Position numbers and translations under genes: made by a program | The notes under the pieces: generated by a model | Told to the model about the DNA's origin: nothing | The model's database searches: none | The model's input: the letters and a program-made list of their open reading frames with translations, nothing else | Assembly (NCBI GenBank): GCA_902492995.1 | Contig: CABUNR010000004.1 | Coordinates: 1-61,261, forward strand | Direction: 5' to 3' | Origin: an uncultured Bacillota bacterium | Lineage (GTDB): Bacteria; Bacillota_I; Bacilli_A; RF39; UBA660 | Length of the DNA: 61,261 bases | In this document: positions 1 to 61,261 of the stretch, piece by piece | Position numbering within the stretch: position 1 is the stretch's first letter | How the letters are laid out: the number at the start of each line of letters is the position of its first letter

Positions 1-95
1 TTTTACCACATTTTGGTTCTTTTTATTTAGTGTGAACTTTAAAGGTATTATAATCCTTTGTCTTATTTTTTTTATTAAAATAATAAAATAGTGTG

Positions 96-117
96 AATAT
101 GAAATATTTTTCATATT
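96..117. promoter_or_regulatory. Palindromic operator-like site 1 (AATATGAAA-N4-TTTCATATT) abutting a TATAAT -10 box at 117-122
   Basis: Perfect 9-bp inverted arms at 96-104 and 109-117 with a 4-nt centre. The site overlaps the likely promoter of the ABC operon. A second copy lies at 152-173. Confidence 0.45.
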
Positions 118-151
118 ATAATTGATTTCTATAAAAAACTATGATGTCATT

Positions 152-173
152 AATATGAAATTTATTTCACATA
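152..173. promoter_or_regulatory. Palindromic operator-like site 2 (AATATGAAA-N4-TTTCACATA) immediately before the AAGGAGG RBS
   Basis: Left arm identical to site 1; right arm matches site 1 at 7 of 9 positions. It sits between the putative promoter and the SD at 174-180. Confidence 0.4.
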
Positions 174-183
174 AGGAGGATGT

Positions 184-894
184 ATGGAAAAATTTATAGA
201 ATTTAAACATGTAACTAAAGGTTACAAAATAGGTGATAAAGTTTATAATGCATTAAATGATGTAAGCTTTACTTTGCCAAGAGGAGAATTTGTATGTATA
301 CTAGGTCCATCTGGAGCTGGTAAATCAACTTTACTTAATCTACTTGGAGGTATGGATACAGCTACAAGTGGAGATATAATTATTGATTCTTTAAATATAT
401 TAAAGAAAAATGATAAAGAATTAACAAAATATAGAGCTGAAAATGTTGGATTTATATTTCAATTTTACAATATTTTACCAACACTTATTGTAAGAGAAAA
501 TGTTGAAATTGTAAAAGATATTGTAAAAAAACCTCAATCAGCAAAACAAATACTTAAAAGTGTAGGCTTAGAAAAGCATTTAGATAAATTTCCTAATCAA
601 TTATCAGGAGGAGAACAACAAATGGTATCCATAGCACGTGCTATAGCTAAAAATACTAAAATATTACTTTGTGATGAACCAACAGGAGCCCTTGATTCAA
701 AAACAGGTGTAGAAGTTTTAAAACTCTTAAAAAAACAATGTGATGCTAATAATGGAAAAAATACAGTTATTATTGTTACACATAATGCTTTGATTGTAGA
801 AGTAGCTGATAGAGTTATTAAACTTAAAAATGGTCAAATTGAGAGTAATGTTATAAATGAAAATCCTAAAGATATTGATGAGGTAGAGTGGTAA
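184..894 (+). CDS. ABC transporter ATP-binding protein (MacB/FtsE/LolD-like)
   Basis: Walker [13 protein letters not shown] signature LSGGEQQ and Walker [13 protein letters not shown]. Strong SD AAGGAGG upstream. Followed 1 nt later by the FtsX permease. Confidence 0.9.
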
Positions 895-895
895 T

Positions 896-3272
896 ATGCT
901 TAAGAAAAAAATGATACGTGATATACGACAAAATTTATCTCAATTTATTACAATATTTTTGATGGTACTTATTGGAGTAATGGTTTATGTTGGTATTGAA
1001 GCATATATGGATGGAATGATAAATACCGCTGATAAATTTTACAAAGAAAATAATTTGGAAGATTTAAATGTTATTGGAGAATTAAACAATGATGATTTAG
1101 AAAAAATAAAAAAAATAAATCATGTTAAGAATGCAGAAGAGAAACTTGTTGTATCAGGCATAGACGCAACTGATAAAAATAAGTCATACTTAATCAGTTT
1201 TATAAATTCTAATAATATTTCAGAATTTTATATAATTGATGGAGAAAAATTTGATGCTTCAAAAAAAGGAGTATGGGTAGATAATTTTTATGCAGAAAAA
1301 AACAATTTAAAAGTTGGAGATACATTAAAAATTAAATATGAAAAAAATATATTAGAAGAAAAAATTCTAGGTTTAATTAATGTACCAGATCACATTTATG
1401 ATTTGAAAGATGAATCTGAACTTGTGCCAAATAGAAAAAATTTTGGATTTATTTATTTATCTATGAATGAAATTCCAAAAGATTATATAGAAGAATTAAT
1501 TGCTAAAAAAATGAATGTAGAAAAAGATAGTTTAAGTAGTATAATACCTAATTATGATTATAAAAATTATATTATATATAATTATATAATGGTTGATATT
1601 GTTAATAAAGAAAATACTAAAAATGTTAAAGAAAAAATAGAAAAAGAAATAGAAGATGCAAGTTTAATAGTAAAAGCTGAAGATACTTTGTCATATTTAA
1701 GATATCAAGGTGAAATAGATGAAGGAGCATCATACGTTGGAATATTTTCTGGGTTATTCTTATTTATTGCAATGCTTTCTGTAATTACAACAATGACAAG
1801 AGTAATTAAAAGACAAAAAATTCAAATTGGTACTATGAAAGCACTTGGTATAAGTAAGAGAAAAATAATTATGCATTATATTGGATACGGATTTTTCGTT
1901 TCATTAATTGCATCAATATTTGGAATGTTACTTGGAAGATTTTTTATAGGTGAAATTTTCTTAAATTTAGAGATGAGCTATTTTGAAATACCTAATGGAG
2001 TTCCAGTTATTGCAGGTAAAAGCTATATAGTTTCTTTAATGGTAGTTTTAATAGTTTCATTTATAACTTATTTAACATGTAGAAAAGAACTTTTAAAAAA
2101 GCCAGCAGAAGCACTTAGAAATGATGTTCCTAATGTTAAGATTAAAAATCTTAATTTATCAACCAAAGGAATATTTAAAAAATTAAGTTTTAAAAGCAAA
2201 TGGAATTTTAGAGATATACTTAGAAATAAATTTAGAACATTAACGGCCGTAGTTGGAATAGTAGGATGTTGTATGCTTATTGTATGTGCTTTTGGAATGC
2301 TAAATAGTATGAATCATTTTGTAAAACTTCAATATAGTGATTTATATAATTTTAATTATAAATTAACACTAAAAGAAAATTTAAATGATGAAGAGATTAA
2401 TACATTAGTTGATAAATATGGTAATTCAACTAGTGAAACATTATCTATAGAAATACAAAATAAAAATGAAAAAGAGACAAATACAATATTTGTAACAGAT
2501 GCTAAAGATCTAGTAAAATTTCAAAATCAAAAAGGAAAATATATTAATATTGATAATAATGATGGAGTCTATGTAACAAGAAAACTTGCAAAAGAAAAAA
2601 AATATAAAGTAGGAGATACTATAAAATGGCATGTTTATGGTGTAGATAAATACTTTGAATCTAAAATTGTAGGGTTTACAAAAGATCCACAAGTTCAAAA
2701 TTTAACAATGACAAAAAAATACTTAGAAAGTTTAAATATAACATATAACATATAAACCAGATGCTTTATATACAAATGAAAATTTAAAAAGTGTAAAAAG
2801 TATAGATGGCGTTAGTGTAGTTCAAGATATAAAAGAACTAGAGGATAGTATGGAATCAATGCTTTCTATGCTAAAAAGTATGATTATGCTTATAATTGTA
2901 TTTGCAATAGGGCTTGGAGCAGTAATTATATATAATATGGGCATATTATCATATAGTGAAAAACAATATCAATTTTCAACATTAAAAGTATTAGGATTTA
3001 GTGATTCTAAAATAAAGAAAATTTTTATTGAACAAAATATATGGATTACAATTGTATCTATAATAATTGGAATGCCAATGGGATATTATTTAACATCATA
3101 TATATTTAAAAAAGTTATTGCGGATAATTATGATTTTAATGCTTATATTAAATTAAGTACATATCTAATTGCTGCAATAGGTACATATGTAGTGTCATTT
3201 ATTGTATCTAAATTGTTAGCAAAGAAAATAAATAAAATAGATATGGTATCTAGTTTAAAAGCAAATGAATAA
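896..3272 (+). pseudogene. FtsX/MacB-family ABC permease, frameshifted by a 7-bp tandem duplication
   Basis: ORF fragments 896-2755 and 2850-3272 (true reading resumes about 2755 in another frame). ACATATA is duplicated at 2741-2747 and 2748-2754. Removing one copy gives a continuous ...LNITYKPDALYTNENLKSVKSIDGVSVVQDIKELEDSMESML... FtsX-type permease with two 4-TM FtsX domains. Confidence 0.8.
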
Positions 3273-3297
3273 GTGATATAATTTATATGGTGGTAAT

Positions 3298-3900
3298 ATG
3301 GGTGAAATCAGAGAACCAATAAAAAAAAGTTCAATAGAAAAGAAAAATAAAATAATTGAAAAAGGCTTTAATTTAATATGTGAAAAAGGTTATTATAATG
3401 TTAATAGTGTTGATATAGCAAAATATGCTGGGGTATCAACAGGTTTAATTTATCAATATTTTAATGATAAAAGAGATATATTTATTGAAGGTGTAAAAAA
3501 CTATTCAAGTAATATAATGTTTCCTATGATAAATATATTAGAAAGTACGGAATTTGATAAAAATAATTTAGAAGAAATCATAAATAAGATGATTGATAGT
3601 TTTATTAAAACTCATAAAATCAGTAAAAAGGCTCATGAAGAATTAATTGCAATGAGTCACATGGATAGTGAGATAAATCAAATATTTAAAGATAATGAGT
3701 TAGAAATGAATAAAAAAATAGTAAATACATTAAAATATAATAAATTTAATATAGAAAATATAGATGAAAAAGTACATATAATAATTGGACTTATAGATAA
3801 TTATTGTCATGAAGTAGTTTATCATTCTCATAAAGGTTTAGATTATGCTGCTATGAAAAGAGAAGTTATAAAAATAGTATTGTACTTGTTAAAAGATTAG
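3298..3900 (+). CDS. TetR/AcrR-family transcriptional regulator
   Basis: N-terminal TetR HTH (YYNVNSVDIAKYAGVSTGLIYQYFNDKRDIF), about 200 aa, last gene of the ABC operon. Confidence 0.85.
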   Translation: MGEIREPIKKSSIEKKNKIIEKGFNLICEKGYYNVNSVDIAKYAGVSTGLIYQYFNDKRDIFIEGVKNYSSNIMFPMINILESTEFDKNNLEEIINKMIDSFIKTHKISKKAHEELIAMSHMDSEINQIFKDNELEMNKKIVNTLKYNKFNIENIDEKVHIIIGLIDNYCHEVVYHSHKGLDYAAMKREVIKIVLYLLKD

Positions 3901-3925
3901 AAAATTAAAATTCTAATCTTTTTTT
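3895..3925 (+). terminator. Rho-independent terminator
   Basis: Stem GATTAGAA (3895-3902) / TTCTAATC (3911-3918) followed by T7. Confidence 0.7.
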
Positions 3926-3981
3926 GTAATAAAAATATAAAATTAACATACTATTTATTAGATAGTACTAGGAGGGATAAT

Positions 3982-4497
3982 ATGATTAATAAAAAAAATT
4001 TATGGTTTTTAACATTATTTAGTTTAATATTAGTATTAAGTGTTTATTACATAACAATGCCAAATGAACTTTTACTAACCAATAGTTCAAACTATTTAAA
4101 AAATGATTTAAAGAAAAATAAAACAGAAAAAACATCAGTAGAAGTAGAAGAAAGCGAAGTTTTAACTGCTCTTCGTGTAACTGCTGATGAAAATTTAGAA
4201 AAAGAAATTAGTTCGTTAAAAGAAATTTTGAATAATAAAGATACAACAACAGAAGAAAAAAATAAAGCATTTGAAAAAATAAAAACATTAAATGAAAGTA
4301 AAATACTAGAACGTGAAATTGAAACAAAAATTGAAAAGGTGCATAAATTAAAATCATTTGTAAAAATAGAAAATCAAAGTGTTAAAGTAACAATAGATAG
4401 TGATAAACATACAAAAGAACTTGCTAATAAAATAATGAGAACAGTACAAGAAAATTTTTCTTCTAAAGTAAATGTGACAATAGAATTTAAAAAATAA
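3982..4497 (+). CDS. spoIIIAH: SpoIIIAH-like stage III sporulation protein
   Basis: The N-terminal anchor KKNLWFLTLFSLILVLSVYYI and the C-terminal KVTIDSDKHTKELANKIM...VNVTIEFKK closely parallel B. subtilis SpoIIIAH as I recall it (MLKKQTVWLLTMLSL..VLSVYYI ... KINITVKSDKHSKSKA). This was matched from memory, not by a search. Confidence 0.7.
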   Translation: MINKKNLWFLTLFSLILVLSVYYITMPNELLLTNSSNYLKNDLKKNKTEKTSVEVEESEVLTALRVTADENLEKEISSLKEILNNKDTTTEEKNKAFEKIKTLNESKILEREIETKIEKVHKLKSFVKIENQSVKVTIDSDKHTKELANKIMRTVQENFSSKVNVTIEFKK

Positions 4498-4520
4498 TCA
4501 TATAGATATATGATTTTTTC
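4497..4520 (+). terminator. Rho-independent terminator
   Basis: ATCATATA / TATATGAT inverted repeat followed by a T-run. Confidence 0.6.
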
Positions 4521-4602
4521 TTTTGTTCATCACTAAATTAATATTTTTACATAAAATAATATGAGTAAATATAAACCACCCAGCTTAGAAAGTGAGGGAA
4601 AG

Positions 4603-4806
4603 ATGAAAAGTATTTTAACAAAAAGAGAAAAAGAAGTTTTTGAATTACTTATTCAAAATAAAACAACTATTGAAATAGCAAAAATATTAAAAATAAGTGA
4701 AAAAACTGTTAGGAATCATATATCAAATACTATGCAAAAATTAGGTGTAAAAGGAAGGGCAAGTGCAGTTGTAGAACTTTTAAAATTGGGAGAAATTTCA
4801 TTATAA
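4603..4806 (+). CDS. LuxR/GerE-family HTH transcriptional regulator (stand-alone, about 68 aa)
   Basis: LTKREKEVFELL..TTIEIAKILKISEKTVRNHISNTMQKLGV is a classic GerE/LuxR C-terminal HTH. The ORF opens at 4561, but the ATG at 4603 has the SD GAGGGAAAG. Confidence 0.8.
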   Translation: MKSILTKREKEVFELLIQNKTTIEIAKILKISEKTVRNHISNTMQKLGVKGRASAVVELLKLGEISL

Positions 4807-4830
4807 ACCGTATTATTTACGGTTTATTTT
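4805..4830 (+). terminator. Rho-independent terminator
   Basis: AAACCGTA (4805-4812) / TACGGTTT (4818-4825) followed by ATTTT. Confidence 0.7.
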
Positions 4831-4853
4831 CATAATATTAATCAGGTGATAAA

Positions 4854-5798
4854 ATGCTAATAAAACAGATAATGAAAAAAATTACTATTTCAACAGCTAT
4901 ATTATTTTCAATATTTTTGCTATGTATTATGCCAAATAAAAAATTAAATAAAGAAATAAAACAACAGCTTACATATGTTGAAGAAAATTTAAATAAAGAA
5001 AATATATATTTACTCGATAATAATAATTATTTAGCAAGAACAAGTGTTGTTGTTGACAATTCTGATATTGAATTAAAAGCAAAAGAACTTATAGATATAT
5101 TAATAGAAGATTCAAAAAATGAAAATAGAATTCCAAGTGGCTTTAGAGGAATAATTCCATCTAGTACTGAGATATTAAGCTTGGAATATAAAGATGGGAT
5201 AATTAAAGTTAATTTTAGTAAAGAATTATTAGATGTAAAAAAAGAATATGAAGAAAAGGTAATAGAAGCAATTATTTATACATTAACAAGTATAGATGAT
5301 GTTAAAAAAGTAATTATATATATTGATGGAGATATATTAACAAAATTACCCCAAACTAAAATTATGCTACCAAGTATATTAGATAGAAGTTATGGTATTA
5401 ATAAAGAATATAATTTAGATAGTTATAAAGATGTTAATAAAGTAACAATTTATTATCTTAATAGTTATAATGATAATTATTATTATGTTCCAGTGACAAA
5501 ATATTTAAATGATGGAAGAAATAAAATGGAAATAATTATAGATCAATTATCAAATTCTAATAATTTATTGAGTTTTTTAAATGTAAATACCAAACTTTTA
5601 AATTATAAAAATGAAAAAAATACACTATATTTAGATTTTAATGAATATATTTTTGATAATAAAAGTGATATGGTAATATTAGATGAAGTGAAAAATTCAA
5701 TAGGTTTAACTTTAATGGAAAATTATGATGTTGGTGAAATAGTATTTAAGTACAATAATAAAGAAATTTGTAAAAGTGCAGCAAAAACTATTGAATAA
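4854..5798 (+). CDS. GerM-like (GerMN domain) sporulation/germination lipoprotein-like protein
   Basis: N-terminal signal/anchor followed by two repeats of GerMN-like blocks (..IPSGFRGIIPSSTEILSLEYKDGIIKVNFSKELLD.. and ..VKKVIIYIDGD..). Assigned by motif recollection only. Confidence 0.55.
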   Translation: MLIKQIMKKITISTAILFSIFLLCIMPNKKLNKEIKQQLTYVEENLNKENIYLLDNNNYLARTSVVVDNSDIELKAKELIDILIEDSKNENRIPSGFRGIIPSSTEILSLEYKDGIIKVNFSKELLDVKKEYEEKVIEAIIYTLTSIDDVKKVIIYIDGDILTKLPQTKIMLPSILDRSYGINKEYNLDSYKDVNKVTIYYLNSYNDNYYYVPVTKYLNDGRNKMEIIIDQLSNSNNLLSFLNVNTKLLNYKNEKNTLYLDFNEYIFDNKSDMVILDEVKNSIGLTLMENYDVGEIVFKYNNKEICKSAAKTIE

Positions 5799-5843
5799 AA
5801 TAATTTTTTGTTGTATAATTAATGTGTTCGTTGAGGAACACAT

Positions 5844-5920
<77 letters not shown>

Positions 5921-5929
5921 TTTAGAAAT

Positions 5930-5956
5930 AAACACATCTAAAAGATGTGTTTTTAT
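5930..5956. terminator. Bidirectional terminator hairpin shared by tRNA-Arg (+) and the endonuclease gene (-)
   Basis: AAACACATC (5930-5938) / GATGTGTTT (5944-5952), flanked by an A-run on one side and a T-run on the other. Confidence 0.7.
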
Positions 5957-6732
5957 TTATATATTTGTAAATCACATAAATCATGATTGTATGTGTAAAT
6001 TTTATTAAATAATTTTTCAATGTTTTCTTTTTTGATTTTAAATAATAAATTTTTGTTTTTATATTTTCCTATATCATTACCACTTTTACCAATTCTTGCA
6101 ATTAAACAAACATCTATAACTCCCTTATTTAAGAGTTCTAAAAATGTATCGAAAGTTTTTAATTTATATAAAGATAGTTCATAATATCTAAAATATTCAT
6201 TATTATTTAAAACTTTTTTACTTGCTTTAACATAAGCTAATGTATTAAACTTTGTAAAAAGATGTGTTTTTATTGTATCAAGATAAATAAATGATTTCTT
6301 TTCAATTAATTTGTTGTTTAAATTATAAACACAAAGAAATATTTTTTCTTCTTTTTTATCAATTTCTAGTTTAAAACTATAATTGTTATTTAAGATTGTT
6401 TTAGTTACACAATTAATATTTGTATTTAAAACTTTTTTATCTTTAAATACTTTATCATAATATCCATACTTTTGTATAATTCGGTTTATTTCTGGAAAAG
6501 TAGGTCCATCAAATGCAACAGAAAATAAACTTAATGGGTATCTACTAAATCTTGTTGAACATTTTATTTCTATACCATAATAATCAGGAAAAAACATTGA
6601 ATCTGCTTTTTTACCCAGTTCATGTTCAAACGTTAGCCCAATATTTCCTAGACTTTTTGATTTTCCTTCTATCCATCCTTTGTTTGCTATTTTTTTAAAT
6701 TTTTCAATAAATTTTTTTGTTTCTTCATTCAT
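5953..6732 (-). CDS. MvaI/BcnI-family type II restriction endonuclease-like protein (solitary)
   Basis: N-terminal block GNIGLTFEHELGKKADSMFFPDYYGIEIKCSTRFSRYPLSLFSVAFDGP fits the family pattern G..G.t.E..LG...N...PD..GiElK..r....ltLF as I recall it. The C-terminal GVIDVCLIARIGKSG...NLLFKIKKENIEKLF resembles the BcnI C-terminus. No methyltransferase is adjacent. Confidence 0.6.
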   Translation of the reverse strand: MNEETKKFIEKFKKIANKGWIEGKSKSLGNIGLTFEHELGKKADSMFFPDYYGIEIKCSTRFSRYPLSLFSVAFDGPTFPEINRIIQKYGYYDKVFKDKKVLNTNINCVTKTILNNNYSFKLEIDKKEEKIFLCVYNLNNKLIEKKSFIYLDTIKTHLFTKFNTLAYVKASKKVLNNNEYFRYYELSLYKLKTFDTFLELLNKGVIDVCLIARIGKSGNDIGKYKNKNLLFKIKKENIEKLFNKIYTYNHDLCDLQIYK

Positions 6733-6874
6733 ATTTAATCACCAATTTGATAATAACATTTAAAAGTATTATATTCAAATCGCTAAATTGTTATAATATT
6801 TATTTTATTTTGATAAAAATTTGATTTGTCTCTTTAAAAAAAAGAAATATTTAATTATATGATAAAACAAAAAA

Positions 6875-6902
6875 AGTAAAATTGATGAATTTTACTTTTT
6901 TT
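6875..6902. terminator. Terminator hairpin ending the minus-strand tRNA cluster
   Basis: AGTAAAATT (6875-6883) / AATTTTACT (6888-6896), a 9-bp stem with a GATG loop and A/T runs on both sides. Confidence 0.65.
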
Positions 6903-6955
6903 AATTTTTTATATTAGAACTATATTTAACCGGACGGTTGTAGGTTTAATAAAAG

Positions 6956-7029
6956 TGGTGCCGAGTGTAGGAATCGAACCTACGTCTAATCATTACGAGG
7001 GATTTGTTTTACCATTAAACTAAATCGGC
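6956..7029 (-). tRNA. tRNA-Thr (anticodon CGT)
   Basis: Sense strand GCCGATT TA GTTT AATGGTA AAAC A AATCC CTCGTAA TGATT AGAC GTAGG TTCGATT CCTAC ACTCGGC ACCA. There is one acceptor mismatch (6:67) and a 31:39 mismatch. Confidence 0.8.
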
Positions 7030-7032
7030 CCA

Positions 7033-7106
7033 TGGCTGTCCCAGTTAGATTCGAACTAACGATAATAGAGTCAGAGTCTATTGCCTTACCACTTGGCCAT
7101 GGGACA
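7033..7106 (-). tRNA. tRNA-Gln (anticodon CTG)
   Basis: Sense strand TGTCCCA TG GCCAAGTGGTAAGGC A ATAGA CTCTGAC TCTAT TATC GTTAG TTCGAAT CTAAC TGGGACA GCCA. The U1-A72 pair is typical of bacterial tRNA-Gln. Confidence 0.85.
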
Positions 7107-7146
7107 ATAAAATAAAAACTCGGCAACCGAGCTTAAATTTTTTTAA

Positions 7147-7231
7147 TGGTGCAGGTGAAGGGACTTGAACCCCCATGTCGTAAGACACTAGATCCTAAGT
7201 CTAGCGCGTCTGCCAATTTCGCCACACCTGC
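7147..7231 (-). tRNA. tRNA-Leu (anticodon TAG), long variable arm
   Basis: Sense strand GCAGGTGTGGCGAAATTGGCAGACGCG CTAGA CTTAGGA TCTAG TGTCTTACGACAT GGGGGTTCAAGTCCC TTCACCTGCACCA. It is 85 nt, class II. Confidence 0.9.
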
Positions 7232-7242
7232 AATTAAAAAAA

Positions 7243-7319
7243 TGGTGGACCTTGTAGGACTCGAACCTACGACCGTTCGGTTATGAGCCGAATGCTCTGA
7301 CCAACTGAGCTAAAGGTCC
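7243..7319 (-). tRNA. tRNA with CAT anticodon, most likely tRNA-Ile2 (lysidine) rather than Met
   Basis: Sense strand GGACCTTTAGCTCAGTTGGTCAGAGC A TTCGG CTCATAA CCGAA CGGTC GTAGG TTCGAGT CCTAC AAGGTCC ACCA. The GGACC.../...GGTCC acceptor matches my recollection of Bacillus tRNA-Ile(CAU). Confidence 0.75.
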
Positions 7320-7402
7320 GTACACATTACTAACTAATAATATCATATAAAAAATAATTTTGCAAGATATATTTAAAAAAAATTCTAAAAAATAAAAATT
7401 AT

Positions 7403-7432
7403 TTGAATATATACTTTTGGATATGTTATAAT
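7403..7432 (+). promoter_or_regulatory. Sigma-A-type promoter for cysS (TTGAAT-18-TATAAT)
   Basis: -35 at 7403-7408 and -10 at 7427-7432, about 20 nt upstream of the cysS start. Confidence 0.5.
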
Positions 7433-7450
7433 TAATTAGGATGTGATTTT

Positions 7451-8851
7451 ATGAAAATATATAATACTTTAACAAGAAAGGTAGAAGAATTTGTCCCTAA
7501 TAATAAAGAATGTGTTACTATGTATACATGTGGCCCTACAGTATATCATTATGCTCATATAGGTAATCTTAGAACATATATTTTTGAAGATATTTTGGAA
7601 AAAACATTAAATTATATTGGATATAATGTAAAAAGATGTATGAATATAACTGATGTTGGACATTTAACAAGCGATTCAGATAGTGGTGAAGATAAAATGC
7701 TAAAAGGAGCAAAAAGAGAACATAAAAGTGTTTTAGAGATTGCTCAATTTTACACTGATGAATTTAAACGTGATATTGAAAAACTAAATATAAAATGGCC
7801 AGAAATTGTATCAAAAGCAACTGATAATATTGATATGTATATAAAAATTGTAAAAAAGTTGCTCGATGATAATTATGCATATATAAGTGGCGGAAATGTT
7901 TATTTTGATACTTCTAAATTGTTAGATTATTATAAACTTACAAATCATAAAGTAGATGATATGGTTATTGGTGTAAGAGATGGAGTTGAAGAAGATTTAA
8001 GCAAAAAAAATCAAGCTGATTTTGTGTTATGGTTTACAAAATCAAAATTTGATTCTCAAGAACTTAAATGGGATAGTCCTTGGGGAATTGGATATCCTGG
8101 TTGGCATATTGAATGTTCAGGAATAAGTATAAAAAATTTAGGTGAATATTTAGATATACATTGTGGCGGAATAGATAATATTTTCCCACATCATACAAAT
8201 GAAATAGCTCAATCAGAAAGTTATCTAGGTCATAAATGGTGTAATTATTGGGTTCATGGAGAACATTTAAATGATGAAACTGGAAAGATGAGTAAATCAA
8301 AAGGTGAGTTTTTAACTCTCTCACTTCTAGAAAATAAAGGTTATAGTCCAATTGATTATAGATTTATGTGTTTAAATTCTTCATATAGAAAAGTATTAGT
8401 TTTTAGTTATGAAGCATTAAATCAAGCACATGATTCATATCAAAAACTTAAATCAAAAGTAAAAAAATTAAACAGGAATAATAATGAAAAACTAGAAAAT
8501 GATAAAATACTTGAATACAAAAAAAGATTTTGTGATGCATTAGAAAGTGATTTAAATACTTCACTTGCATTAACCGTTATATATGATTTATTAAAAGAAA
8601 AAATAAATGATTCAACTAAACTTTATTTGATATACGACTTTGATAAAGTATTATCACTTGATTTATTAAAAGAAGAAGAAAAAAAAATAGATGATGAACT
8701 TTTAAAACATATTAATGAAATGATTGTAAAAAGAGCCGAAGCAAAGAAAAATAAAGATTATAACTTAGCCGATAGTATAAGAAATGACCTAGAAAAGAAA
8801 GGTATTATTCTTAAAGATACAAAAGAAGGAACTATATATGAGATAAAATAG
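7451..8851 (+). CDS. cysS: Cysteine--tRNA ligase
   Basis: Class I motifs HIGN (YAHIGNLR) and KMSKS. Typical CysRS N-terminus MKIYNTLTRKVEEF. Confidence 0.95.
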   Translation: MKIYNTLTRKVEEFVPNNKECVTMYTCGPTVYHYAHIGNLRTYIFEDILEKTLNYIGYNVKRCMNITDVGHLTSDSDSGEDKMLKGAKREHKSVLEIAQFYTDEFKRDIEKLNIKWPEIVSKATDNIDMYIKIVKKLLDDNYAYISGGNVYFDTSKLLDYYKLTNHKVDDMVIGVRDGVEEDLSKKNQADFVLWFTKSKFDSQELKWDSPWGIGYPGWHIECSGISIKNLGEYLDIHCGGIDNIFPHHTNEIAQSESYLGHKWCNYWVHGEHLNDETGKMSKSKGEFLTLSLLENKGYSPIDYRFMCLNSSYRKVLVFSYEALNQAHDSYQKLKSKVKKLNRNNNEKLENDKILEYKKRFCDALESDLNTSLALTVIYDLLKEKINDSTKLYLIYDFDKVLSLDLLKEEEKKIDDELLKHINEMIVKRAEAKKNKDYNLADSIRNDLEKKGIILKDTKEGTIYEIK

Positions 8852-8879
8852 TAAATTAATTAATATTTACTATTTTTTA
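8848..8879 (+). terminator. Rho-independent terminator after cysS
   Basis: ATAGTAAAT (8848-8856) / ATTTACTAT (8865-8873) followed by a T-run. Confidence 0.65.
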
Positions 8880-8880
8880 T

Positions 8881-8909
8881 TGACAAACAATTGTTTGCTA
8901 GATATAATT
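8881..8909 (+). promoter_or_regulatory. Sigma-A promoter for ruvAB-queA (TTGACA-17-TATAAT)
   Basis: Consensus -35 at 8881-8886, 17-nt spacer, consensus -10 at 8904-8909. Confidence 0.7.
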
Positions 8910-8978
8910 TTATTAGTTATTTAATTCAAACATTTAATAATTAATTTGATTTGTGATATAATTTTGTTAGGTGATATT

Positions 8979-9530
8979 ATGTATGGTTATATAAATGGTA
9001 GAGTTACAGAAATTGAAAGTAATTATATAATTTTAGAAAATAATGGGATTGGATATTTAATATATACTGCCAGTCCTTATTCTTTTAATATAAATAATGA
9101 ATATAAAGTTTATATTTATCAAAATGTAAAAGAAGATGAAATATCATTATATGGTTTTAAAAGTGCTGAGGAAAAAAATTTGTTTTTAAAGCTTATTGAT
9201 GTAAAAGGCTTAGGTCCTAAAATGGCCCTACCTATTATTGCTTCTAACAATATTGATGTCGTTGCATCAGCTATTGAAAATAGCGATGTTAATTATTTAA
9301 AAAAATTTCCTAAAATTGGTGATAAGGTAGCACGTCAAATAATTTTAGATTTAAAAGGAAAATTAATAGTTAACGATACTGGTAAATTGGAAGCTAGTGA
9401 AGAACTTTATGAAGCTTTAGAGGCGTTAGGGTATAAGAAACAAGATATAAAGAAAATAGTACCCAATGTAGATTTAAATTTAAAGATTGAAGAGCAAATA
9501 AAAGAAGCATTAAAATTGTTACTTAAGTAG
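8979..9530 (+). CDS. ruvA: Holliday junction branch migration complex subunit RuvA
   Basis: MYGYINGRV...GIGYLIY... is a typical RuvA N-terminus, with HhH motifs (GLGPKMA, KIGDKVA). The ORF opens at a TTG at 8946, but the ATG at 8979 has the SD AGGTGA. Confidence 0.9.
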
Positions 9531-9538
9531 GTGATTTT

Positions 9539-10537
9539 ATGGATGAAAGAATAATAACAAATCATGAATTAGAAGAAGATACTTTTGAAAATTCTATAAG
9601 ACCTGATAGTATTGATGAGTATATAGGTCAAACAGAGGTAAAAGAAAATTTAAGTATTTTTATTAAGGCGGCAAAAATGAGAGATGAATCTTTGGATCAT
9701 GTTCTTTTGTATGGACCACCAGGCCTTGGAAAAACAACATTGGCATATATAATTGCAAATGAACTTGGAACAAATATAAAAACGGCAAGTGGCCCATCAA
9801 TAGAAAAAGCAGGAGATTTAGCAGCAATCTTATCAACTCTTGAAGAGGGAGATGTTTTATTTATAGATGAAATTCACAGAATTCCAAGATATATAGAAGA
9901 AATTTTATATCCGGCTATGGAAGACTTCAAGCTAGACATAATAGTGGGAAGTGATTCTACTAGTAGAAATATTAGAATCGATTTACCTCCATTTACGCTT
10001 GTTGGGGCAACAACTAGAGCGGGAGATTTAACAAGCCCTCTTAGGGACAGATTTGGAATAATATCAAAATTACAATTTTATACTGTTTCAGAACTTTGTG
10101 AAATTGTAAAAAGGACATCAAGAGTTTTGAATACTCCAATTGATGATGAGGCTTCAATGGAGTTAGCCAGAAGAAGTCGAGGAACTCCTAGAATTGCAAA
10201 TAGATTATTTAAAAGGGTGAGAGACTTTGCTTATGTTATGAATGATGGTGTAATTAACTTAGAAGTAACTAAAAATGCTTTAGATAGACTTAAAGTTGAT
10301 ACATTAGGACTTGATGATACGGATCATAATTTACTTAAATCAATAATAGAAAAATTCGGTGGTGGACCTGTTGGAATAGAAGCAATAGCTTCATCAATTG
10401 GAGAAGAGCAAACAACAATAGAAGATGTATATGAACCATATTTACTTCAAATGGGACTTCTTAAAAGAACTAGTAGAGGTAGAGTTGTAACAGAAAAAGC
10501 ATATGAACATTTAAAAATACCAAAAGAAAGTAAGTGA
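9539..10537 (+). CDS. ruvB: Holliday junction DNA helicase RuvB
   Basis: [11 protein letters not shown], Walker [25 protein letters not shown]. Confidence 0.95.
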
Positions 10538-10541
10538 TAAA

Positions 10542-11567
10542 ATGAAAACAGAAGATTTTGACTTTGAACTTCCAGAAAATTTAATAGCACAAACTCCTAT
10601 AAAAGATAGGGATCAATCACGTATGCTTGTTTTAGATAAAAAAACAGGAACTATAGAACATAAACATTTTAATGAAATAATTGATTATTTAGATGAGGGT
10701 GATACTTTAGTTCTTAATGATACAAAGGTTATGCCTGCTAGACTTTATGGGGTAAAAGAGGATACAAATGCCGTTATTGAAATATTATTATTAAAAGAAT
10801 TAGAAGAAAATAATTGGGAATGTTTAACAAAACCAGCTAAGAGAATTAAAATAGGAACAATTGTGTCTTTTGGTGATGGTAGGTTAAAAGCTGAATGCAT
10901 TGAAATAAAAGAAGAAGGTATAAGAGTTTTTAAACTTAAATATGATGGTATTTTATATGAAATACTTGACTCATTAGGAGAAATGCCATTACCTCCTTAT
11001 ATACATGAAAAATTAGCTGATAAAAATAGATATCAAACTGTTTATGCTAAAAATGTAGGAAGTGCTGCAGCACCAACAGCAGGTCTTCATTTTACAAAAG
11101 AACTATTAAAAAAAATAGAAGATAAAGGAGTTAATATCGTCTATATTACTTTACATGTTGGACTTGGAACTTTTAGACCTGTTAATGTAGAAGATGTAAC
11201 TAAACACAAAATGCATAGTGAATTTTATATAATGAATAAAACGGCAGCTGATATTTTAAATAAAGCTAAATTAGAAAATAGAAGAATTATTAGTGTTGGT
11301 ACAACGTCAACTAGAACATTGGAAACAATTATGAATTTATACGGAGAATTTAGAGAATGCTCTGGATGGACTGATATATTTATATACCCTGGATATGAAT
11401 TTAAAGCAATAAATTCTCTTATAACTAATTTTCATCTTCCAAAATCAACCCTTGTCATGTTAGTTAGTGCTTTAGCTGGAAAAGAAAATATAATGAATGC
11501 TTATCATGAAGCAATAAAAAATGAATATAGGTTTTTCTCATTTGGAGATTCAATGTTTATTAAATGA
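10542..11567 (+). CDS. queA: S-adenosylmethionine:tRNA ribosyltransferase-isomerase
   Basis: [14 protein letters not shown]...[26 protein letters not shown] and [10 protein letters not shown] are hallmark QueA blocks. Confidence 0.95.
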
Positions 11568-12520
11568 TAAAAGAATTTAGTATATTAAAAGATACAGTTG
11601 AAGACTATATTTTAAGGTCAAAGGCTAAAGATGAAGATGATTTTAAATTTATGTTAAACCTATCAAAAATAATTATTAATGAAGAACACAGGAATAATAA
11701 TTATGAATATAGTAAAAAATATAATTTAAAAAAAATAGATAATATTGTTTCTGATTTTTTAAATGACTTGAATCAAAAATATAAAGAGTACTATGATTTA
11801 AGAAAAAAAGACGGAACATTTACATTTGATTTAAATAAAGAATCAATAAACAACCAGGCATACAGTACATATGATGATATTAATAATAAAAGAATTATTT
11901 ATATACCTGTAAGAAATACTATAGATGATGCATTTTCGATTGTACATGAATTATTTCATGATATTAATTTAGATGAGAAAGAGGCAAGTTATACAAGAAT
12001 GTTTTATACTGAGGGAATGTCAATATTAGGTGAAATTCTTTTAGAAGATTATTTAGTAAAAAGGCACGTAAAAGATGCCAAAATTCCTATGAATTTTTCA
12101 CTTTATTGTGCAAGAGAAAAAGCTATAGAAGTTGATTTTAATATTAATTTATTATTAGAATATTTAGATGATAATTATTTTGATACGTCAAAAATAATAA
12201 GAGTAATAGAAAATTATCCATTTAGTTATGCTCCTGATTTGGCTGAAATAATATCAAAAATAATAAGCAATGAAGAACTTACATTAGATGATGAGCAAGT
12301 ATATGTAATTGGTACTTTAATTGCAACTTATATGTATGATAGAATTAAAAATAATAAAAATAATATTGTAGAACTTTTTGAACTTAACGAGGAAATAAAA
12401 AATTATAGTTTTGAACAAGTATTGGATTATTTAGATATTGAATATAATAATGTTGATTTAAATGAAGAATCATATAAAAAATTAAAAAAATGTTATAAAA
12501 AATATATTAAAAGTAGGTGA
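11564..12520 (+). CDS. Hypothetical protein with HExxH zinc-metallopeptidase motif
   Basis: SIVHELFHD (HELFH) motif. The start overlaps the queA stop (ATGA), suggesting translational coupling. No family was recognised. Confidence 0.5.
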
Positions 12521-12523
12521 AAC

Positions 12524-13405
12524 ATGAAGGTTATTTGCATTGTTGGACCAACTGGAGTTGGAAAAACTAAATTAAGTATAGAACTTGCTAAAATATATAA
12601 TGGTGAAATTATAAATGCTGATTCAACACAGGTGTATAAAGGATTAGATATAGCTACAGCTAAAATAAAAGAAGAAGAAAAAGAAGGAATTAAGCATTAT
12701 TTATTTGATATAAAAAATATTGATGAGGATTACTCTGCTTATGATTATCAAAATGATGCAAGAAAAAAAATAGATTATATATTTAAAAATAAAAAAACAC
12801 CTATATTAGTAGGCGGTACCGGACTTTATATAAAAGCTTGTTTATATGATTATAAATTTTCATTAGAATCAAAAAAAAATGATTATTCTAAATATTCTAA
12901 GGAAGAACTTTATCAAAAATTATTAAGTATTGATCCTAAAACAAATATACATATTAATAATAGAAAAAGAGTGGAGAGAGCCTTAGATTATTATTCAAAT
13001 AATGGTATAATAAAGCAAGAACAAAAAACTGATAAATTACTTTATGATGTAATATTTATAGGACTTACAACAGATAGAGAAAACTTATATAATAGAATTG
13101 ATAAAAGAGTTGATTCAATGATCAATGAGGGATTAATTGATGAAGCAAAAAGAATATTTGATTTAAATATTAGAACAAAAGCTGTGTTAACACCAATTGG
13201 TTATAAAGAATTATTTGAATATTTTAATGGTAATATAACTTTAGAGGATTCAATTAATCTTATTAAGCAAAGAAGCAGAAGATACGCTAAGAGACAATAT
13301 ACATGGTTTAATAATCAAATGCATGTTAATTGGTTTAACACAAATTATAATAATTTTGATGAAACAGTAAAAGAAATAAAAAAATTTATAGGAGGAATTT
13401 TATGA
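12524..13405 (+). CDS. miaA: tRNA dimethylallyltransferase
   Basis: P-loop GPTGVGKT, INADSTQVYKGLDIATAK, RQYTWF. Confidence 0.93.
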   Translation: MKVICIVGPTGVGKTKLSIELAKIYNGEIINADSTQVYKGLDIATAKIKEEEKEGIKHYLFDIKNIDEDYSAYDYQNDARKKIDYIFKNKKTPILVGGTGLYIKACLYDYKFSLESKKNDYSKYSKEELYQKLLSIDPKTNIHINNRKRVERALDYYSNNGIIKQEQKTDKLLYDVIFIGLTTDRENLYNRIDKRVDSMINEGLIDEAKRIFDLNIRTKAVLTPIGYKELFEYFNGNITLEDSINLIKQRSRRYAKRQYTWFNNQMHVNWFNTNYNNFDETVKEIKKFIGGIL

Positions 13406-14109
13406 CACCACATATTGAAGCAAAAAAAGATGAAATAGCAAAGGTAGTATTAATGCCAGGCGATCCATTAAGAGCACAATATATAGCAGAAAACTATTTA
13501 AAAAATTATAAATTAGTTAATACAGTTAGAGGTATGTATGCTTATACAGGATTTTATAATGACAAATTAATAACAATAATGGCAAGTGGAATGGGAATGC
13601 CAAGCATTGGTATATATTCATATGAACTTTTTAAATTTTATGATGTAGAAAGTATTATTAGAATAGGTTCTGCAGGATCATATGTAAAGGATTTAAATTT
13701 ATATGATGTATTACTTGCAACAGATTGTTATTCAGAATCAAGTTTTGCAAAAGTTCAAAATGGATGCAGTGATAATATACTAAAATCAAGTGAGTATTTA
13801 AATACTGTAATTTTATCAAGTGCAAAAGAATTAAATAAGAAAATACATATTGGAAGAATTCATAGTAGTGATGTATTTTATCAAGAAAATAATTTATATG
13901 AAAATTTAGTAAGTAAATATAATTGCCTTGCCGTTGAAATGGAAAGCTTTGCGTTATTTCACAATGCAAATGTTTTAAATAAAAAAGCTACTTGTTTGTT
14001 AACAATATCAGATAATTTTGTAACAAATGAGAAAACAACTAGCTTAGAAAGACAAAAAAGTTTTATAAATATGATAGAAATAGCACTTAATGCTGCAACA
14101 AAAATGTAG
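13402..14109 (+). CDS. deoD: Purine nucleoside phosphorylase DeoD-type
   Basis: MTPHIEAKKDEIAKVVLMPGDPLRA..., GMGMPS, VEMES. Its ATGA overlaps the miaA stop. Confidence 0.92.
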   Translation: MTPHIEAKKDEIAKVVLMPGDPLRAQYIAENYLKNYKLVNTVRGMYAYTGFYNDKLITIMASGMGMPSIGIYSYELFKFYDVESIIRIGSAGSYVKDLNLYDVLLATDCYSESSFAKVQNGCSDNILKSSEYLNTVILSSAKELNKKIHIGRIHSSDVFYQENNLYENLVSKYNCLAVEMESFALFHNANVLNKKATCLLTISDNFVTNEKTTSLERQKSFINMIEIALNAATKM

Positions 14110-14116
14110 GTATAAT

Positions 14117-15085
14117 ATGGATATAAAAAAGTTACCTAAAATAGAACTTCATCTTCATTTAGATGGTTCTATTAGTATAGATACGGCATCACAAATATTA
14201 AATAAGAGTAAAGAAACTTTAAAAAACGAAATGGTTGCTAAAGAAAAATGTCTTGATTTAAATGAATACCTTACCAAATTTTCATTACCAGTTAGTATAA
14301 TGCAGACAAAAGAACAATTATTATCTATAACAAAAGATTTAATTAAACAATTAAAAAATGATAATGTAATATATGCTGAAGTAAGATTTGCACCTATAAA
14401 GCATACAACAATATTATCACTTGAAGAAGTTGTTGAAACTGTAATAGATGGATTAAAAAATAATGATGTAAAAATTAATTTAATTTTATGTATGATGAGA
14501 GATTCATCATATATAGATAATTTAAAAATTATAGATTTAGCAAATAAATATTTAAATAAAGGTGTTGTAGCAATTGATTTAGCTGGTGCAGAGGGATTAT
14601 ACAAAACTTCATTATTTGAAAATTTATTTAAATATGCTAATCAATTATCTATTCCTTTTACAATTCATGCTGGAGAAGCTGATGGCATAGATAGTATAGA
14701 ATCTGCAATATCTTTTGGTGCAAAAAGAATAGGACATGGTATAAGATTAATAGATGATAAAAAACTTTATGATGTGGTAAAAGAAAATAATATAATGCTA
14801 GAAATATGTCCAACAAGTAATGTTCAAACAAATGCTGTTTTAAACTATTCAAGTCATCCAATAAAAGACTTTTATAAAAACAATATTTTAATAAGCATTA
14901 ACACAGATAATAGGACTGTTTCAAATACAACACTAGATAAAGAATATAATATGTTAATGACAGAATTAGATTTTAATATTGATGATTTTATTAAAATAAA
15001 TCTTGATTCAATAAAGTGTTCATTTATGAATCAAGGAGAAAAAATAAAGATGATGAATAAATATTTAAATAAACTTGAAAAATAA
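14117..15085 (+). CDS. add: Adenosine deaminase
   Basis: LPKIELHLHLDGS, HAGE, TDN(R) metal/active-site blocks. The ORF opens at 14090 inside deoD; the ATG at 14117 gives the canonical N-terminus. Confidence 0.9.
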   Translation: MDIKKLPKIELHLHLDGSISIDTASQILNKSKETLKNEMVAKEKCLDLNEYLTKFSLPVSIMQTKEQLLSITKDLIKQLKNDNVIYAEVRFAPIKHTTILSLEEVVETVIDGLKNNDVKINLILCMMRDSSYIDNLKIIDLANKYLNKGVVAIDLAGAEGLYKTSLFENLFKYANQLSIPFTIHAGEADGIDSIESAISFGAKRIGHGIRLIDDKKLYDVVKENNIMLEICPTSNVQTNAVLNYSSHPIKDFYKNNILISINTDNRTVSNTTLDKEYNMLMTELDFNIDDFIKINLDSIKCSFMNQGEKIKMMNKYLNKLEK

Positions 15086-15109
15086 GTTCATAATAAAAAA
15101 GGTGATATA

Positions 15110-16381
15110 ATGGATTACAGAACAATAAAAAATAAAAATTATAATTTACATATAATAAATACTGATAAATTCAAAACGATAAATTTAATGATTAATTTTA
15201 AAAGAAAAATAAAAAAAGAGGAAATAACAATAAGAAATTTGTTAAATGATATTTTAATAAATACTAGTATGAATTATAAAACTTCTAGAGATATTGAAAT
15301 AGAAACTGAAGAGTTATATGATTTAGGTATTAGTTCTAATCCACACAAATCAGGCAATTATCATATTATTTCTTTTAAAGAATCATTTTTAAATGAAAAA
15401 TATACTGAAGATGGTATGAATTTAAAATCTATGCAATTTTTATTAGAACTTATATTTAATGCTAATGTTAGTGATAATAAGTTTGATAAAAAATATTTTG
15501 AATTAATAAAGAGAACAATTGAAGATGATATAAAAAGTTTAAAAGACGATACTAAAAAATATAGTCTTATTAGACTATATGAAGAAATGGATAGTGGACC
15601 ACTTTCGTATAGAACTGCTGGTTATTTAGAAGATTTAGATAAAATAACTGAAACTAATTTATATGATTATTATAAATCTGTGATAGAAAATGACATTATA
15701 GATATCTTTGTGATTGGAAATATAAATGATACATATGAACAACTATTTAATAAATATATACCTGATACTATAAGAATAAAGGATAGCACTCCTCATTATC
15801 TTAATTTAGAAATAAATGATGAACAGGAAAAAAGAGAATTAACTAAAATAAATCAGAGTAAATTATCGATTGGTTTAAAAATTAAAGATATAACGGATTA
15901 TGAATTAAAATATGTAGTTAGCTTATATTCTCTTATTTTAGGTGGAAGTTCTAATTCAAAATTATTTAAAGTAGTAAGGGAAGAAAATTCACTTTGTTAT
16001 TATATAAATTCTAGTGTTTCAGTTATCTCAAAAATTATAACAATAATGGCTGGTATTAACTCTAAAGATTATGAGCAAACTATGAAATTAATAAGAAATG
16101 AATTAAATAATATTAAAGAAGGAAATTTTAGCGATTCAGATATAAAAGAGGCAAAAAAAATATATACTAGTGGTTGTAAAGAAATTTATGATTCACCAGG
16201 ATCTATTATTAATAACTATTTATCTTATGAGTATGCTAATCTAGATTTAGCTATTGATAGAATAAATAATATAAAAAATGTTACAAAAGAAGAAATTGTT
16301 GCATTAGCAAATAAAGTAGTAATTGATACAATATTTTTATTAGAAGGGACAGGTTCTGATGAAGAAGCAAACATTATGTGA
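15110..16381 (+). CDS. M16-family (pitrilysin-like) peptidase subunit lacking the HxxEH motif (probably non-catalytic partner)
   Basis: About 420 aa with insulinase-like architecture and no HxxEH. Overlaps the next M16 gene by 23 nt. Confidence 0.65.
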   Translation: MDYRTIKNKNYNLHIINTDKFKTINLMINFKRKIKKEEITIRNLLNDILINTSMNYKTSRDIEIETEELYDLGISSNPHKSGNYHIISFKESFLNEKYTEDGMNLKSMQFLLELIFNANVSDNKFDKKYFELIKRTIEDDIKSLKDDTKKYSLIRLYEEMDSGPLSYRTAGYLEDLDKITETNLYDYYKSVIENDIIDIFVIGNINDTYEQLFNKYIPDTIRIKDSTPHYLNLEINDEQEKRELTKINQSKLSIGLKIKDITDYELKYVVSLYSLILGGSSNSKLFKVVREENSLCYYINSSVSVISKIITIMAGINSKDYEQTMKLIRNELNNIKEGNFSDSDIKEAKKIYTSGCKEIYDSPGSIINNYLSYEYANLDLAIDRINNIKNVTKEEIVALANKVVIDTIFLLEGTGSDEEANIM

Positions 16382-17630
16382 TTTAGATATAGATGTTTAT
16401 TATGAAACATTAGATAATGGTCTTAAAATTTTTGTAATACCAAAAAATGATGTGAATAATATATATGCTACTTTTTCAACTGATTATGGTTCAATTCAAA
16501 ATGAATTTTTAGTTAATTCTAAAATGATAAGGGTTCCAGATGGAGTTGCTCATTTTTTGGAACATAAAGTTTTTGAACAAAAAACTGGATTAGATCCATT
16601 TTCATTTTATAGTAAAACTGGATGTGATTGTAATGCAAATACGTCTAATTATAAAACTACTTATTTATTTGTAGGACAAGAAAAACTAAAAGAAAACTTA
16701 AATTATTTATTGGACTTTGTACAAGAACCTTATTTTACTGATGAAAATGTTGAAAAAGAAAAGGGAATAATAGAACAAGAAATAAAAATGTATCAAGATG
16801 ATCCTGAAACTAGTGCTGTTGAAAGAATTGTTTATAATTCATTTGTTAATCATCCAATTAAAATTCCTATTATTGGAACAATAGAAAGTATAAATAAAAT
16901 AACAAAAAAAGATTTATATGATTGTTATAATACTTTTTATAACCCTAAAAATATGTTTTTAGTTGTAACTGGAAATGTTGATCCAAATGATGTTTATGAT
17001 ATAGTAAAGAATAATCAAAGTAAGAAAAGTTTTGATAAAATAAATGATATAGTTTTAAAAAAATATGATGAGCCTGATAGTGTTTCACTAAAAAAAGATA
17101 CTATCAATCAAAATGTTACTATTCCTAGAGTTTTAGTTAGTTATAAATTCAATATAGAAAATATTGAATTAGATAAAAGAACGTTAAATAATTTTATTGG
17201 GATTTATTCAGATTTAAAATTTGGCTCTGTATCAGAATTTACAGAACAAATGAAAAAAGAAGGATTAATAACAAAGAATATTGATTTTTGTACTGTAAGA
17301 ACAGATAAACATTTACTTTTAATTATTGATGCAGAAACAGAACAACAAAATGAATTATTAAAACGAATAGAAAATGAACTTGAAAAAAAAGATTTTTCTA
17401 AAACTGATTTTGATAGAAAGAAAAAAACTGCATTAAGTTCTTGTATATATATGACGGATAGTATATATAGTTTAAATTCATTTGTTATGAATTCGCTTAT
17501 TTTGGATAAAAGTATAGATTATAATATATATAAACATTATAAAGAACTTGATTATGATTTATTTTTAAAATTTGTTGAAAAATTAGATTTTAGTAATAAT
17601 TCAATACTATATGTTAATAAATCTTTATAG
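16359..17630 (+). CDS. M16-family zinc peptidase (catalytic, HxxEH)
   Basis: GVAHFLEHKVFE contains the inverted zincin motif HFLEH. About 420 aa, paired with the upstream M16 gene. Confidence 0.8.
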   Translation: MKKQTLCDLDIDVYYETLDNGLKIFVIPKNDVNNIYATFSTDYGSIQNEFLVNSKMIRVPDGVAHFLEHKVFEQKTGLDPFSFYSKTGCDCNANTSNYKTTYLFVGQEKLKENLNYLLDFVQEPYFTDENVEKEKGIIEQEIKMYQDDPETSAVERIVYNSFVNHPIKIPIIGTIESINKITKKDLYDCYNTFYNPKNMFLVVTGNVDPNDVYDIVKNNQSKKSFDKINDIVLKKYDEPDSVSLKKDTINQNVTIPRVLVSYKFNIENIELDKRTLNNFIGIYSDLKFGSVSEFTEQMKKEGLITKNIDFCTVRTDKHLLLIIDAETEQQNELLKRIENELEKKDFSKTDFDRKKKTALSSCIYMTDSIYSLNSFVMNSLILDKSIDYNIYKHYKELDYDLFLKFVEKLDFSNNSILYVNKSL

Positions 17631-17649
17631 ATTTGTTTAGCAACATGCA

Positions 17650-17674
17650 AAATAGTTGAAAAACTATTTTTTTT
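17650..17674 (+). terminator. Rho-independent terminator
   Basis: AAATAGTT (17650-17657) / AACTATTT (17662-17669), GAAA loop, T-run. Confidence 0.7.
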
Positions 17675-17740
17675 GTTGTATCATTTATATATGATAAAAC
17701 GATAGTAAGGATGTGTAATATGGTAACTAAATGCAAAACC

Positions 17741-17749
17741 GGGGGGGGG
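17741..17749 (+). repeat. G9 homopolymer in codons 4-6 of the giant pilin gene (candidate slipped-strand phase-variation tract)
   Basis: The read is ...atgcaaaacc gggggggggt...: nine consecutive G in a strongly AT-rich genome, placed between two alternative ATG starts and the pilin leader. Confidence 0.8.
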
Positions 17750-19150
17750 TATTTTTAAGAAATACCAATAAAAAAGGACTAACATTAATAGAACTTTTAG
17801 CGGTAATAGTAATACTAGCTATAATAGCTTTAATCGCAACACCAATTGTAACAAATATAATAAATGATGCAAGAAAAGAAGCCGCAAAAGATAGTACATA
17901 TGAATATGTAAAAGCTATAGAAAATAAAATTGCATTATCTGCATTAGAAGATAGGACATACGAAGATAAAGATGATTATGCATATGATGAGATAAAACCA
18001 GATATAAAATGGACTATCCCAATAGGAGGAATATATAGTTTAAAAAATGGAATAATAACAGAAGGAAAATTTTGTGTAAACAATTATTTATTAAATTATA
18101 AAGAATCCAAGATTAAAGTAGAAGGAACATGTACAAATGAAACATTAAGATTAGATGGAAGTTTAAAACTATCAAGTAATAGTGGGAATTATACATATCC
18201 AGAGGTTGGAACAATAGATATAATAGAAAACAAGGGAAATGGAAAACTAAGTTGTGAATCAAGTGATACTAAGGTTGCGACTTGTTTAGTTAAAGGAAAT
18301 ACAGTAACAGTAAAATCAGGAACAAAAGAAGGAAGTGCAACACTAACAATAACAAGTGAAGCAACAAGTAAATATAAAGAAGCCAAAGCAGCATACTTAG
18401 CTTACACATCAAAAGGATTATTAAGTATAACAGCTAATGGATATAATGGAATATATGACAATAAAGCTCACGGAATAACAGTAAGTACAGGACAAAATGC
18501 AACAGTAAAATATGGTGAAGAAGAAGGGACATATGATAAAGATGAGAGTCCAACTTACACTGATGTAGGAAGTTATACAGTATATTATGAAGTAAGCCAA
18601 GAAGGATATAATACGGTAAGAGGAAGTAAAACAGTAGTAATAACAAAAGCAGATGGAGAGATAACATTAAAAGAGTCAAGTATAAGTATTGCATATAAAG
18701 ATACAAAAGAAATTGATGTTACAAAAAATATAAGTGACGGAAATATAAAAGTAGAAGTACTAAATAAAGATATAGTAGAAGCAGAAATAAAAGATAATAA
18801 AATAGTAATAACAGGAAAAAAACTAGGAACAGGGAAGGTAAAAATAATAAGTGAAGCAACAAGAAACTATAAAGAAAGTAGTACAGAAATAGAAGTAACA
18901 GTAATAAAAGCAAATAATACATTAAAGTTACCAAGTACAAGTGGAAAATATACATATCCAGAAAGTAAAACAATAGAAGTAGAAGGAAACATAAGTGGAG
19001 GATTAATTAAATGTGTATCAGCAGACACTAAAATAGCTAATTGTACAGTAAATGGAAATATAATAACAGTAAAATCAGGAACAAAAGAAGGAAGTACAAC
19101 ATTAACAATAACAAGTTAAGCAACAGAAAATTATAATGAACAAAAATTAT

Positions 19151-19333
19151 CATATGTAGCAATTACAGCTAAAGGAACATTAAGAAGTTATACAGTAGCT
19201 GGATATAATGGTGTATATGACTCTAAAGGACATGGAATCGTAGTAACAAGTTCAGGTTCAACAATAACATATTCAAAAGATGGAACAAACTATACAAATG
19301 AAAATCCAAAATATACAGATGTAGGAGAATACA
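19151..19333 (+). repeat. 183-nt perfect direct repeat, copy 1 (partner at 20117-20299)
   Basis: Base-by-base comparison of the two stretches shows identity over 183 nt. Similarity continues with scattered mismatches to about 19380 / 20346. Confidence 0.9.
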
Positions 19334-20116
19334 CAGTATACTATAAAATCGAAACAGAAGGATATAATGAAATAACAGGAAATGCAAGAGTTGTTATAAC
19401 AAAAGCAGAAGGTGAAATGACATCACCAACAGCAAAAACCCTAACTTATACAGAAAGTGAACAAGAATTAATAAATAGAGGAAGCTCAAGTACAGGAACA
19501 ATAGAATATAAACTAGATAATGGAAGTTATAGTGAAAGTATTCCAAAAGCAACAAATCCAGGAACATATAAAGTATATTATAGATTAGTAGGAGATAAGA
19601 ATCATAAAGATATAGCAGAAAGTTATATAACAGTAACAATAAATAAAGCTGTATTAAGTTATACAGCAAATGGATATACAGGAGTATATGATTCTAATTC
19701 TCATGGAATTGTTGTAACAAGTAAAGGAACAATAAAATATGGTGAGGCAGAAGGAACATATGATAAAGATGAAAGTCCAAAATATGCAGATGTCGGAAAA
19801 TATGTAGTATACTTTAAAATAACAAGAGAAGGATACTATGATATAACAGGAAGTAAAACAATAGAAATAACAAAAGCAAATAATAATATAAAATTATCAA
19901 GTACAAGTGGAAAATATACATATCCAGAGGTTGGAACATTTAAGGTAATAGAAAATCCAAGCAAAGAACAATTATATTGTGAAAGTTCAGATACAAAAGT
20001 AGCGACATGTAAGTTTAAAGAAAATATAATAACAGTAACACCAGGAACAAAAGAAGGAAGTACAACATTAACAATATCAACAAAAGGAAGTAAGAACTAT
20101 AATGCAGGAAAAGCAG

Positions 20117-20299
20117 CATATGTAGCAATTACAGCTAAAGGAACATTAAGAAGTTATACAGTAGCTGGATATAATGGTGTATATGACTCTAAAGGACATG
20201 GAATCGTAGTAACAAGTTCAGGTTCAACAATAACATATTCAAAAGATGGAACAAACTATACAAATGAAAATCCAAAATATACAGATGTAGGAGAATACA
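20117..20299 (+). repeat. 183-nt perfect direct repeat, copy 2 (966 bp downstream of copy 1, in frame)
   Basis: Identical to 19151-19333. The offset of 966 bp equals 322 codons. Confidence 0.9.
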
Positions 20300-22329
20300 T
20301 AGTATATTATAAAATCGAAACAGAAGGATATAATGATATAACAGGAACTGCAAAAGTAGTAATAACAAAAGCAGCTGGAACTGTAGTGGCTCCAACATCA
20401 AAGACATTAACATATACAGGGACATCACAAACTCTAATAAATAGAGGAAGTTCAAGTACAGGATCAATAAGATATAAATTAAATGATGGAAGTTATAGTG
20501 AGAATTTACCACAAGCAACGAATGCTGGAACATATACTGTTTACTATAAAGTGGTAGGAGATAGTAATCATAAAGACGTAGCAGAAAATTCTATTAAAGT
20601 AACAATAGAAAAAGCAACAGGACAAGTAACAGCGCCAACAGCAAAAAACCTAGCATATACAGGAAGTGCACAAACTTTAATAAATGCAGGAAGCTCAAGT
20701 ACAGGAACAATACAGTATAAATTAGATAATGGAAGTTATTCAACGACACTTCCAAAGGCAACAAATCCAGGAACATATAAAGTTTATTATAAAGTAGTAG
20801 GAGATAGTAATCATAAAGATGTAGCAGAATCAAGTATAAATGTAACAATAGATAAAGCAGTAAATTTAATAAAACTATCAAGTAATGTAGGGACATATAC
20901 ATATCCAAAAAGTGGAACATTTGAAGTAACAAGTAATCCAAGTGGAGGAGCATTAAGCTGTATATCAAGTAATACAAATGTAGCTACTTGTTCAGTAAGT
21001 GGCTCAAAAATAACAGTAACACCTGGAACAAAAGAAGGAACTGCAACATTAACAATAAAAAGTGCAGAAACAGCAAATTATAAAGCAGGACAAGCAGCCT
21101 ATGTAGCAACAACAGAAAAAGGATTATTAAGTGTAACAGTAAATGGATATAATAAAGCATATGATGGAGCATCACATGGAATCGTAGTAACAAGTAGTGG
21201 CGCAACAATAAAATATGGTGCGACAGAAGGAACATACGATAAAGATGAAAGTCCAACTTATAAAGATGTAGGTGAATATACAGTATATTATCAAGTAACA
21301 AAAGCTGGATATAAAACAGTAACAGGAAGTGAAAAAGTAGTTATAACAAAAGCCAATGGAAAAGTAACGGCACCAACTGCTAAAACCCTAACTTATACAG
21401 GAACAGCCCAAACATTAATAAATGCTGGAAGTTCAAGTACAGGAACAATTGAGTATAAATTAGAAAGTGGAAGTTATTCAACAAGTTTACCACAAGCAAC
21501 GAATGCTGGAACATATAAGGTTTACTATAAAGTAATAGGAGATAAGAACCATTTTGATGTATCAGAAAACTCAATAAATGTAACAATAGGAAAGAAAGTA
21601 GATACAATTACAGTAACAGCAAAAACATATATATATGATGAAAATGCAAAAACAGCAAGCTTCAAAACAACAAGTGGCTTAACACCAAGTGCGACATATT
21701 ATAGTGAGGCAAGTTGTACAACAACAGTAAGTAGTCCAACTGATGCAGGAGTATACTATGCAAGAGCAACTACTATAGGAAATAGTAATTATAGTGCAGG
21801 AAGTTTAAGTTGTACAAAAGCTATAACAATAAATAAAGCAGGAAATACATTACTATTATCAAGTAATAAAGGAACATATACATATCCAAATAGTGGAACA
21901 TTTACAGTAACAAAAAATATAAGTGGAGGAGCATTAAGCTGTTCATCAAGTAATACAAATGTAGCTACTTGTTCAGTATCAGGAAGTACAATAACAGTAA
22001 AACCAGGAACAACTAAAGGAACAGCAAATATAACAGTAACAAGTGCATCAACAACAAATTATAATTCACAAACATCAACTCATGTAGCAACAACAGAGGA
22101 AGGATTACTAAGTGTAACAGCAAGTGGATATACAGGAGATTATGACTCTAAAGAACATGGAATTGTAGTAACAAGCTCTGGCTCAACAATAAAATATGGA
22201 ACAAGTGAAGGAACATATAACTTAGATTCAAGTCCAAAATATAAAAATTTAGGAACATATACAGTATATTATCAAGTAACTAGGCTTGGATATAAAACAA
22301 TTACAGGAAGTAAACAAGTTATAATAAAA

Positions 22330-23109
22330 GATTTATCTGCACCTAGTACACCAACTATTACAAATCCAACAAATGGAAATTGGACAAATAAAGATTTTAG
22401 TTTAACAGTATCTTCAAGTGATAATGTAGGAATTGCATATTATCAATATAGTTATGATAATTCAAACTGGACAACATATGCTAATTCAGCAGCAACTACA
22501 TATGTAACAACAGCGTTTAGTATAGAAAGAAATCAATTAGTTTATATAAGAGCGTGTGATAGTGCTTTAAATTGTTCAAGTTCATCATCAACTTATATAA
22601 GAATTGATAAAACAGCTCCAACTGTGCCATCACTTACTGGAACAAATACAAGTTGGACAAATCAAAATATAAATGTTAAGCCATCATCAACTGATTCGGG
22701 TTCTGGAGTAAATCATTATGAATCATATTATAGTGGTTCATGGCATAATTATCTATCTAATGATTATTTTACTAGTGAAAGAAACGAGACAGTTTATTTT
22801 AGAGCATGTGATAATGCTGGAAATTGTTCTGGAAATGCTTCGACTGAAATTCATATTGACAAAACAGCTCCAACTAAACCAACATTATCAGGAACAAATG
22901 AAAATTGGACAAATCAAAATGTAAATGTTAGACCATCATCAATTGATTCAGGTTCAGGCGTTGATCATTATGATGCATATTATAGTGGTTCATGGCATAA
23001 TTATCCGTCTAATGATTATTTTAATAGTGAAAGAAATGAACTTGTATATTTTAGAGCATGCGATAAAGCTGGTAATTGCTCTGAATCATCATCAACATAT
23101 ATAAGAATT
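22330..23109 (+). repeat. Three tandem coding repeats (276 + 252 + 252 bp) encoding DKTAP/NWTN...YFRACD..GNCS modules
   Basis: Unit boundaries fall at 22330, 22606, 22858 and 23110 (GAT/GAC AAA AC. .C. CC. motif). Units 2 and 3 are clearly similar at the DNA level. Confidence 0.8.
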
Positions 23110-23714
23110 GATAAAACTACACCTTCAATATCAATAAACACGAAAGCTTTTTATAATCAAAACTTATCAATATATTCTGTATCATACGGAAAAAGTGGTG
23201 GAGCAACAACTTGTATTAATCAAAGTGATGGAAATAAGACAGTATCAAATGTAAATAATTTAGGAAGTTTGGGTTCACATAAAATTACGTGTACGGCAAC
23301 AAGTAATTCTGGAATGAAAGCAACAGCAACAACAAATTTAGTAATTAATGGAATGTTTTCCTATGGAACAGGACTAAGCTTTATAAGCCCAGCTTATGCA
23401 AGTGGTAGCAGTATTATAATTCCACAAGGTGGAATTCAGTATGGCCCATATATTCCGGTGTTACCAGGCTGCTATCAGATTTGGTACAATGGTAATGCTT
23501 TAAATGCAAGTAAAGATGTTTATAAGGCATATAGTGGAGCCGGTGCTGGACCACATTACTCATTAATTAATCAAAATTATATATCTGAAAATTCTAATTA
23601 TTATTTACAATTTAATTCATCAGTTTCTGATTTAGAAACAACAATTTATAATAATACTGCATCAATAATAACAGTCAGGGATGTAAATATATGGTATATT
23701 GGTACTTCATGTTA

Positions 23715-23745
23715 AAAATAGTGTAAATTACGCTATTTTTATTTT
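23715..23745 (+). terminator. Rho-independent terminator after the giant pilin gene
   Basis: AAAATAGTG / CGCTATTTT stem (one G-U pair) followed by a T-rich run. Confidence 0.6.
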
Positions 23746-23804
23746 ATTTATAAAAAAAATTGCTAAAATATTAATAATTTGATATTATATAAATAGGTGA
23801 TAGT

Positions 23805-24224
23805 ATGAAAAAAAATGGTTTTACACTAATAGAGCTTTTAGCAGTTTTAACAGTACTTGGATTAATTTCATTAGTAACAGTATCTACAATAACTGGAACA
23901 TTAAAATCATATAAAAATACATTATATGAAAATCAAATTAATAATATAGAAGCTGCAGCAAGATTATGGGCATCTGATAATATGTTAAAATTACCAAATG
24001 ATGATTCATCAACTGAAGTTTGTGAATACGTAAATTATAATAATTGCTCAGATAATTATTATAAGCTAGTTATTACTCTTTCTGAACTTCAAAAAGGTGG
24101 ATATCTTGATACAGATTTAAAAAATGCTAAAACAAAAAAAACATTTGAAAATATAAATATAAATATTATAAAAAAAGGTAAAAAAATTATCTATGAAGTA
24201 AATGATACAGAAAATGAAAGTTAA
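23805..24224 (+). CDS. Type IV pilin / ComGC-like pseudopilin (prepilin N-terminal cleavage/methylation domain)
   Basis: MKKNG|FTLIELLAVLTVLGLISLV: a canonical class III signal with Gly-1, Phe+1 and Glu+5. 139 aa, with its own promoter-like TTGCTA-17-TATTAT upstream. Confidence 0.85.
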   Translation: MKKNGFTLIELLAVLTVLGLISLVTVSTITGTLKSYKNTLYENQINNIEAAARLWASDNMLKLPNDDSSTEVCEYVNYNNCSDNYYKLVITLSELQKGGYLDTDLKNAKTKKTFENININIIKKGKKIIYEVNDTENES

Positions 24225-24247
24225 ATGCTATAGAGGCATTTTTTTTC
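24223..24247 (+). terminator. Rho-independent terminator
   Basis: AAATGC (24223-24228) / GCATTT (24236-24241) followed by T7. Confidence 0.6.
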
Positions 24248-24280
24248 TAGACTAAATTTTACAAGAATGATAAAATAAGG

Positions 24281-25021
24281 ATGGTGATTAAAGTGTTATA
24301 TACAAATACAAAAAATAATAAAATAAAAGGAATTAAGAAATTAAATCAAAAAAAATATCGTGATAGAGAAAATTTATTTTTAGTGGAAGGGGAACATTTA
24401 GTTTTAGAAGCATATAAAAAAGGAATGATAGAAGAACTTATTTTAGAACAAAATGTTGTTTTTCCACTTGATGTTCCAACTATTTATGTTACAAACGATG
24501 TTATAAATTATATAAGTGAATTAGATACGCCACAAAACATTATGGCAGTATGTAAAAAAATGGAAGAAAATAATAATTATAATGATCGTATATTAATTCT
24601 TGATGGAATACAAGATCCTGGTAATTTAGGAACCATTATTAGAAGCTCAGTAGCATTTAATATAGATACAATTATTTTAAGTGATGATACGGTTGATTTA
24701 TATAATAGTAAAGTTGTAAGAGCTAGTCAAGGACTATTATTTCATGTAAATATTGTAAAAAAAGATTTATTAGAAATATTACCAAAATTAAAAGAAAATA
24801 ATTATAAAATAATAGGAACAAAAGTTACTCATGGAAATAGTTTAAAAACACTTGCAAAATTCAAAAAATTTGCTATAATAATGGGCAATGAAGGAAATGG
24901 AATAAAAGAAGAAGTAAGCGAAATGTGTGATGAGTTTGTTTATATAGAAATGAATGAAGCATGTGAAAGTTTAAATGTTGGAGTTGCTACTAGTATAATA
25001 TTGTATGAATTAGATAAGTAG
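24281..25021 (+). CDS. TrmH/SpoU-family RNA 2'-O-methyltransferase (RlmB/YsgA-like)
   Basis: SpoU motifs LDGIQDPGNLGTIIRS, IIMGNEGNGI and LNVGVATSIILYE. Confidence 0.85.
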   Translation: MVIKVLYTNTKNNKIKGIKKLNQKKYRDRENLFLVEGEHLVLEAYKKGMIEELILEQNVVFPLDVPTIYVTNDVINYISELDTPQNIMAVCKKMEENNNYNDRILILDGIQDPGNLGTIIRSSVAFNIDTIILSDDTVDLYNSKVVRASQGLLFHVNIVKKDLLEILPKLKENNYKIIGTKVTHGNSLKTLAKFKKFAIIMGNEGNGIKEEVSEMCDEFVYIEMNEACESLNVGVATSIILYELDK

Positions 25022-25028
25022 GTGTTTT

Positions 25029-25523
25029 ATGGATTTTATATATGTAGGTGAAATAGTAAATACTCATGGAATAAAAGGAGAAGTTAGAATTATTTCTGAT
25101 TTTAAATACAAAAAAGAAATATTTAAAAAAAATTTTAGATTATATGTAGGAAATTTAAAAAAGGAATTAATAATAAATACTTATAGAATACATAAAATAT
25201 ATGATATGGTAACATTTATTGGAATAAATGATATTAATGATGTTTTAGATTATAAAGGACAAAAAGTTTATATAAATAGAGCAGATTTAAAAATAGATGG
25301 AATTTTAGATGAGGATATTATAGGATTAGATGCAATTAGTAAAGAAAAAAATATCGGAGTTGTAGTAGATATTTTAAAGAGCAAAGCACATGATATTTTA
25401 GTTGTAGAAAAAAATAACAATAGAAATTTAATTCCATATATAAATGAATTCATAGAAAAAATAGATTTAAAAAATAAAAAAATATATATTAAAGAGATTG
25501 AAGGATTACTAAATGAAAATTGA
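25029..25523 (+). CDS. rimM: Ribosome maturation factor RimM
   Basis: [17 protein letters not shown]-terminal RimM block and a PRC-barrel C-terminus. Located directly upstream of trmD. Confidence 0.9.
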
Positions 25524-26184
25524 TATTTTAACACTTTTTCCTAAAATGTTTGAAGGATTTTTAAATGAATCAATTATAAAAAGAGCACAAGAAAAAAAAA
25601 TAGTTGAAATTAATATTTATGACATTAGAAATTATACAAAAGATAAACATAAAAAAGTAGATGATTATCCATATGGTGGAGGGGGAGGCATGGTCTTGAT
25701 GTGCCAACCCGTTGTTGATGCAATAGAAACATTAAAAACAGAAGATTCAAAGGTTATTCTTATGTGCCCTCAAGGAAAAAAATATAATCAAACTACTGCA
25801 TACGAATTAAAAAGCGAAAAACACATAATATTAGTATGTGGACATTATGAAGGTTATGATGAGAGGATAAGAAATTTTGTCGATTTAGAAATTAGTATAG
25901 GTGATTTTATTTTAACAGGTGGAGAAATACCAGCAATGGTGGTTACAGATAGTATAACAAGATTACTAGATGGTGTTATAACAAAAGAATCATATGAAAA
26001 TGAATCATTTAATAATAACTTGTTAGATTATCCAACTTATACTAAACCACAAAATTTTAGAGGAATGGAAGTTCCAGATGTATTACTTTCTGGTCATCAT
26101 GAAAATATAAATAAATGGAGGGCTTTGGAAAGTTTAAAAAGAACCGAAAAAAGAAGACCAGATTTACTAAAGAAGGATGATTAA
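25513..26184 (+). CDS. trmD: tRNA (guanine37-N1)-methyltransferase
   Basis: [51 protein letters not shown]. Confidence 0.95.
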
Positions 26185-26644
26185 TATGGAAAAAACTTAT
26201 ACAATAGTAAAAGAACAACATAATGGTGAAAAAGTATATATAGATTATACAAAATTTAAGGGCTTTAAAGTTAAACCAAGAAATCATATTAAATATGATG
26301 GAATAAAAGTTAATTCACTTGTTATTATAAAACCATCATTCATAGAAAAATTATTAAAGAAGAAAGTGAAAAGAAAACTTGATTTTTATCTTCAATATAT
26401 AATTTCTATTATGGATAATGATAATGATGAAGAAGGAGAAACTGGAAATTTACGTCTTGCACTTGATGATTTAGAAAGATATAAATCAATTGTTGAATAT
26501 AAATATAGAAAATATTTAGATCAAAAATATATTAATCTACTTTTAAAGAAAATAGAATTATTAGAACGAGAAATAAAAATGAAATTAATTTATAAACAAG
26601 AAGAAGTTTATGATATGGAAGAAGTAAGAGGAAAATCAAGATAA
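26177..26644 (+). CDS. Hypothetical protein (occupies the position where rplS usually follows trmD)
   Basis: 155-aa ORF with no recognised motifs and a coiled-coil-like C-terminus. The ATG at 26186 (MEKTYT...) is better spaced from the SD AAGGA than the ATG at 26177. Confidence 0.5.
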
Positions 26645-26713
26645 TTATGTATAAATATCTTTTAAAATCCAAAAATAAAAAATAAAGAAAAGAATAAACT
26701 TAAATAAAAGATA

Positions 26714-26742
26714 TTTACAAAATGAATAAAATGTGTTAGAAT
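26714..26742 (+). promoter_or_regulatory. Sigma-A promoter for rplK-rplA (TTTACA-17-TGtTAGAAT) with a ~110-nt structured leader
   Basis: -35 at 26714-26719 and extended -10 at 26734-26742. The leader at 26749-26861 contains the hairpins CTATATA/TATATAG and CTTAAG/CTTAAG. Confidence 0.55.
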
Positions 26743-26861
26743 TAATGCTGGCTATATATTTTTATATAGGATTAATAAGTGGGAGCGCGGATAATAACCA
26801 CTTAAGAGTGATCTTAAGGCATTAGAACCACTCGCGAAAAAAATAATAGGAGGTGTTTTTC

Positions 26862-27287
26862 GTGGCAAAAGAAATTACAAAAGTAATCGGACTTCAAATA
26901 GAAGCTGGAAAAGCAACACCAGCACCACCAGTTGGAACAGTTCTTGGACCAGCAGGTGTTAATCTACAAGAATTCTGTACAAAATATAATGATGCAACAA
27001 GAGATAAAATGGGAGATATATTACCAGTTAAAATAACTGTTTATGAAGACAGAACATTTGACTTTGTTATTAAAACTCCACCAACAGCTTTCTTAATTAA
27101 AAAAGCTACTGGATTAAAAAAGGGATCTACTAAAGGATCTAATGAAGTTGTTGCTAAACTTACTCAAGAACAATTAAAACAAATCGCAGAAACAAAATTG
27201 CCAGATTTAAACGCATATACAGTAGAAGATGCAATGAAAATTGTAGCTGGTACTGCTAAAAATATGGGCGTTGAAATCGAAGGATAA
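26862..27287 (+). CDS. rplK: 50S ribosomal protein L11
   Basis: GTG start after AGGAGGTG. (M)[33 protein letters not shown] is the canonical L11 sequence. Confidence 0.95.
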
Positions 27288-27357
27288 TAATATACATATA
27301 GGTTATAACCTATGTGGAAGGACAAATCCGCTTGTACCACATAAGGAGGTTAAATAA

Positions 27358-28053
27358 ATGAGAAAAAGCAAAAAATATTTAGAAGCTTCAAAAAAAGTAG
27401 AAAAAAATAAATTATATACAAAAGAAGAAGCAATAAAATTAGTTAAAGAAACATCAATTACAAATTTTGACTCTTCAGTAGAACTTGCAATGAGACTTAA
27501 TCTTGATACTAAAAAAGCAGATCAACAATTAAGAGGAGCAATCGTTTTACCAAATGGAACTGGAAAAACTAAAAGGGTTTTAGTTTTAGCTAAAGGAGAA
27601 GCTGCAAAAGCAGCTAAAGAAGCTGGAGCTGACTATGTTGGAGATATGGATTACATAGAAAAAATCGAAAAAGAAGGATGGTTCGAATTCGATACTATGA
27701 TAGCTACTCCAGATATGATGCCTCAATTAGGTAAAATTGGTAGACTTTTAGGACCTAAAGGATTAATGCCAAATCCAAAAACTGGTACAGTTACAATGGA
27801 TACTAAAAAGGCTGTTGAGGATGTAAAAAAAGGACGTGTTGAATATCGTACAGATAGTTATGGTAATGTACATGTTTTAATTGGTAAAGTTTCATTTGAT
27901 GATTCAAAATTAGTTGAAAATTTAGATGCTTTTGTATCATTAATTCAAAAATCAAAACCATCAGTAGTAAAAGGAAAATATATTTTAAATGTTTCAGTTT
28001 CATCTACTATGGGACCTGGTGTTAAAATTGATACAAATAGCTTTGACTTTTAA
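27358..28053 (+). CDS. rplA: 50S ribosomal protein L1
   Basis: SKKYLEA...[14 protein letters not shown]...[14 protein letters not shown]. Confidence 0.95.
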
Positions 28054-28071
28054 TTATATTTGTGATATAAT
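28043..28071 (+). promoter_or_regulatory. Sigma-A promoter for rplJL (TTGACT-17-TATAAT, TG-extended)
   Basis: -35 at 28043-28048, 17-nt spacer, -10 at 28066-28071 preceded by TGA. Confidence 0.7.
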
Positions 28072-28077
28072 TAATTT

Positions 28078-28190
28078 GTTCACATGAAAATTGAATATTT
28101 GTACCGTAGACAGTAGGGGAGAAATCTTAATTATCCTACCGAGGAACTTTTATAGATTCTTGGCCTTACTCTACGTAAGGCTTTTATATG
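28078..28190 (+). promoter_or_regulatory. Ribosomal protein L10 (rplJ) leader with attenuator hairpin
   Basis: ...GTACCGTAGACAGTAGGGG...CCTACCGAGG... pairs (GTAGG/CCTAC), followed by the terminator-like GCCTTAC/GTAAGGC stem (28163-28180) plus TTTTAT. Position and shape fit the Firmicute L10 leader. The family call is from memory. Confidence 0.55.
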
Positions 28191-28217
28191 GTACTTTATA
28201 TGAATGGAGGTGCAGAT

Positions 28218-28709
28218 GTGGCTAATCAAAAGATAATAGAAGCAAAAGCTAATGTTGTTTCTGAGATTGAATCAAAAATTAAAGATTCATCTTCTGTTGT
28301 TTTATTTGAATATAGAGGACTTACAGTTACTGAAACAAATGAACTAAGAAGAAAACTTAGAGAGACAGACTCTGAATATAAAGTATATAAAAATACTTTA
28401 ACAAAAAGAGCACTTGATAATTTAAATATCGATTTATCTGATAATTTAAATGGACCAAAAGCTATTGCATTTGGTAAAGATGCAGTAGCACCAATTAAAG
28501 TTTTGAGTGATTTTGCAAAAGAACATAAAGCACTTGAACTTAAAGCTGGAATAGTTGATGGAGAAGTTGCTGATATAAAAATGTTAAACGAACTAGCTTC
28601 AATCCCATCAAGAGAAGGATTACTTACAATGTTTGCAAGTGGACTTCTTGCAATACCAAAAGATTTTGCAATTTGCTTAGATTTACATAGTAAAAATTTA
28701 GAAAGTTAA
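28218..28709 (+). CDS. rplJ: 50S ribosomal protein L10
   Basis: GTG start 5 nt after GGAGGTG. The ORF opens at 28188. ..IEAKANVVSEIESKIKDSSSVVLFEYRGLTV.. is the typical L10 sequence. Confidence 0.92.
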   Translation: MANQKIIEAKANVVSEIESKIKDSSSVVLFEYRGLTVTETNELRRKLRETDSEYKVYKNTLTKRALDNLNIDLSDNLNGPKAIAFGKDAVAPIKVLSDFAKEHKALELKAGIVDGEVADIKMLNELASIPSREGLLTMFASGLLAIPKDFAICLDLHSKNLES

Positions 28710-28730
28710 TAAAAAGAAGGAGGAATTAGA

Positions 28731-29096
28731 ATGGCAAAATTAAGCGCAAAAGAAATTATAGATTCATTAAAAGAAATGACTCTATTAGAAATTAAAGAAG
28801 TAGTAGATTTAATGAAAGAAGAATTTGGAGTAGATCCAAGTGCTGTAGCTGTTGCAGCTGCACCTGCTCAAGCAGTAGAAGAAGGACCAAGCAGTGTTAA
28901 TGTTGTATTAACAAGTGCTGGTGCTAATAAAATCGCTGTTATTAAATTAGTTAGAGAAATAACTGGTTTAGGATTAAAAGAAGCTAAAGATGTTGCAGAC
29001 AACGGTGGAGTTGTTAAAGAGAAAGTTTCTACAGATGAAGCTAATGAATTAAAAGCTAAATTTGAAGAAGCTGGAGCTACTGTAGAATTACAATAA
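28731..29096 (+). CDS. rplL: 50S ribosomal protein L7/L12
   Basis: Ala/Val-rich hinge and C-terminal GLGLKEAKD...EEAGATVEL. Confidence 0.95.
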   Translation: MAKLSAKEIIDSLKEMTLLEIKEVVDLMKEEFGVDPSAVAVAAAPAQAVEEGPSSVNVVLTSAGANKIAVIKLVREITGLGLKEAKDVADNGGVVKEKVSTDEANELKAKFEEAGATVELQ

Positions 29097-29163
29097 TTAT
29101 TATTGGGTTAGCCTGTACTAAAAATATTAGTATGGGCTTTAACCGTCTATAAAAGGAGGTATT

Positions 29164-29757
29164 ATGTCACATTATTTTACAAACGATAACATACAGAGTA
29201 ATGAAAAAATAATCAAATGTAAAATTAATAATATCTCTTTTTCTTTTTATACGGATAATAATGTTTTTTCAAAAAAAGGATTGGATTTTGGAACTAGATC
29301 ATTACTTGAAAATCTAGAAGTAGAAAAACTACATGGCGATATATTAGATTTTGGATGTGGTTATGGTCCAATTGGAATATATATATCAAAAATAAAAAAT
29401 ATTAAAGTTGATATGATTGATATTAATTTAAGAAGCATAGAATTAGTTAAGAAAAACGCTTTATTAAATAATACTGCTATCAATGTTTTTGAAAGTAATT
29501 TATATGAAAATATAAAAGGGAAATATGATTTTATAATTTCTAATCCACCAATAAGAGTAGGAAAAAAAATACTATATGAAATACTTTTTGATGCAAGTAA
29601 GCATTTAAAAGAAAATGGTGAATTATGGATAGTTGTTAATAAAAATCAAGGAGCAAAAACAATTTTAAAAGATTTAGAAAAAAAATATAAGGTTACACTT
29701 ATAAATAAAAATAAAGGATTTTATATAATTAAGGCTCAAAATCAATTGACAAATTGA
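29164..29757 (+). CDS. Class I SAM-dependent methyltransferase (RsmC/YbxB-like)
   Basis: Motif I ILDFGCGYGPIG and motif IV ISNPPIRVGK. It occupies the same position (rplL to rpoB) as B. subtilis ybxB. Confidence 0.8.
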   Translation: MSHYFTNDNIQSNEKIIKCKINNISFSFYTDNNVFSKKGLDFGTRSLLENLEVEKLHGDILDFGCGYGPIGIYISKIKNIKVDMIDINLRSIELVKKNALLNNTAINVFESNLYENIKGKYDFIISNPPIRVGKKILYEILFDASKHLKENGELWIVVNKNQGAKTILKDLEKKYKVTLINKNKGFYIIKAQNQLTN

Positions 29758-29843
29758 AAAGATTTTGGTAAAATTATAAATTGGTTGTATGTACTTATTT
29801 TTATAAGTACACTCTTTGTTAAAATAGTATATGGGGTGAGAAA

Positions 29844-32800
29844 GTGGCTTATACAATAAAAAAATTTGGAGATCATCGCGAGAGAAGAAATTATGGTAAA
29901 ACAAAGAATGCTATTGAACTTTCTAATTTGTTAGAAATTCAAAAAAAATCATATAATTGGTTTATTAATGAAGGAATAAAAGAAGTAATAGATGAAATTT
30001 TTCCAATTGAAGATTTTCAAGGAAAATTATCTTTAGAATTTGGAGAATATTCATTTGAACAACCTAGATATTCTATTAAAGGATGCAAAGAAAGATATTC
30101 AACATATGCAGCACCTTTAAAAGTTGAAGCTAGACTTTTTAATCATGAAACAGGGGAAGTAAAAGAACAAGAAATTTATCTTGGAGATATGCCTATCATG
30201 ACTGAAGGTGGAACATTTATAGTAAATGGGGCTGAAAGAGTTATAGTTTCACAATTAGTTAGAAGTCCATCAGTTTATTTTGGAAAAGAAATAGATAAAA
30301 ATGGTAGACTTGTAATTACATCACAAATAATACCTAATCGTGGAACATGGCTAGAATATGAAATCGATGCAAGAAATGTTATTTATGTTAGAATTGATAG
30401 AACAAGAAAAGTTCCATTAACAACATTATTACGTGCAGTTGGTTTATCTAGTGATGAAGATATTGTTGATTTATTTGGACAAAGTGATTATTTAGAATAT
30501 ACAATTGCTAAAGATTCAAATAAAAATACGGATGAATCATTAATAGATATTCATTCTAAATTAAGACCTGGCGAACCATCAACACTTGATAGTGCGAAAA
30601 ATCAACTAATCACTAGATTCTTTGATTCATTTAGATATGATTTGGCTAAGGTTGGACGTTATAAATTTAACAAAAAACTTAATGTAATAGACAGATTACT
30701 TGGATGTACTTTAGCAGAAGATATTAAGAATAATGGAGAAGTTATTGCTGCAAATGGAACTGTTGTAACAAAAGAAATCCTAGAAAAATTAAAACCAGCA
30801 TTTTTAAATGGATTTGGTGTAAAAGAAGTTTTAATTAATACAGAACTTGATACATATAATAAAGTTCAAATGGTTAAAGTTTATTCAAAAGTAAATGATG
30901 GAAAAGTAGTTAATATAATAGGAAATGATTACACAACTGATATAAAAAGACTTACTATTTCTGATATTTACGCAGCAACATCTTATTATTTAAACTTACT
31001 TGAAGGAATAGGAAATTATGATGAAATAGATCATTTATCTAACAGACGTGTTCGTCAAGTTGGAGAATTGTTACAAAATCAATTTAAAGTTGGTTTAAGT
31101 CGTATTGAAAGAGTAATTAGAGACAGAATGAGTACACAAGAAATTACAGAAGTTACTCCAAAATCTTTGATTAACATTAGACCTTTAACAGCTGCTATTA
31201 AGGAATTCTTTGGTAGTAGTCAATTGTCACAATTCATGGATCAAATAAATCCTGTTGCAGAACTTACAAACAAAAGAAGATTATCATCACTAGGACCAGG
31301 TGGTTTATCAAGAGATAGAGCTGGAATGGACGTACGTGATGTTAACCCAAGCCATTACGGAAGATTATGTCCTGTTGAATCTCCTGAAGGACCTAACATA
31401 GGACTTATTACATCGCTTGCTTCTTATGCAAGAGTTGATGATTATGGATTTATAATGACACCATATCGTAAAGTTGTAAATGGTGTATTAACAGATGATG
31501 TTGTTTATATGACAGCAGATGAAGAATTAGATTATTATATTTCACAAGCAGCAGTACAAACTGATGAAAATAATAAGATTGTATCTGAAAGAGTTCCTGT
31601 TAGATATCGTGGAGATAATATAATGATTGAATCTGAAAAAGTTGATTATGCAGATGTATCACCACAACAAGTTGTATCTATAGCAACACAAGGAATTCCA
31701 TTCTTGGATCATGACGATGGTAAACGTGCACTTATGGGTGCAAATATGCAACGTCAAGCAATTCCACTTATTAAAGCCGAAGCACCACTTGTTGGAACAG
31801 GTGTAGAAGCAATTGCTGCAAGAGATTCTGGAGCAGTTGTAATATGTAAAGCAGATGGTGTTGTTGATTATGTAGATGCAAATAAAATTGTTGTTAAAAC
31901 TGTTAAAGGAATGGATACATATTACTTAAATGGTTATGAAAGAAGTAATGCCGGAACTTGTTATCACCAAGTACCAATTGTAAAATTAGGTGATAAAGTT
32001 AAAAAAGATGAAGTTATAGGTGATGGCCCATCAACTGAAATGGGTGAAATGGCTTTAGGTAGAAATGTTACCGTAGCATTTATGAACTTTAATGGTTATA
32101 ATTATGAAGATGCAGTAGTCTTAAATGAAAGATTAGTAAAAGATGATGTATTTACATCAATTCACATAGAGGATTATGAAATTGAGTGTCGTGATACTAA
32201 ACTAGGACCAGAAGAATTTACAAGAGATATTCCAAATGTTAGTGAAGAAGCACGTAAAAATTTGGATGAAAATGGTATTGTAAGAATAGGTACAGAAGTT
32301 AAAGATGATGATATATTAGTTGGTAAAGTAACTCCAAAAGGTATGGCAGAACTTACAAGTGAAGAAAAATTATTACATGCAATATTTGGAGAAAAAACTC
32401 GTGAAGTAAGAGATACATCTTTACGTGTTCCACATGGTGGAGATGGAATAGTTCATGATGTTAAGATATTTACAAAAGAAGATTCTGATGAACTTCCAGC
32501 AGGAGTTTCTAAAATAATAAGAGTTTATATTGCTCAAAAAAGAAAAATATCTGTTGGTGATAAAATGGCAGGACGTCATGGAAATAAAGGTGTTGTATCA
32601 CTTGTACTTCCGGAAGAAGATATGCCATATTTACCAGATGGTACACCTGTTGATATATTACTTAATCCACTTGGAGTACCTTCACGTATGAATATTGGAC
32701 AAATTTTAGAAATGCATTTAGGTATGGCAGCTAAAGAACTTGGCGTTTATATGGCTACACCTGTATTTGATGGAGCAACACGTGAAGAAGTAATAGATGC

Positions 32801-33437
32801 ATTAAAGGAAGCAGGATTAAGAGAAGACGGGAAATTTGAATTATATGATGGACGTACTGGAGAACCATTTGATAATCCAGTCAGTGTTGGTATCATGTAT
32901 ATGATTAAATTAAATCACATGGTTGATGATAAATTACATGCAAGATCAACAGGACCATATTCATTAGTTACACAACAACCACTTGGAGGAAAAGCTCAAT
33001 TTGGTGGTCAAAGATTCGGAGAAATGGAAGTTTGGGCTCTTTATGCATATGGAGCAAGCCATGTTCTACAAGAAATGATGACTATTAAATCAGATGATGT
33101 GGTTGGACGTGTAAAAGTTTATGAAGCATTAGTTAAAGGTACACCACTTCCAAAATCTGGAGTACCAGAAAGTTTTAGAGTTTTAATTAAAGAATTCCAA
33201 GCATTAGGACTTGATATTACAGTTCTTAATAAAGAAGGAAATTTTATTGATTTAAAAGAATTAGAAGATGAAGAAGAAAATAATTTCTTAGCTAATGTTG
33301 ATTATCAAGTTGCAGATGATGAAGTAGAAGAACCAACAGAAGAATATGATTCAGAAGAAGAAGCAGAAGAAGATTTAGATGATATAGAACCAACATTAGA
33401 AGATTTAGAATCAGTTATGAAAGGGGTTGAGGATTAA
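29844..33437 (+). CDS. rpoB: DNA-directed RNA polymerase subunit beta
   Basis: 1,197 aa with conserved blocks such as [26 protein letters not shown] and [13 protein letters not shown]. Confidence 0.98.
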
Positions 33438-36400
33438 TGGATGTTAATAACTTTGAAGGGTTAAAAATTGCTATTGCCTCTCCTGAAAAAATAAGAGATT
33501 GGTCTTATGGTGAAGTAAAAAAAGCAGAAACAATAAATTATCGTACATTAAAGCCTGAAAGAGATGGACTTTATTGTGAAAAGATATTTGGGCCTACAAA
33601 AGATTATGAATGTGCTTGTGGTAAGTACAAAAGATTAAGATATAAAAACGTTGTATGTGATAGATGTGGTGTTGAAGTAACAAGATCAAAGGTTCGTCGT
33701 GAACGTATGGGACATATTGAACTTGCAACACCAGTCTCACACATCTGGTTTTTTAAAGGAATTCCATCACGTATGGGACTTGTTCTTGATATGTCACCAA
33801 GGGATTTGGAAGAAGTATTGTACTTTGTTTCATATGTAGTATTAGACCCTGGGGCAGCACCTTTAGAAAAAAAACAAACAATAAGTGATAAAGAATATAG
33901 AGCATATTATGAAAAATATGGAAATACATTTAGAGTTGGTATGGGTGCTGAAGCTATAAAAGAACTTTTAAAAGAAGTTAATTTACAAGAAGAAGTAGAC
34001 ACAATTAAAAAAGAAATAGATGAAATAAAAGATTCATCAAGTCAAAAAAGAATAAGATTAATCAAACGTTTAGATGTTCTTGATGCATTTTTAGAATCAG
34101 GTAATAAACCAGAATGGATGATTATGGATGTACTTCCTGTTATTCCACCTGAACTTAGACCTATGATTCAACTTGATGGTGGAAGATTTGCAACAAGTGA
34201 TTTAAATGATTTATATAGACGTGTTATAAATAGAAATAATCGTTTGAAAAAATTAATTGAACTTGGAGCACCAAGCATTATCATTCAAAATGAAAAACGT
34301 ATGTTACAAGAAGCTGTAGATGCTTTATTTGATAACGGAAGAAGAGGACGTAATGTAACTGGTGCTGGTAATAGACCACTTAAATCTTTATCAAGTATGT
34401 TAAAAGGTAAACAAGGTCGTTTCCGTCAAAACTTACTTGGAAAACGTGTTGACTATTCAGGACGTAGTGTTATTGTTGTTGGACCATCTTTAAAAATGTA
34501 TGAATGTGGTATTCCAAAAGAAATGGCACTAGAATTATTTAAACCACATGTTATTAATGGTTTAGTAACAAAAGGTATTGCATCTAATATAAAAGCAGCA
34601 AAAAGAATGATAGAAAATCAAGATGCTAGAGTATGGGATGTAGTAGAAGAAAAAATAAAAGAACACCCTGTAATGTTAAACCGTGCTCCAACACTTCATA
34701 GACTTGGAATTCAAGCCTTTGAACCAAAATTAATTGAAGGACGTTCAATTAGACTTCATCCATTAGTTTGTACAGCATTCAATGCTGATTTTGATGGAGA
34801 TCAAATGGCAGTACACGTTCCAATTAGTGAAGAAGCTCAAACAGAAGCTAGAGTATTAATGTTAGGTGCTAATAATATCTTGAAACCATCTGATGGTAAT
34901 CCAATTGTTACTCCAGGACAAGATATGATTTTAGGTAACTATTATATTACTATTGAAAAAGCTGGAGAGGTTGGAGAAGGTAGAGTATTTAGAAATCCAG
35001 ATGAAGCATTAATGGCATATGAAAGAAGAGAAATATCTCAACACACAAGAATTGCTATTCCTACGAGTGGATTTAAACATAAATTATTTACTGATGAACA
35101 AAAAGATAAATATTTAGTTACAACAGTAGGTAAACTTAAATTTAATGAAATTTTTCCTGATACATTCCAATATATAAATGAAGGAACAGATGAAAATATA
35201 GAAGGAATAACTCCTAATAAATACTTTATTGAAAAAGGAAAAAATATAAAAGAAGAAATAGAAAAAATGGAATTAGTTAAACCTTATGGTAAAAAAGTTT
35301 TAACTAAATTAATTGCTCAAACATATAAAAGATATCAAACAACTGAAACATCAATTATGCTTGATAAAATGAAAGATTTAGGATTTAAAGAATCAACATT
35401 ATCAGGTATATCAATTGGAATCGGAGATATTATACCATCAAGTAAGAAACCTGAAATATTAAAAGAAACTTCTGATAAAGTTGCTAAAATTAACAAACAA
35501 TTTAAAAGAGGTCTTATTACAGAACGTGAAAGATATGAAAGTGTTGTTTCTGCATGGACTGAAGCAACATCAAAAGTTGCAGCTGAACTTTCAGATATAG
35601 TAAAAGAACATAAAGATAATCCAATTTCTATAATGATTGATTCTGGAGCTCGTGGTAACTTAAGTAACTACAACCAAATGGCTGGTATGCGTGGACTTAT
35701 GGCTAAACCAACTGGTGAACCAGATGAAATTCCAATCAAATCATCATTTATAGATGGTGCAAGTGTTTCAGAATTCTTTACAGGAACACATGGTATCAGA
35801 AAAGGATTTGTTGATACTGCCTTAAAAACAGCAGATGCTGGATACTTAACAAGAAGGCTTGTAGATGTTGCACAAGATATTATTGTAAAAGAAGAAGATT
35901 GTGGAACTGATGCAGGTGTTGTTGTTGAAACACTTTTAAATACTGATAATACAGTCATTGAACCACTTCGTGAACGTATTATAGGTAGATATACAAACAA
36001 AAAAGTAATAAATCCAGAAACAAAAGAAGTAATAGTTGATAAAAATGTTTATATAACAGAACAACTTGCTGATAAAATAATAAAAGCTGGAATTACAAAA
36101 GTTTCAATAAGAACAATTTTAACTTGTAAGAGTGAACATGGTGTATGTAAACATTGTTATGGTAGAAACCTTGCAACAGGACACATTGTTGAAATAGGTG
36201 AAGCTGTTGGTATTATGGCTGCTCAATCAATTGGAGAACCTGGTACACAACTTACAATGCGTACAATCAACTCAGGTGGAGTTGCCGGAGACGATATTAC
36301 TCAAGGTCTTCCACGTGTTCAAGAATTATTTGAAGCACGTAATCCAAAAGGAAAAGCAACAATATCAGAAATTAATGGTGTTGTTACTGAAATTGAAGAA

Positions 36401-37066
36401 TCAAATGGAAAATTCATTATTTCAGTTAAAAATGATGTTGAAGTAAGAGAACATACTTCAAATTATGGTGCTAAACTTGCTGTTTCTAAGGGTGAAGAAG
36501 TAAAAGCAGGACAACGTTTAACTCATGGTGCAATAAGTCCAAAAGAGTTATTAGTTGTAACTGATCCTATTACTGTTCAACAATATATCGTAAAAGAAAT
36601 TCAAAAAGTTTACCGTTCTCAAGGTGTTGATATTTCAGATAAACATATTGAAGTAATGGCAAAACGTATGATTTCAAAAATTAAAATTGTTAGTTCAGGA
36701 GATTCTTATTTCTTACCTGGAACAATGGTTAATATTAATGAATTTACAAATAAAAATACAGAGTTAATTCTTGAAGGAAAAACTCCATCAACTGGTAGAC
36801 CAGTACTTCTTGGAATTACTAAGGCTTCACTTGAAACTGATTCATTCTTATCTGCTGCATCATTCCAAGAAACAACAAGAATTCTTACAGATGCTGCTAT
36901 CCATGGAAAAGTAGATCATTTAAATGGATTAAAAGAAAATGTTATAATTGGTAAATTAATTCCTGCAGGAACAGGAGCTAAAAGATATCAACAAACTGAT
37001 TATAAGTTAGAAAATGAGCAAGATGAAGAACCTTTAGATGTATTAGAAAGTGAATTAATGGATTAA
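33437..37066 (+). CDS. rpoC: DNA-directed RNA polymerase subunit beta'
   Basis: Zn-finger CACGKY..C..CGVEV and catalytic [12 protein letters not shown]. 1,209 aa. The start overlaps the rpoB stop by 1 nt. Confidence 0.98.
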
Positions 37067-37088
37067 GGACTAAAATTAGTCCTTTTTT
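37066..37088 (+). terminator. Rho-independent terminator after rpoC
   Basis: AGGACTA (37066-37072) / TAGTCCT (37077-37083), AAAT loop, T6. Confidence 0.8.
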
Positions 37089-37099
37089 CATATATTAAA

Positions 37100-37128
37100 T
37101 TGAAAAGAAAAAGACAATTTGATATAAT
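37100..37128 (+). promoter_or_regulatory. Near-consensus sigma-A promoter (TTGAAA-17-TGaTATAAT) driving the large ncRNA
   Basis: -35 at 37100-37105, exact 17-nt spacer, extended -10 TGATATAAT at 37120-37128. The predicted TSS is near G37135. Confidence 0.75.
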
Positions 37129-37134
37129 ATCTTT

Positions 37135-37717
37135 GATGGCACATTATTCTAGTCATTAAATTTACTATGAAGGTGGGGCTAAAAATCCACTAAAGGGCAC
37201 ATCTGTGAAACTTCTTGTGCTTGCTTCTTACGCCCAGTTCGGGGTGAGTGCTGGGAGGTTAGGATATTGGGCAACCGTAATGGCATACGTTATTGACCCA
37301 ATATCTGTGGAGACCTAAACTTGTTATAAGCCTATACACAACAGTTGACGGACTTATGACGATTTAGGATTAAACCTACTATGTGGGGAAACTTACGAGT
37401 AGCGTAGCTTGTCTTGAGTGAATATAGGGAATTATTGATCAGATTCTTATCTTTGGCCAAAGGTATGGATTATTGCATTATGAAACTATATTTGCAAAAG
37501 AGAATTAATAGTAAATAGATGGTGGGGAAATCTTCTAGAATGTATTTTAATATGGGATTGCGGTGCGTACTAAGTGGCAATCAAGTCATATATTTGGTGA
37601 CGATATATTTGTATTTTTAAAGGGGAACCGCAAGTTTGGTAACGAACTGTAAATACAAGAGAAATTCAACTTGACCTAAGACGCAAAGTTTACTATTTTA
37701 AATGCCATCTTTTTTTT
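37135..37717 (+). ncRNA. Large (~583 nt) structured non-coding RNA candidate. OLE-like genomic layout; family unverified
   Basis: No ORF of 60 aa or more on either strand. About 37 % G+C by hand count over 37141-37680, versus very AT-rich intergenic DNA elsewhere. The 5' GAUGGCA (37135-41) pairs with UGCCAUC (37703-09), which is followed by U8. Many local helices are visible, for example 37263-71/37297-305 (9 bp), 37314-19/37363-68, 37326-32/37350-57, 37376-80/37398-402, 37556-61/37577-82 and 37608-16/37651-59. Confidence 0.7.
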
Positions 37718-37723
37718 ATTTAG

Positions 37724-38320
37724 GTGATTAAATTGAGAAAGAGTAAGTTAGAATTAATTAATTTAAAAGTACAAACAAGAAGAAAAGAATTAAAACATAA
37801 AGAAAAAGTAGATAAGGTATGGGTTATTAAAATTATATTAATTTCATTTGTAGTAGCATTAGTATTTGCTTTTGTATCAGAAACTATTATTCCTAATGTA
37901 AATTTAATATTTGGAATTGTTCTTCTTATTTTGGTAATAACTTTAGGGGTAATATTTGATATGATAGGAGTTGCTGTTACTGCAGCAGATATAGTTCCTT
38001 TTAATTCGATGGCATCAAGAAAAGTTAAAGGAGCTAAAATTGCTATTAAATTAAAACAAAATGCTGATAAAGTTTCTTCCTTTTGTAATGATGTTTTTGG
38101 TGATATATGTGGTGTAATTTCAGGATCAATTGGTGTAATTATATCTAGTTCTTTATCAAAAGTTATAAATATTAATAGTTTATATATATCACTATTAGTT
38201 ACGGCAGTAATTGCATCTATAACAATAGGAGCTAAAGCACTTTGTAAAAGTTTTGCTATTAATAAATCAAATATAATACTATATAAATCTTCAAAATTTA
38301 TTAATATATTTTATAAATAA
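37724..38320 (+). CDS. Small 4-TM membrane protein with a highly basic N-terminus (possible OapA-like partner of the upstream RNA)
   Basis: N-terminus IKLRKSKLELINLKVQTRRKELKHKEK, then four hydrophobic segments with intramembrane acidic motifs IFDMIGVA and NDVFGDICGV. The SD TAGGTGA lies 5 nt after the RNA U-tract. The start is GTG 37724 or, better spaced, TTG 37733. Confidence 0.6.
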   Translation: MIKLRKSKLELINLKVQTRRKELKHKEKVDKVWVIKIILISFVVALVFAFVSETIIPNVNLIFGIVLLILVITLGVIFDMIGVAVTAADIVPFNSMASRKVKGAKIAIKLKQNADKVSSFCNDVFGDICGVISGSIGVIISSSLSKVININSLYISLLVTAVIASITIGAKALCKSFAINKSNIILYKSSKFINIFYK

Positions 38321-38333
38321 AATGGTAATATTA

Positions 38334-38362
38334 TTGACTAGAAAAATATATAATGATATAGT
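38334..38362 (+). promoter_or_regulatory. Sigma-A-type promoter (TTGACT-17-TATAGT)
   Basis: -35 at 38334-38339 and -10 at 38357-38362, upstream of the GTG start at 38381 (SD AGGAGTGA). Confidence 0.6.
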
Positions 38363-38380
38363 TAGTGTAGGAGTGATATA

Positions 38381-40039
38381 GTGAAAGATAATAATATAAA
38401 TAGTGAAGATTTAGAAGAAAAAAAAGATAATGAAGTTGTAACTGATCAAGAAGATAATAGCTCTACAGAAGAATTAGACAACATAAAAATAGAAGAGTTG
38501 GCAGATGATAATGTAGATGATGACATTTCAAAAGAGAAAAAAGAAACTACAGAAAAGGATATTTCAAAAGAAGAAAAAGAAATTACAGAAAATGATATTT
38601 CTAATGAAGAAGAAAATAATCAAGTTATAAATGATGACATTTCAAAAGACTTTTCTATTAAGAAAAAAAATAAATCAGTAATTATTATAGCAATTATCGC
38701 TATTTTGGTACTTGCTTTATGCTTATTATATAAGTTTATATATAATCCTAAAAAATTATTTATTAAATCAATTAATAAACAATATACAGAAGTTGAAAAT
38801 TATTTATATGATTTAATTAAAGAAACATCAAATAAAAAAGCTATGACTATTTCAAATAATTTAGAATTTAATGTAAAAGTTGATAAAAGTATATCAAATA
38901 ATAGTACTAATTCATTAATTGATGAAATAAATAAATTAAAATTAAATTCTGAAGTTGGATATGATAAGAAAAACAAACAAATGCTAATAAATGTAAATGC
39001 GTTATATGAAAAAGATTCTATAATAAATTTAATAACATATGTAAAAGATAAAAATCTATATTTAGAACTTAAAGATTTATTTGATAAATATATAATTGTT
39101 CCTGTGGATGATTATAACTCATATTTTAAAAATACAATATCAGAAAGTGATATAAAATATATTTTAAAGAAAACAAAAGATGTTTATATAAATAATTTAG
39201 ATGAAAAGAATTTTAAAAAGAGTAATGGAACAATAAAAATTGATGGAAAAGATACAAAAGTTAGTAAAATAAGTTATGAAATATCACAAAAAGAAGCTTA
39301 TATTTTAGGAGAAAATATTTTAAAAGAATTAAAAAATGATTCAAAATATATTGAGGCATTAGCAACTATTTCTAATGAGGATAAAGAAACAATAAAAAAA
39401 TCAATGAAAAAAGGAATAGAATCATTACAAAAAGATATTTCTTCAAAAGAGTTTGATAGCAAAAATAGAATATCATTTGTTACTTATGTAAAAGGAATTA
39501 CAAATAAATCAGTTGGATATGAAGTATTAGTAAATGGTAGTGATAATGTTAAAATTTCTTATACAAAAGGTGATAATAACACTATAAAGGTAGTAATGAA
39601 TAATGAAGAAATTTTAAATGCACAAATTTATAATGATAAAATTAAAATGTCTATAAATGTAGAAGATAAAAAAATTACTTTTGACATATCAAAGAAAGTT
39701 AATGGTAAAAAAACAACTTATGATTATGATTTAAATATATCTGGAATGAGTGTTACTGGAAATATAATAATAGATATGAAAAAGGAAAATAAAGATGGAT
39801 CATATGAGGCAGAAGTTGATGTAAATGCTAATGTTATGGGATTAGTTAAATTAAATGTTAAAAATACATCAAAAGCTGTAATAACTGATGAATTGAAGCT
39901 TCCAGATTTATCAAATAGTATTAATTATGAAAAATTGACTGATGATGATATTAATAATATTAAATCAAAATTGTATGAAAATAAAGCAATTAAAACATTA
40001 ATTGAAAAATTTAGTAAAAGTGAAGTAGGTTTATATTAA
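38381..40039 (+). CDS. Hypothetical single-pass membrane protein with an acidic repeat-containing N-terminal tail
   Basis: N-terminal 100 aa are rich in D/E/K with reiterated DISKE-type units, followed by one TM (VIIIAIIAILVLALCLL) and a ~430-aa extracytoplasmic part. No family was recognised. Confidence 0.55.
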   Translation: MKDNNINSEDLEEKKDNEVVTDQEDNSSTEELDNIKIEELADDNVDDDISKEKKETTEKDISKEEKEITENDISNEEENNQVINDDISKDFSIKKKNKSVIIIAIIAILVLALCLLYKFIYNPKKLFIKSINKQYTEVENYLYDLIKETSNKKAMTISNNLEFNVKVDKSISNNSTNSLIDEINKLKLNSEVGYDKKNKQMLINVNALYEKDSIINLITYVKDKNLYLELKDLFDKYIIVPVDDYNSYFKNTISESDIKYILKKTKDVYINNLDEKNFKKSNGTIKIDGKDTKVSKISYEISQKEAYILGENILKELKNDSKYIEALATISNEDKETIKKSMKKGIESLQKDISSKEFDSKNRISFVTYVKGITNKSVGYEVLVNGSDNVKISYTKGDNNTIKVVMNNEEILNAQIYNDKIKMSINVEDKKITFDISKKVNGKKTTYDYDLNISGMSVTGNIIIDMKKENKDGSYEAEVDVNANVMGLVKLNVKNTSKAVITDELKLPDLSNSINYEKLTDDDINNIKSKLYENKAIKTLIEKFSKSEVGLY

Positions 40040-40053
40040 ATCCTACTTTTTTT
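40023..40053 (+). terminator. Rho-independent terminator
   Basis: AAGTAGG / CCTACTT stem overlapping the stop codon, followed by T7. Confidence 0.6.
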
Positions 40054-40096
40054 ATGTATTTAAAGCATAAAATTAGTGTAATATGAATAAAATTTA

Positions 40097-40125
40097 TTGA
40101 CATTAACATAATAAAATGATATATT
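40097..40125 (+). promoter_or_regulatory. Sigma-A promoter of the str operon (TTGACA-17-TGaTATATT)
   Basis: -35 at 40097-40102, 17-nt spacer, -10 at 40120-40125 with an upstream TG. A ~90-nt leader contains the hairpin AGATTTAC/GTAAATCT. Confidence 0.7.
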
Positions 40126-40217
40126 ATTTTTGCATAGATTATTAGATTTACTTTGGTAAATCTTTAATTAAGGCATAAAAAGAAACACCTGGAAGTGTGG
40201 AATGAAAGGAGGACATT

Positions 40218-40634
40218 ATGACAACTATTAATCAATTAGTTAGAAAACGTAGAACTGATAAAGTTAGAAAGAGTAAAGCTCCAGTCTTAGGAATTGGATA
40301 TAACAGTAGAAAGAAAAAAACAACTAATCAAAATTCACCACAAAAACGTGGAGTATGTACTCGTGTTGGTACTATGACACCAAAAAAACCAAACTCAGCA
40401 TTAAGAAAATATGCTCGTGTTCGTTTAAGTAATGGAATGGAAGTTACTGCATATATTGGTGGAGAAGGACATAACTTACAAGAACATAGCGTTGTATTAA
40501 TACGTGGTGGTCGTGTTAAAGACTTAATCGGTGTTCGTTATCATATCGTTCGTGGAACACTTGATACAGCAGGAATTGACAAAAGACGTCAAGGACGTAG
40601 TAAATACGGAACTAAAAAACCAAAAAATAAATAA
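40218..40634 (+). CDS. rpsL: 30S ribosomal protein S12
   Basis: [10 protein letters not shown]...[27 protein letters not shown]. Confidence 0.97.
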
Positions 40635-40651
40635 TAGAAAGGAGAAAACAT

Positions 40652-41119
40652 ATGCGTAAAAGACGTGCTGAAAAAAGAGATGTACTTGCAGATCCAATGT
40701 ATAATTCTAAATTAGTTACTAAATTAGTAAATAGACTTATGCTAGATGGTAAAAAAGGTACTGCTCAAAAAATATTATATGAAGCATTTGATATAATAAA
40801 AGAAAAAACTGGTAAAGATCCTATGGAAGTTTTTGAAGCAGCAATGGAAAATATAAAACCAGCTTTAGAAGTTAAATCTCGTCGTGTAGGTGGGGCTAAT
40901 TATCAAGTACCTATCGAAGTTAGAGGAGATAGAAGTCAAGCTTTAGCACTTCGTTGGTTAGTACAATATGCTCGTTTACGTGGAGGTCACTCTATGGCAG
41001 AAAATTTAGCTAACGAAATTATTGACGCATCAGAAGGAACTGGTGCTGCAGTTAAAAAACGTGAAGATACACATAGAATGGCAGAAGCAAATAAAGCATT
41101 TGCACATTATCGTTGGTAA
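40652..41119 (+). CDS. rpsG: 30S ribosomal protein S7
   Basis: [24 protein letters not shown] ... [10 protein letters not shown]. Confidence 0.97.
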
Positions 41120-41139
41120 TATAAGAAAGGAAAAATAGT

Positions 41140-43212
41140 ATGGCTCGTGAATATAGCTTAGAAAATACTCGTAACTTTGGTATCATGGCTCACATTGATG
41201 CCGGAAAAACAACTATGACAGAACGTATTTTGTTCCATACCCATAAAATTCATAAAATTGGAGAAACTCATGATGGAGCTTCTCAAATGGACTGGATGGA
41301 ACAAGAACAAGAACGTGGTATAACTATAACTTCAGCAGCAACGACTGCATACTGGAAAAATCATAGATTAAATATTATTGATACTCCAGGTCACGTTGAT
41401 TTTACAGTTGAAGTATCTAGATCACTTCGTGTACTTGATGGTGCTGTTGCACTTCTTGATTCAAATGCCGGAGTTGAACCACAAACTGAAACTGTTTGGA
41501 GACAAGCAGATGAATTTAAAGTTCCTCGTATTATTTTCTGTAATAAAATGGATAAGTTAGGTGCTAGTTTTGAAATGTCACTTAAATCTATTAAAGAAAG
41601 ATTAGGTGTAAATTATGCTCCTATTGAATGGCCAATTGGTGCAGAAAATGAATTTGATGGAATAATTGATTTAGTTACAATGAAAGCTTATCATTATGAT
41701 GGAAAACAAGAAGAAGAACCAACAGAAATTGAAATTCCAGATGAATTAAAAGATATAGCTGAGGAAAAACGTGCTGAATTAATTGAAGCAATTGCTGAAT
41801 TTGATGATGATTTAATGGAAAAATATCTTGAAGGAAAGGAATTATCTGTTGAACAAATTAAAGGTGCAATTCGTAAGGGAGTACTTGCAGTAGAATTCTT
41901 CCCAGTAATGTGTGGTACTGCACTTGGAAATAAAGGTACAAAATTATTACTTGATGCTGTTGTTGATTATTTACCAGCACCAACTGATATTGCATCAATA
42001 AAAGGTGTTGATATGAATGGAAATGAAATAGTTAGACATCCATCTGACTCAGAACCATTTAGTGCATTAGCATTTAAAGTAATGACAGATCCATTTGTTG
42101 GAAGACTTACTTTCTTTAGAGTTTATTCAGGACATATATCAAGTGGTTCATATGTTCTTAATGCAACTAAAGATAAAAAAGAAAGATTAGGACGTATTCT
42201 ACAAATGCATGCTAATAACAGAACAGAAATATCTGAAGTATTTACAGGAGATATAGCTGCAGCAGTAGGATTTAAAGATACTACTACTGGAGATACTTTA
42301 TGTGATGAAAAACATGCATGTATTCTAGAATCAATGGAATTCCCAGAACCAGTTATTGAACTTACTGTTGAACCAAAATCAAAAGCAGATCAAGACAAAA
42401 TGGGAATAGCACTTCAAAAACTAGCTGAAGAAGATCCAACATTTAGAGCTAGTACAAATCATGAAACTGGTCAAACTATAATTGCTGGTATGGGTGAATT
42501 ACACCTTGATATTATAGTTGACAGAATGAAAAGAGAATTTAATGTTGAAGCAAATATTGGTCAACCACAAGTTTCATATCGTGAAACAATAACTCAAGCT
42601 GGAGAATGTGAAGGTAAATATATTAAACAATCTGGTGGTCGTGGACAATATGGACACGTATGGGTTAAATTTGAACCTAATAAAGATAAAGGATATGAAT
42701 TCGTTGATGCTGTTGTAGGTGGAGTTGTTCCAAGAGAATATATTCCAGTTACAGATAAAGGACTTCAAGAAGCTATGCAAACAGGAATTTTAGCTGGATT
42801 CCCAATGATAGATGTTAAAGCAACATTATTTGATGGATCATACCATGATGTAGACTCATCAGAAATGGCATTCAAAATTGCTGCATCTATGGCACTTAAG
42901 GAAGCTAAAAATAAATGTAAACCAGTTATATTAGAACCAATTATGAAAGTTCAAGTAGTTGTTCCAGATGAATATCTAGGAAATGTAATGGGTGATATAA
43001 CTTCAAGAAGAGGTAAACCAATGGGTCAAGAATCTAGAGGTAATGCACTTGCAATTGATGCAATGGTTCCACTTGCTGAAATGTTTGGATATGTTACATC
43101 ACTTAGAAGTAACACACAAGGTAGAGGAAACTTTACAATGGTATTTGATCATTATGAAGAAGTTCCAAAAAATATTCAAGAAGAAATTATTAAGAAAAAT
43201 GGATCAAATTAA
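41140..43212 (+). CDS. fusA: Elongation factor G
   Basis: [28 protein letters not shown]. 690 aa. Confidence 0.97.
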
Positions 43213-43292
43213 TTAAAATAATTAAAAAGACTTGAAATTTTTATGCCAATAATATAAAATAGATTTGTAATATATAAAAGGAGGAAATAATT

Positions 43293-44477
43293 ATGGCAAA
43301 AGCAAAATATGATCGTTCAAAACCACATGTTAACATTGGTACAATTGGACACGTAGATCATGGTAAAACAACTTTAACTGCTGCTATTTCAAAATGCTTA
43401 GCAGGAAAATATGGTAACGAACAAGTTGACTTCGCTAACATTGATAAAGCACCAGAAGAAAGAGAACGTGGTATTACAATTAATACTGCACATATCGAAT
43501 ACTCAACAGAAAAAAGACACTACGCACACGTAGACTGTCCAGGACATGCTGATTATGTAAAAAATATGATTACAGGAGCAGCTCAAATGGATGGTGCAAT
43601 CTTAGTTATTGCAGCAACTGATGGACCTATGGCACAAACTCGTGAACATATCTTATTATCACGTCAAGTTGGTGTACCTCGTATGGTTGTATTCATGAAT
43701 AAATGTGATATGGTTGATGATGAAGAATTATTAGACCTTGTTGAAATGGAAATTCGTGAATTATTAAATGAATATGGATTCGACGGAGATAACACTCCAA
43801 TCATTAGAGGATCAGCTTTAAAAGCACTTGAAGGAGATCCAGCTTGGACATCAAAAATTGATGAACTTATGGATGCTGTTGACACTTGGATTGAAACTCC
43901 AGTTCATGACTTAGATAAACCATTCTTAATGCCAATTGAAGATGTGTTTACAATTACAGGACGTGGAACTGTAGTTACAGGACGTGTTGAAAGAGGACAA
44001 TTAAAACTTAATGATGAAGTTGAAATCGTTGGACTTAAACCAACACAAAAATCTGTTGTTACAGGAATTGAAATGTTCCGTAAACAATTAGATTCTGCAC
44101 AAGCAGGAGATAATGCTGGTATCTTATTACGTGGTATCTCAAGAGACGATGTAGAACGTGGTCAAGTATTAGCTAAACCAGGTTCAGTTACTCCACATAC
44201 TAAATTCAAAGCTCAAGTTTATGTACTAAGCAAAGAAGAAGGTGGAAGACATACTCCATTCTTCAGCAACTACCGTCCACAATTCTATTTCAGAACTACA
44301 GACGTAACTGGTGTTATTGAATTACCAGAAGGTGTTGAAATGGTTATGCCTGGAGATAACGTTGAAATGACAGTTGAATTAATAGCTCCAATCGCTATTG
44401 AAAATGGAACTAAATTCTCAATCCGTGAAGGTGGTAGAACTGTTGGTTCAGGAAATATCTCTGATATAATTGAATAA
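43293..44477 (+). CDS. tuf: Elongation factor Tu
   Basis: [22 protein letters not shown]. 394 aa. Confidence 0.98.
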
Positions 44478-44481
44478 AATT

Positions 44482-44509
44482 AAAGCAAACATTATGTTTG
44501 CTTTTTTTT
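44482..44509. terminator. Bidirectional terminator between tuf (+) and the FemAB-like gene (-)
   Basis: AGCAAACA (44484-44491) / TGTTTGCT (44495-44502), T8 downstream and an A-run upstream. Confidence 0.75.
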
Positions 44510-44533
44510 GTAAAAAAATATAGAAAATTAATT

Positions 44534-45772
44534 CTATATTTTTAATATATTTTTAAGTGGTACAGCTTTATATAAATAATATAATGTATCATTACAAATT
44601 AATTCAATATCACCTAGATATTCATAGCAAAGTGAATTAAAATTAAATTTAAATGAGTTCAATCCTTTATATTGATTATTTATAGTATTTGGATTAGTAA
44701 CACCACCTAAATTAAATCTTTTCATTCCCATTTTAGAATACATTTCGCATAATTTCCATATAAGAAGATGCTTTGAATTTAAATTTTTATATTTTTTATC
44801 ATAGCCATCTATAAAGATATATGCTTCATCTTTATCTTTTATTATAAGAGCTGTTGATGTAATAATACCATTTGGATTTTCTTTTAAATATCTTGTTGCT
44901 TTAACTAGAACTTTTTTGTAATAATTCAATTTTTTATCTTCTTCCATTTTTTTTATAATATTTTTTTCATTATTTTCAATATTACTTGAAATAACAGTAC
45001 TATAATGTTGACATATTGCTTCTTGATTAAGATATTGTTTTTGAATTTTATTTAAATATTCATTTGTATCTAATTTGGTATAGAAAAATTCTGCATCTTT
45101 TCCAAATTTATTATAAATATTTTTAATGTAATTAAAGTTTCTAGAATATTTTGTTTTTATTTGAGCATATAAGTATTCAAGCTCATCAATTGATCCTTTA
45201 TATACTTTTATTCCGTTTGCCTCAGCACTTCTGATTTTTGTTCTAAATTCCTTTTTTATATTTTTAAATAAAATATAATATGGAACATTTAAATCTATTA
45301 CTGCTTCAAATCTTGGTTTTAATGCTTCAAAGTAGTTATTATAACCTAAATGTTTATATCCTAATTTATTTAAATTAAATATAATATTATCATAATAATT
45401 ATTATGATTAATTATATTATACTTCATATCAGTTATTGATTTTAATATGATAGGACATAGTTTTATCGATAGCACATTTTTTTTACTTAAATATTTTTTT
45501 AACATTGTAGTAAATGTTTTAAGTAAATTAAAGTTATTGTAATCTAGTAAGAATCCTCTAGGTGCATATCCATATTTAACTTTTCCTTTTTTTTCAATTA
45601 TTATTAAAGAAGCTGCTAAGATATTTTCATTATCAACTAATCCAAGTAATAATGTTTCAAAGTTTTCTAAATTCATTACTTCTTTATATGGTACACTTTG
45701 ATATAAAGATGATGAATTAAAGCTATTTTTAAATTTATTAAATTCTAAATCAGTTAATTCTTTTAATATCAT
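44534..45772 (-). CDS. FemAB/MurM-family peptidoglycan interpeptide-bridge aminoacyltransferase
   Basis: 412 aa, typical size and layout. C-terminal HLLIWKLCEMYSKMGMKRFNLGGV resembles the FemAB block (..llqweaI.wAk..G...yDfgGi). Recognised by motif only. Confidence 0.6.
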   Translation of the reverse strand: MILKELTDLEFNKFKNSFNSSSLYQSVPYKEVMNLENFETLLLGLVDNENILAASLIIIEKKGKVKYGYAPRGFLLDYNNFNLLKTFTTMLKKYLSKKNVLSIKLCPIILKSITDMKYNIINHNNYYDNIIFNLNKLGYKHLGYNNYFEALKPRFEAVIDLNVPYYILFKNIKKEFRTKIRSAEANGIKVYKGSIDELEYLYAQIKTKYSRNFNYIKNIYNKFGKDAEFFYTKLDTNEYLNKIQKQYLNQEAICQHYSTVISSNIENNEKNIIKKMEEDKKLNYYKKVLVKATRYLKENPNGIITSTALIIKDKDEAYIFIDGYDKKYKNLNSKHLLIWKLCEMYSKMGMKRFNLGGVTNPNTINNQYKGLNSFKFNFNSLCYEYLGDIELICNDTLYYLYKAVPLKNILKI

Positions 45773-45878
45773 TATAATCTCCTTTCATATAGTGTATTAT
45801 AACATATTTTATTTTTAAAATATATACTATTAACAATAATTCTTTTTTTTGATATAATTATTTTGGGAGAATGATAAT

Positions 45879-47210
45879 ATGTTTGAAAATAAAAAAATAT
45901 TTATATTTGGAATGGCTAAGAGTGGATATGAAGCTGCTAAATTACTTTCTAAATATAACAATGAAATAATTATAACAGACAGTAAAATGCAAGATGAAAA
46001 TCATATTAAAGAGTTAGAAAGCTTAAACGTAAAGGTTGTAATTACAGATAATCAAATCGATTTAATTGATGAATCATTTGATTATATGATTAAAAATCCT
46101 GGTATACCAGCTAATAACCCTTTAGTTGTAAAGGCAAAAAGTTTAAATATTAAAGTAATAAATGAAATAGAAGCTGCTTATCACTTTTTACCTAAAAATG
46201 TAAAAATTATTGGAATAACTGGCTCAAATGGTAAGACGACAACAACAACAATTACTTATGAGATGCTAAAGATGAAATATGATAATGTATATTTAGGTGG
46301 TAATATAGGATATCCTTTGTCACAAATAGTTGAAAATATAAAAGAAAATTCTATATTAGTTATGGAAATATCAGATCATCAATTATGTGATATGTATGAC
46401 TTTAAAACAGATATAAGTATGTTACTTAATTTAGTTCATGCTCATATAGATTTTCATGGAACATATGAAAAATATATGGAAATGAAAAAGAGAATATTTA
46501 ATAATCATACAGAAAAAGATATAGCAATACTAAATTATAATAATAATGATGTTTTATCTTTGACAGGTGATATCAAATCAAAAAAGATTTATTTTTCAAG
46601 TACAAGTGTAAAAGATGCTTATATAAAAAATGGTGCTATTTATTATAAAAATGAGGAAGTTATTAAGTTAGATAAAATAAAATTAAAAGGAATTCACAAT
46701 TATGAAAATATAATGGCATCAATCATTGCTTTAAAAGAATTTGATGTAGAAAATGAAATAATTGAAAAATATTTATCTAATTTTAATGGAGTAGAACATA
46801 GAATTGAATATGTTAGAACATTAAATGGAAGAGTATTTTATAATGATTCAAAATCTACAAATAATGAAGCAACAATTACAGCTTTAAAAACTTTTAATAC
46901 ACCAACTATTTTAATTATGGGTGGATTAGATAGAAATATTCCTTTTGATGATTTAAAAGAATATTTAACTAATGTTAAAGCAATTGTATGTTTTGGAGAA
47001 ACAAAAGATAAAATAAAAGAATTTGCAAACAAAAATAACTTAGAATGTTATGTTCTTGATGATTTAGAAAGTTCTACTAAAAAAGCATATGAGATAAGTA
47101 GTGATAAAGATACGATTTTATTATCTCCAGCATGTGCTTCATGGGATCAATTTAAATCATTTGAAGATAGAGGAGATTTATTTAAAAAAATAGTTAATGA
47201 ATTAAATTAG
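45879..47210 (+). CDS. murD: UDP-N-acetylmuramoylalanine--D-glutamate ligase
   Basis: Rossmann N-terminus IFGMAKSG, Mur ligase P-loop [12 protein letters not shown]-terminal NDSKSTN. Confidence 0.92.
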
Positions 47211-47223
47211 GAAAGAGGATAAT

Positions 47224-48465
47224 ATGAAAATAAAAAATGTAATAGGACGTGAAGTACTTGATTCAAGAGGAAACCCAACTGTTGAGGTTGATGTTATATT
47301 AGAAGATGGAACACTTGGTAGAGCAATAGTCCCATCTGGAGCATCAACTGGAGTTAGAGAAGCATTAGAACTTAGAGATGGTGGAAGCCGTTTTATGGGG
47401 AAGGGTGTTTTAAAAGCTGTAGAAAATGTTAATGGACCATTAAGAGATTTAGTAATTGATATGGATGCATCAAATCAAAAAGAACTTGATTATGCTATGA
47501 TAAATCTAGATGGTACTCAAACAAAAAGCAAATTTGGAGCTAATGCTATTTTAGGTATTAGTATGGCAAGTATGAAAGCTATGGCAAATAGTGAGAAAAA
47601 ACCACTTTATAAATATGTTAATGAAAAATATGGAAATGGTAAAATGTCAGAACCAAGACCAATGATGAATATTATTAATGGTGGAGCTCATGCTGATAAT
47701 AGACTTGACTTTCAAGAATATATGATTATACCAATGGCTGATACAATTCATGATAGAGTAAGAATTGGTGCAGAAGTATTTCATAATTTAAAAAATGTTT
47801 TAAAAGCTAAAGGATTAGTTACTAGTGTTGGTGATGAAGGTGGATTTGCTCCTGATTTAAATTCAAATAGTGAAGGCTTTGAACTTATAATGGAAGCAAT
47901 TAAAGCTGCAGGATATGAACCTGGTAGGGATGTATGTATGGCAATAGATGTTGCAGCATCAGAATTTTACAATAACGGAAAATATGAGTTAAAAGGTGAA
48001 GGAAGAACTCTTACAACAGAAGAATTGATTTTGTATTATGAAGAATTAGTAAATAAGTATCCTATCATTTCTATTGAAGATCCTGTTGATGAAAATGATT
48101 GGGATGGATTTAGATTAGTTACAGAAAAAATAGGTGATAAAGTTCAATTAGTTGGTGATGATTTATTTGTTACAAACAAAAAATGTTTACAAATGGGTAT
48201 TGATAAAAAAGCTGGAAATGCTATTCTATTGAAAGTTAATCAAATTGGTACTATAACTGAAACTTTAGAAACAATAAAGCTTGCAAGAGAAAATAATTAT
48301 GCAACTATAATTTCACATAGAAGTGGTGAAACTGAGGATACAACAATTGCTGATTTAGCTGTAGGACTTGATTTAGGACAAATAAAAACAGGATCTATGT
48401 CTAGAACAGATAGAATTTGTAAATATAACCAATTAATGAGAATTGAGGAAGAATTAAGTAAGTGA
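47224..48465 (+). CDS. eno: Enolase (phosphopyruvate hydratase)
   Basis: [37 protein letters not shown]. Confidence 0.96.
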
Positions 48466-48486
48466 GATTAAAGTATCTCACTTTTA
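48461..48486 (+). terminator. Rho-independent terminator after eno
   Basis: AGTGAGAT / ATCTCACT stem overlapping the TGA stop, followed by TTTAT. Confidence 0.6.
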
Positions 48487-48511
48487 TGTTATAATATAAC
48501 TAGGTGATTTT

Positions 48512-50683
48512 ATGTTTGTAGAAGTACTTGTAGAAATTAAAGCAAAAAAAATAGATAAAACATTTACATATAGTGTTCCAAAAAATTTAGAAAAAAGTAT
48601 AGAAATAGGTAAGAGAGTTTTAGTACCTTTTGGTAAACAAAAATTAGAGGGTTTTATTTTAAAGTTGCTTAATAATAAAACATTTGATTATGAAACAAAA
48701 GATATTATAGATGTAATTGATATAAAACCTGTATTAAATAATGAATTATTAAAACTTGGAATTTTTATAAAAGAAAAAACTTTATGTAATTTAATAACTG
48801 CATATCAAACTATGTTACCAACTGCTTTAAAAGCAAAACATAAAATTAAAATAAATAAAAAATATATTACTTATTTAAGTTTAAATAGAAATTATAATGA
48901 TGCAATAACAGTAGCAACAAATGAAAACCAAAAATTAATAATTGAAAAATTAAAAAATAATAAAATTAAAAAAAGTGATTTAAAAAATCTTTCTTTATCA
49001 AGTATAAATACGTTAATAAAAAAAGATGTAATAAAAGAAGAAAAAATAGAAAAATATAGACTTAAAAATAATTATATAAAAGATACTATAAAGCCTAAAT
49101 TAACTAAAGAGCAAGAGCAAGCTATAACTAAGATAAATAATGATTATGAAAAGCCTGTACTTCTTCATGGAGTAACTGGAAGTGGAAAAACAGAAGTTTA
49201 TATGCAAGTGATTGAAAATAATTTGAGGGAAGGTAAAACCGCTATTGTTTTAGTTCCAGAAATTAGTTTAACTCCACAACTTGTTTCAACGTTTAAAAGT
49301 CGTTTTAAGGATGATATAGCTATATTACATAGTGGTTTATCAGATGGTGAAAAATATGATGAGTGGAGAAAAATAGAAAATAATGATGTATCTATTGTAA
49401 TAGGTGCTAGAAGTGCCATATTTGCTCCTTTAAATAAAATAGGTGTCATTATAATAGATGAAGAACATTCATCAAATTATAAGCAAGAAAATAATCCTAA
49501 ATATAATACTATAGATATAGCTTTATTTAGAACAAAGTATAATAATGCTAAATTAATACTTGGAAGTGCAACTCCTTCTATAGAATCATATACAAAAGCA
49601 AAAATAGGTATATATGATTTAGTAGAAATGAAAAATAGAGTAAATAATAATTTACCTCATGTAACATTAGTTGATATGAAAGAGGAATATAGAAAAGGCA
49701 ATAAAATTATATCTGACGAATTAAAAAATAAAATGATAAAAGCTATTAATAATGGTGAACAAGTAATGCTTTTACTTAATAGAAGAGGCTATTCAACTAC
49801 AACAGTATGTAAAGAATGTGGTTATACTTTAAAATGTCCAAATTGTGATATACCTCTTGTTTATCATAAGAATTCTAATTATTCTAGATGTCATTATTGT
49901 GGGTATGCTATTAAAAAAATTGTAAAATGTCCAAATTGTGATAGTGAAGATATAAATGATTATGGAATGGGTACTGAAAAATTAGAACAATATATAAAAC
50001 TTAATATAGAAAATTCTAAAGTTATTAGAATGGATGTAGATACAACTAGTAAAAAAGGTGCTCATGAAAAAATAATAAAACAATTTGAAAATAAAGAATA
50101 TAATGTGTTGATTGGAACACAAATGATATCAAAAGGTTTAGATTTTCCATTTGTATCAGTAGTGGGTGTTATTAATGCTGATCAAACTCTTAATATTCCT
50201 GATTTTAGAAGTAGTGAGAGAACCTTTGAACTTTTAAATCAAGTTGCTGGAAGAGCTGGAAGATCTAAAATTAAAGGTGAAGTTGTTATTCAAGGATTCA
50301 ATATTGATCACTATAGTATAGTAACTTCAAGTAACCATGATTATAAAACTTTTTATAATTTAGAGCTTGGCATTAGAAAAAAATTAGGTTATAGTCCTTA
50401 TTATAATCTATGTTTAATAAAATTATCATATAAAGATTTTGATACTTTATTAAAAGAAGGAAACAAGATTGTATCTTATTTAAAAAGTAAAAATTTAGCT
50501 AATACAAAAATACTTGGACCTAGTGTTTCTAGTATTCCAAAAATTAACAATATTTATTATGTTAGTATTGTTATAAAATATAAAAATACAAATGAATTAA
50601 AAAAAGAATTGATATATATAGATAATCTTTATAAAACTAAAAAGGTAAATTTAGAATGTGATTTAAATCCAATTAGATTATAA
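48512..50683 (+). CDS. priA: Primosomal protein N' (replication restart helicase PriA)
   Basis: Walker A GVTGSGKTEVY, DEEH, and two CxxC...CxxC zinc-binding clusters (CKECGY..CPNCD, CHYCGY..CPNCD). Confidence 0.93.
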   Translation: MFVEVLVEIKAKKIDKTFTYSVPKNLEKSIEIGKRVLVPFGKQKLEGFILKLLNNKTFDYETKDIIDVIDIKPVLNNELLKLGIFIKEKTLCNLITAYQTMLPTALKAKHKIKINKKYITYLSLNRNYNDAITVATNENQKLIIEKLKNNKIKKSDLKNLSLSSINTLIKKDVIKEEKIEKYRLKNNYIKDTIKPKLTKEQEQAITKINNDYEKPVLLHGVTGSGKTEVYMQVIENNLREGKTAIVLVPEISLTPQLVSTFKSRFKDDIAILHSGLSDGEKYDEWRKIENNDVSIVIGARSAIFAPLNKIGVIIIDEEHSSNYKQENNPKYNTIDIALFRTKYNNAKLILGSATPSIESYTKAKIGIYDLVEMKNRVNNNLPHVTLVDMKEEYRKGNKIISDELKNKMIKAINNGEQVMLLLNRRGYSTTTVCKECGYTLKCPNCDIPLVYHKNSNYSRCHYCGYAIKKIVKCPNCDSEDINDYGMGTEKLEQYIKLNIENSKVIRMDVDTTSKKGAHEKIIKQFENKEYNVLIGTQMISKGLDFPFVSVVGVINADQTLNIPDFRSSERTFELLNQVAGRAGRSKIKGEVVIQGFNIDHYSIVTSSNHDYKTFYNLELGIRKKLGYSPYYNLCLIKLSYKDFDTLLKEGNKIVSYLKSKNLANTKILGPSVSSIPKINNIYYVSIVIKYKNTNELKKELIYIDNLYKTKKVNLECDLNPIRL

Positions 50684-50751
50684 AATTTGTCGAAAAAAAT
50701 CTTGATAAATGATTACATCTCATATATAATTATTATGTTAGGAGAGTAAAA

Positions 50752-52044
50752 ATGGAGAAGAAGTTTAGAATTATAAGTATCTTATTTATAATAGGATGTT
50801 TTATTTATTATGGGGGAAGATTTGGATATTATTATATGAAATATAATAAAAAATCTAGTAATACAGAAGAAAGTGAAGTACTTGCTGTTACAATTCAAAA
50901 ACAAGGAATTGTAAGTAGTGGAGATGGTCTTTATAATAATAGTGGTGAACTAATTTATAAGGGTAAAAATGTTAACAATTATTTATCTTACTCTAATATT
51001 TTATGGCGTATTGTAAAAGTTAATAGTGATAATTCAATTGTTTTAGTAACAGATAGTAAGATTAATGACTTAGCTTATGGTGTATCAAATAGTACTTATT
51101 TAAAATCAAATATTAATGATTATTTAAATAAAAGTTTAGAAAATACAGGAATATTTGAGACAATATTAAATAATAAAGAAAAATTATTGACTAAAAATAC
51201 TTTGTGTTTAGATGATGTTAATAATATAAAAAAGATAACTTGTAAAAATAAAGATACAAATATGTATGTTAGTTTATTAAGTGTTAGTGATTATTTAAAT
51301 AGTAAAAATAGTGATAGTTATATTAATAATGTTGATACGTTATGGCTTTATAATAAAACTAGTGATAATAAAGCTTGGTATATAAATAATGGTAAATTAC
51401 TTAAGGGGTCAACACTTAATATGCATGGAGTAAAAGCTGTTATTACTTTAAAAAATACTATAGGTAGTATATCTGGAGATGGATCTTTAAATAATCCTTA
51501 TAAAATAGAAAAAGATGATAATGAAGTTTCATTTAATAAATATGTTAAATTAGGTAATGATTTATATACTATAAATGATATTAATTCATCTAGTATTAAA
51601 CTTGTTTCAACGACTTTAATTAATGATATAACTTCTAGAAGTATTAATTATTATAATAAAAATTTTGATTCTAAAGTTACATCATCTATAGCTTATTATT
51701 TAAATAATAAATATTATAATAGTTTATCATATAAAAATATTTTAACTGATTGTACTTTTTATACAGGTGATTATAATAAATTAACAAATTATGATTATAA
51801 AAATATCTATAAAGGGAAAGTTATATCTAAAGTTGGATTATTATCAATTGCTGATTTAAACTTAAATAATAATTTAACCGATTATTTTACTTTAAATAAA
51901 TTAGATAATAAAATTTATTATGTAAAAAATAATGATACAAATATTTCTTCAATTAATAAAATACGAACTAGTATTTGTATAGATAAAAATACTAAATTAA
52001 AAGGTAATGGAACAAAAACAAATCCATTCGAATTAGAGGTGTAG
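50752..52044 (+). CDS. Hypothetical N-terminally anchored extracytoplasmic protein
   Basis: TM IISILFIIGCFIYYGG followed by an Asn/Ser/Tyr-rich 400-aa region. No family was recognised. Abuts the next gene (1-nt gap). Confidence 0.5.
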   Translation: MEKKFRIISILFIIGCFIYYGGRFGYYYMKYNKKSSNTEESEVLAVTIQKQGIVSSGDGLYNNSGELIYKGKNVNNYLSYSNILWRIVKVNSDNSIVLVTDSKINDLAYGVSNSTYLKSNINDYLNKSLENTGIFETILNNKEKLLTKNTLCLDDVNNIKKITCKNKDTNMYVSLLSVSDYLNSKNSDSYINNVDTLWLYNKTSDNKAWYINNGKLLKGSTLNMHGVKAVITLKNTIGSISGDGSLNNPYKIEKDDNEVSFNKYVKLGNDLYTINDINSSSIKLVSTTLINDITSRSINYYNKNFDSKVTSSIAYYLNNKYYNSLSYKNILTDCTFYTGDYNKLTNYDYKNIYKGKVISKVGLLSIADLNLNNNLTDYFTLNKLDNKIYYVKNNDTNISSINKIRTSICIDKNTKLKGNGTKTNPFELEV

Positions 52045-52045
52045 T

Positions 52046-53062
52046 ATGAAGGAAAAAAGAATAAAAAAGAAATCAACATATTTTATTATTTTATTAGATA
52101 TTTTAGTAGTAGTATGCTTTTTTCTAGCATATGGACCAATTGGGTATTTTAGAAATTTATTTGTAAATACAGCTTTAAAAACTATGAATCATAAATATTT
52201 TGCTTATGTTTTATATAGTGAAGCAACTGTTGAACATATAAAAAATAGTAATTATTTTGTAAGAATAAGTGATACAACAGATATTAATGATATAGTGATT
52301 GATACAAAAGAAAAAAATACATATGATAATGAATATGATAAAGCCATATTAACTCGTGATAATAAAAATGATGATTATAAGGTCTTAAATATTAAAGTAG
52401 GAAGCGCTAATGCACATTTAGTTGCAATATATGATCCTTCTAAAGTACACTTGATAAGCAAAGAACAACTTGGTACACAATACGGTGAGAGAGTTATTAC
52501 TATGTGTAAGAGAAATAAAGGTAAGGTTTGTATTAATGGTGGAGGATTTGTTGATAAAGGATATGGTAGTGGAATACCAAATGGTTATGTTGTAAAGAAT
52601 GGTAAAATTATATGGTCTGATGGATATAATTCTAAAGCAGAACTTATTGGATTTACATATGATAATAAATTACTTTTAACAACTGATTCAGCAGAAAATG
52701 CTATTAAAAATAAAAACTTAAGAGATGCACTTGAATTTGGACCTTTCTTAATCGTTAACGGAAAACCTCTTGAAATAGTTGGTGATCCTTGGGGAAAGGC
52801 TCCAAGAGTTGCAATTGCTCAAAGAAAAGATGGAGTTGTTCTATTCTTAGTTGTTGATGGAGAAAATTATTTGTTTGGAGCATCACTTAAAGATATGATA
52901 GGAACTTTACAAAAATATGGTGCATATAATGCTGCTAATTTAGATGGTGGTACTAGTGCAACTTTAATAATAAATAATGAACTTGTAAATAATCCAGCAG
53001 GTGGTGCAAAAGAAACTGGTGGAAGATATGTAATTACTGGATGGGGATTACTTTCAAATTAG
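52046..53062 (+). CDS. Phosphodiester glycosidase (NAGPA/DUF2233) family protein
   Basis: N-terminal TM. Conserved blocks INGGGF, FGPFLIVNGK, APRVAIAQRKDG and NLDGGTSATL are typical of the family. Confidence 0.7.
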   Translation: MKEKRIKKKSTYFIILLDILVVVCFFLAYGPIGYFRNLFVNTALKTMNHKYFAYVLYSEATVEHIKNSNYFVRISDTTDINDIVIDTKEKNTYDNEYDKAILTRDNKNDDYKVLNIKVGSANAHLVAIYDPSKVHLISKEQLGTQYGERVITMCKRNKGKVCINGGGFVDKGYGSGIPNGYVVKNGKIIWSDGYNSKAELIGFTYDNKLLLTTDSAENAIKNKNLRDALEFGPFLIVNGKPLEIVGDPWGKAPRVAIAQRKDGVVLFLVVDGENYLFGASLKDMIGTLQKYGAYNAANLDGGTSATLIINNELVNNPAGGAKETGGRYVITGWGLLSN

Positions 53063-53085
53063 AACACAATGTGTTCTTTTCTTTT
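53061..53085 (+). terminator. Rho-independent terminator
   Basis: AGAACAC (53061-67) / GTGTTCT (53071-77) followed by a T-rich run. Confidence 0.65.
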
Positions 53086-53118
53086 ATTTTTTGATATAAT
53101 GTAATAGGAGGTTATTCT

Positions 53119-54639
53119 ATGAAAAAAATAATTGATATTGCTAATAATCTTAATATAAAAGATATAGAAACTTATGGTAATTATAAAGCTAAAATAAATT
53201 ATGATTATAAAAATAATAATAAAGATGGAAAATTAATACTTGTAACTTCTACTAACCCAACACCATTTGGAGAAGGTAAAACAACATTATCAATAGGTTT
53301 ATCTGATTCTTTAAATAAACTTGGTAAAAAATCTATTGCAGCTTTAAGAGAACCATCTTTAGGACCTGTATTTGGAAGTAAAGGTGGAGCATGTGGTGGT
53401 GGACTTGCAAAAGTAGAACCAGAGCTTGATATAAATCTTCATTTTAATGGTGATTTTCATGCAATAGAAAGTGCTAATAATTTAATATGCTCTATAATAG
53501 ATAATCATATATATCAAGAAAATGAACTTAAAATAGATAAAGTGGTTTTTAATAGATGTTTAGATATAAATGATAGGGCACTTAGAACAATTAATTTAAG
53601 TAATAGAATAGAACATTTTAATATAACACCAGCAAGTGAAATAATGGCTATACTATGCTTATCAAAAGATATTTATGATTTAAAAAATAGAATATCTAAT
53701 ATAATAGTTGGTTATACAAAAGAAGAAAAGAAAATTTATGTAAAAGATTTAAAATGTGAGGATGCTGTAACAATATTACTTAAAGATGCTATAAAACCAA
53801 ATTTGGTTCAAAGTTTATATAATAATCCTGTTATAATGCATGGTGGACCATTTGCTAATATAGCACATGGATGTAGTAGTATTATTGGAACACTTACATC
53901 TTTAAAATTAGCTTCTTATGTTGTAACAGAAGCTGGATTTGGTAGTGATATGGGAGCATTAAAATTTTTTGATATAAAATGTAGACTTAATAATATATAT
54001 CCTGATGTAGTAATTATAAATGCTACTATTAAAAGTTTAAAATATAATGGAGATAATTCTTTAGAAAAAGGAATAGAAAATTTAAGATTTCATATAAAAA
54101 ATATGCAAAAATTTAATGATAATGTAATAGTATCATTAAATAAATTTGATGATGATTTAGAAAGTGAAATTGAGTATGTTAAATCTTTTGTAGAAAAATT
54201 AAATGTTAAATTTGTAATTTCAACAATGTATGAAGATGGTGATACAGGTTGTATAGAACTTGCTAAAATAATATTGAATTTAAAAAATACAAAAAAATAT
54301 TATTTATATGATTTAACTGATACATTAGAAGAAAAAATAAAAAAAGTATGTAATCATTTAGGGTGCAATAAAATTACTTATAGTAATGATGCATTAAATA
54401 AATTAGGAAAAATAAAAGAAAATTATCCAATTTGTATTGCTAAGACACCTTTTTCTATAACCGATGATAAAAATATTTTAGGATATCCTAAAAATTTTGA
54501 AATGAAGGTAACAGATATAAAAATATTAAATGGAGCAGAGTTAATAGTAGTTTATATGGGAAATATCTTAACAATGCCAGGACTTACTAAAAATGCTAAT
54601 TACTTAAATATGAATATAAACGATATCATCAGTAAATAA
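53119..54639 (+). CDS. fhs: Formate--tetrahydrofolate ligase
   Basis: TSTNPTPFGEGKTT P-loop region, EPSLGPVFG.KGGA.GGG, HGGPFANIAHG. Confidence 0.9.
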   Translation: MKKIIDIANNLNIKDIETYGNYKAKINYDYKNNNKDGKLILVTSTNPTPFGEGKTTLSIGLSDSLNKLGKKSIAALREPSLGPVFGSKGGACGGGLAKVEPELDINLHFNGDFHAIESANNLICSIIDNHIYQENELKIDKVVFNRCLDINDRALRTINLSNRIEHFNITPASEIMAILCLSKDIYDLKNRISNIIVGYTKEEKKIYVKDLKCEDAVTILLKDAIKPNLVQSLYNNPVIMHGGPFANIAHGCSSIIGTLTSLKLASYVVTEAGFGSDMGALKFFDIKCRLNNIYPDVVIINATIKSLKYNGDNSLEKGIENLRFHIKNMQKFNDNVIVSLNKFDDDLESEIEYVKSFVEKLNVKFVISTMYEDGDTGCIELAKIILNLKNTKKYYLYDLTDTLEEKIKKVCNHLGCNKITYSNDALNKLGKIKENYPICIAKTPFSITDDKNILGYPKNFEMKVTDIKILNGAELIVVYMGNILTMPGLTKNANYLNMNINDIISK

Positions 54640-54657
54640 TAATACTGGTGATTTTTT

Positions 54658-55428
54658 ATGAAAAAAATATTAATAACAGGAGCTTATTCTGGAATAATGA
54701 GAGAATTAATAAAAAAAATCAAAAACAAATATTTTATCTATGTAACAGTTCATACAGAAAACGAACTTAAAAATATAAAAGAATATTATAAAATGGAAAA
54801 AAATATCGAATGTTTAAAATTAGATATAAAAAATGATTTAGATATAGAAAAAATAAATAAATTAGATATAGATGTATTTATATCTAATGCAGCAGTTGGA
54901 TATGGTGGAAGTATTATTAATATGGATATTAATAAAATAAAGGAAAATTATGAAGTAAATGTTTTTAGAAATTTTTATTTAATTCAAAAAATATTAGAAA
55001 AGATGAATCAAAAAAATAAAGGTAAAATAATAATAATGGCATCTCTTGCAGGCATAATTCCAATTCCTTTTTTAGGATCTTATTCATCTACTAAAGCAAG
55101 TATTATTAAATTAAGCGAATGCTTAAATAAAGAACTTAAAATACTTAATAGTAACGTTAAAATAGCTTTAATAGAACCTGGAATGTATAAAACAGGATTT
55201 AATAAGTATATGTTTGATAATAAATATGATAGTAATTTCGATAATTTGTTTAAAGAAGAATTAGAATTAATTCGTTTAAGAGAAAATTTACTAATGTTTT
55301 TTTTAGAAAAAAATAATTTAAAAAGTATTGTAAATAAAATAGAAAAAGCAATAGAAAATGATAAATTTTTGTATAGGACACCTTTATTGCAAAGTGTAGC
55401 AACTAAAATATATAATATATTAAATTAG
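54658..55428 (+). CDS. SDR-family oxidoreductase
   Basis: ITGAYSGIM (TGxxxGxG variant), NAAVG, catalytic YSSTKA (YxxxK). Confidence 0.8.
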   Translation: MKKILITGAYSGIMRELIKKIKNKYFIYVTVHTENELKNIKEYYKMEKNIECLKLDIKNDLDIEKINKLDIDVFISNAAVGYGGSIINMDINKIKENYEVNVFRNFYLIQKILEKMNQKNKGKIIIMASLAGIIPIPFLGSYSSTKASIIKLSECLNKELKILNSNVKIALIEPGMYKTGFNKYMFDNKYDSNFDNLFKEELELIRLRENLLMFFLEKNNLKSIVNKIEKAIENDKFLYRTPLLQSVATKIYNILN

Positions 55429-55481
55429 AAAACTTTAGTTTCTAATTTTTTTGTGATAAAATATATATAAGTGGTGGTTAT

Positions 55482-57104
55482 ATGGGAAAAATAATAAATA
55501 TAATAAAAAAATATCTTAGTTTAATAATTAAATATATAAAAATATTTATAAATAAAATAAAAAGTTTTTTAAAGCAAATAAAAAATAAGATAAATATTAA
55601 AAAAGAAAAAAATGAAAAAAGTAAAATTAAAATATTTTTGATAGGATTTTTTTCATATGTTGGTAGTGTAGTTGGATATTTAATAGCAAAACCAAAAGAA
55701 CCATTAAAAGAAATAGAAAAAATAAATAAAAGGGCTATTAATATAGAAAAAGAAATAGAAAATGAAATATCACCATTTGTACTTAAAACATATAAAAAAG
55801 AAATTAATAAAAAAATACAAAAATTAGAGAAAATAAAAAATATTAAAACAAGAGAAGAAATAAAAGAAATAAAAAAAGAAGAAGAGCATCTTTTAAATCT
55901 AAATAAAAAAATAGAAGAAAAATTAATTAATATAGGTAGTTTAGAAAAAGACAAAGTAAAAAGTGAAATAAAAAATAAAGAAGAGAAAAAATTTTTAGAA
56001 ACAGAAAACAAAGTAGAATTAAATAATAATAAAAAAATAAATAAAGAAGTAATAAAAAATAAAGTAGATACTAATTTAAAAAAAGTAGTAATTACATCAA
56101 AAAAAGGTTTGAAAAAAATAAAAAATGCAAGTTTAATAGGTGGAACATTATTATTAAATAAAATAGTCAAAATAAAAAAAGAAGAAACCAAAAAAAAGAT
56201 AGAAAAACTAGATAAAAATGATAATATAAAAAAAGAAATAATAGAATTTAATAATATAATTAATAAAACTTATAATGAAGTAAGAGACAATAATAATGAA
56301 ATAGATTTATTAGAAAAAAAGAAAAAAATAGAAGAGTTAAAACAAAAATATATAGAATTAACTAGATATGATGATTTTATATATTTGAAAGATGATTATA
56401 AGATTAATAGTATTGATTCAAATCATTTAGTATATCATGACAAATCAATAGATGATTTAATTGATTATTTAAATAATAGAATAGATGAAGTTGAAAAAGA
56501 AAAAGCCTTGAGAGAAAAAGACTTATTAAATGAAAAGAAAAAAGTTAATGATATAATGCTTGCTAAAACTAGCATTAAAGAAGATATTAGTTTGAGTATG
56601 AGAGAAATAAAAAAAATAAAGAAAGATATTTTAAGAATTCCTACTAGTTATAAAAAACCAAATTTAATAACAAGATTATCTAATTTCTTTAAATATTCTA
56701 TCAATGTTGGTATAAGTTTAATTCCATTTGGAATATTTAAAAATAAATTACTAGCAACATTAACAAGTGGAATAATTTTAAATAATAGAATAAGATGTAT
56801 GAATTCCATTATTTCAAATAGTGATAAAGTTGCTTTTATAGAATATGAGAATATTTTAGCAAATTTAAATGATAGAAAAAATTACTTAGAAAATACTAAC
56901 TATGTTTTATTAGATACAATAAGTCAAATAGACTTGTTAAAAATAAAATTAAATGAAATAGATATTAATAATTCAGAAAAAGAAAAACTATTAGTTGGAT
57001 TAGATGAAATGAAATTAGATCTTTTAGAAGAAAATTTAAAAGTAGAAACAACTTTAGAAGAAGTAAATAAAATAGGAAAAAATAAAATAAAAATAAAGGA
57101 GTAA
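55482..57104 (+). CDS. Hypothetical Lys/Glu/Ile-rich coiled-coil membrane protein
   Basis: 540 aa with extreme K/E/I/N composition. One hydrophobic segment is near the N-terminus (IFLIGFFSYVGSVVGYLIA) and one near residue 400. The coding strand was chosen because the product continues into a plausible C-terminal domain and is followed 1 nt later by the next gene. Confidence 0.5.
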   Translation: MGKIINIIKKYLSLIIKYIKIFINKIKSFLKQIKNKINIKKEKNEKSKIKIFLIGFFSYVGSVVGYLIAKPKEPLKEIEKINKRAINIEKEIENEISPFVLKTYKKEINKKIQKLEKIKNIKTREEIKEIKKEEEHLLNLNKKIEEKLINIGSLEKDKVKSEIKNKEEKKFLETENKVELNNNKKINKEVIKNKVDTNLKKVVITSKKGLKKIKNASLIGGTLLLNKIVKIKKEETKKKIEKLDKNDNIKKEIIEFNNIINKTYNEVRDNNNEIDLLEKKKKIEELKQKYIELTRYDDFIYLKDDYKINSIDSNHLVYHDKSIDDLIDYLNNRIDEVEKEKALREKDLLNEKKKVNDIMLAKTSIKEDISLSMREIKKIKKDILRIPTSYKKPNLITRLSNFFKYSINVGISLIPFGIFKNKLLATLTSGIILNNRIRCMNSIISNSDKVAFIEYENILANLNDRKNYLENTNYVLLDTISQIDLLKIKLNEIDINNSEKEKLLVGLDEMKLDLLEENLKVETTLEEVNKIGKNKIKIKE

Positions 57105-57105
57105 T

Positions 57106-57744
57106 ATGAGAGAAAAATATAAAAATTATATAGAATATGATCATTCATTTGAAAAATTAACAATGTTTGGAATAATTTGTTTAATAATAGTAATATCAGG
57201 TATTTTTGGCTTTATTTATGAATTTATATTTTATTATTTTAATTTCGGGATGAAGGAATTTTATTATAGAGGTGGTAACTTTCTGCCTTGGATAAATATC
57301 TATGCTATAGGAGCAGTATTTATATATTTTTTTACATATAAATATAGAAAGAAACCTATAAAAGTATTTTTAATTAGTATGATTACATCAGGAATACTTG
57401 AATATATTGGTGGATTATTATTATATAAAGTAGGTAATGGGTTTAGATGCTGGGATTATAATACAGAAATACTTAATTTTTTAAATATTGATGGATTTGT
57501 TTGTTTAAGAAGTGTATTATTTTTTGGAATATCGGCTTTATTATTAATATATTTAATTGTTCCAATTTGTTTCAGTTTAGCTAATAAATTAGATAAAAAA
57601 TTATTTTTAATTATTAGTATTTCAATTTGTTCTATATTTTTAATGGATGAAATATATAATCTTTTAGTAGCAAGAATATTTAATTTGAAAAGAGCTTCTG
57701 ATATATATAAAAGTTTAGGTGTAAAATATGTAAATTTTAAATAG
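57106..57744 (+). CDS. Polytopic membrane protein, CmpB/DUF1113 (putative ABC-transporter type IV) like
   Basis: Six hydrophobic segments. The motif GGNFLPWINIYAIGAV ... CWDYN resembles that family. Recollection only. Confidence 0.45.
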   Translation: MREKYKNYIEYDHSFEKLTMFGIICLIIVISGIFGFIYEFIFYYFNFGMKEFYYRGGNFLPWINIYAIGAVFIYFFTYKYRKKPIKVFLISMITSGILEYIGGLLLYKVGNGFRCWDYNTEILNFLNIDGFVCLRSVLFFGISALLLIYLIVPICFSLANKLDKKLFLIISISICSIFLMDEIYNLLVARIFNLKRASDIYKSLGVKYVNFK

Positions 57745-57751
57745 GTGATTT

Positions 57752-58510
57752 ATGGAGATATATGATTTAGATTATAATAAAAGAGATTTGTTAATTAGTT
57801 CTTTATCTTTAAATTTAGAAGATAATATAAAAGTAATAGAAGAATATTACAAAAATTTCAAAATAGAAAAAGATAGATTTTTAGTGATTTCCGATACACA
57901 TTTTGGTAGAAGTAAATGCGATATATATCTTATGGATAAAATATATAATTATGCTATAAATAATAATATAGATACAATTATTCATGCAGGAGACTTAGTA
58001 GAAGGGAAGAGTAATCCTTATATGAAAAATTTAAGTATTGATGAACAAATAAAAAATTTTATAAAATATTATCCTAATGATTTAGTAAAAACATATTATT
58101 TATATGGAAATCATGATTTTAATTGTTATTATTATGATAAGGTTGATTTTAAAGAATATCTAAAGGAGTTAAAAAATTTAGAGTATATAGGTGTTAAAAA
58201 TTCATATATTTATTTGAATGATAATAGTATTATTAAAGTTGAACATGAATGTAAAACGTGTAATTATCTTGTTCCAAAATTAGAATATGATTTTAAAATT
58301 TATGGTCATAAACATAGTTATGGAGCTTATAGTGAGGCTAGTGATATAAGATTACCAGCTCTGATTTTAGATAATCCTGATAATATTGAGACAGGCTTTT
58401 TAGATGTAACTTTAGATTTAGGAAATCTTATTGTTAATTTTTATAATAATGATATTAATCATATTAAAGAAGACGTAGTATGTAAAAGAAAGGTGCTTAA
58501 ATGTGAATAA
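57752..58510 (+). CDS. Metallophosphoesterase (calcineurin-like)
   Basis: Motifs ISDTHFG, AGDLVEG, GNHD and GHKH in the canonical order. Confidence 0.8.
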   Translation: MEIYDLDYNKRDLLISSLSLNLEDNIKVIEEYYKNFKIEKDRFLVISDTHFGRSKCDIYLMDKIYNYAINNNIDTIIHAGDLVEGKSNPYMKNLSIDEQIKNFIKYYPNDLVKTYYLYGNHDFNCYYYDKVDFKEYLKELKNLEYIGVKNSYIYLNDNSIIKVEHECKTCNYLVPKLEYDFKIYGHKHSYGAYSEASDIRLPALILDNPDNIETGFLDVTLDLGNLIVNFYNNDINHIKEDVVCKRKVLKCE

Positions 58511-59090
58511 AAAAATAGAAAAATTATACAATATTCTTTTATCGGATATACCAAGTAGAGAAATTAAAACAAATGAAATATTTATATTTGAATTAATCGA
58601 AGAACTTGAAAAATGTAAAAACTTTAATCAAAATAATGAATAGCATATTTATGATGTTTATGAACATATTTTACACGTTGTTGATTATGTTGATTCAAAT
58701 ATTTATTTGAGATTATAAGCTTTGTTTCACGATATTGGAAAACCCTATACATATACAGTAGATACTAATAATGTTGGACATTTTTATGGTCATTATAAAA
58801 AATCTTTAGAAATATTTGAAGAGTTTAGTAAGACAAATGATTTTGATAAAAAAATATTTGATATTGCATATAAATTAATTTATTATCATGGTATAAATAT
58901 ATCTAAATTAGAAAATAAAGAATTATTAAAATTTTTAAATAATTTTAGTTATGAAGAATTAGAAATGTTATTTAATTTAAAAACAAGTGATATAAAAGCA
59001 CAAAATCCTAAATTTCATTATTTAATAAAAGAACTAGAAAAAGAAAAAATAAACGTTTTAAATATAAAGGGAGGTTTTTATGAAAAATAG
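58503..59090 (+). pseudogene. HD-domain phosphohydrolase (tRNA nucleotidyltransferase/CCA-type HD domain) with two in-frame stops
   Basis: The frame from GTG 58503 reads ...NFNQNNE*HIYDVYEHILHVV...IYLRL*ALFHDIGKPYTY.... TAG at 58641-43 and TAA at 58716-18 interrupt the conserved H...HD motif region. ORF 58722-59090 is the same frame. Confidence 0.7.
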
Positions 59091-59637
59091 TGAACTTGAA
59101 AGTATAAGAAGTGAATATAAAGATTTATTAAATTTAAGAACACAAATAATAGATAAATTAAAAAAAATAGAAGATTTAGAAAAAAATCCATTTGTAAAAG
59201 AATATTTAAAATTAAGGGAAGAACTAGAAAGTGATAAAGATCACAAATATACCCATATGGAAAGATTGAATGATTTTGATATGCTTAAATTATGCTACAA
59301 CAGGGTAAATATTACAGAAACAAATAATATATATGTATATACAGGAACATTTAAAAATGATATTAATGATAGTTTGGGTACAAGAGTAAATTATGATAGT
59401 GAAAATGCTTTATATAGTAAATATAGTAATATAGAATTACAAGAATATAATTTTAATAGTACAATGATAATTCCAGTATCTAAAAGAGAAGAATTCGAAA
59501 AAAATAATATAGTTATATTTCCTAAAAATTATTTACTAGATAAAACATTTTATGATATACAGAATAAATTTTTTCTTGATGCTATGGAATTAGGGCAAGA
59601 AAAAGCAATAGAAAAATTAATAAAAAAATATAATTAA
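59080..59637 (+). CDS. Hypothetical protein
   Basis: 185-aa ORF overlapping the HD gene's end by 11 nt, with SD GGAGG upstream. No family was recognised. Confidence 0.5.
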   Translation: MKNSELESIRSEYKDLLNLRTQIIDKLKKIEDLEKNPFVKEYLKLREELESDKDHKYTHMERLNDFDMLKLCYNRVNITETNNIYVYTGTFKNDINDSLGTRVNYDSENALYSKYSNIELQEYNFNSTMIIPVSKREEFEKNNIVIFPKNYLLDKTFYDIQNKFFLDAMELGQEKAIEKLIKKYN

Positions 59638-59656
59638 AAAGTGTTTATTTTGTTTA

Positions 59657-59681
59657 AAAATGTAATTTATTACATTTTTTT
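59657..59681 (+). terminator. Rho-independent terminator
   Basis: AAATGTAAT / ATTACATTT stem followed by T7. Confidence 0.65.
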
Positions 59682-59762
59682 GTTAAGAAATGTAAAATTT
59701 AAATAAAAATAAAGTATCAAAAAAAAATATATGATAAAATAATAAAAGATAGGAGAGATACA

Positions 59763-60545
59763 ATGATAAATTATGATTTTAAAGGTAAAAATGTAATTGT
59801 TACAGGTGCAAGTATGGGACTTGGATATGCGATTGCTTTAGAATTTGCTAAAGCTGGTGCCTCTTTAATAATTGCAGATATAAATATAGAAGAAGCAGAA
59901 AAAGCAAAAGAAAAATTAAGTCAATATGGAGGTATAGTTGAAACATATAAAATAGATGTTTCAAATTATAATGAATTTTTATCTTTGGCAGAATTTGCTA
60001 AAGAAAAATTTAAAACCATAGATATATTAGTCAATAATGCTGGGATATTTGTAGCTGAAATGTTTAATGATATGGAAGTATCTAAAATGGATAAATTGAT
60101 TAATGTAAATTTAAATGGAACTGTTTATGGATGTAAAGCAATTTTACCTATTATGAAAGAACAAAAATATGGTAAAGTTGTTAATATGTCAAGTATTGCT
60201 GCTAAATTAGGTGGAAGTGGTGCAGCTATTTATTCAGCTACTAAGGCAGCTGTTTTAGAACTTACGGCGTGTTTAGCACGTGAATATGCAAAGGATAATA
60301 TTAACATAAATTGTGTACTTCCAGGTATTATAAGAACACCTTTATGGGAAAAGGCATTAGATGAAATGACAGAAGGAGACGTATCAAAAAAAGATACAGT
60401 GTTTGCTCAATTTACAAAAGATATTCCAATGGGTAGACCACAAGAACCTATTGACATTGCGAAAGCTGTTTTATTCTTATGCAGTGATGATGCAAGTAAT
60501 ATTACTGCTCAAAACTTAGCTGTTGATGGAGGACATACATATTAA
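59763..60545 (+). CDS. SDR-family oxidoreductase (FabG/3-oxoacyl-ACP reductase-like)
   Basis: VTGASMGLG, NNAG, YSATKAA (YxxxK), PGIIRTP. Confidence 0.85.
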   Translation: MINYDFKGKNVIVTGASMGLGYAIALEFAKAGASLIIADINIEEAEKAKEKLSQYGGIVETYKIDVSNYNEFLSLAEFAKEKFKTIDILVNNAGIFVAEMFNDMEVSKMDKLINVNLNGTVYGCKAILPIMKEQKYGKVVNMSSIAAKLGGSGAAIYSATKAAVLELTACLAREYAKDNININCVLPGIIRTPLWEKALDEMTEGDVSKKDTVFAQFTKDIPMGRPQEPIDIAKAVLFLCSDDASNITAQNLAVDGGHTY

Positions 60546-60643
60546 AAATAAAAAGAAACATTAAAATAATAAAATATAAGTAGAAATAATAATTGTAATA
60601 TGTTATAATATACTGCAATTTATTCTGTTTAGGGAGGTTTTGT

Positions 60644-61084
60644 ATGTTTAAATATAGTGAAAAAGATTTATATAATAGATGTGGATATGATAAAAATAGT
60701 GTAGGAAAAGATTTTAAAGGTGACTTTTATGTAACGCCTGATGAATCAAAAATTCCAACATTTACTTATGAAAAATTAGGTGATAGTGGATTATCAAGAG
60801 GTTTAGTTTTAAAAACACCTAAAGGATATATACCTGTTGATAGAATAACTAAATTTAGTGATATTCTTGATGATTCTTTGTATTTAAAAGATGAAACTTT
60901 ATGGATAATTCCATATTTAAGTTATCCTTTATTTTATTCTGAGTCAATTTTTAAGTTTGCAGTTTTAATAGAAAAAAATTGGGAAGGGATTATTTATAAA
61001 ACAGATAGTTATAAAAATAATCTAGAAGAGGATGAAATTATAGAAGAATTTGTAATAGGTTATGTAAAAAAGAAAAAAATATAG
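60644..61084 (+). CDS. Hypothetical protein
   Basis: 146-aa ORF with SD GGGAGG upstream and a terminator downstream. No family was recognised. Confidence 0.5.
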   Translation: MFKYSEKDLYNRCGYDKNSVGKDFKGDFYVTPDESKIPTFTYEKLGDSGLSRGLVLKTPKGYIPVDRITKFSDILDDSLYLKDETLWIIPYLSYPLFYSESIFKFAVLIEKNWEGIIYKTDSYKNNLEEDEIIEEFVIGYVKKKKI

Positions 61085-61099
61085 ATAAATTATTATAAT

Positions 61100-61124
61100 A
61101 CAGATTTATATATCTGTTTTTTTG
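61100..61124 (+). terminator. Rho-independent terminator
   Basis: ACAGAT (61100-05) / ATCTGT (61112-17) followed by T7. Confidence 0.65.
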
Positions 61125-61261
61125 TTAGAAAGTGTTATAATATAAATACATTAAAATCTTTTTGAGTAAATACTTTAACAAATATTAAATAATCTATTAA
61201 TAATTAAGACAACTATATATAAGTCAAGTCTAAAATGATAAATTTTATAAAAAAGTTTGAA

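What the first reader, a model, noticed from the sequence alone, without database searches (positions are those of the whole stretch)
17707..17758. G9 tract positioned to act as a three-state translational phase switch for the giant pilin
Nine consecutive G (17741-17749) sit in codons 4-6 of the pilin ORF in a genome where G/C runs are otherwise absent. There are two candidate starts. ATG 17720 is served by a good SD (AAGGA at 17707-11, 8-nt spacing), but in the G9 state it stops after 12 codons at TAA 17756-58. ATG 17731 is in frame with the pilin but has no SD. Adding one G (G10) puts the SD-served ATG 17720 in frame, giving MVTKCKTGGGVFLRNTNKKG|LTLIE.... G8 leaves no in-frame start. Length changes of a single G would therefore toggle between weak/ON, strong/ON and OFF. 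This is the classic slipped-strand phase-variation logic known from Neisseria, Haemophilus, Campylobacter and Mycoplasma surface genes.
Basis: partly seen in the sequence, partly recalled or inferred. Interest (0 to 1): 0.7.

Follow-up and report, generated by a model that had tools for sequence, protein, structure and literature searches.

The report
Poly-G on/off switch in pilin gene
A run of nine G's at the very start of a giant pilus-protein gene in an uncultured gut bacterium differs in length between strains and shifts the reading frame, so it is very probably a slipped-strand on/off switch: a well-known kind of device, here in a new gene family and organism.

Summary
G9 (17741-17749) is the only G/C run longer than 5 in 61 kb, where chance predicts 0.004-0.008 such runs. 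It lies in the leader-peptide codons of a type IV pilin-like gene. ATG17720 has a normal Shine-Dalgarno (SD) site but stops after 12 codons. ATG17731 is in frame but has almost no SD.

Relatives support a switch. The same locus in other gut metagenomes (96-100% identical) carries G8 or G9. The G8 allele L014 keeps at least 952 open codons with no in-frame start. Two other gene lineages show G8/G9 and G9/G10/G11, again with matching frame changes. Across homologues the conserved leader peptide (MVTKCK...FLRNTNKKG) is the ATG17720 frame, so G10 is the inferred full-ON state. G10 was not seen in this lineage. GGG is only 4% of glycine codons here, so the tract is not kept for coding reasons.

This is slipped-strand translational phase variation, like Neisseria pilC. 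The start codons sit in two frames, as in Haemophilus licA. The weak/strong/off expression levels are untested.

It truncates a roughly 1994-codon modular pilin to 462 aa.

Verdict: a new member of a known kind, of moderate interest.

The parts
17656..17684 (+). Promoter-like site TTGAAA-17 nt-TATCAT for the pilin gene
   Evidence: Consensus scan, 10 of 12 matches. The TATCAT hexamer and its surroundings are conserved in L001, L002, L014 and L021. Not statistically enriched; function is inferred.
17707..17711 (+). Shine-Dalgarno AAGGA, 8 nt upstream of ATG17720
   Evidence: duplex energy -6.4 kcal/mol, close to the median of ORF starts in the window.
17720..17722 (+). Start codon 1 (SD-served). 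Its frame is the conserved leader-peptide frame. It is out of frame at G9 and stops at 17756-17758. ATG17711 lies in the same frame.
   Evidence: Leaders MVTKCK/MITKCK/MITSCK/MVANS... are conserved in this frame among homologues.
17731..17733 (+). Start codon 2, in frame with the pilin at G9, with a very weak SD
   Evidence: -2.8 kcal/mol. Gene callers used the equivalent ATG in L002, L003, L004 and L023.
17741..17749 (+). G9 homopolymer, the hypermutable tract
   Evidence: Unique in the window. G8 or G9 at the same locus in other samples. Alignment A3 shows the tract as the main variable element.
17756..17758 (+). TAA that ends the 12-codon ATG17720 frame in the G9 state
17776..17796 (+). Prepilin cleavage motif: Gly(-1) codon GGA, then LTLIEL with Glu at +5
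   Evidence: PF07963 at 29.7 bits (cut-off 21.2) and TIGR02532 at 29.8 bits (cut-off 16.3).
17731..19119 (+). Pilin ORF as it stands (462 aa): leader, 55-residue N-terminal helix, small beta head, then a chain of Ig-like domains
   Evidence: AlphaFold2 model with mean pLDDT 87.9. Foldseek matches to titin, protocadherin, S-layer proteins and phage SU10 virion/tail chains.
19117..19119 (+). In-frame TAA nonsense codon; relatives have GAA (Glu) here
   Evidence: T->G at 19117 in L014. P0001 reads ...TLTITSEATENY. P0124 and P0125 from other contigs end at the same place.
19120..23715 (+). Continuation of the same reading frame (1531 codons) with more Ig-like/OmpL47-type modules. Listed as a separate 1432-aa ORF from ATG19417.
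   Evidence: Same frame as 17731. NCBIfam OmpL47-type barrel domain. Tandem 243- and 252-nt repeats.
23805..24224 (+). Small pilin-like gene (139 aa, MKKNG|FTLIE) with a canonical short leader and no tract

Best explanation
The G9 run is a hypermutable simple-sequence repeat (a contingency locus) in the leader-peptide codons of a giant modular type IV pilin-like surface protein. The host is an uncultured low-GC Firmicute (Bacilli-type) and the scaffold comes from a gut metagenome. Slipped-strand mispairing during replication adds or removes a G. Each change moves the pilin body between three frames relative to two upstream start codons. At G10 (or G7) the SD-served ATG17720 is in frame; this is the ancestral, full-expression state and gives the leader MVTKCKTGGGVFLRNTNKKG. 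At G9, the state in the window, ATG17720 stops after 12 codons and only the SD-poor ATG17731 is in frame, giving low or no expression. At G8 or G11 no start is in frame, so the gene is OFF. Shown here: the frames, the SD difference, tract-length polymorphism at this locus and in two related lineages, intact ORFs behind out-of-frame tracts, and conservation of the ATG17720-frame leader. Inferred: the slippage mechanism, high-rate reversible switching within a population, and the expression level of each state. In this allele a second lesion, TAA at 19117, limits any product to 462 aa.
For: 1. The tract is unique in the window and far beyond chance.
2. The same locus, next to an identical M16 peptidase gene, was found in other samples: L017 (100% identical) has G9, L023 (98.0%, Hadza sample) G9, L014 (99.1%) G8 and L015 (95.7%) G8. 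The flanks of the tract are otherwise conserved.
3. L014 (G8) has no in-frame start, yet its pilin frame stays open for at least 952 codons to the end of the locus. That marks a switched-off gene, not a decayed one.
4. A second lineage (47% aa identity, different neighbours) has G8 in L003 and L004 (second-ATG frame, MQKWGG...) and G9 in L018 (first-ATG frame, MVTKCKNGGGYLSNTHKG). These are three samples of one study with otherwise identical flanks.
5. A third lineage has G9 in frame (L012, and P0111/P0128), G10 out of frame (L019, where the gene caller fell back to an internal Met) and G11 out of frame (L009, at least 1202 codons open).
6. Over all coding-leader tracts of G8 or longer: 4 have the SD-served ATG in frame (L005, L008, L012, L018), 5 are in the second-ATG frame, and 6 have no start.
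7. The leader peptide is conserved in the ATG17720 frame across homologues. The interrupted tract of L001 (GGAGAGGGGG) has the same length as G10 and is in frame.
8. GGG makes up 4% of Gly codons in the window's ORFs, so three consecutive GGG codons have p about 6e-5. The homopolymer is therefore not a by-product of coding for Gly-Gly-Gly.
9. All 16 G/C runs of 7 or more in 167 kb of fetched loci lie at pilin leaders or a pilin promoter. This is partly biased, because six of the loci were selected for having a tract.
10. No Rfam family and no unusual RNA structure cover the site.
Against: No G10 (full-ON) allele of this lineage was found in the databases; every allele seen is G8 or G9. G9 recurs in strains that are 2% diverged (window and L023), which could mean G9 is a stable, functional state rather than a transient one. 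All the data are consensus metagenome assemblies, some at low coverage (Hadza contigs at about 4x), so within-population heterogeneity and switching rate are unobserved. Individual tract lengths could carry assembly error. The window allele has a nonsense codon and the paralogue L021 has another, so some family members are decaying. No pilus assembly genes or prepilin peptidase lie in the 61 kb.
Confidence: 0.8

Rival explanations
1. Fixed gene with ATG17731 as the genuine start. Under this reading G9 is the normal functional state, the tract simply encodes Arg-Gly-Gly, and the upstream 12-codon frame is a small uORF. G8 alleles are rare loss-of-function mutants rather than one phase of a switch.
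For: G9 in the ATG17731 frame occurs in three contigs, including a strain 2% diverged. The paralogue at the uvrA-adjacent locus (L002; P0007 and P0122 on two contigs) has an interrupted tract, GGAGGGGG, that sits in the second-ATG frame. It encodes a complete 288-aa protein with the family's conserved C-terminal motif.
Against: ATG17731 has almost no SD (-2.8 against a median of -6.8 kcal/mol). The peptide conserved among homologues is the ATG17720 frame. The second ATG is absent in other tract-bearing lineages (MVANSNF...), and in L022 its TTG counterpart is closed by a stop codon. G8 alleles occur in 2 of 5 contigs, which is too common for a rare null. Rare GGG codons are retained.
Confidence: 0.12
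2. Pseudogene decay. The gene is dying, and the frameshift at the tract and the TAA at 19117 are two of several accumulating lesions with no regulatory meaning.
For: The window allele carries both lesions. L015 has several stops downstream. L021 has a nonsense codon after the helix.
Against: Out-of-frame alleles L014, L009, L019, L010 and L003 keep 393 to more than 1202 uninterrupted codons. In-frame alleles of the same genes exist (L018, L012). The tract recurs at the same position in diverged lineages and species. The TAA allele is shared by in-frame, tract-less alleles P0124 and P0125, so it looks like a length polymorphism rather than decay.
Confidence: 0.05
3. Artefact. The differences in tract length (G8, G9 and so on) are homopolymer errors of sequencing or assembly, and the true sequence is an in-frame G10 everywhere.
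For: All the sequences are metagenome assemblies and some contigs have low coverage. Homopolymers are the classic place for indel errors.
Against: The same length was recovered independently (G9 in three contigs, G8 in two; G8 twice and G9 once in the second lineage). Errors would need to hit only these tracts, in contigs that otherwise agree at 98-100%. Short-read consensus errors at G8-G10 are uncommon (general knowledge). No assembly shows G10 at this locus.
Confidence: 0.03

Closest known systems
Neisseria gonorrhoeae/meningitidis pilC1 and pilC2 poly-G translational phase variation (Jonsson et al. 1991, as summarised in PMC5320596)
   Same: [quoted passage not shown]
   Different: PilC is a pilus-tip adhesin with a Sec signal peptide in a Gram-negative pathogen. 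Here the tract lies in the class III (prepilin) leader of the pilin-like protein itself, in an uncultured low-GC Firmicute. A second start codon is open in a second frame. No sequence homology was tested or is expected.
Haemophilus influenzae licA (lic1) CAAT-repeat switch with alpha, beta and gamma initiation codons (PMC2212159)
   Same: Start codons upstream of the repeat occupy two of the three frames: two (alpha, beta) share one frame and one (gamma) sits in another. Two repeat states therefore allow translation and the third gives none. The window has the same layout: ATG17711 and ATG17720 in one frame, ATG17731 in another, and none in the third.
   Different: licA uses a tetranucleotide repeat, not a homopolymer, and encodes a cytoplasmic choline kinase in an LPS-decoration pathway. 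Use of both frames is documented there and only inferred here.
Campylobacter poly-G contingency genes (the 'phasome'; PMC6321876, PMC539331)
   Same: A low-GC genome in which G/C homopolymers of G8 or longer are otherwise rare. They concentrate in surface-structure genes and vary between strains (listed; details from general knowledge).
   Different: Campylobacter is a proteobacterial pathogen whose tracts affect flagellar, capsule and LOS genes. Here the host is a different phylum and the targets are a multigene family of pilin-like proteins. Mismatch-repair status is unknown here.
Modular type IV pilins of Streptococcus sanguinis, PilB and PilC (PMC8179133, PMC9934059)
   Same: A pilin module (leader ending in Gly, long N-terminal helix, small beta head) is fused to extra functional modules in a monoderm bacterium. 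The best PDB sequence match for the N-terminus is S. sanguinis-type PilE1, 8pfb.
   Different: The added modules here are long chains of Ig-like domains (462 aa as truncated, about 1994 codons if read through) instead of a single vWA or lectin module. The gene is not in a pil operon. Phase variation is not reported for the S. sanguinis pilins in the papers listed.

Membership tests
SSR-mediated translational phase variation (contingency locus) | A simple-sequence repeat long enough to slip (homopolymer of about 7 or more) inside the 5' part of a coding region | tested here: met
   G9 at 17741-17749, 8-21 nt downstream of the candidate start codons.
SSR-mediated translational phase variation (contingency locus) | Tract length differs between otherwise near-identical strains or populations | tested here: met
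   G9 in the window, L017 and L023; G8 in L014 and L015, at 96-100% flank identity. Also G8 against G9 in L003/L004 against L018.
SSR-mediated translational phase variation (contingency locus) | Length changes move the ORF in and out of frame with its start, while the downstream ORF stays intact in OFF alleles | tested here: met
   Simulation. L014, L009, L019 and L010 keep 393 to more than 1202 open codons without an in-frame start.
SSR-mediated translational phase variation (contingency locus) | High-frequency, reversible switching within a clonal population (mixed tract lengths in reads or colonies) | not testable with these tools
   Only consensus assemblies are available; there are no reads and no cultures.
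SSR-mediated translational phase variation (contingency locus) | Protein expression follows tract length | not testable with these tools
   Needs reporter fusions, proteomics or immunoblots.
Two-frame multi-start switch (licA type, three expression states) | Initiation codons upstream of the repeat in two different frames, and none in the third | tested here: met
   ATG17711 and ATG17720 share one frame, ATG17731 is in a second, and there is no ATG/GTG/TTG in the third.
Two-frame multi-start switch (licA type, three expression states) | Both frames are actually translated, at different levels | tested here: inconclusive
   SD energy is -6.4 against -2.8 kcal/mol. Alleles fixed in the second frame (L002; P0007/P0122) look intact. 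The second start is not conserved outside the MVTKCK subgroup. There are no expression data.
Type IV pilin / class III signal peptide protein | Short charged leader ending in Gly, followed by a hydrophobic segment of about 20 residues with Glu at +5 | tested here: met
   ...NTNKKG|LTLIELLAVIVILAIIALIATP. PF07963 at 29.7 bits (cut-off 21.2) and TIGR02532 at 29.8 bits (cut-off 16.3).
Type IV pilin / class III signal peptide protein | Long N-terminal alpha-helix packed on a beta-sheet head | tested here: met
   AlphaFold2 model: helix at residues 19-73, then strands at 80-133; mean pLDDT 87.9. PDB sequence hits to the PilE1, MshA and geopilin N-termini.
Type IV pilin / class III signal peptide protein | Prepilin peptidase and assembly ATPase/platform encoded in the genome | tested here: inconclusive
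   None among the ORFs of the 61-kb window. The rest of the genome was not available.
Type IV pilin / class III signal peptide protein | Incorporated into, or displayed on, a filament | not testable with these tools
   Needs purification or imaging of pili.

The most novel reading that the evidence does not exclude
A clade of uncultured low-GC gut Bacilli, found in human, pig, rabbit and reindeer MAGs, may run a whole family of giant Ig-repeat modular pilins as a combinatorial contingency system. Several paralogues per genome each carry a poly-G tract written into the prepilin leader, and in at least one case into the promoter spacer. In one subgroup a second start codon makes the switch graded (strong, weak, off) rather than binary. 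That would be an SSR 'phasome' controlling surface adhesins, or phage or IgA targets, in commensal Firmicutes. Current gene callers largely miss it, because out-of-phase alleles are truncated or not called.
Probability: 0.4. Interest if true: 0.65.

Novelty: new member of a known kind. Interest (0 to 1): 0.5.

Why it matters
Slipped-strand contingency loci are textbook biology for a few pathogens: Neisseria, Haemophilus, Campylobacter, Helicobacter and mycoplasmas. They are hardly documented in uncultured commensal Firmicutes of the gut. My literature searches found no report of a repeat in a prepilin leader. If the switch is real, these bacteria vary stochastically whether they display very large Ig-repeat pilins. 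Such proteins are likely adhesins and likely targets of phage or secretory IgA, which bears on colonisation and strain dynamics. There is also a practical point. In out-of-phase alleles, automatic annotation drops or truncates genes of 1000-2000 codons. In L014, for example, an ORF with at least 952 open codons has no called start. Metagenome catalogues therefore under-report this family.

Tried and rejected
- **Metagenome scan.** The scan of metagenome contigs for ATATGGTAACWAAATGCAAA gave one chance hit, L006, which is not a pilin.
- **Related loci.** I ran a DNA pattern on genome contigs instead.
- **G10 allele.** A second protein search using the predicted G10 N-terminus returned mostly small pilins and no G10 allele of this lineage. 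P0125 could not be looked up.
- **Taxonomy.** Cluster look-ups of housekeeping proteins returned no names. The organism stays 'uncultured Bacilli-type Firmicute'. That label comes from the names of related MAG records and from sporulation and cell-wall genes in the window.
- **RNA element or structure at the tract.** No credible Rfam match, and the folding z-score is -0.32. Rejected.
- **Alternative genetic code to explain the in-frame stop at 19117.** Rejected. The codon is TAA, relatives have GAA, and all other ORFs are intact under table 11.
- **Conserved second start across the family.** Checked in L022: a TTG sits at the equivalent place, but that frame closes at once with TAA. The second start is therefore specific to the MVTKCK subgroup.
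- **Pilus machinery next to the gene.** None in the window.

Full report
**1. The observation**

- The window reads ...AAGGA(17707-11)TGTGTAAT ATG(17720) GTA ACT AAA TGC AAA ACC GGG GGG GGG TAT TTT TAA(17756-58)... A second ATG at 17731 opens the frame MQNRGGVFLRNTNKKG|LTLIELLAVIVILAIIALIATP..., which runs 462 codons.
- The nine G's at 17741-17749 are the only G or C run longer than 5 in 61,261 bases at 25.9% GC. The single C5 lies inside a tRNA-Leu gene. Chance predicts 0.004-0.008 runs of this length.
G7/G10 put ATG17720 (and ATG17711) in frame. G6/G9/G12 put ATG17731 in frame. G8/G11 leave no ATG, GTG or TTG in frame.
- Pairing energies with the 16S rRNA tail are -6.4 kcal/mol upstream of ATG17720 and -2.8 upstream of ATG17731. 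The median of 48 ORF starts in the window is -6.8, and the median of all ATG triplets is -1.8. 'Good SD' against 'no SD' is therefore correct.
- One small correction: in the ATG17731 frame the G's occupy codons 4-7.

**2. The gene**

- The N-terminus is a prepilin-type cleavage/methylation domain. PF07963 scores 29.7 bits (cut-off 21.2) and TIGR02532 scores 29.8 bits (cut-off 16.3). The nearest solved sequence is the type IV pilin PilE1, 8pfb.
- An AlphaFold2 model built on 24 homologues has mean pLDDT 87.9. It shows a disordered leader, a 55-residue helix (residues 19-73), a small beta head (80-133) and then a string of Ig-like sandwiches. Foldseek matches titin, protocadherins, S-layer proteins and chains of the phage SU10 virion and tail.
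- This is therefore a modular type IV pilin in the sense defined for Streptococcus sanguinis PilB (PMC8179133), but much larger.
The same frame continues for another 1531 codons to 23715.
- The 99%-identical allele L014 and the 91%-identical P0001 have GAA at that codon. Alleles on two other contigs (P0124, P0125) end at the same place. The stop is thus a real, shared length variant and not a sequencing error.
- The gene sits alone among housekeeping genes: M16 peptidases upstream; a small canonical pilin gene, an rRNA methylase gene, rimM and trmD downstream. No pilus assembly genes lie anywhere in the window.
- A promoter-like TTGAAA-17-TATCAT lies at 17656-17684.

**3. Where the window comes from**

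The window is scaffold_397 of ENA assembly ERZ28658892 (sample SAMEA3449313), a metagenome scaffold. Related MAG records are labelled uncultured Bacilli or Lactobacillales from reindeer, pig and rabbit. The window also encodes SpoIIIAH, a germination protein, FemAB and Mur ligase. I could not name the organism more closely.

**4. Test of the switch at this very locus**

I looked up contigs that encode exactly the same upstream M16 peptidase, or a variant at least 90% identical. This gave the same locus from other samples.

| Contig | Identity to window | Tract | Frame |
|---|---|---|---|
| window | - | G9 | ATG17731 |
| L017 | 100% | G9 | ATG17731 |
| L023 (Hadza sample) | 98.0% | G9 | ATG17731 |
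| L014 | 99.1% | G8 | no start |
| L015 | 95.7% | G8 | no start |

- In the alignment of the leader region the flanks are conserved and the tract is the main variable element.
- In L014 the G8 state leaves no in-frame start. The gene caller called nothing over the N-terminal part, yet the pilin frame is open for all 952 codons up to the end of the fetched DNA. An intact ORF behind an out-of-frame repeat is the signature of a phase-OFF contingency gene rather than a pseudogene.

**5. The same device in related genes**

- Homologues mostly have canonical short leaders such as MKKKG|FTLIE. A subgroup has long leaders of the form MV(T/A)x(C/S)K...GGG.(F/Y)L(R/K)NTNKKG. That conserved peptide is the ATG17720 frame.
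- Proteins that start MQNRGG, MQKWGG or MQNRRG are the second-ATG frame, called by gene finders when the first is out of frame.
- Lineage 2 is 47% identical and has different neighbours. L003 and L004 have G8 and the second-ATG frame. L018, from a third sample of the same study, has G9 and the first-ATG frame (product P0126, MVTKCKNGGGYLSNTHKG).
- Lineage 3 has the MVANSNFGGGYLKNTNKKG leader. L012 has G9 in frame. L019 has G10 out of frame, and the caller fell back to an internal Met (P0129). L009 has G11 out of frame with at least 1202 codons open.
- A pattern scan of 185,579 species genomes looked for G8 or longer within 35 nt upstream of an AT-rich GFTLIELLA motif. It found six loci in five MAGs, at least four of them from animal guts. 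Two tracts are in frame (L008, L012) and three are out of frame (L009, L010, L011). In the sixth, L007, the G9 lies not in the coding region but in the spacer of a TTGATT-18-TATAAT promoter in front of a canonical pilin gene.
- Over all coding-leader tracts of G8 or longer, 4 have the SD-served start in frame, 5 are in the second-ATG frame and 6 have no start.
- The close homologue L001 has an interrupted tract (GGAGAGGGGG) exactly as long as G10 and is in frame with the first ATG. It gives MVTKCKAGEGAFLRNTNKKG. This fits G10 as the ancestral ON length of the window's tract.
- GGG is only 4% of glycine codons in the window's ORFs. GGG-GGG-GGG kept across lineages therefore points to selection for the homopolymer itself.

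**6. How it most likely works**

- Shown: the three frames, the unequal ribosome-binding sites, natural length polymorphism with the predicted frame consequences, intact OFF alleles, and recurrence of the tract at the same position in diverged paralogues and species.
- Inferred from established knowledge of simple-sequence contingency loci: replication slippage changes the run by one G at high frequency and reversibly. A population therefore always holds cells in each phase, and selection (adhesion, phage, antibody) picks among them.
- G10 should give full expression from ATG17720, and G8/G11 none. G9, the state of the window, can at most use the SD-poor ATG17731.
- Whether G9 gives a real intermediate level is open.
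  - For: the two-frame layout of starts is the same as in H. influenzae licA, where both frames are used (PMC2212159). G9 recurs in strains 2% apart. The uvrA-adjacent paralogue (L002; P0007 and P0122) has an interrupted tract fixed in the second frame, yet encodes a complete protein with the family's C-terminal motif.
  - Against: the weak SD, and the second start is not conserved outside the MVTKCK subgroup. In L022 the equivalent TTG frame closes at once.
- I put the contingency-locus reading at about 0.8 and a functional graded third state at about 0.4.
- In this particular allele any product stops at residue 462 because of TAA19117.

**7. Rivals**

- *Fixed gene starting at ATG17731* (0.12). 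Supported by the recurrence of G9 and the L002-type alleles. Weakened by leader conservation in the other frame, the poor SD, frequent G8 alleles and retention of rare GGG codons.
- *Pseudogene decay* (0.05). The window and L021 carry nonsense codons, but OFF alleles are otherwise intact and ON alleles exist.
- *Homopolymer sequencing error* (0.03). The same lengths were recovered independently in several assemblies, and no assembly shows G10.
- Transcriptional slippage or ribosomal frameshifting on the G run could leak expression in any state. It cannot be tested here and would modify the model, not replace it.
- No RNA family or unusual structure covers the site.

**8. Comparison with known systems and novelty**

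- Mechanistically this is the translational phase variation described for Neisseria pilC. There a poly-G run of G9-G15 sits in the 5' coding region of a pilus-associated protein and varies between strains (PMC5320596). The start-codon arrangement is that of licA.
- The setting resembles Campylobacter, a low-GC genome whose rare poly-G runs mark surface contingency genes (PMC6321876).
- Three things are new. The host is an uncultured gut Firmicute. The target is a multigene family of giant Ig-repeat modular pilins. The repeat is placed inside the class III (prepilin) leader, which is removed from the mature protein, so any in-frame length is tolerated.
- My literature searches found no report of this arrangement, but they cover open-access papers only.
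- I file it as a new member of a known kind, with interest about 0.5.

Noticed in passing
window 19117-19119 (and 17731-23715 as a whole): A single in-frame TAA splits one reading frame of about 1994 codons into the 462-aa 'pilin' and a '1432-aa ORF'. Relatives L014 and L001 have GAA there, and alleles P0124/P0125 on other contigs end at the same codon, so it is a shared length polymorphism.
   Followed up: yes
L007 (reindeer Bacilli MAG CAJOJO010000013.1), minus strand, about 35 nt upstream of the GFTLIE codons at reverse-complement position 7960: A G9 run lies in the 18-nt spacer between TTGATT and TATAAT, upstream of a canonical MKKKG|FTLIE pilin gene. This may be a transcriptional (promoter-spacing) version of the same switch.
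   Followed up: partly
L014, L002 and L021 (all from sample SAMEA14100618); L020: One metagenome holds three paralogues with the same MVTKCK-Gn-FLRNTNKKG leader at different loci (M16-adjacent, uvrA-adjacent, ABC-F-adjacent). Their tracts are G8, GGAGGGGG and G6. L021 also has a GAA->TAA nonsense codon just after the N-terminal helix. L020 (uvrA-adjacent, another sample) is in the third frame, and the gene caller started at a TTG inside LTLIE.
   Followed up: partly
window 20411-20859 and 22603-23083: Tandem repeats of 243 nt and 252 nt (about 1.8-1.9 copies, 81-85% matches) lie inside the giant ORF. BLAST also shows larger diverged internal repeats. Together with homologue lengths of 288-1232 aa, this suggests recombination-driven length variation of the Ig-like array.
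   Followed up: no
window 896-2755 and 2850-3272: An FtsX/MacB-type ABC permease appears split into two ORFs, each with an FtsX domain, downstream of an ABC ATPase (184-894). This could be a frameshift, a stop, or a genuine two-gene arrangement.
   Followed up: no
window 5953-6732 (-): An MvaI/BcnI-family restriction endonuclease gene (Pfam E = 1.4e-33) lies between tRNA genes, on the opposite strand to nearly all other genes. No methyltransferase partner was looked for.
   Followed up: no
window 17650-17676: An AT-rich hairpin (ATAGTT-GAAA-AACTAT) followed by T8 lies just after the M16 peptidase gene and overlaps the -35 element of the pilin promoter. It looks like an intrinsic terminator, but the scan missed it because the stem has no G-C pairs.
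   Followed up: no
window 37724-40039, 50752-52044, 55482-57104, 11564-12520: Several sizeable ORFs (198-552 aa) have no Pfam match at E <= 1e-4 or 1e-5. They were not examined further.
   Followed up: no

Follow-up and report, generated by a model that had tools for sequence, protein, structure and literature searches.

Modular type IV pilins comprise more than 1,200 proteins in 264 architectures, and the most extreme multi-domain case in the survey has 860 residues and 12 repeat motifs (Raynaud et al. 2021, PMC8179133). For CofB, from the type IVb pili of enterotoxigenic E. coli, a position at the pilus tip has been proposed (PMC8179133). In Neisseria, SSR phase variation is recognised by tract position and length, including the G(9-20) tract of pilC (PMC5953494).

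The window analysed here, a whole stretch of 61,261 nt, comes from an uncultured, small-genome, low-GC lineage of gut Bacilli. It carries a pilin frame that exceeds the surveyed modular pilins in scale, with 1,994 codons and about 21 modules; intact relatives reach 1,588-1,958 aa. We regard the gene as probably belonging to a phase-variable family of giant adhesin pilins displayed on pili, the copy of this strain being inactivated or truncated.

Architecture of the giant pilin gene

The frame at 17731-23715 spans 1,994 codons and has a single internal stop, whereas the other two frames have 229-242. It opens with a leader peptide and a pilin module.

17731-23715, + strand: giant pilin frame, 1,994 codons, cut by an in-frame TAA at codon 463
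17731-17778, + strand: called start and 16-residue leader peptide (MQNRGGVFLRNTNKKG), with Gly at -1 as the last residue (translation)
17779-18147, + strand: pilin module, an alpha1 helix (Glu+5, Pro+22) and a small beta-sheet head (profiles, alignment and AlphaFold)

The class III signal and hydrophobic pilin helix with Glu at +5, recognised in a first-pass annotation of this DNA, were confirmed by profile matches (N_methyl PF07963, 29.7 bits; TIGR02532, 28 bits), and prepilin cleavage is predicted between KKG and LTLIE. In the alignment of the head family, G16 of the leader is invariant, together with T18, L19, E21, P38 and C134, whereas F17 and C115 show conservation of 90% or more; Cys115 and Cys134 are a conserved pair in the beta-sheet head. 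The AlphaFold model of residues 1-320 (pLDDT 88) consists of a 54-residue alpha1 helix, the beta-sheet head and two beta-sandwich modules, with the helix (19-72) and strands (80-133) of the pilin module at pLDDT about 86-93. Furthermore, a PDB search with the head profile returned type IV pilins and pseudopilins as its sole matches, for example 9egp (4e-9) and S. sanguinis PilE1 (8pfb, 1.5e-8).

Beyond the head, repeat delineation yielded about 21 modules: five A and a divergent A', six B, four C and a divergent C', three D and one E.

18148-19116, + strand: modules A1, B1, A' and the first ~70 residues of A2, upstream of the stop (repeat delineation)
19120-22329 (first part), + strand: post-stop Ig-like stalk, rest of A2, B2, C1, B3, A3, B4 and C2 (repeat delineation)
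19120-22329 (second part), + strand: post-stop Ig-like stalk, C3, A4, B5, C4, C', A5 and B6 (repeat delineation)
22330-23109, + strand: three OmpL47-type beta-barrel repeats, D1-D3 (DKTAP...YFRACD.AGNCS; NCBIfam NF047446)
23110-23715, + strand: module E (~77 aa, weakly Big_13-like), 124-aa C-terminal tip domain and TAA (sequence comparison)

This delineation bore out the earlier inventory of A, B, C and D modules with a unique C-terminal domain. The label 'MBG/YGX-like' held loosely for MBG, through the overlap of the B and C modules, which are a single module family, with a Pfam MBG_3 match in a relative (a distant link), and failed for MBG_2/YGX. Most modules are invisible to Pfam; the A modules and A' resemble Big_2 weakly (20.3 bits, below the gathering cut-off of 22.8), and module C gave weak Invasin_D3 and CopC matches. 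AlphaFold folded A1 and B1 as beta-sandwiches with pLDDT above 90, and the top Foldseek matches were tandem Ig-like arrays, namely the Sap S-layer protein (8s80), SraP (4m00), cadherins and titin. The D repeats matched NF047446 in three stretches (66.2 bits, cut-off 40) and are direct DNA repeats with a period of 252 nt. The E/tip region is shared only with the 762-aa pilin P0008 (43-47% identity) and with P0121/P0122, of which one is the downstream ORF of the window itself and the other its near-identical allele in L008. Pfam and PDB searches with the 124-aa tip domain gave no match, and its AlphaFold model (pLDDT 36.6) is unusable. At the DNA level, the gene contains repeats that match perfectly for 90 nt or more (for example, 19161-19250 and 20127-20216), repeat number varies between alleles, and the L009 allele resembles a mosaic of two loci.

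Start codons and a candidate phase-variation tract

Three further features lie upstream of the gene or in its leader-coding sequence.

17656-17684, + strand: promoter-like site upstream of the giant pilin gene, TTGAAA, 17-nt spacer, TATCAT (consensus match)
17707-17722, + strand: Shine-Dalgarno AAGGA (17707-17711) and the ATG served by it (17720-17722), spacing 8 nt
17741-17749, + strand: G9 homopolymer in the leader-coding sequence, candidate slipped-strand phase-variation tract (homopolymer scan)

The promoter-like site was the top-scoring + strand site in the scan (10/12 matches) and may act as the promoter; the pattern 'tagttgaaaaa..ctattttttt..ttgtat(c/t)at' also precedes a homologous G9-leader pilin gene in another species (L127). 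ATG-17720 is the in-frame start in the homologues L002, L009 and L292 (MVTKCK.../MVTKYK...), and at G9 its reading terminates after 12 codons (MVTKCKTGGGYF, then stop). The called start, ATG-17731, has no normally spaced Shine-Dalgarno, the AAGGA being 19 nt away. Frame simulation placed ATG-17720 in frame at G10 or G7, ATG-17731 alone at G9 or G12, and neither at G8 or G11. At G9 the gene is called 'OFF' from Shine-Dalgarno spacing only, because ATG-17731 is in frame at this length.

The G9 tract, overlooked in the first-pass annotation, is the sole G or C run of at least 6 in the window (G frequency 0.162), in which about 0.005 such runs are estimated to be expected by chance. Related loci totalling 865,532 nt contain 17 G/C runs of at least 7, of which 13 fall at pilin starts or promoters, taken as windows of -150..+75 that occupy 2.8% of this sequence (binomial P = 1.5e-17). 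Individual tracts are found between the -35 and -10 boxes (L090, L110, L097 and L138), upstream of TATAAT (L108, L124 and L164) or in a homologous leader (L127), and one locus reads G10 in one assembly and G9 in the other (L004 and L005). This clustering points to slipped-strand phase variation, and the positions and lengths of these tracts match those by which SSR phase variation is recognised in Neisseria (PMC5953494). The giant pilin gene is probably phase-variable through slipped-strand changes in its own G9, the actual switching being what we infer from sequence.

Giant pilins and pilus machinery in relatives

The earlier proposal of a giant pilus-displayed pilin stands for the family, which is genuine and has intact members, and falls for this copy, which is cut after 462 residues. 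Relatives do carry homologous giants, in which the pilin head is fused to a long Ig-like stalk; both parts are found as one gene and not as separate genes, and the fusion is thus native. The class III motif is kept in 57 retrieved relatives of at least 900 aa, the longest of 1,958 aa. Genomes hold many paralogues, and the intact giants span 1,000-1,958 aa; these include a 1,588-aa protein from an NCBI MAG (P0142) and a 1,232-aa allele of a paralogous locus (L292). The head family comprises 1,355 clusters at E <= 1e-10, and the head is N-terminal in the best 150 matches listed.

The window contains no pilus machinery and one second, small pilin, both as first reported.

23805-24224, + strand: small type IV pilin, 139 aa (N_methyl 27.3 bits, TIGR02532 29.8 bits)

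This protein resembles GspG and ComGC at its N-terminus and is 38% identical (E = 8e-21) to a syntenic small pilin of the closest RpoB relative (L314). There the syntenic gene adjoins a holA/PilB-ATPase cluster, as it also does in L298, L319 and L320, and the small pilin is a candidate ordinary pilin, perhaps the major one, of the filament system to which the giant would belong. Because the strain's own genome is seen only over 61 kb, the machinery is shown in relatives only. The paralogous pilin of L292 has a GspE/PilB-type ATPase 3.6 kb away, and this ATPase shows 67-91% conservation across 80 loci of lineage MAGs, among them the closest RpoB relative. A prepilin peptidase, whose absence had been named as an argument against the pilin reading, was found beside the PilB-type ATPase of a lineage MAG (L322; A24_N_bact 107 bits, Peptidase_A24 51 bits), together with a T2SSF platform protein (172 bits) and minor pilins.

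The gene neighbourhoods bear on a different reading, which we regard as unlikely, namely that the class III signal and alpha1 serve as export and membrane anchor only and do not make a pilus subunit. The Ig-like stalk would then take the tip through and beyond the cell wall without filament polymerisation. Archaeal solute-binding proteins with class III signals use signal and helix as such an export and membrane-anchor device. Dozens of differently sized pilin paralogues, many per genome and each with its own promoter or poly-G, are scattered among housekeeping genes outside pil operons, and pilin-like proteins vary continuously in length from about 115 to 1,958 aa. Such scattered, unequal paralogues fit 'one tip per pilus' more poorly and could mean membrane anchoring, and a small conserved lipoprotein gene downstream of several giant pilin genes suggests a membrane-proximal partner. 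However, no hallmark required for filament assembly is missing from the head, which keeps E+5, P+22 and the whole length of alpha1; the lineage has a platform protein and minor pilins besides a highly conserved assembly ATPase of the PilB type, and the S. sanguinis modular pilins PilB and PilC are incorporated in pili (PMC8179133).

The in-frame stop

19117-19119, + strand: TAA nonsense codon (codon 463) within module A2 (translation and allele comparison)

The continuous ORF of ~2,000 codons in the first-pass annotation had to be abandoned, since this TAA interrupts the frame. It leaves 462 aa upstream and 1,531 stop-free codons downstream, and gene callers report two pieces of 462 aa and 1,432 aa. 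Elsewhere the equivalent codon specifies Glu (GAA in module A1, GAG in L002 and GAA in the intact L292), and the window differs from L292 here by a clean single-base substitution in an otherwise identical context. The GAA of this intact paralogous allele marks the stop as derived, through a G>T nonsense change. With L008 and L009, which carry the same TAA, the stop is found in three or more samples that come from different studies and were assembled independently, and a fourth, truncated product (P0377) has it too; the L002 allele has its own different stop 94 codons further on. The TAA-bearing tract is near-identical between the window and L009 (dS 0.007, against about 0.09-0.12 in the flanking parts), and such near-identity of two loci speaks for a recent event that recombination has spread. 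By these comparisons, the stop is recent and lies in a recently exchanged mosaic tract of at least three assemblies. The nonsense codon and the out-of-frame Shine-Dalgarno-linked ATG together make the ~2,000-aa pilin probably absent from this strain. No second lesion is seen in the 1,531 codons that follow the stop in the three assemblies, two of which differ there by 30 substitutions and a 122-aa indel. These lesion-free codons could hint at continued constraint, although recombination with intact repeats also explains them.

Short-read assembly or a strain-mixture consensus might have produced the TAA, and possibly the repeat count and G9 length, from a gene that is intact in the dominant strain. 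The window is a short-read metagenome scaffold with a second broken gene (FtsX, 896-3272), and the long identical repeats, the alleles unequal in repeat number and the mosaic-like L009 are compatible with such an origin. Nevertheless, the recurrence of the stop across samples and in P0377, the different nonsense codon of L002 and the clean substitution render it very unlikely. Moreover, none of 109 pilin-like ORFs at 79 other loci has a stop followed by at least 200 open in-frame codons, indicating that assemblers do not generally create such stops.

It is barely credible that the gene makes mainly the 462-aa pilin and, by rare TAA read-through like that behind the coat extension of phage Q-beta, a minor full-length stalk/tip form: the stop tract does occur in three different allele backgrounds, whose 1,531-1,669 downstream codons are free of any further disabling mutation, post-stop dN/dS is about 0.19-0.4 between the window and L008, and L002 has its different stop 94 codons on, but TAA is the strongest and commonest terminator in the window (the normal stop of 26/47 genes), no suppressor tRNA was found in the window, the stop falls inside an Ig-like module and not at a module border, the identical flanks of intact GAA/GAG alleles leave a dedicated recoding signal not evident, and the near-identical tract points to a recent spread by recombination.

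A putative model and comparison with known systems

The reading that we favour, a phase-variable giant adhesin pilin displayed on pili, enables us to propose a putative model, whose steps of processing, tip display and adhesion we infer for the giant pilin. Initially, the class III signal would direct export of the intact protein, which an A24 prepilin peptidase would cleave behind Gly16. The hydrophobic alpha1 helix would then hold it in a type IV filament, most likely at the tip, the filament being built by the lineage's PilB/PilC-type machinery. As a stalk, the ~21 Ig-like modules would project outward and end in three OmpL47-type domains and the tip domain, and the domain types suggest that the intact protein would function as a pilus-displayed adhesin. 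Its expression would be switched by slipped-strand changes in the G9 of the leader-coding sequence. In this assembly, the change of GAA to TAA at 19117 ends translation at residue 462, inside A2, giving at most a truncated 462-aa pilin from the poorly placed ATG-17731.

Neisseria PilC1/PilC2 and other SSR contingency loci (PMC5953494; Jonsson et al. 1991 cited there) are, as proposed for this locus, pilus-associated adhesin genes, with poly-G of at least 9 in the 5' coding region or promoter, a frameshift ON/OFF logic and several variably expressed paralogues. However, PilC itself is no pilin, the present gene belongs to a gut commensal that is very AT-rich and of Gram-positive type, and the two alternative ATGs would give two ON phases out of three. 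Similar to the present protein, CofB (PMC8179133) is a large minor pilin with linker-attached beta-rich extra domains, but it has two such domains only, forms a trimer, belongs to a pilus operon and shows no SSR phase variation. The tandem Ig-like beta-sandwich stalk is shared with SraP and Sap of Firmicutes (Foldseek 4m00 and 8s80), and the OmpL47-type beta-barrel repeats with Leptospira OmpL47 (NF047446). These proteins have Sec signals and LPXTG/SLH/lipoprotein anchoring, whereas here a prepilin N-terminus would both export and anchor. The S. sanguinis pilins PilB (vWA module) and PilC (lectin module) share the class III signal, the pilin carrier, C-terminal effector modules, a monoderm host and a predicted adhesion role. 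In contrast to the surveyed modular pilins, the genes described here are scattered, have many paralogues per genome, are associated with poly-G and encode modules mostly invisible to Pfam.

Reading frame of the giant pilin gene

The window spans one entire scaffold of a short-read metagenome assembly (ENA ERZ28658892, XIEH16-1, scaffold_397), and its giant pilin region comprises the following features.

17707-17711 (+), Shine-Dalgarno sequence AAGGA, 8 nt ahead of ATG-17720
17731-19119 (+), first bacterial-code ORF of the giant pilin frame, 462 aa, starting at ATG-17731
17741-17749 (+), run of nine G (G9), codons 4-7 of the leader
19117-19119 (+), in-frame TAA, codon 463
19417-23715 (+), second bacterial-code ORF of the frame, 1,432 aa
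23805-24224 (+), small type IV pilin gene, 139 aa

The scaffold's own gene callers likewise cut the giant pilin gene into two ORFs. Straight translation revealed that the TAA is the only internal stop, the next one lying at 23713, against 229 and 242 stops in the remaining two frames over 17731-23715. Thus, this stretch represents one coding frame with one lesion. The TAA lies within the Ig-like module A2, away from module borders. The paralogous position in module A1 is GAA; the corresponding site is GAG in L002, a 91%-identical allele from another sample, and GAA in L292, an intact 1,232-aa paralogous allele with an otherwise identical 21-nt context. The TAA is therefore a derived G>T nonsense mutation, and the giant pilin gene of the window is a nonsense-truncated allele that otherwise keeps its frame. 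The truncated 462-residue product retains the pilin module and three and a half extra modules. The first-pass annotation had described a single modular pilin of about 2,000 codons, of which the pilin head, the modules and the existence of intact relatives stand, and the single ORF does not. Functional read-through or reassignment of the TAA ranks below a nonsense mutation and was rejected: TAA is the commonest of three normally used stop codons, ending 26 of the 47 window genes, so it is not reassigned, and the intact alleles have GAA or GAG.

The same lesion recurs at other loci. L008 has the identical TAA in the rimM/trmD context of the window; L009 has it too, but in a SecG/SpoIIP context and with a different C-terminal region, and P0377, a fourth product, ends at that residue as well. 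Codon-level comparison of the window with L009 showed that codons ~380-1162 are almost identical (dS 0.007), with a dS of 0.12 before and 0.086 after this tract, and that the two genes are unrelated from codon 1534 onward. Such near-identity between flanks diverged by about 0.09-0.12 indicates that the stop spread recently, and its presence at several loci is best explained by a tract that paralogous loci exchanged by recombination or gene conversion. An ancient, conserved stop with a downstream part still translated was rejected on the same comparison. L002 lacks the TAA and carries its own TGA (GGA>TGA, a G>T change; L002 1794-1796) 94 codons later, with no further stop in its frame before the contig ends; the gene has thus been truncated a second time, independently. 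Among 109 pilin-like ORFs at 79 other loci of the lineage, none is interrupted by a stop with a long open frame behind it. An assembly artefact, considered with a short-read scaffold on one side and the same codon in separate assemblies on the other, ranks below a genuine mutation.

Poly-G tract in the leader

The G9 tract, which the first-pass annotation did not mention, is the sole run of at least six G or C across all 61,261 nt of the window, where the frequency of G is 0.162. In the homologues L002, L009 and L292, ATG-17720 is the in-frame start. In the window, with G9, ATG-17720 terminates after 12 codons, and only ATG-17731, without a Shine-Dalgarno sequence, is in frame. Simulated tract lengths showed that G10 or G7 brings ATG-17720 into frame, yielding the leader MVTKCKTGGGVFLRNTNKKG directly ahead of LTLIE with the same length as in tract-less homologues. 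G9 or G12 leaves ATG-17731 alone in frame, and G8 or G11 leaves no start in frame. From these sequences, the best-supported reading is that the poly-G of the window probably lacks one base for the ON frame linked to the Shine-Dalgarno sequence. At this locus the tract is covered by one assembly only, and homologues have interrupted tracts or none. Contingency genes based on simple sequence repeats are recognised by a long homopolymer in the 5' part of the ORF or in the promoter, the length of which shifts frame or spacing, and the G9 tract has these properties.

Across about 241 kb of first-round loci, runs of at least seven G or C occur at three places only.

Runs of at least seven G or C in the first-round loci
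Window leader, 17741-17749: G9
Between TTGACA and TATGAT, upstream of the intact 1,588-aa pilin P0142: G11
Position 15650 of L004 and of L005, two assemblies of the same locus: G10 in L004, G9 in L005

In a second set of 79 further loci (865,532 nt, with 109 pilin-like ORFs), 13 of the 17 runs of this length fall between -150 and +75 of a pilin-like start, windows that make up 2.8% of the sequence (binomial P = 1.5e-17). The runs near pilin starts are all poly-G on the coding strand; some lie within a promoter spacer, others precede a TATAAT box by about 14 nt, and that of L127 is a G9 within a homologous leader, MVANSNFGGGYLKNTNKKG directly ahead of FTLIELL. The gene downstream of the tract shared by L004 and L005, about 50 nt away, encodes a 271/267-aa protein carrying a phage baseplate Gp10_C domain (PF21939, 81.9 bits) and is a candidate for a second kind of phase-variable gene in the lineage.

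Pilin head and stalk modules

The N-terminus of the giant pilin frame matches N_methyl (PF07963, 29.7 bits; cut-off 21.2) and TIGR02532 (28 bits; cut-off 16.3). Its leader ends in Gly and is followed by a hydrophobic stretch with Glu at +5, which bears out the class III pilin signal originally read from the sequence. The +1 residue is Leu, the usual residue being Phe. Alignment of 41 family members revealed that Gly16 (-1), Thr18, Leu19, Glu21 (+5), Pro38 (+22) and Cys134 are invariant, and that Phe17 and Cys115 are conserved at no less than 90%. In the AlphaFold model of residues 1-320 (pLDDT 88.3), a predicted 54-residue helix (residues 19-72) packs on a beta-sheet (residues 80-133), both at a pLDDT of 86-93, consistent with the lollipop fold in which an alpha1 helix of ~53 residues lies on an antiparallel beta-sheet. 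Two predicted beta-sandwich modules follow the head. Against the PDB, a head-only profile retrieved only type IV pilins and pseudopilins (geopilin, S. sanguinis PilE1, MshA, PAK pilin and GspG). A Foldseek search with the whole 1-320 model was dominated by matches to the Ig-like modules and returned zero pilins; the two modules resemble the tandem Ig-like arrays of SraP, Sap, cadherins and titin.

Modules of the giant pilin frame, from repeat delineation
Pilin head: aa 17-139
A modules: 5, plus a divergent A'
B modules: 6
C modules: 4, plus a divergent C'
D repeats: three
Module E: one
Terminal (tip) domain: 124 aa

The counts of A, B, C and D and the terminal domain had been given accurately in the first-pass annotation; its MBG/YGX-like label held only loosely, the link being a distant one to MBG_3 and not to MBG_2/YGX. 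The B and C modules form one family, and at Pfam gathering thresholds none of them matches MBG (PF18676/PF18887). Their common profile weakly overlaps an MBG_3-annotated segment of the related protein P0195 (iE 5e-6), and gave no match to the MBG_2 segment of another relative, P0153. The proposed likeness of the A modules to Big_2 (PF02368) is real and sub-threshold, module A1 scoring 20.3 bits against a gathering threshold of 22.8. From the modelled structure, the A, B and C modules are predicted to be Ig-like, yet are not members of Big_2 or MBG by Pfam criteria. The D repeats belong to the OmpL47-type beta-barrel family (NF047446), with 66.2 bits against a cut-off of 40 over three stretches within aa 1534-1793. 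The only relative detected for the tip domain is one 762-aa pilin, P0008; the domain has no Pfam match, and a sequence search of the PDB gave chance-level matches only. The AlphaFold model of aa 1710-1994, built from a 6-row alignment, is unusable at a pLDDT of 36.6.

Relatives and host lineage

By RpoB, the contig falls within a group of uncultured low-GC gut Bacilli for which the labels Tenericutes or Mollicutes are often used; the best match (86%) is from a Hadza MAG, followed by Firmicutes bacterium CAG:822 and Ca. Coprosoma at 78-79%. In this lineage, closed MAGs have a size of about 1.5 Mb. At E <= 1e-10, the pilin head matches 1,355 clusters built at 50% identity. In the best 150 of the matches listed the head is N-terminal, and the proteins range from about 90 to more than 1,300 aa. 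The 462-aa product alone, used as a query against species-representative genomes, found no close relative; an alignment-based search was required instead. The giant pilins looked for in relatives do exist: the retrieved proteins with a class III motif include 58 of at least 1,000 aa and 6 of at least 1,500 aa, the longest being 1,958 aa. Both the reading frame of the window and these intact relatives have a pilin module fused to non-pilus modules, as in modular pilins. The genes are dispersed among housekeeping genes, with several paralogues per MAG.

In P0007 (L003 10001-10867), a head about 96% identical to that of the window begins a 288-aa pilin encoded after uvrA, in another genomic context. 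Beyond the head it has A1 and then a short, different C-terminal tail, and the comparison of these sequences is evidence for what would be a cassette-like shuffling of stalk and tip modules on one head.

In relatives, the giant pilin genes at the five loci below are each followed by a conserved gene for a 125-131-aa lipoprotein (lipobox L[IV]TGC); identity to the copy in L009 is 53-94%. No homologue of this lipoprotein is encoded in the window, and the small pilin gene occupies the position instead.

Lipoprotein genes following giant pilin genes
L004 12368-12745
L090 14800-15195
L091 13606-13989
L009 14761-15153
L292 12964-13356

Type IV filament machinery of the lineage

The 61-kb window has no pilus-related gene besides the two pilins and no A24 prepilin peptidase, just as the first-pass annotation had noted. 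A GspE/PilB-type ATPase was found via the L292 contig, 3.6 kb away from the intact paralogue. ATPases 67-91% identical to it are present at 80 MAG loci of the lineage, including the closest RpoB relative and many MAGs with pilin paralogues. Their neighbours are usually two small, divergent pilin-like genes, and a candidate A24 peptidase adjoins the ATPase in 19 of the 80 loci. In L322, the neighbours were confirmed as A24_N_bact plus Peptidase_A24 and as T2SSF.

Type IV filament clusters
L322 6884-12359
L314 6862-10879
L292 16511-20358

The lack of a prepilin peptidase, which would have spoken against the pilin assignment, does not apply to the lineage, because an A24 peptidase sits beside the ATPase in L322; this result pertains to the lineage and not to the window's own genome. 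The small pilin gene of the window is an orthologue of the small pilin gene beside the cluster in several relatives (38% identity to the L314 copy, E = 8e-21). A pilin that is membrane-anchored rather than polymerised ranks below a filament subunit, given the assembly ATPase and the platform protein of the lineage.

The cluster is compact, some MAGs having the A24 peptidase and a 630-aa T2SSF protein as neighbours and others holA. One 'minor pilin', in L348, is a 594-aa pilin with an ALK/LTK glycine-rich domain. An ATPase-like ORF beside the L124 pilin gene was rejected as PilB, being FtsK, and a DNA scan for AT-rich-coded GPTGSGK[ST]T Walker A motifs gave none from the lineage among the 120 matches listed.

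Other features of the window

The window carries sporulation genes, together with the following features.

896-3272 (+), FtsX/MacB-type permease gene, as ORFs of 619 aa and 140 aa in different frames, junction near 2745-2760
5953-6732 (-), MvaI/BcnI-family restriction endonuclease gene (PF15515, 117 bits)
6956-7319 (-), cluster of four tRNA genes
37120-37724 (+), full-length OLE (ornate, large, extremophilic) RNA (RF01071, 409.6 bits, model positions 1-616)
37724-38320, ORF directly after the OLE RNA, 198-aa membrane protein with a weak CNNM match
38381-40039, ORF of 552 aa after the OLE RNA, with no Pfam match

The permease break adjoins a 7-nt tandem duplication (ATAACAT ATAACAT) and is either a second disrupted gene of the contig or an assembly error. 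The endonuclease and tRNA genes are on the minus strand of a window otherwise almost entirely plus-strand, and their position matches that of a local GC-skew collapse at 6001-8000. An OLE RNA in a lineage of small-genome gut Bacilli may be of interest.

Discussion

The evidence best supports a reading of the gene as a giant, phase-variable modular pilin gene that belongs to a large adhesin-like family and has acquired a nonsense mutation in this strain lineage. The original observation is thereby partly confirmed, and its interpretation partly supported. In such a system, the pilin would be processed by PilD and displayed at the filament tip, where it may act in adhesion, and the tract could switch the gene in real time. 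The broken copy lowers the value of this particular locus; for annotation, it cautions that two 'hypothetical' ORFs are one broken gene, of whose modules Pfam sees almost none.

We tentatively propose, at a little under an even chance, that the lineage has an adhesin-variation system based on type IV filaments. Paralogous carrier pilins, in their dozens, would bear interchangeable stalks and tips of up to about 2,000 aa, and the copy in the window would be one cassette that is both off and nonsense-hit. Since the paralogues would be shuffled by recombination and each switched by poly-G, one conserved PilB/PilC/PilD machine could display ever-changing giant tip adhesins.

The homopolymeric contingency-locus strategy is best known from Neisseria, Campylobacter and mycoplasmas. 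In the literature, we did not find any account of a poly-G contingency strategy in pilins or in these uncultured bacteria of the human gut, nor anything directly relevant on giant pilins or on pili in RF39-type lineages. Modular pilins are a recently recognised route to new functions of type IV pili, and the present family goes beyond those described in its size range, its paralogue expansion with mosaic recombination and its poly-G association. If confirmed, such genes can multiply into many paralogues within a genome of 1.5 Mb and are linked to homopolymeric G tracts; they would be candidates for attachment to host or partner cells, and for evasion of immunity or phages, in uncultivated host-associated bacteria.

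A survey of modular pilins covered more than 1,200 proteins, with an extreme multi-domain case of 860 residues and 12 repeat motifs (Raynaud et al. 2021, PMC8179133), whereas relatives in this lineage reach 1,958 aa; if confirmed, a pilin head here carries stalks two to three times longer than that case. In Neisseria, phase variation at simple-sequence-repeat loci is recognised by tract position and length, pilC having G(9-20) in its reading frame, and the poly-G tracts of the present family match in both position and length those used for such recognition (PMC5953494).

Follow-up and report, generated by a model that had tools for sequence, protein, structure and literature searches.

OLE (ornate, large, extremophilic) RNA is a large, membrane-associated non-coding RNA of bacteria that has been listed in Rfam since 2006-2009. 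It was reportedly described by Puerta-Fernandez et al. in 2006. The RNA has been studied in Halalkalibacterium halodurans, Clostridium acetobutylicum and C. botulinum, and a GTDB-wide survey counted 2,822 OLE genes in Bacillota, uncultured gut lineages included. Two reduced types are described from the gut, variant 1 in TANB77 and variant 2 in RF39 (Fernando & Breaker, 2024; PMC11332333). The locus analysed here offers a clean example for OLE biology.

The locus lies in the window, by which we mean the whole 61,261-nt stretch of DNA that was analysed. It is almost certainly the gene of a canonical, full-length OLE RNA with oapA directly after it, carried by an uncultured, AT-rich gut member of the Bacilli. 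A cmscan of the whole window against Rfam 15 matched the OLE family (RF01071) at positions 37120-37724 of the plus strand with 409.6 bits (the gathering score is 50 bits), an E-value of 7e-117 and coverage of the entire model (1-616 of 616). In a more permissive scan the posterior probabilities were ~1 throughout the match. The initial annotation had wavered between an OLE-family RNA and a new large non-coding RNA, and had put forward OLE, ROOL, GOLLD, HEARO and raiA as families for an Infernal search. Of these, OLE alone matched: for the other four, 36900-38000 yielded nothing at E ≤ 1, and the whole window nothing that reached the gathering score. The OLE option was the correct one, and the arrangement of ole followed by oapA that had been recognised is present. 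These results confirm the main inference of that annotation on OLE, and nearly all the features that it described were found where it had placed them.

We found nothing that contradicts the OLE assignment, and the deviations from the model are small. A 4-bp hairpin of RF01071 (model positions 424-435) is missing from the window RNA, for which relatives in our alignment (A2, see below) also have no room, and the P7 loop is 11 nt longer than in the model. The window RNA is a standard member of a curated and much-studied family, and its identification adds little novelty. Its elements are given below; the helix names are our own mapping from the text descriptions in PMC12265935, made without a figure.

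OLE RNA: 37135..37709, plus strand, 575 nt, bounded by the outermost bases of P1
P1: 37135-37141/37703-37709, plus strand, exact complement GAUGGCA/UGCCAUC, in the MFE fold
P2: 37147-52/37535-40, plus strand, 99.5 % paired and almost invariant
P3: 37153-56/37519-22, plus strand, present
P3.1: 37160-68/37508-16, plus strand, both-side changes at 9 of 9 pairs
P4 hairpin: 37172..37191, plus strand, 6 of 6 pairs, A-rich loop CUAAAAAUC
J4a/5 k-turn segment: 37204-11, plus strand, UGUGAAAC
P5/P5.1: 37211-57, plus strand, loop CGCCCAG
P6/P6.1: 37262-306, plus strand, loop AAUGGCAU
J6/7 k-turn segment: 37307-15, plus strand, GUGGAGACC
P7: 37314-68, plus strand, consensus helix with the enlarged loop
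P8: 37376-402, plus strand, consensus helix
P9 long arm: 37411..37504, plus strand, palindromic loop GGCC at 37455-58
P10: 37524-34, plus strand, 3' domain (37524..37703)
P12: 37545-55/37693-703, plus strand, 3' domain
P12.1: 37564-68/37681-85, plus strand, 3' domain
P12.2: 37581-86/37669-74, plus strand, consensus helix of the 3' domain
P13: 37588-608, plus strand, GUGA loop and one bulged U at the bulge position of the model, OapB site according to the literature
P14: 37609-16/37651-58, plus strand, 3' domain
P14.1: 37630-50, plus strand, GUAA loop
P15: 37659-67, plus strand, 3' domain

When the RF01071 structure is transferred to the window, 139 of the 150 consensus pairs that have bases on both sides are canonical. 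Five of the six helices listed in the initial annotation proved to be RF01071 consensus helices, with counterparts at 37262-71/37297-306, 37276-79/37286-89, 37314-31/37352-68, 37376-89/37390-402 and 37609-16/37651-58. The sixth, 37556-61/37577-82, is indeed perfectly complementary over 6 bp, and 98 % of homologue cells allow the pairing, but it falls outside the family consensus. We did not adopt it, as it is nearly invariant, overlaps P12.2 by two bases and does not occur in the model.

Rfam annotates no helices joining the 5' and 3' parts of the RNA; P1-P3 were sought from the published domain description, in which these long-range helices connect the two parts and P3/P3.1 measures ~12 bp (PMC12265935). 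All of them are present in the window, with 7 bp in P1, 6 bp in P2 and 13 bp in P3 and P3.1 taken together. The P1 strands are the GATGGCA (37135-37141) and TGCCATC (37703-37709) whose complementarity, with T8 directly behind (37710-37717), had been pointed out before and is borne out. For the complete 583-nt RNA the computed MFE is -157.9 kcal/mol (z = -3.83 relative to dinucleotide shuffles), and the end-to-end helix is part of the MFE structure.

Comparative evidence came from the neighbourhood of oapA. An OapA profile built from 16 homologues (alignment A1) led to 80 oapA loci in GTDB species genomes, nearly all of them gut or rumen MAGs labelled Bacilli, Tenericutes or Mycoplasmatota bacterium. 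Rfam placed a full-length OLE upstream of oapA in 10 of the first 12 loci, and nhmmer with the window RNA as query did so in 69 of the 80 (67 full-length, 2 cut by a contig end); the distance to oapA is at most 150 nt in 57 loci. We aligned the window RNA and the 67 homologues with MAFFT (A2, 68 sequences). In this alignment of one clade, 92.6 % of cells are paired in the consensus structure versus 39-46 % for registers slid by 1-3 columns, both sides have changed at 103 of the 139 pairs, and none of 500 shuffles reached the real alignment on any of five measures. The 67 close homologues give dense covariation, which extends to P1-P3 and to the palindromic P9 loop. For P1 alone the covariation is modest: pairing holds in 80.5 % of homologue cells, and both sides have changed in 15 of them, with GUGGA/UCCAC and AUGGU/ACCAU as examples of compensated forms. 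One relative in the alignment (L077) is without the J6/7-P8 region, and in several more P7 is shortened.

The loops through which OLE is reported to act are conserved as well. The reported dimer contacts are the A-rich P4 loop, the complementary P5.1 and P6.1 loops and the palindromic P9 loop (PMC12265935; Kretsch et al.). Across the 68 sequences, the P4 loop reads CTAAAAATC in 43 (the window has CUAAAAAUC), the P5.1 loop is the same in 65 and the P6.1 loop in 63; the GCC and GGC that these two loops carry are complementary, as the reported kissing contact needs. P9 is described as a symmetric kissing loop, and covariation of its palindrome was reported by Kretsch et al.; in our alignment 46 sequences have GGCC as the tetranucleotide of this loop, 13 have AGCU and 7 GUAC, and the remaining 2 have no palindrome. 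The conserved dimerisation-loop sequences of OLE are present in the window RNA. OapB binds the P13 hairpin through a GNRA loop and a single-nucleotide bulge (PMC7936274), and the P13 loop is GNRA in 65 of the 68 sequences. The k-turn bound by OapC is formed by J4a/5 with J6/7 or J5/6; both window segments, UGUGAAAC and GUGGAGACC, are present at the sequence level, with core bases at least 90 % conserved. By analogy with the OLE of Halalkalibacterium halodurans and Clostridium, the RNA would dimerise through its P4, P5.1/P6.1 and P9 loops. Dimers of the four-helix membrane protein OapA would bind it and hold it at the cytoplasmic membrane, or through it according to the latest model; there OLE would scaffold a ribonucleoprotein of the stress response to alcohol, cold, excess Mg2+ and poor carbon sources.

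Three elements bear on the transcription of the RNA:

rpoC intrinsic terminator: 37065..37090, plus strand, stem AAGGACTA/TAGTCCTT (37065-37084) followed by a T-run, called by the terminator scan
ole promoter: 37100..37128, plus strand, sigma-70-type, -35 TTGAAA (37100-37105), 17-nt spacer and TGaTATAAT (37120-37128)
U8 tract: 37710..37717, plus strand, directly after P1, possible partial terminator or 3'-end signal

The rpoC gene ends at 37066, and the terminator scan recovers the terminator that the initial annotation had seen there. Five related species retain its hairpin, with compensatory changes (alignment A4). On the opposite strand at this terminator, the permissive Rfam scan returned a chance U2 match (E 0.49). 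The promoter proposed earlier, TTGAAA-17-TGaTATAAT, also stands: it matches the consensus at 11 of 12 positions plus the TG and is the best site in the 3.6 kb scanned (36800-40400). The same five species share the -10 element TGATATAAT without a change and conserve the TTG of the -35 element, and promoter and rpoC terminator keep a fixed distance from the OLE 5' end. Because of this conservation across five related species, the predicted dedicated ole promoter is well supported. Transcription would start ~7 nt after the conserved TGnTATAAT, near G37135.

The 3' end is less clear-cut. The region had been read as a self-contained transcription unit whose closing helix doubles as the terminator stem; P1 and U8 would then form an efficient intrinsic terminator, yielding a discrete 583-nt primary OLE transcript, and oapA would be transcribed separately. 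The position of U8 immediately behind P1 and the formation of P1 in the MFE fold speak for this, as does the U-run that closes the Rfam consensus behind its ACCAC strand. A Rho-independent terminator, however, combines a local G+C-rich hairpin with a U-run, and the only stem adjoining U8 is the long-range P1, with its strands ~560 nt apart. No local hairpin abuts the tract (37660-37740 folds to only -5.6 kcal/mol, z = +1.37), and the pattern scan calls no terminator at U8. Moreover, the U-run is poorly conserved: only 16 of the 68 sequences have a T-run of at least 6 after P1, and the two closest species (L001 and L002) are not among them. A separate oapA transcript could draw on a weak promoter-like TTGACC-17-TATTTT at 37671-37699, but this site matches at 9 of 12 positions and lies inside the invariant OLE 3' end, and we found no strong promoter of its own for oapA in the scan of 36800-40400. 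The oapA start follows P1 by 24 nt, and the ole cluster of H. halodurans is reported to be polycistronic. We therefore consider a separate OLE unit unlikely, and neither the closing helix as terminator nor the self-contained unit is upheld.

Given the weak case for a terminator at U8 and an oapA that starts 24 nt downstream with no strong promoter of its own, ole and oapA are most likely largely co-transcribed, as reported in H. halodurans. Transcription would mostly run through U8 into oapA, giving, at least in part, an ole-oapA transcript. P1 plus U8 would at most attenuate this read-through or mark the mature 3' end, and U8 could stop more transcription than we assume.

The genes that follow the RNA are:

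oapA: 37733..38320, plus strand, 195 aa from TTG 37733, with the Shine-Dalgarno sequence AGGTGA at 37721-26, seven bases upstream
orf552: 38381..40039, plus strand, 552 aa, single-pass membrane protein, beside oapA

The longest ORF at oapA encodes 198 aa from GTG 37724; TTG 37733 is the likely start because homologues begin at MRKSK. The 198-aa ORF has 5,602 homologues at E ≤ 0.001. The literature gives four TM helices, a DxxxD motif, a cytoplasmic basic cluster and a distant similarity to CNNM as hallmarks of OapA (PMC12265935). The predicted protein has four hydrophobic segments (31-49, 56-74, 121-139 and 145-167), in agreement with the four-TM downstream protein noted earlier, and a Lys/Arg-rich N-terminus, MRKSKLELINLKVQTRRKELKHKEK. 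Its DxxxD motif lies in CNDVFGDICG; in the A1 profile the homologues read CNDVxGDICG, and D-V-F-G-D is given as invariant. Against Pfam and NCBIfam the protein gave a sub-threshold match to CNNM (PF01595; E 1.9e-4, 21.6 bits, cut-off 28.4) and nothing else, and no PDB chain matched the OapA profile by sequence. Judged from its predicted product, the downstream gene is a typical oapA.

A position directly upstream of oapA, probably within the same transcript, is also what would be expected of a long cis-acting 5' UTR that regulates oapA and is not a functional RNA in its own right. A hairpin between U8 and the start region of oapA, with the Shine-Dalgarno sequence as part of it, is possible but no better than shuffles (z = -1.05). 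In some relatives the OLE RNA is intact although its distance to oapA is 1.4-5.8 kb or another gene intervenes, and the published OLE RNA is an abundant, stable component of a ribonucleoprotein. A mere leader function is therefore very improbable.

In composition, the OLE region stands out from its surroundings. Its G+C content is 37.4 %, in line with the earlier hand count of ~37 %; the window as a whole has 25.9 %, oapA 23.3 % and the gene that follows oapA 20.1 %. The RNA is a full-length OLE in a small gut genome rich in A+T, which makes its conserved positions conspicuous against 26 % G+C. The variable stems of the window OLE are very AT-rich. The longest ORF overlapping 37135-37717 on either strand encodes 42 aa, which agrees with the earlier statement that none reaches 60 aa. 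Nine ORFs of 26-42 aa overlap the region and might suggest one or more small proteins, but none attains 60 aa, and the 68 homologues show compensatory changes in paired columns and loop indels of arbitrary length, which leaves a coding function next to no credibility. A new family of large structured RNA, OLE-like in size and context only, could point to size, ORF absence and helix density before testing and to nothing after it, and can be dismissed: it is refuted by the full-length RF01071 match, and the permissive cmscan found no other Rfam family at E ≤ 1 on the plus strand of 36900-38000.

The gene order in the window is methyltransferase-rpoB-rpoC-ole-oapA-orf552-rpsL-rpsG-fusA-tuf. This order recurs in the two closest species, in four human-gut contigs with a 98 %-identical oapA allele, and in species whose OapA is 85 % and 71 % identical. 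An ole gene with a strong conserved promoter here adjoins rpoBC and str, the core operons with the highest expression. In the reconstructed ancestral cluster of the Bacilli, rpl7ae lies between the rpoBC and str operons, and OapC belongs to the YbxF/L7Ae family; here the slot between rpoC and rpsL holds ole-oapA-orf552, and no L7Ae-like ORF was found in it. Both oapB, which encodes a KOW-like protein, and oapC are essential in H. halodurans. Neither was found in the 61-kb window, where the only free-standing ORF of 60-130 aa encodes a GerE-type regulator. We found no mention of an rpoC or rpsL context of ole in the OLE literature searched. Mildly new are the conserved promoter that ole-oapA has to itself, the placement between rpoC and rpsL at the ancestral rpl7ae site, and the recurrent 552-aa neighbour; it is in placement, promoter and neighbour that the residual interest of the locus lies.

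ORF552 has no Pfam or NCBIfam match, and a word-indexed search returned 25 homologues. Its N-terminal 95 residues are acidic and disordered; the protein further has one membrane helix and a beta-rich domain, and residues 120-545 were modelled by AlphaFold2 at pLDDT ~90. A fold was not assigned, as Foldseek against the PDB gave generic beta-sheet matches only (TM ≤ 0.2). Besides the rpoC-rpsL slot, homologues with at least 30 % identity adjoin ole-oapA in three settings: between an RnfD-like gene and cotE, in the order ole-oapA-orf-CYTH-cotE, and, in one relative (L037), between ole and oapA. The gene after oapA is heterogeneous across the 80 loci, with the ORF552 family beside oapA in 10 of them, and around two distant homologues (P0142 and P0143) neither OLE nor oapA occurs within 5 kb. 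These loci, together with the heterogeneous genes downstream of oapA, rule out a strict linkage of ORF552 to OLE. ORF552 recurs beside ole-oapA in a sub-clade and is a possible, unproven associate of OLE, which we offer as a lead and not as a finding.

A bolder reading is that, in this sub-clade of gut Bacilli, ole, oapA and orf552 form a three-part cassette that moved into the gap between rpoC and rpsL, with ORF552 as a new, lineage-specific OLE-associated protein. We think this improbable. The acidic, disordered tail of ORF552 is predicted to be cytoplasmic, and its large beta-rich domain, which resembles no known fold, to lie outside. Were the reading true, ORF552 could touch whatever portion of OLE a recent transmembrane model places outside the membrane, or alternatively replace OapB/OapC. 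Should ORF552 prove to be a partner, a membrane or extracytoplasmic component would be added to the OLE particle.

ROOL, GOLLD, HEARO and the raiA motif share the size class and ornate structure of the window OLE, but their reported contexts are different (phage, IS-linked or ribosome-hibernation). OapA resembles the CNNM-domain Mg2+ transporters (MpfA, CorB) in its four hydrophobic segments and its sub-threshold PF01595 match; it also has the OapA-specific DxxxD and, unlike them, no CBS or CorC domains. With OLE variants 1 and 2 the window OLE shares an uncultured gut host represented by metagenome assemblies only, and some of the relatives in A2 are reduced in a like manner. In the window RNA, however, neither P7 nor P8 is lost, P9 is long, and P13 retains both the GNRA loop and the bulge of the OapB site. 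With all of these kept, the window OLE is, as far as its predicted structure goes, of the full-length type and not a reduced variant.

In comparison with known OLE RNAs, all major helices (P1-P10 and P12-P15), the dimerisation loops, the OapB site and the sequence segments of the putative k-turn are present, oapA lies immediately downstream, and the host is an anaerobic member of the Bacillota. The differences within the RNA are the lack of the 4-bp hairpin 424-435, the 11 additional nucleotides in the P7 loop and the AT-rich variable stems. In its surroundings, the window ole differs as well: it is situated between the rpoBC and str operons, a position that the OLE literature searched does not mention; and whereas the H. 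halodurans ole lies inside a long polycistronic cluster, the ole gene described here follows the rpoC terminator with a promoter of its own.

The interval between the rpoC stop and the rpsL start holds ole, oapA and a further gene, orf552, which is uncharacterised and follows next after oapA:

37066-40218, gap from the rpoC stop to the rpsL start, containing ole-oapA-orf552
38381-40039 (+), orf552, encoding 552 aa
38520-38611, tandem repeat of 36 nt (12 aa) in 2.6 copies, inside the acidic N-terminal region of orf552

In Bacilli, the ancestral state places rpl7ae between the rpoBC and str operons (PMC8046335). The family of rpl7ae is YbxF/OapC. No L7Ae-like ORF was found in the window gap (37066-40218). 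The orf552 product is predicted to have an acidic, disordered N-terminus followed by a single transmembrane helix and then a confidently modelled beta-rich domain, for which searches of Pfam, NCBIfam and the PDB returned no relative. Among strains of the same species the gene encodes 540, 552 or 564 aa, and these lengths fit the gain or loss of copies of the 12-aa repeat. Homologues of orf552 repeatedly adjoin ole-oapA across several genomic contexts, in one case lying between ole and oapA (family members occur at loci L001, L002, L007, L009, L010, L016, L017, L021, L027, L037, L085-L087 and L090), while OLE is absent at the loci of the distant homologues L088 and L089.

At seven oapA-homologue loci (L005, L006, L023, L035, L040, L068 and L073), where the upstream sequence extends for 3 kb or more, OLE was not detected upstream of the gene. 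At two of them, L006 and L040, rpsL lies 1-2 kb downstream of the oapA homologue, which is preceded by neither rpoC nor OLE. Elsewhere OLE and oapA are separated by 1.4-5.8 kb (L019, L028, L051, L058 and L070).

Other features of the window are:

3982-4497, SpoIIIAH-like protein
4561-4806, GerE/LuxR-type regulator
5844-5917 (+) and 6959-7319 (-), tRNA genes, five in all (Rfam matches)
23805-24224, pilin-like protein carrying a methylation motif at its N-terminus
28086-28197 (+), ribosomal protein L10 leader, ahead of rplJ (Rfam match)

Because the window carries the SpoIIIAH-like, GerE/LuxR-type and pilin-like genes, and cotE occurs near ole in relatives, the host is, judging from gene content, probably a walled spore-former and not a mollicute. 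This agrees with the correlation that has been reported between OLE and sporulation genes.

A weak promoter-like site (9/12) at 37671-37699 combines CUUGACC with TATTTT about 35 nt upstream of oapA, and its CUUGACC is an invariant OLE sequence, the 3' strand of helix P12.2. It may match by chance, or it may serve as an internal promoter for oapA. Additionally, GAUUGC (37556-37561) and GCAAUC (37577-37582) are able to form pairs in 98 % of homologue cells; G-C, G-U and A-U all occur at one position. This pairing shares 2 nt with the consensus helix P12.2. Within the OLE 3' domain, which is poorly resolved, it may represent either a tertiary pairing or an alternative one.

In the 68-sequence OLE alignment, the symmetric kissing-loop tetranucleotide of P9 (37455-37458 in the window) is always a palindrome (GGCC in 46 sequences, AGCU in 13, GUAC in 7), apart from the AGGC of L063 and L074. 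A passage of Kretsch et al. lists the palindromes GGCC, GAUC and AGCU, without GUAC. Some same-clade RNAs are shortened, lacking most of P7 or, in the 517-nt OLE of L077 (4053-4569), the entire J6/7-P8 region; the other reduced forms are L046, L053, L056, L033 and L069. These RNAs resemble the published reduced OLE variants, whereas the window OLE is of the full-length form.
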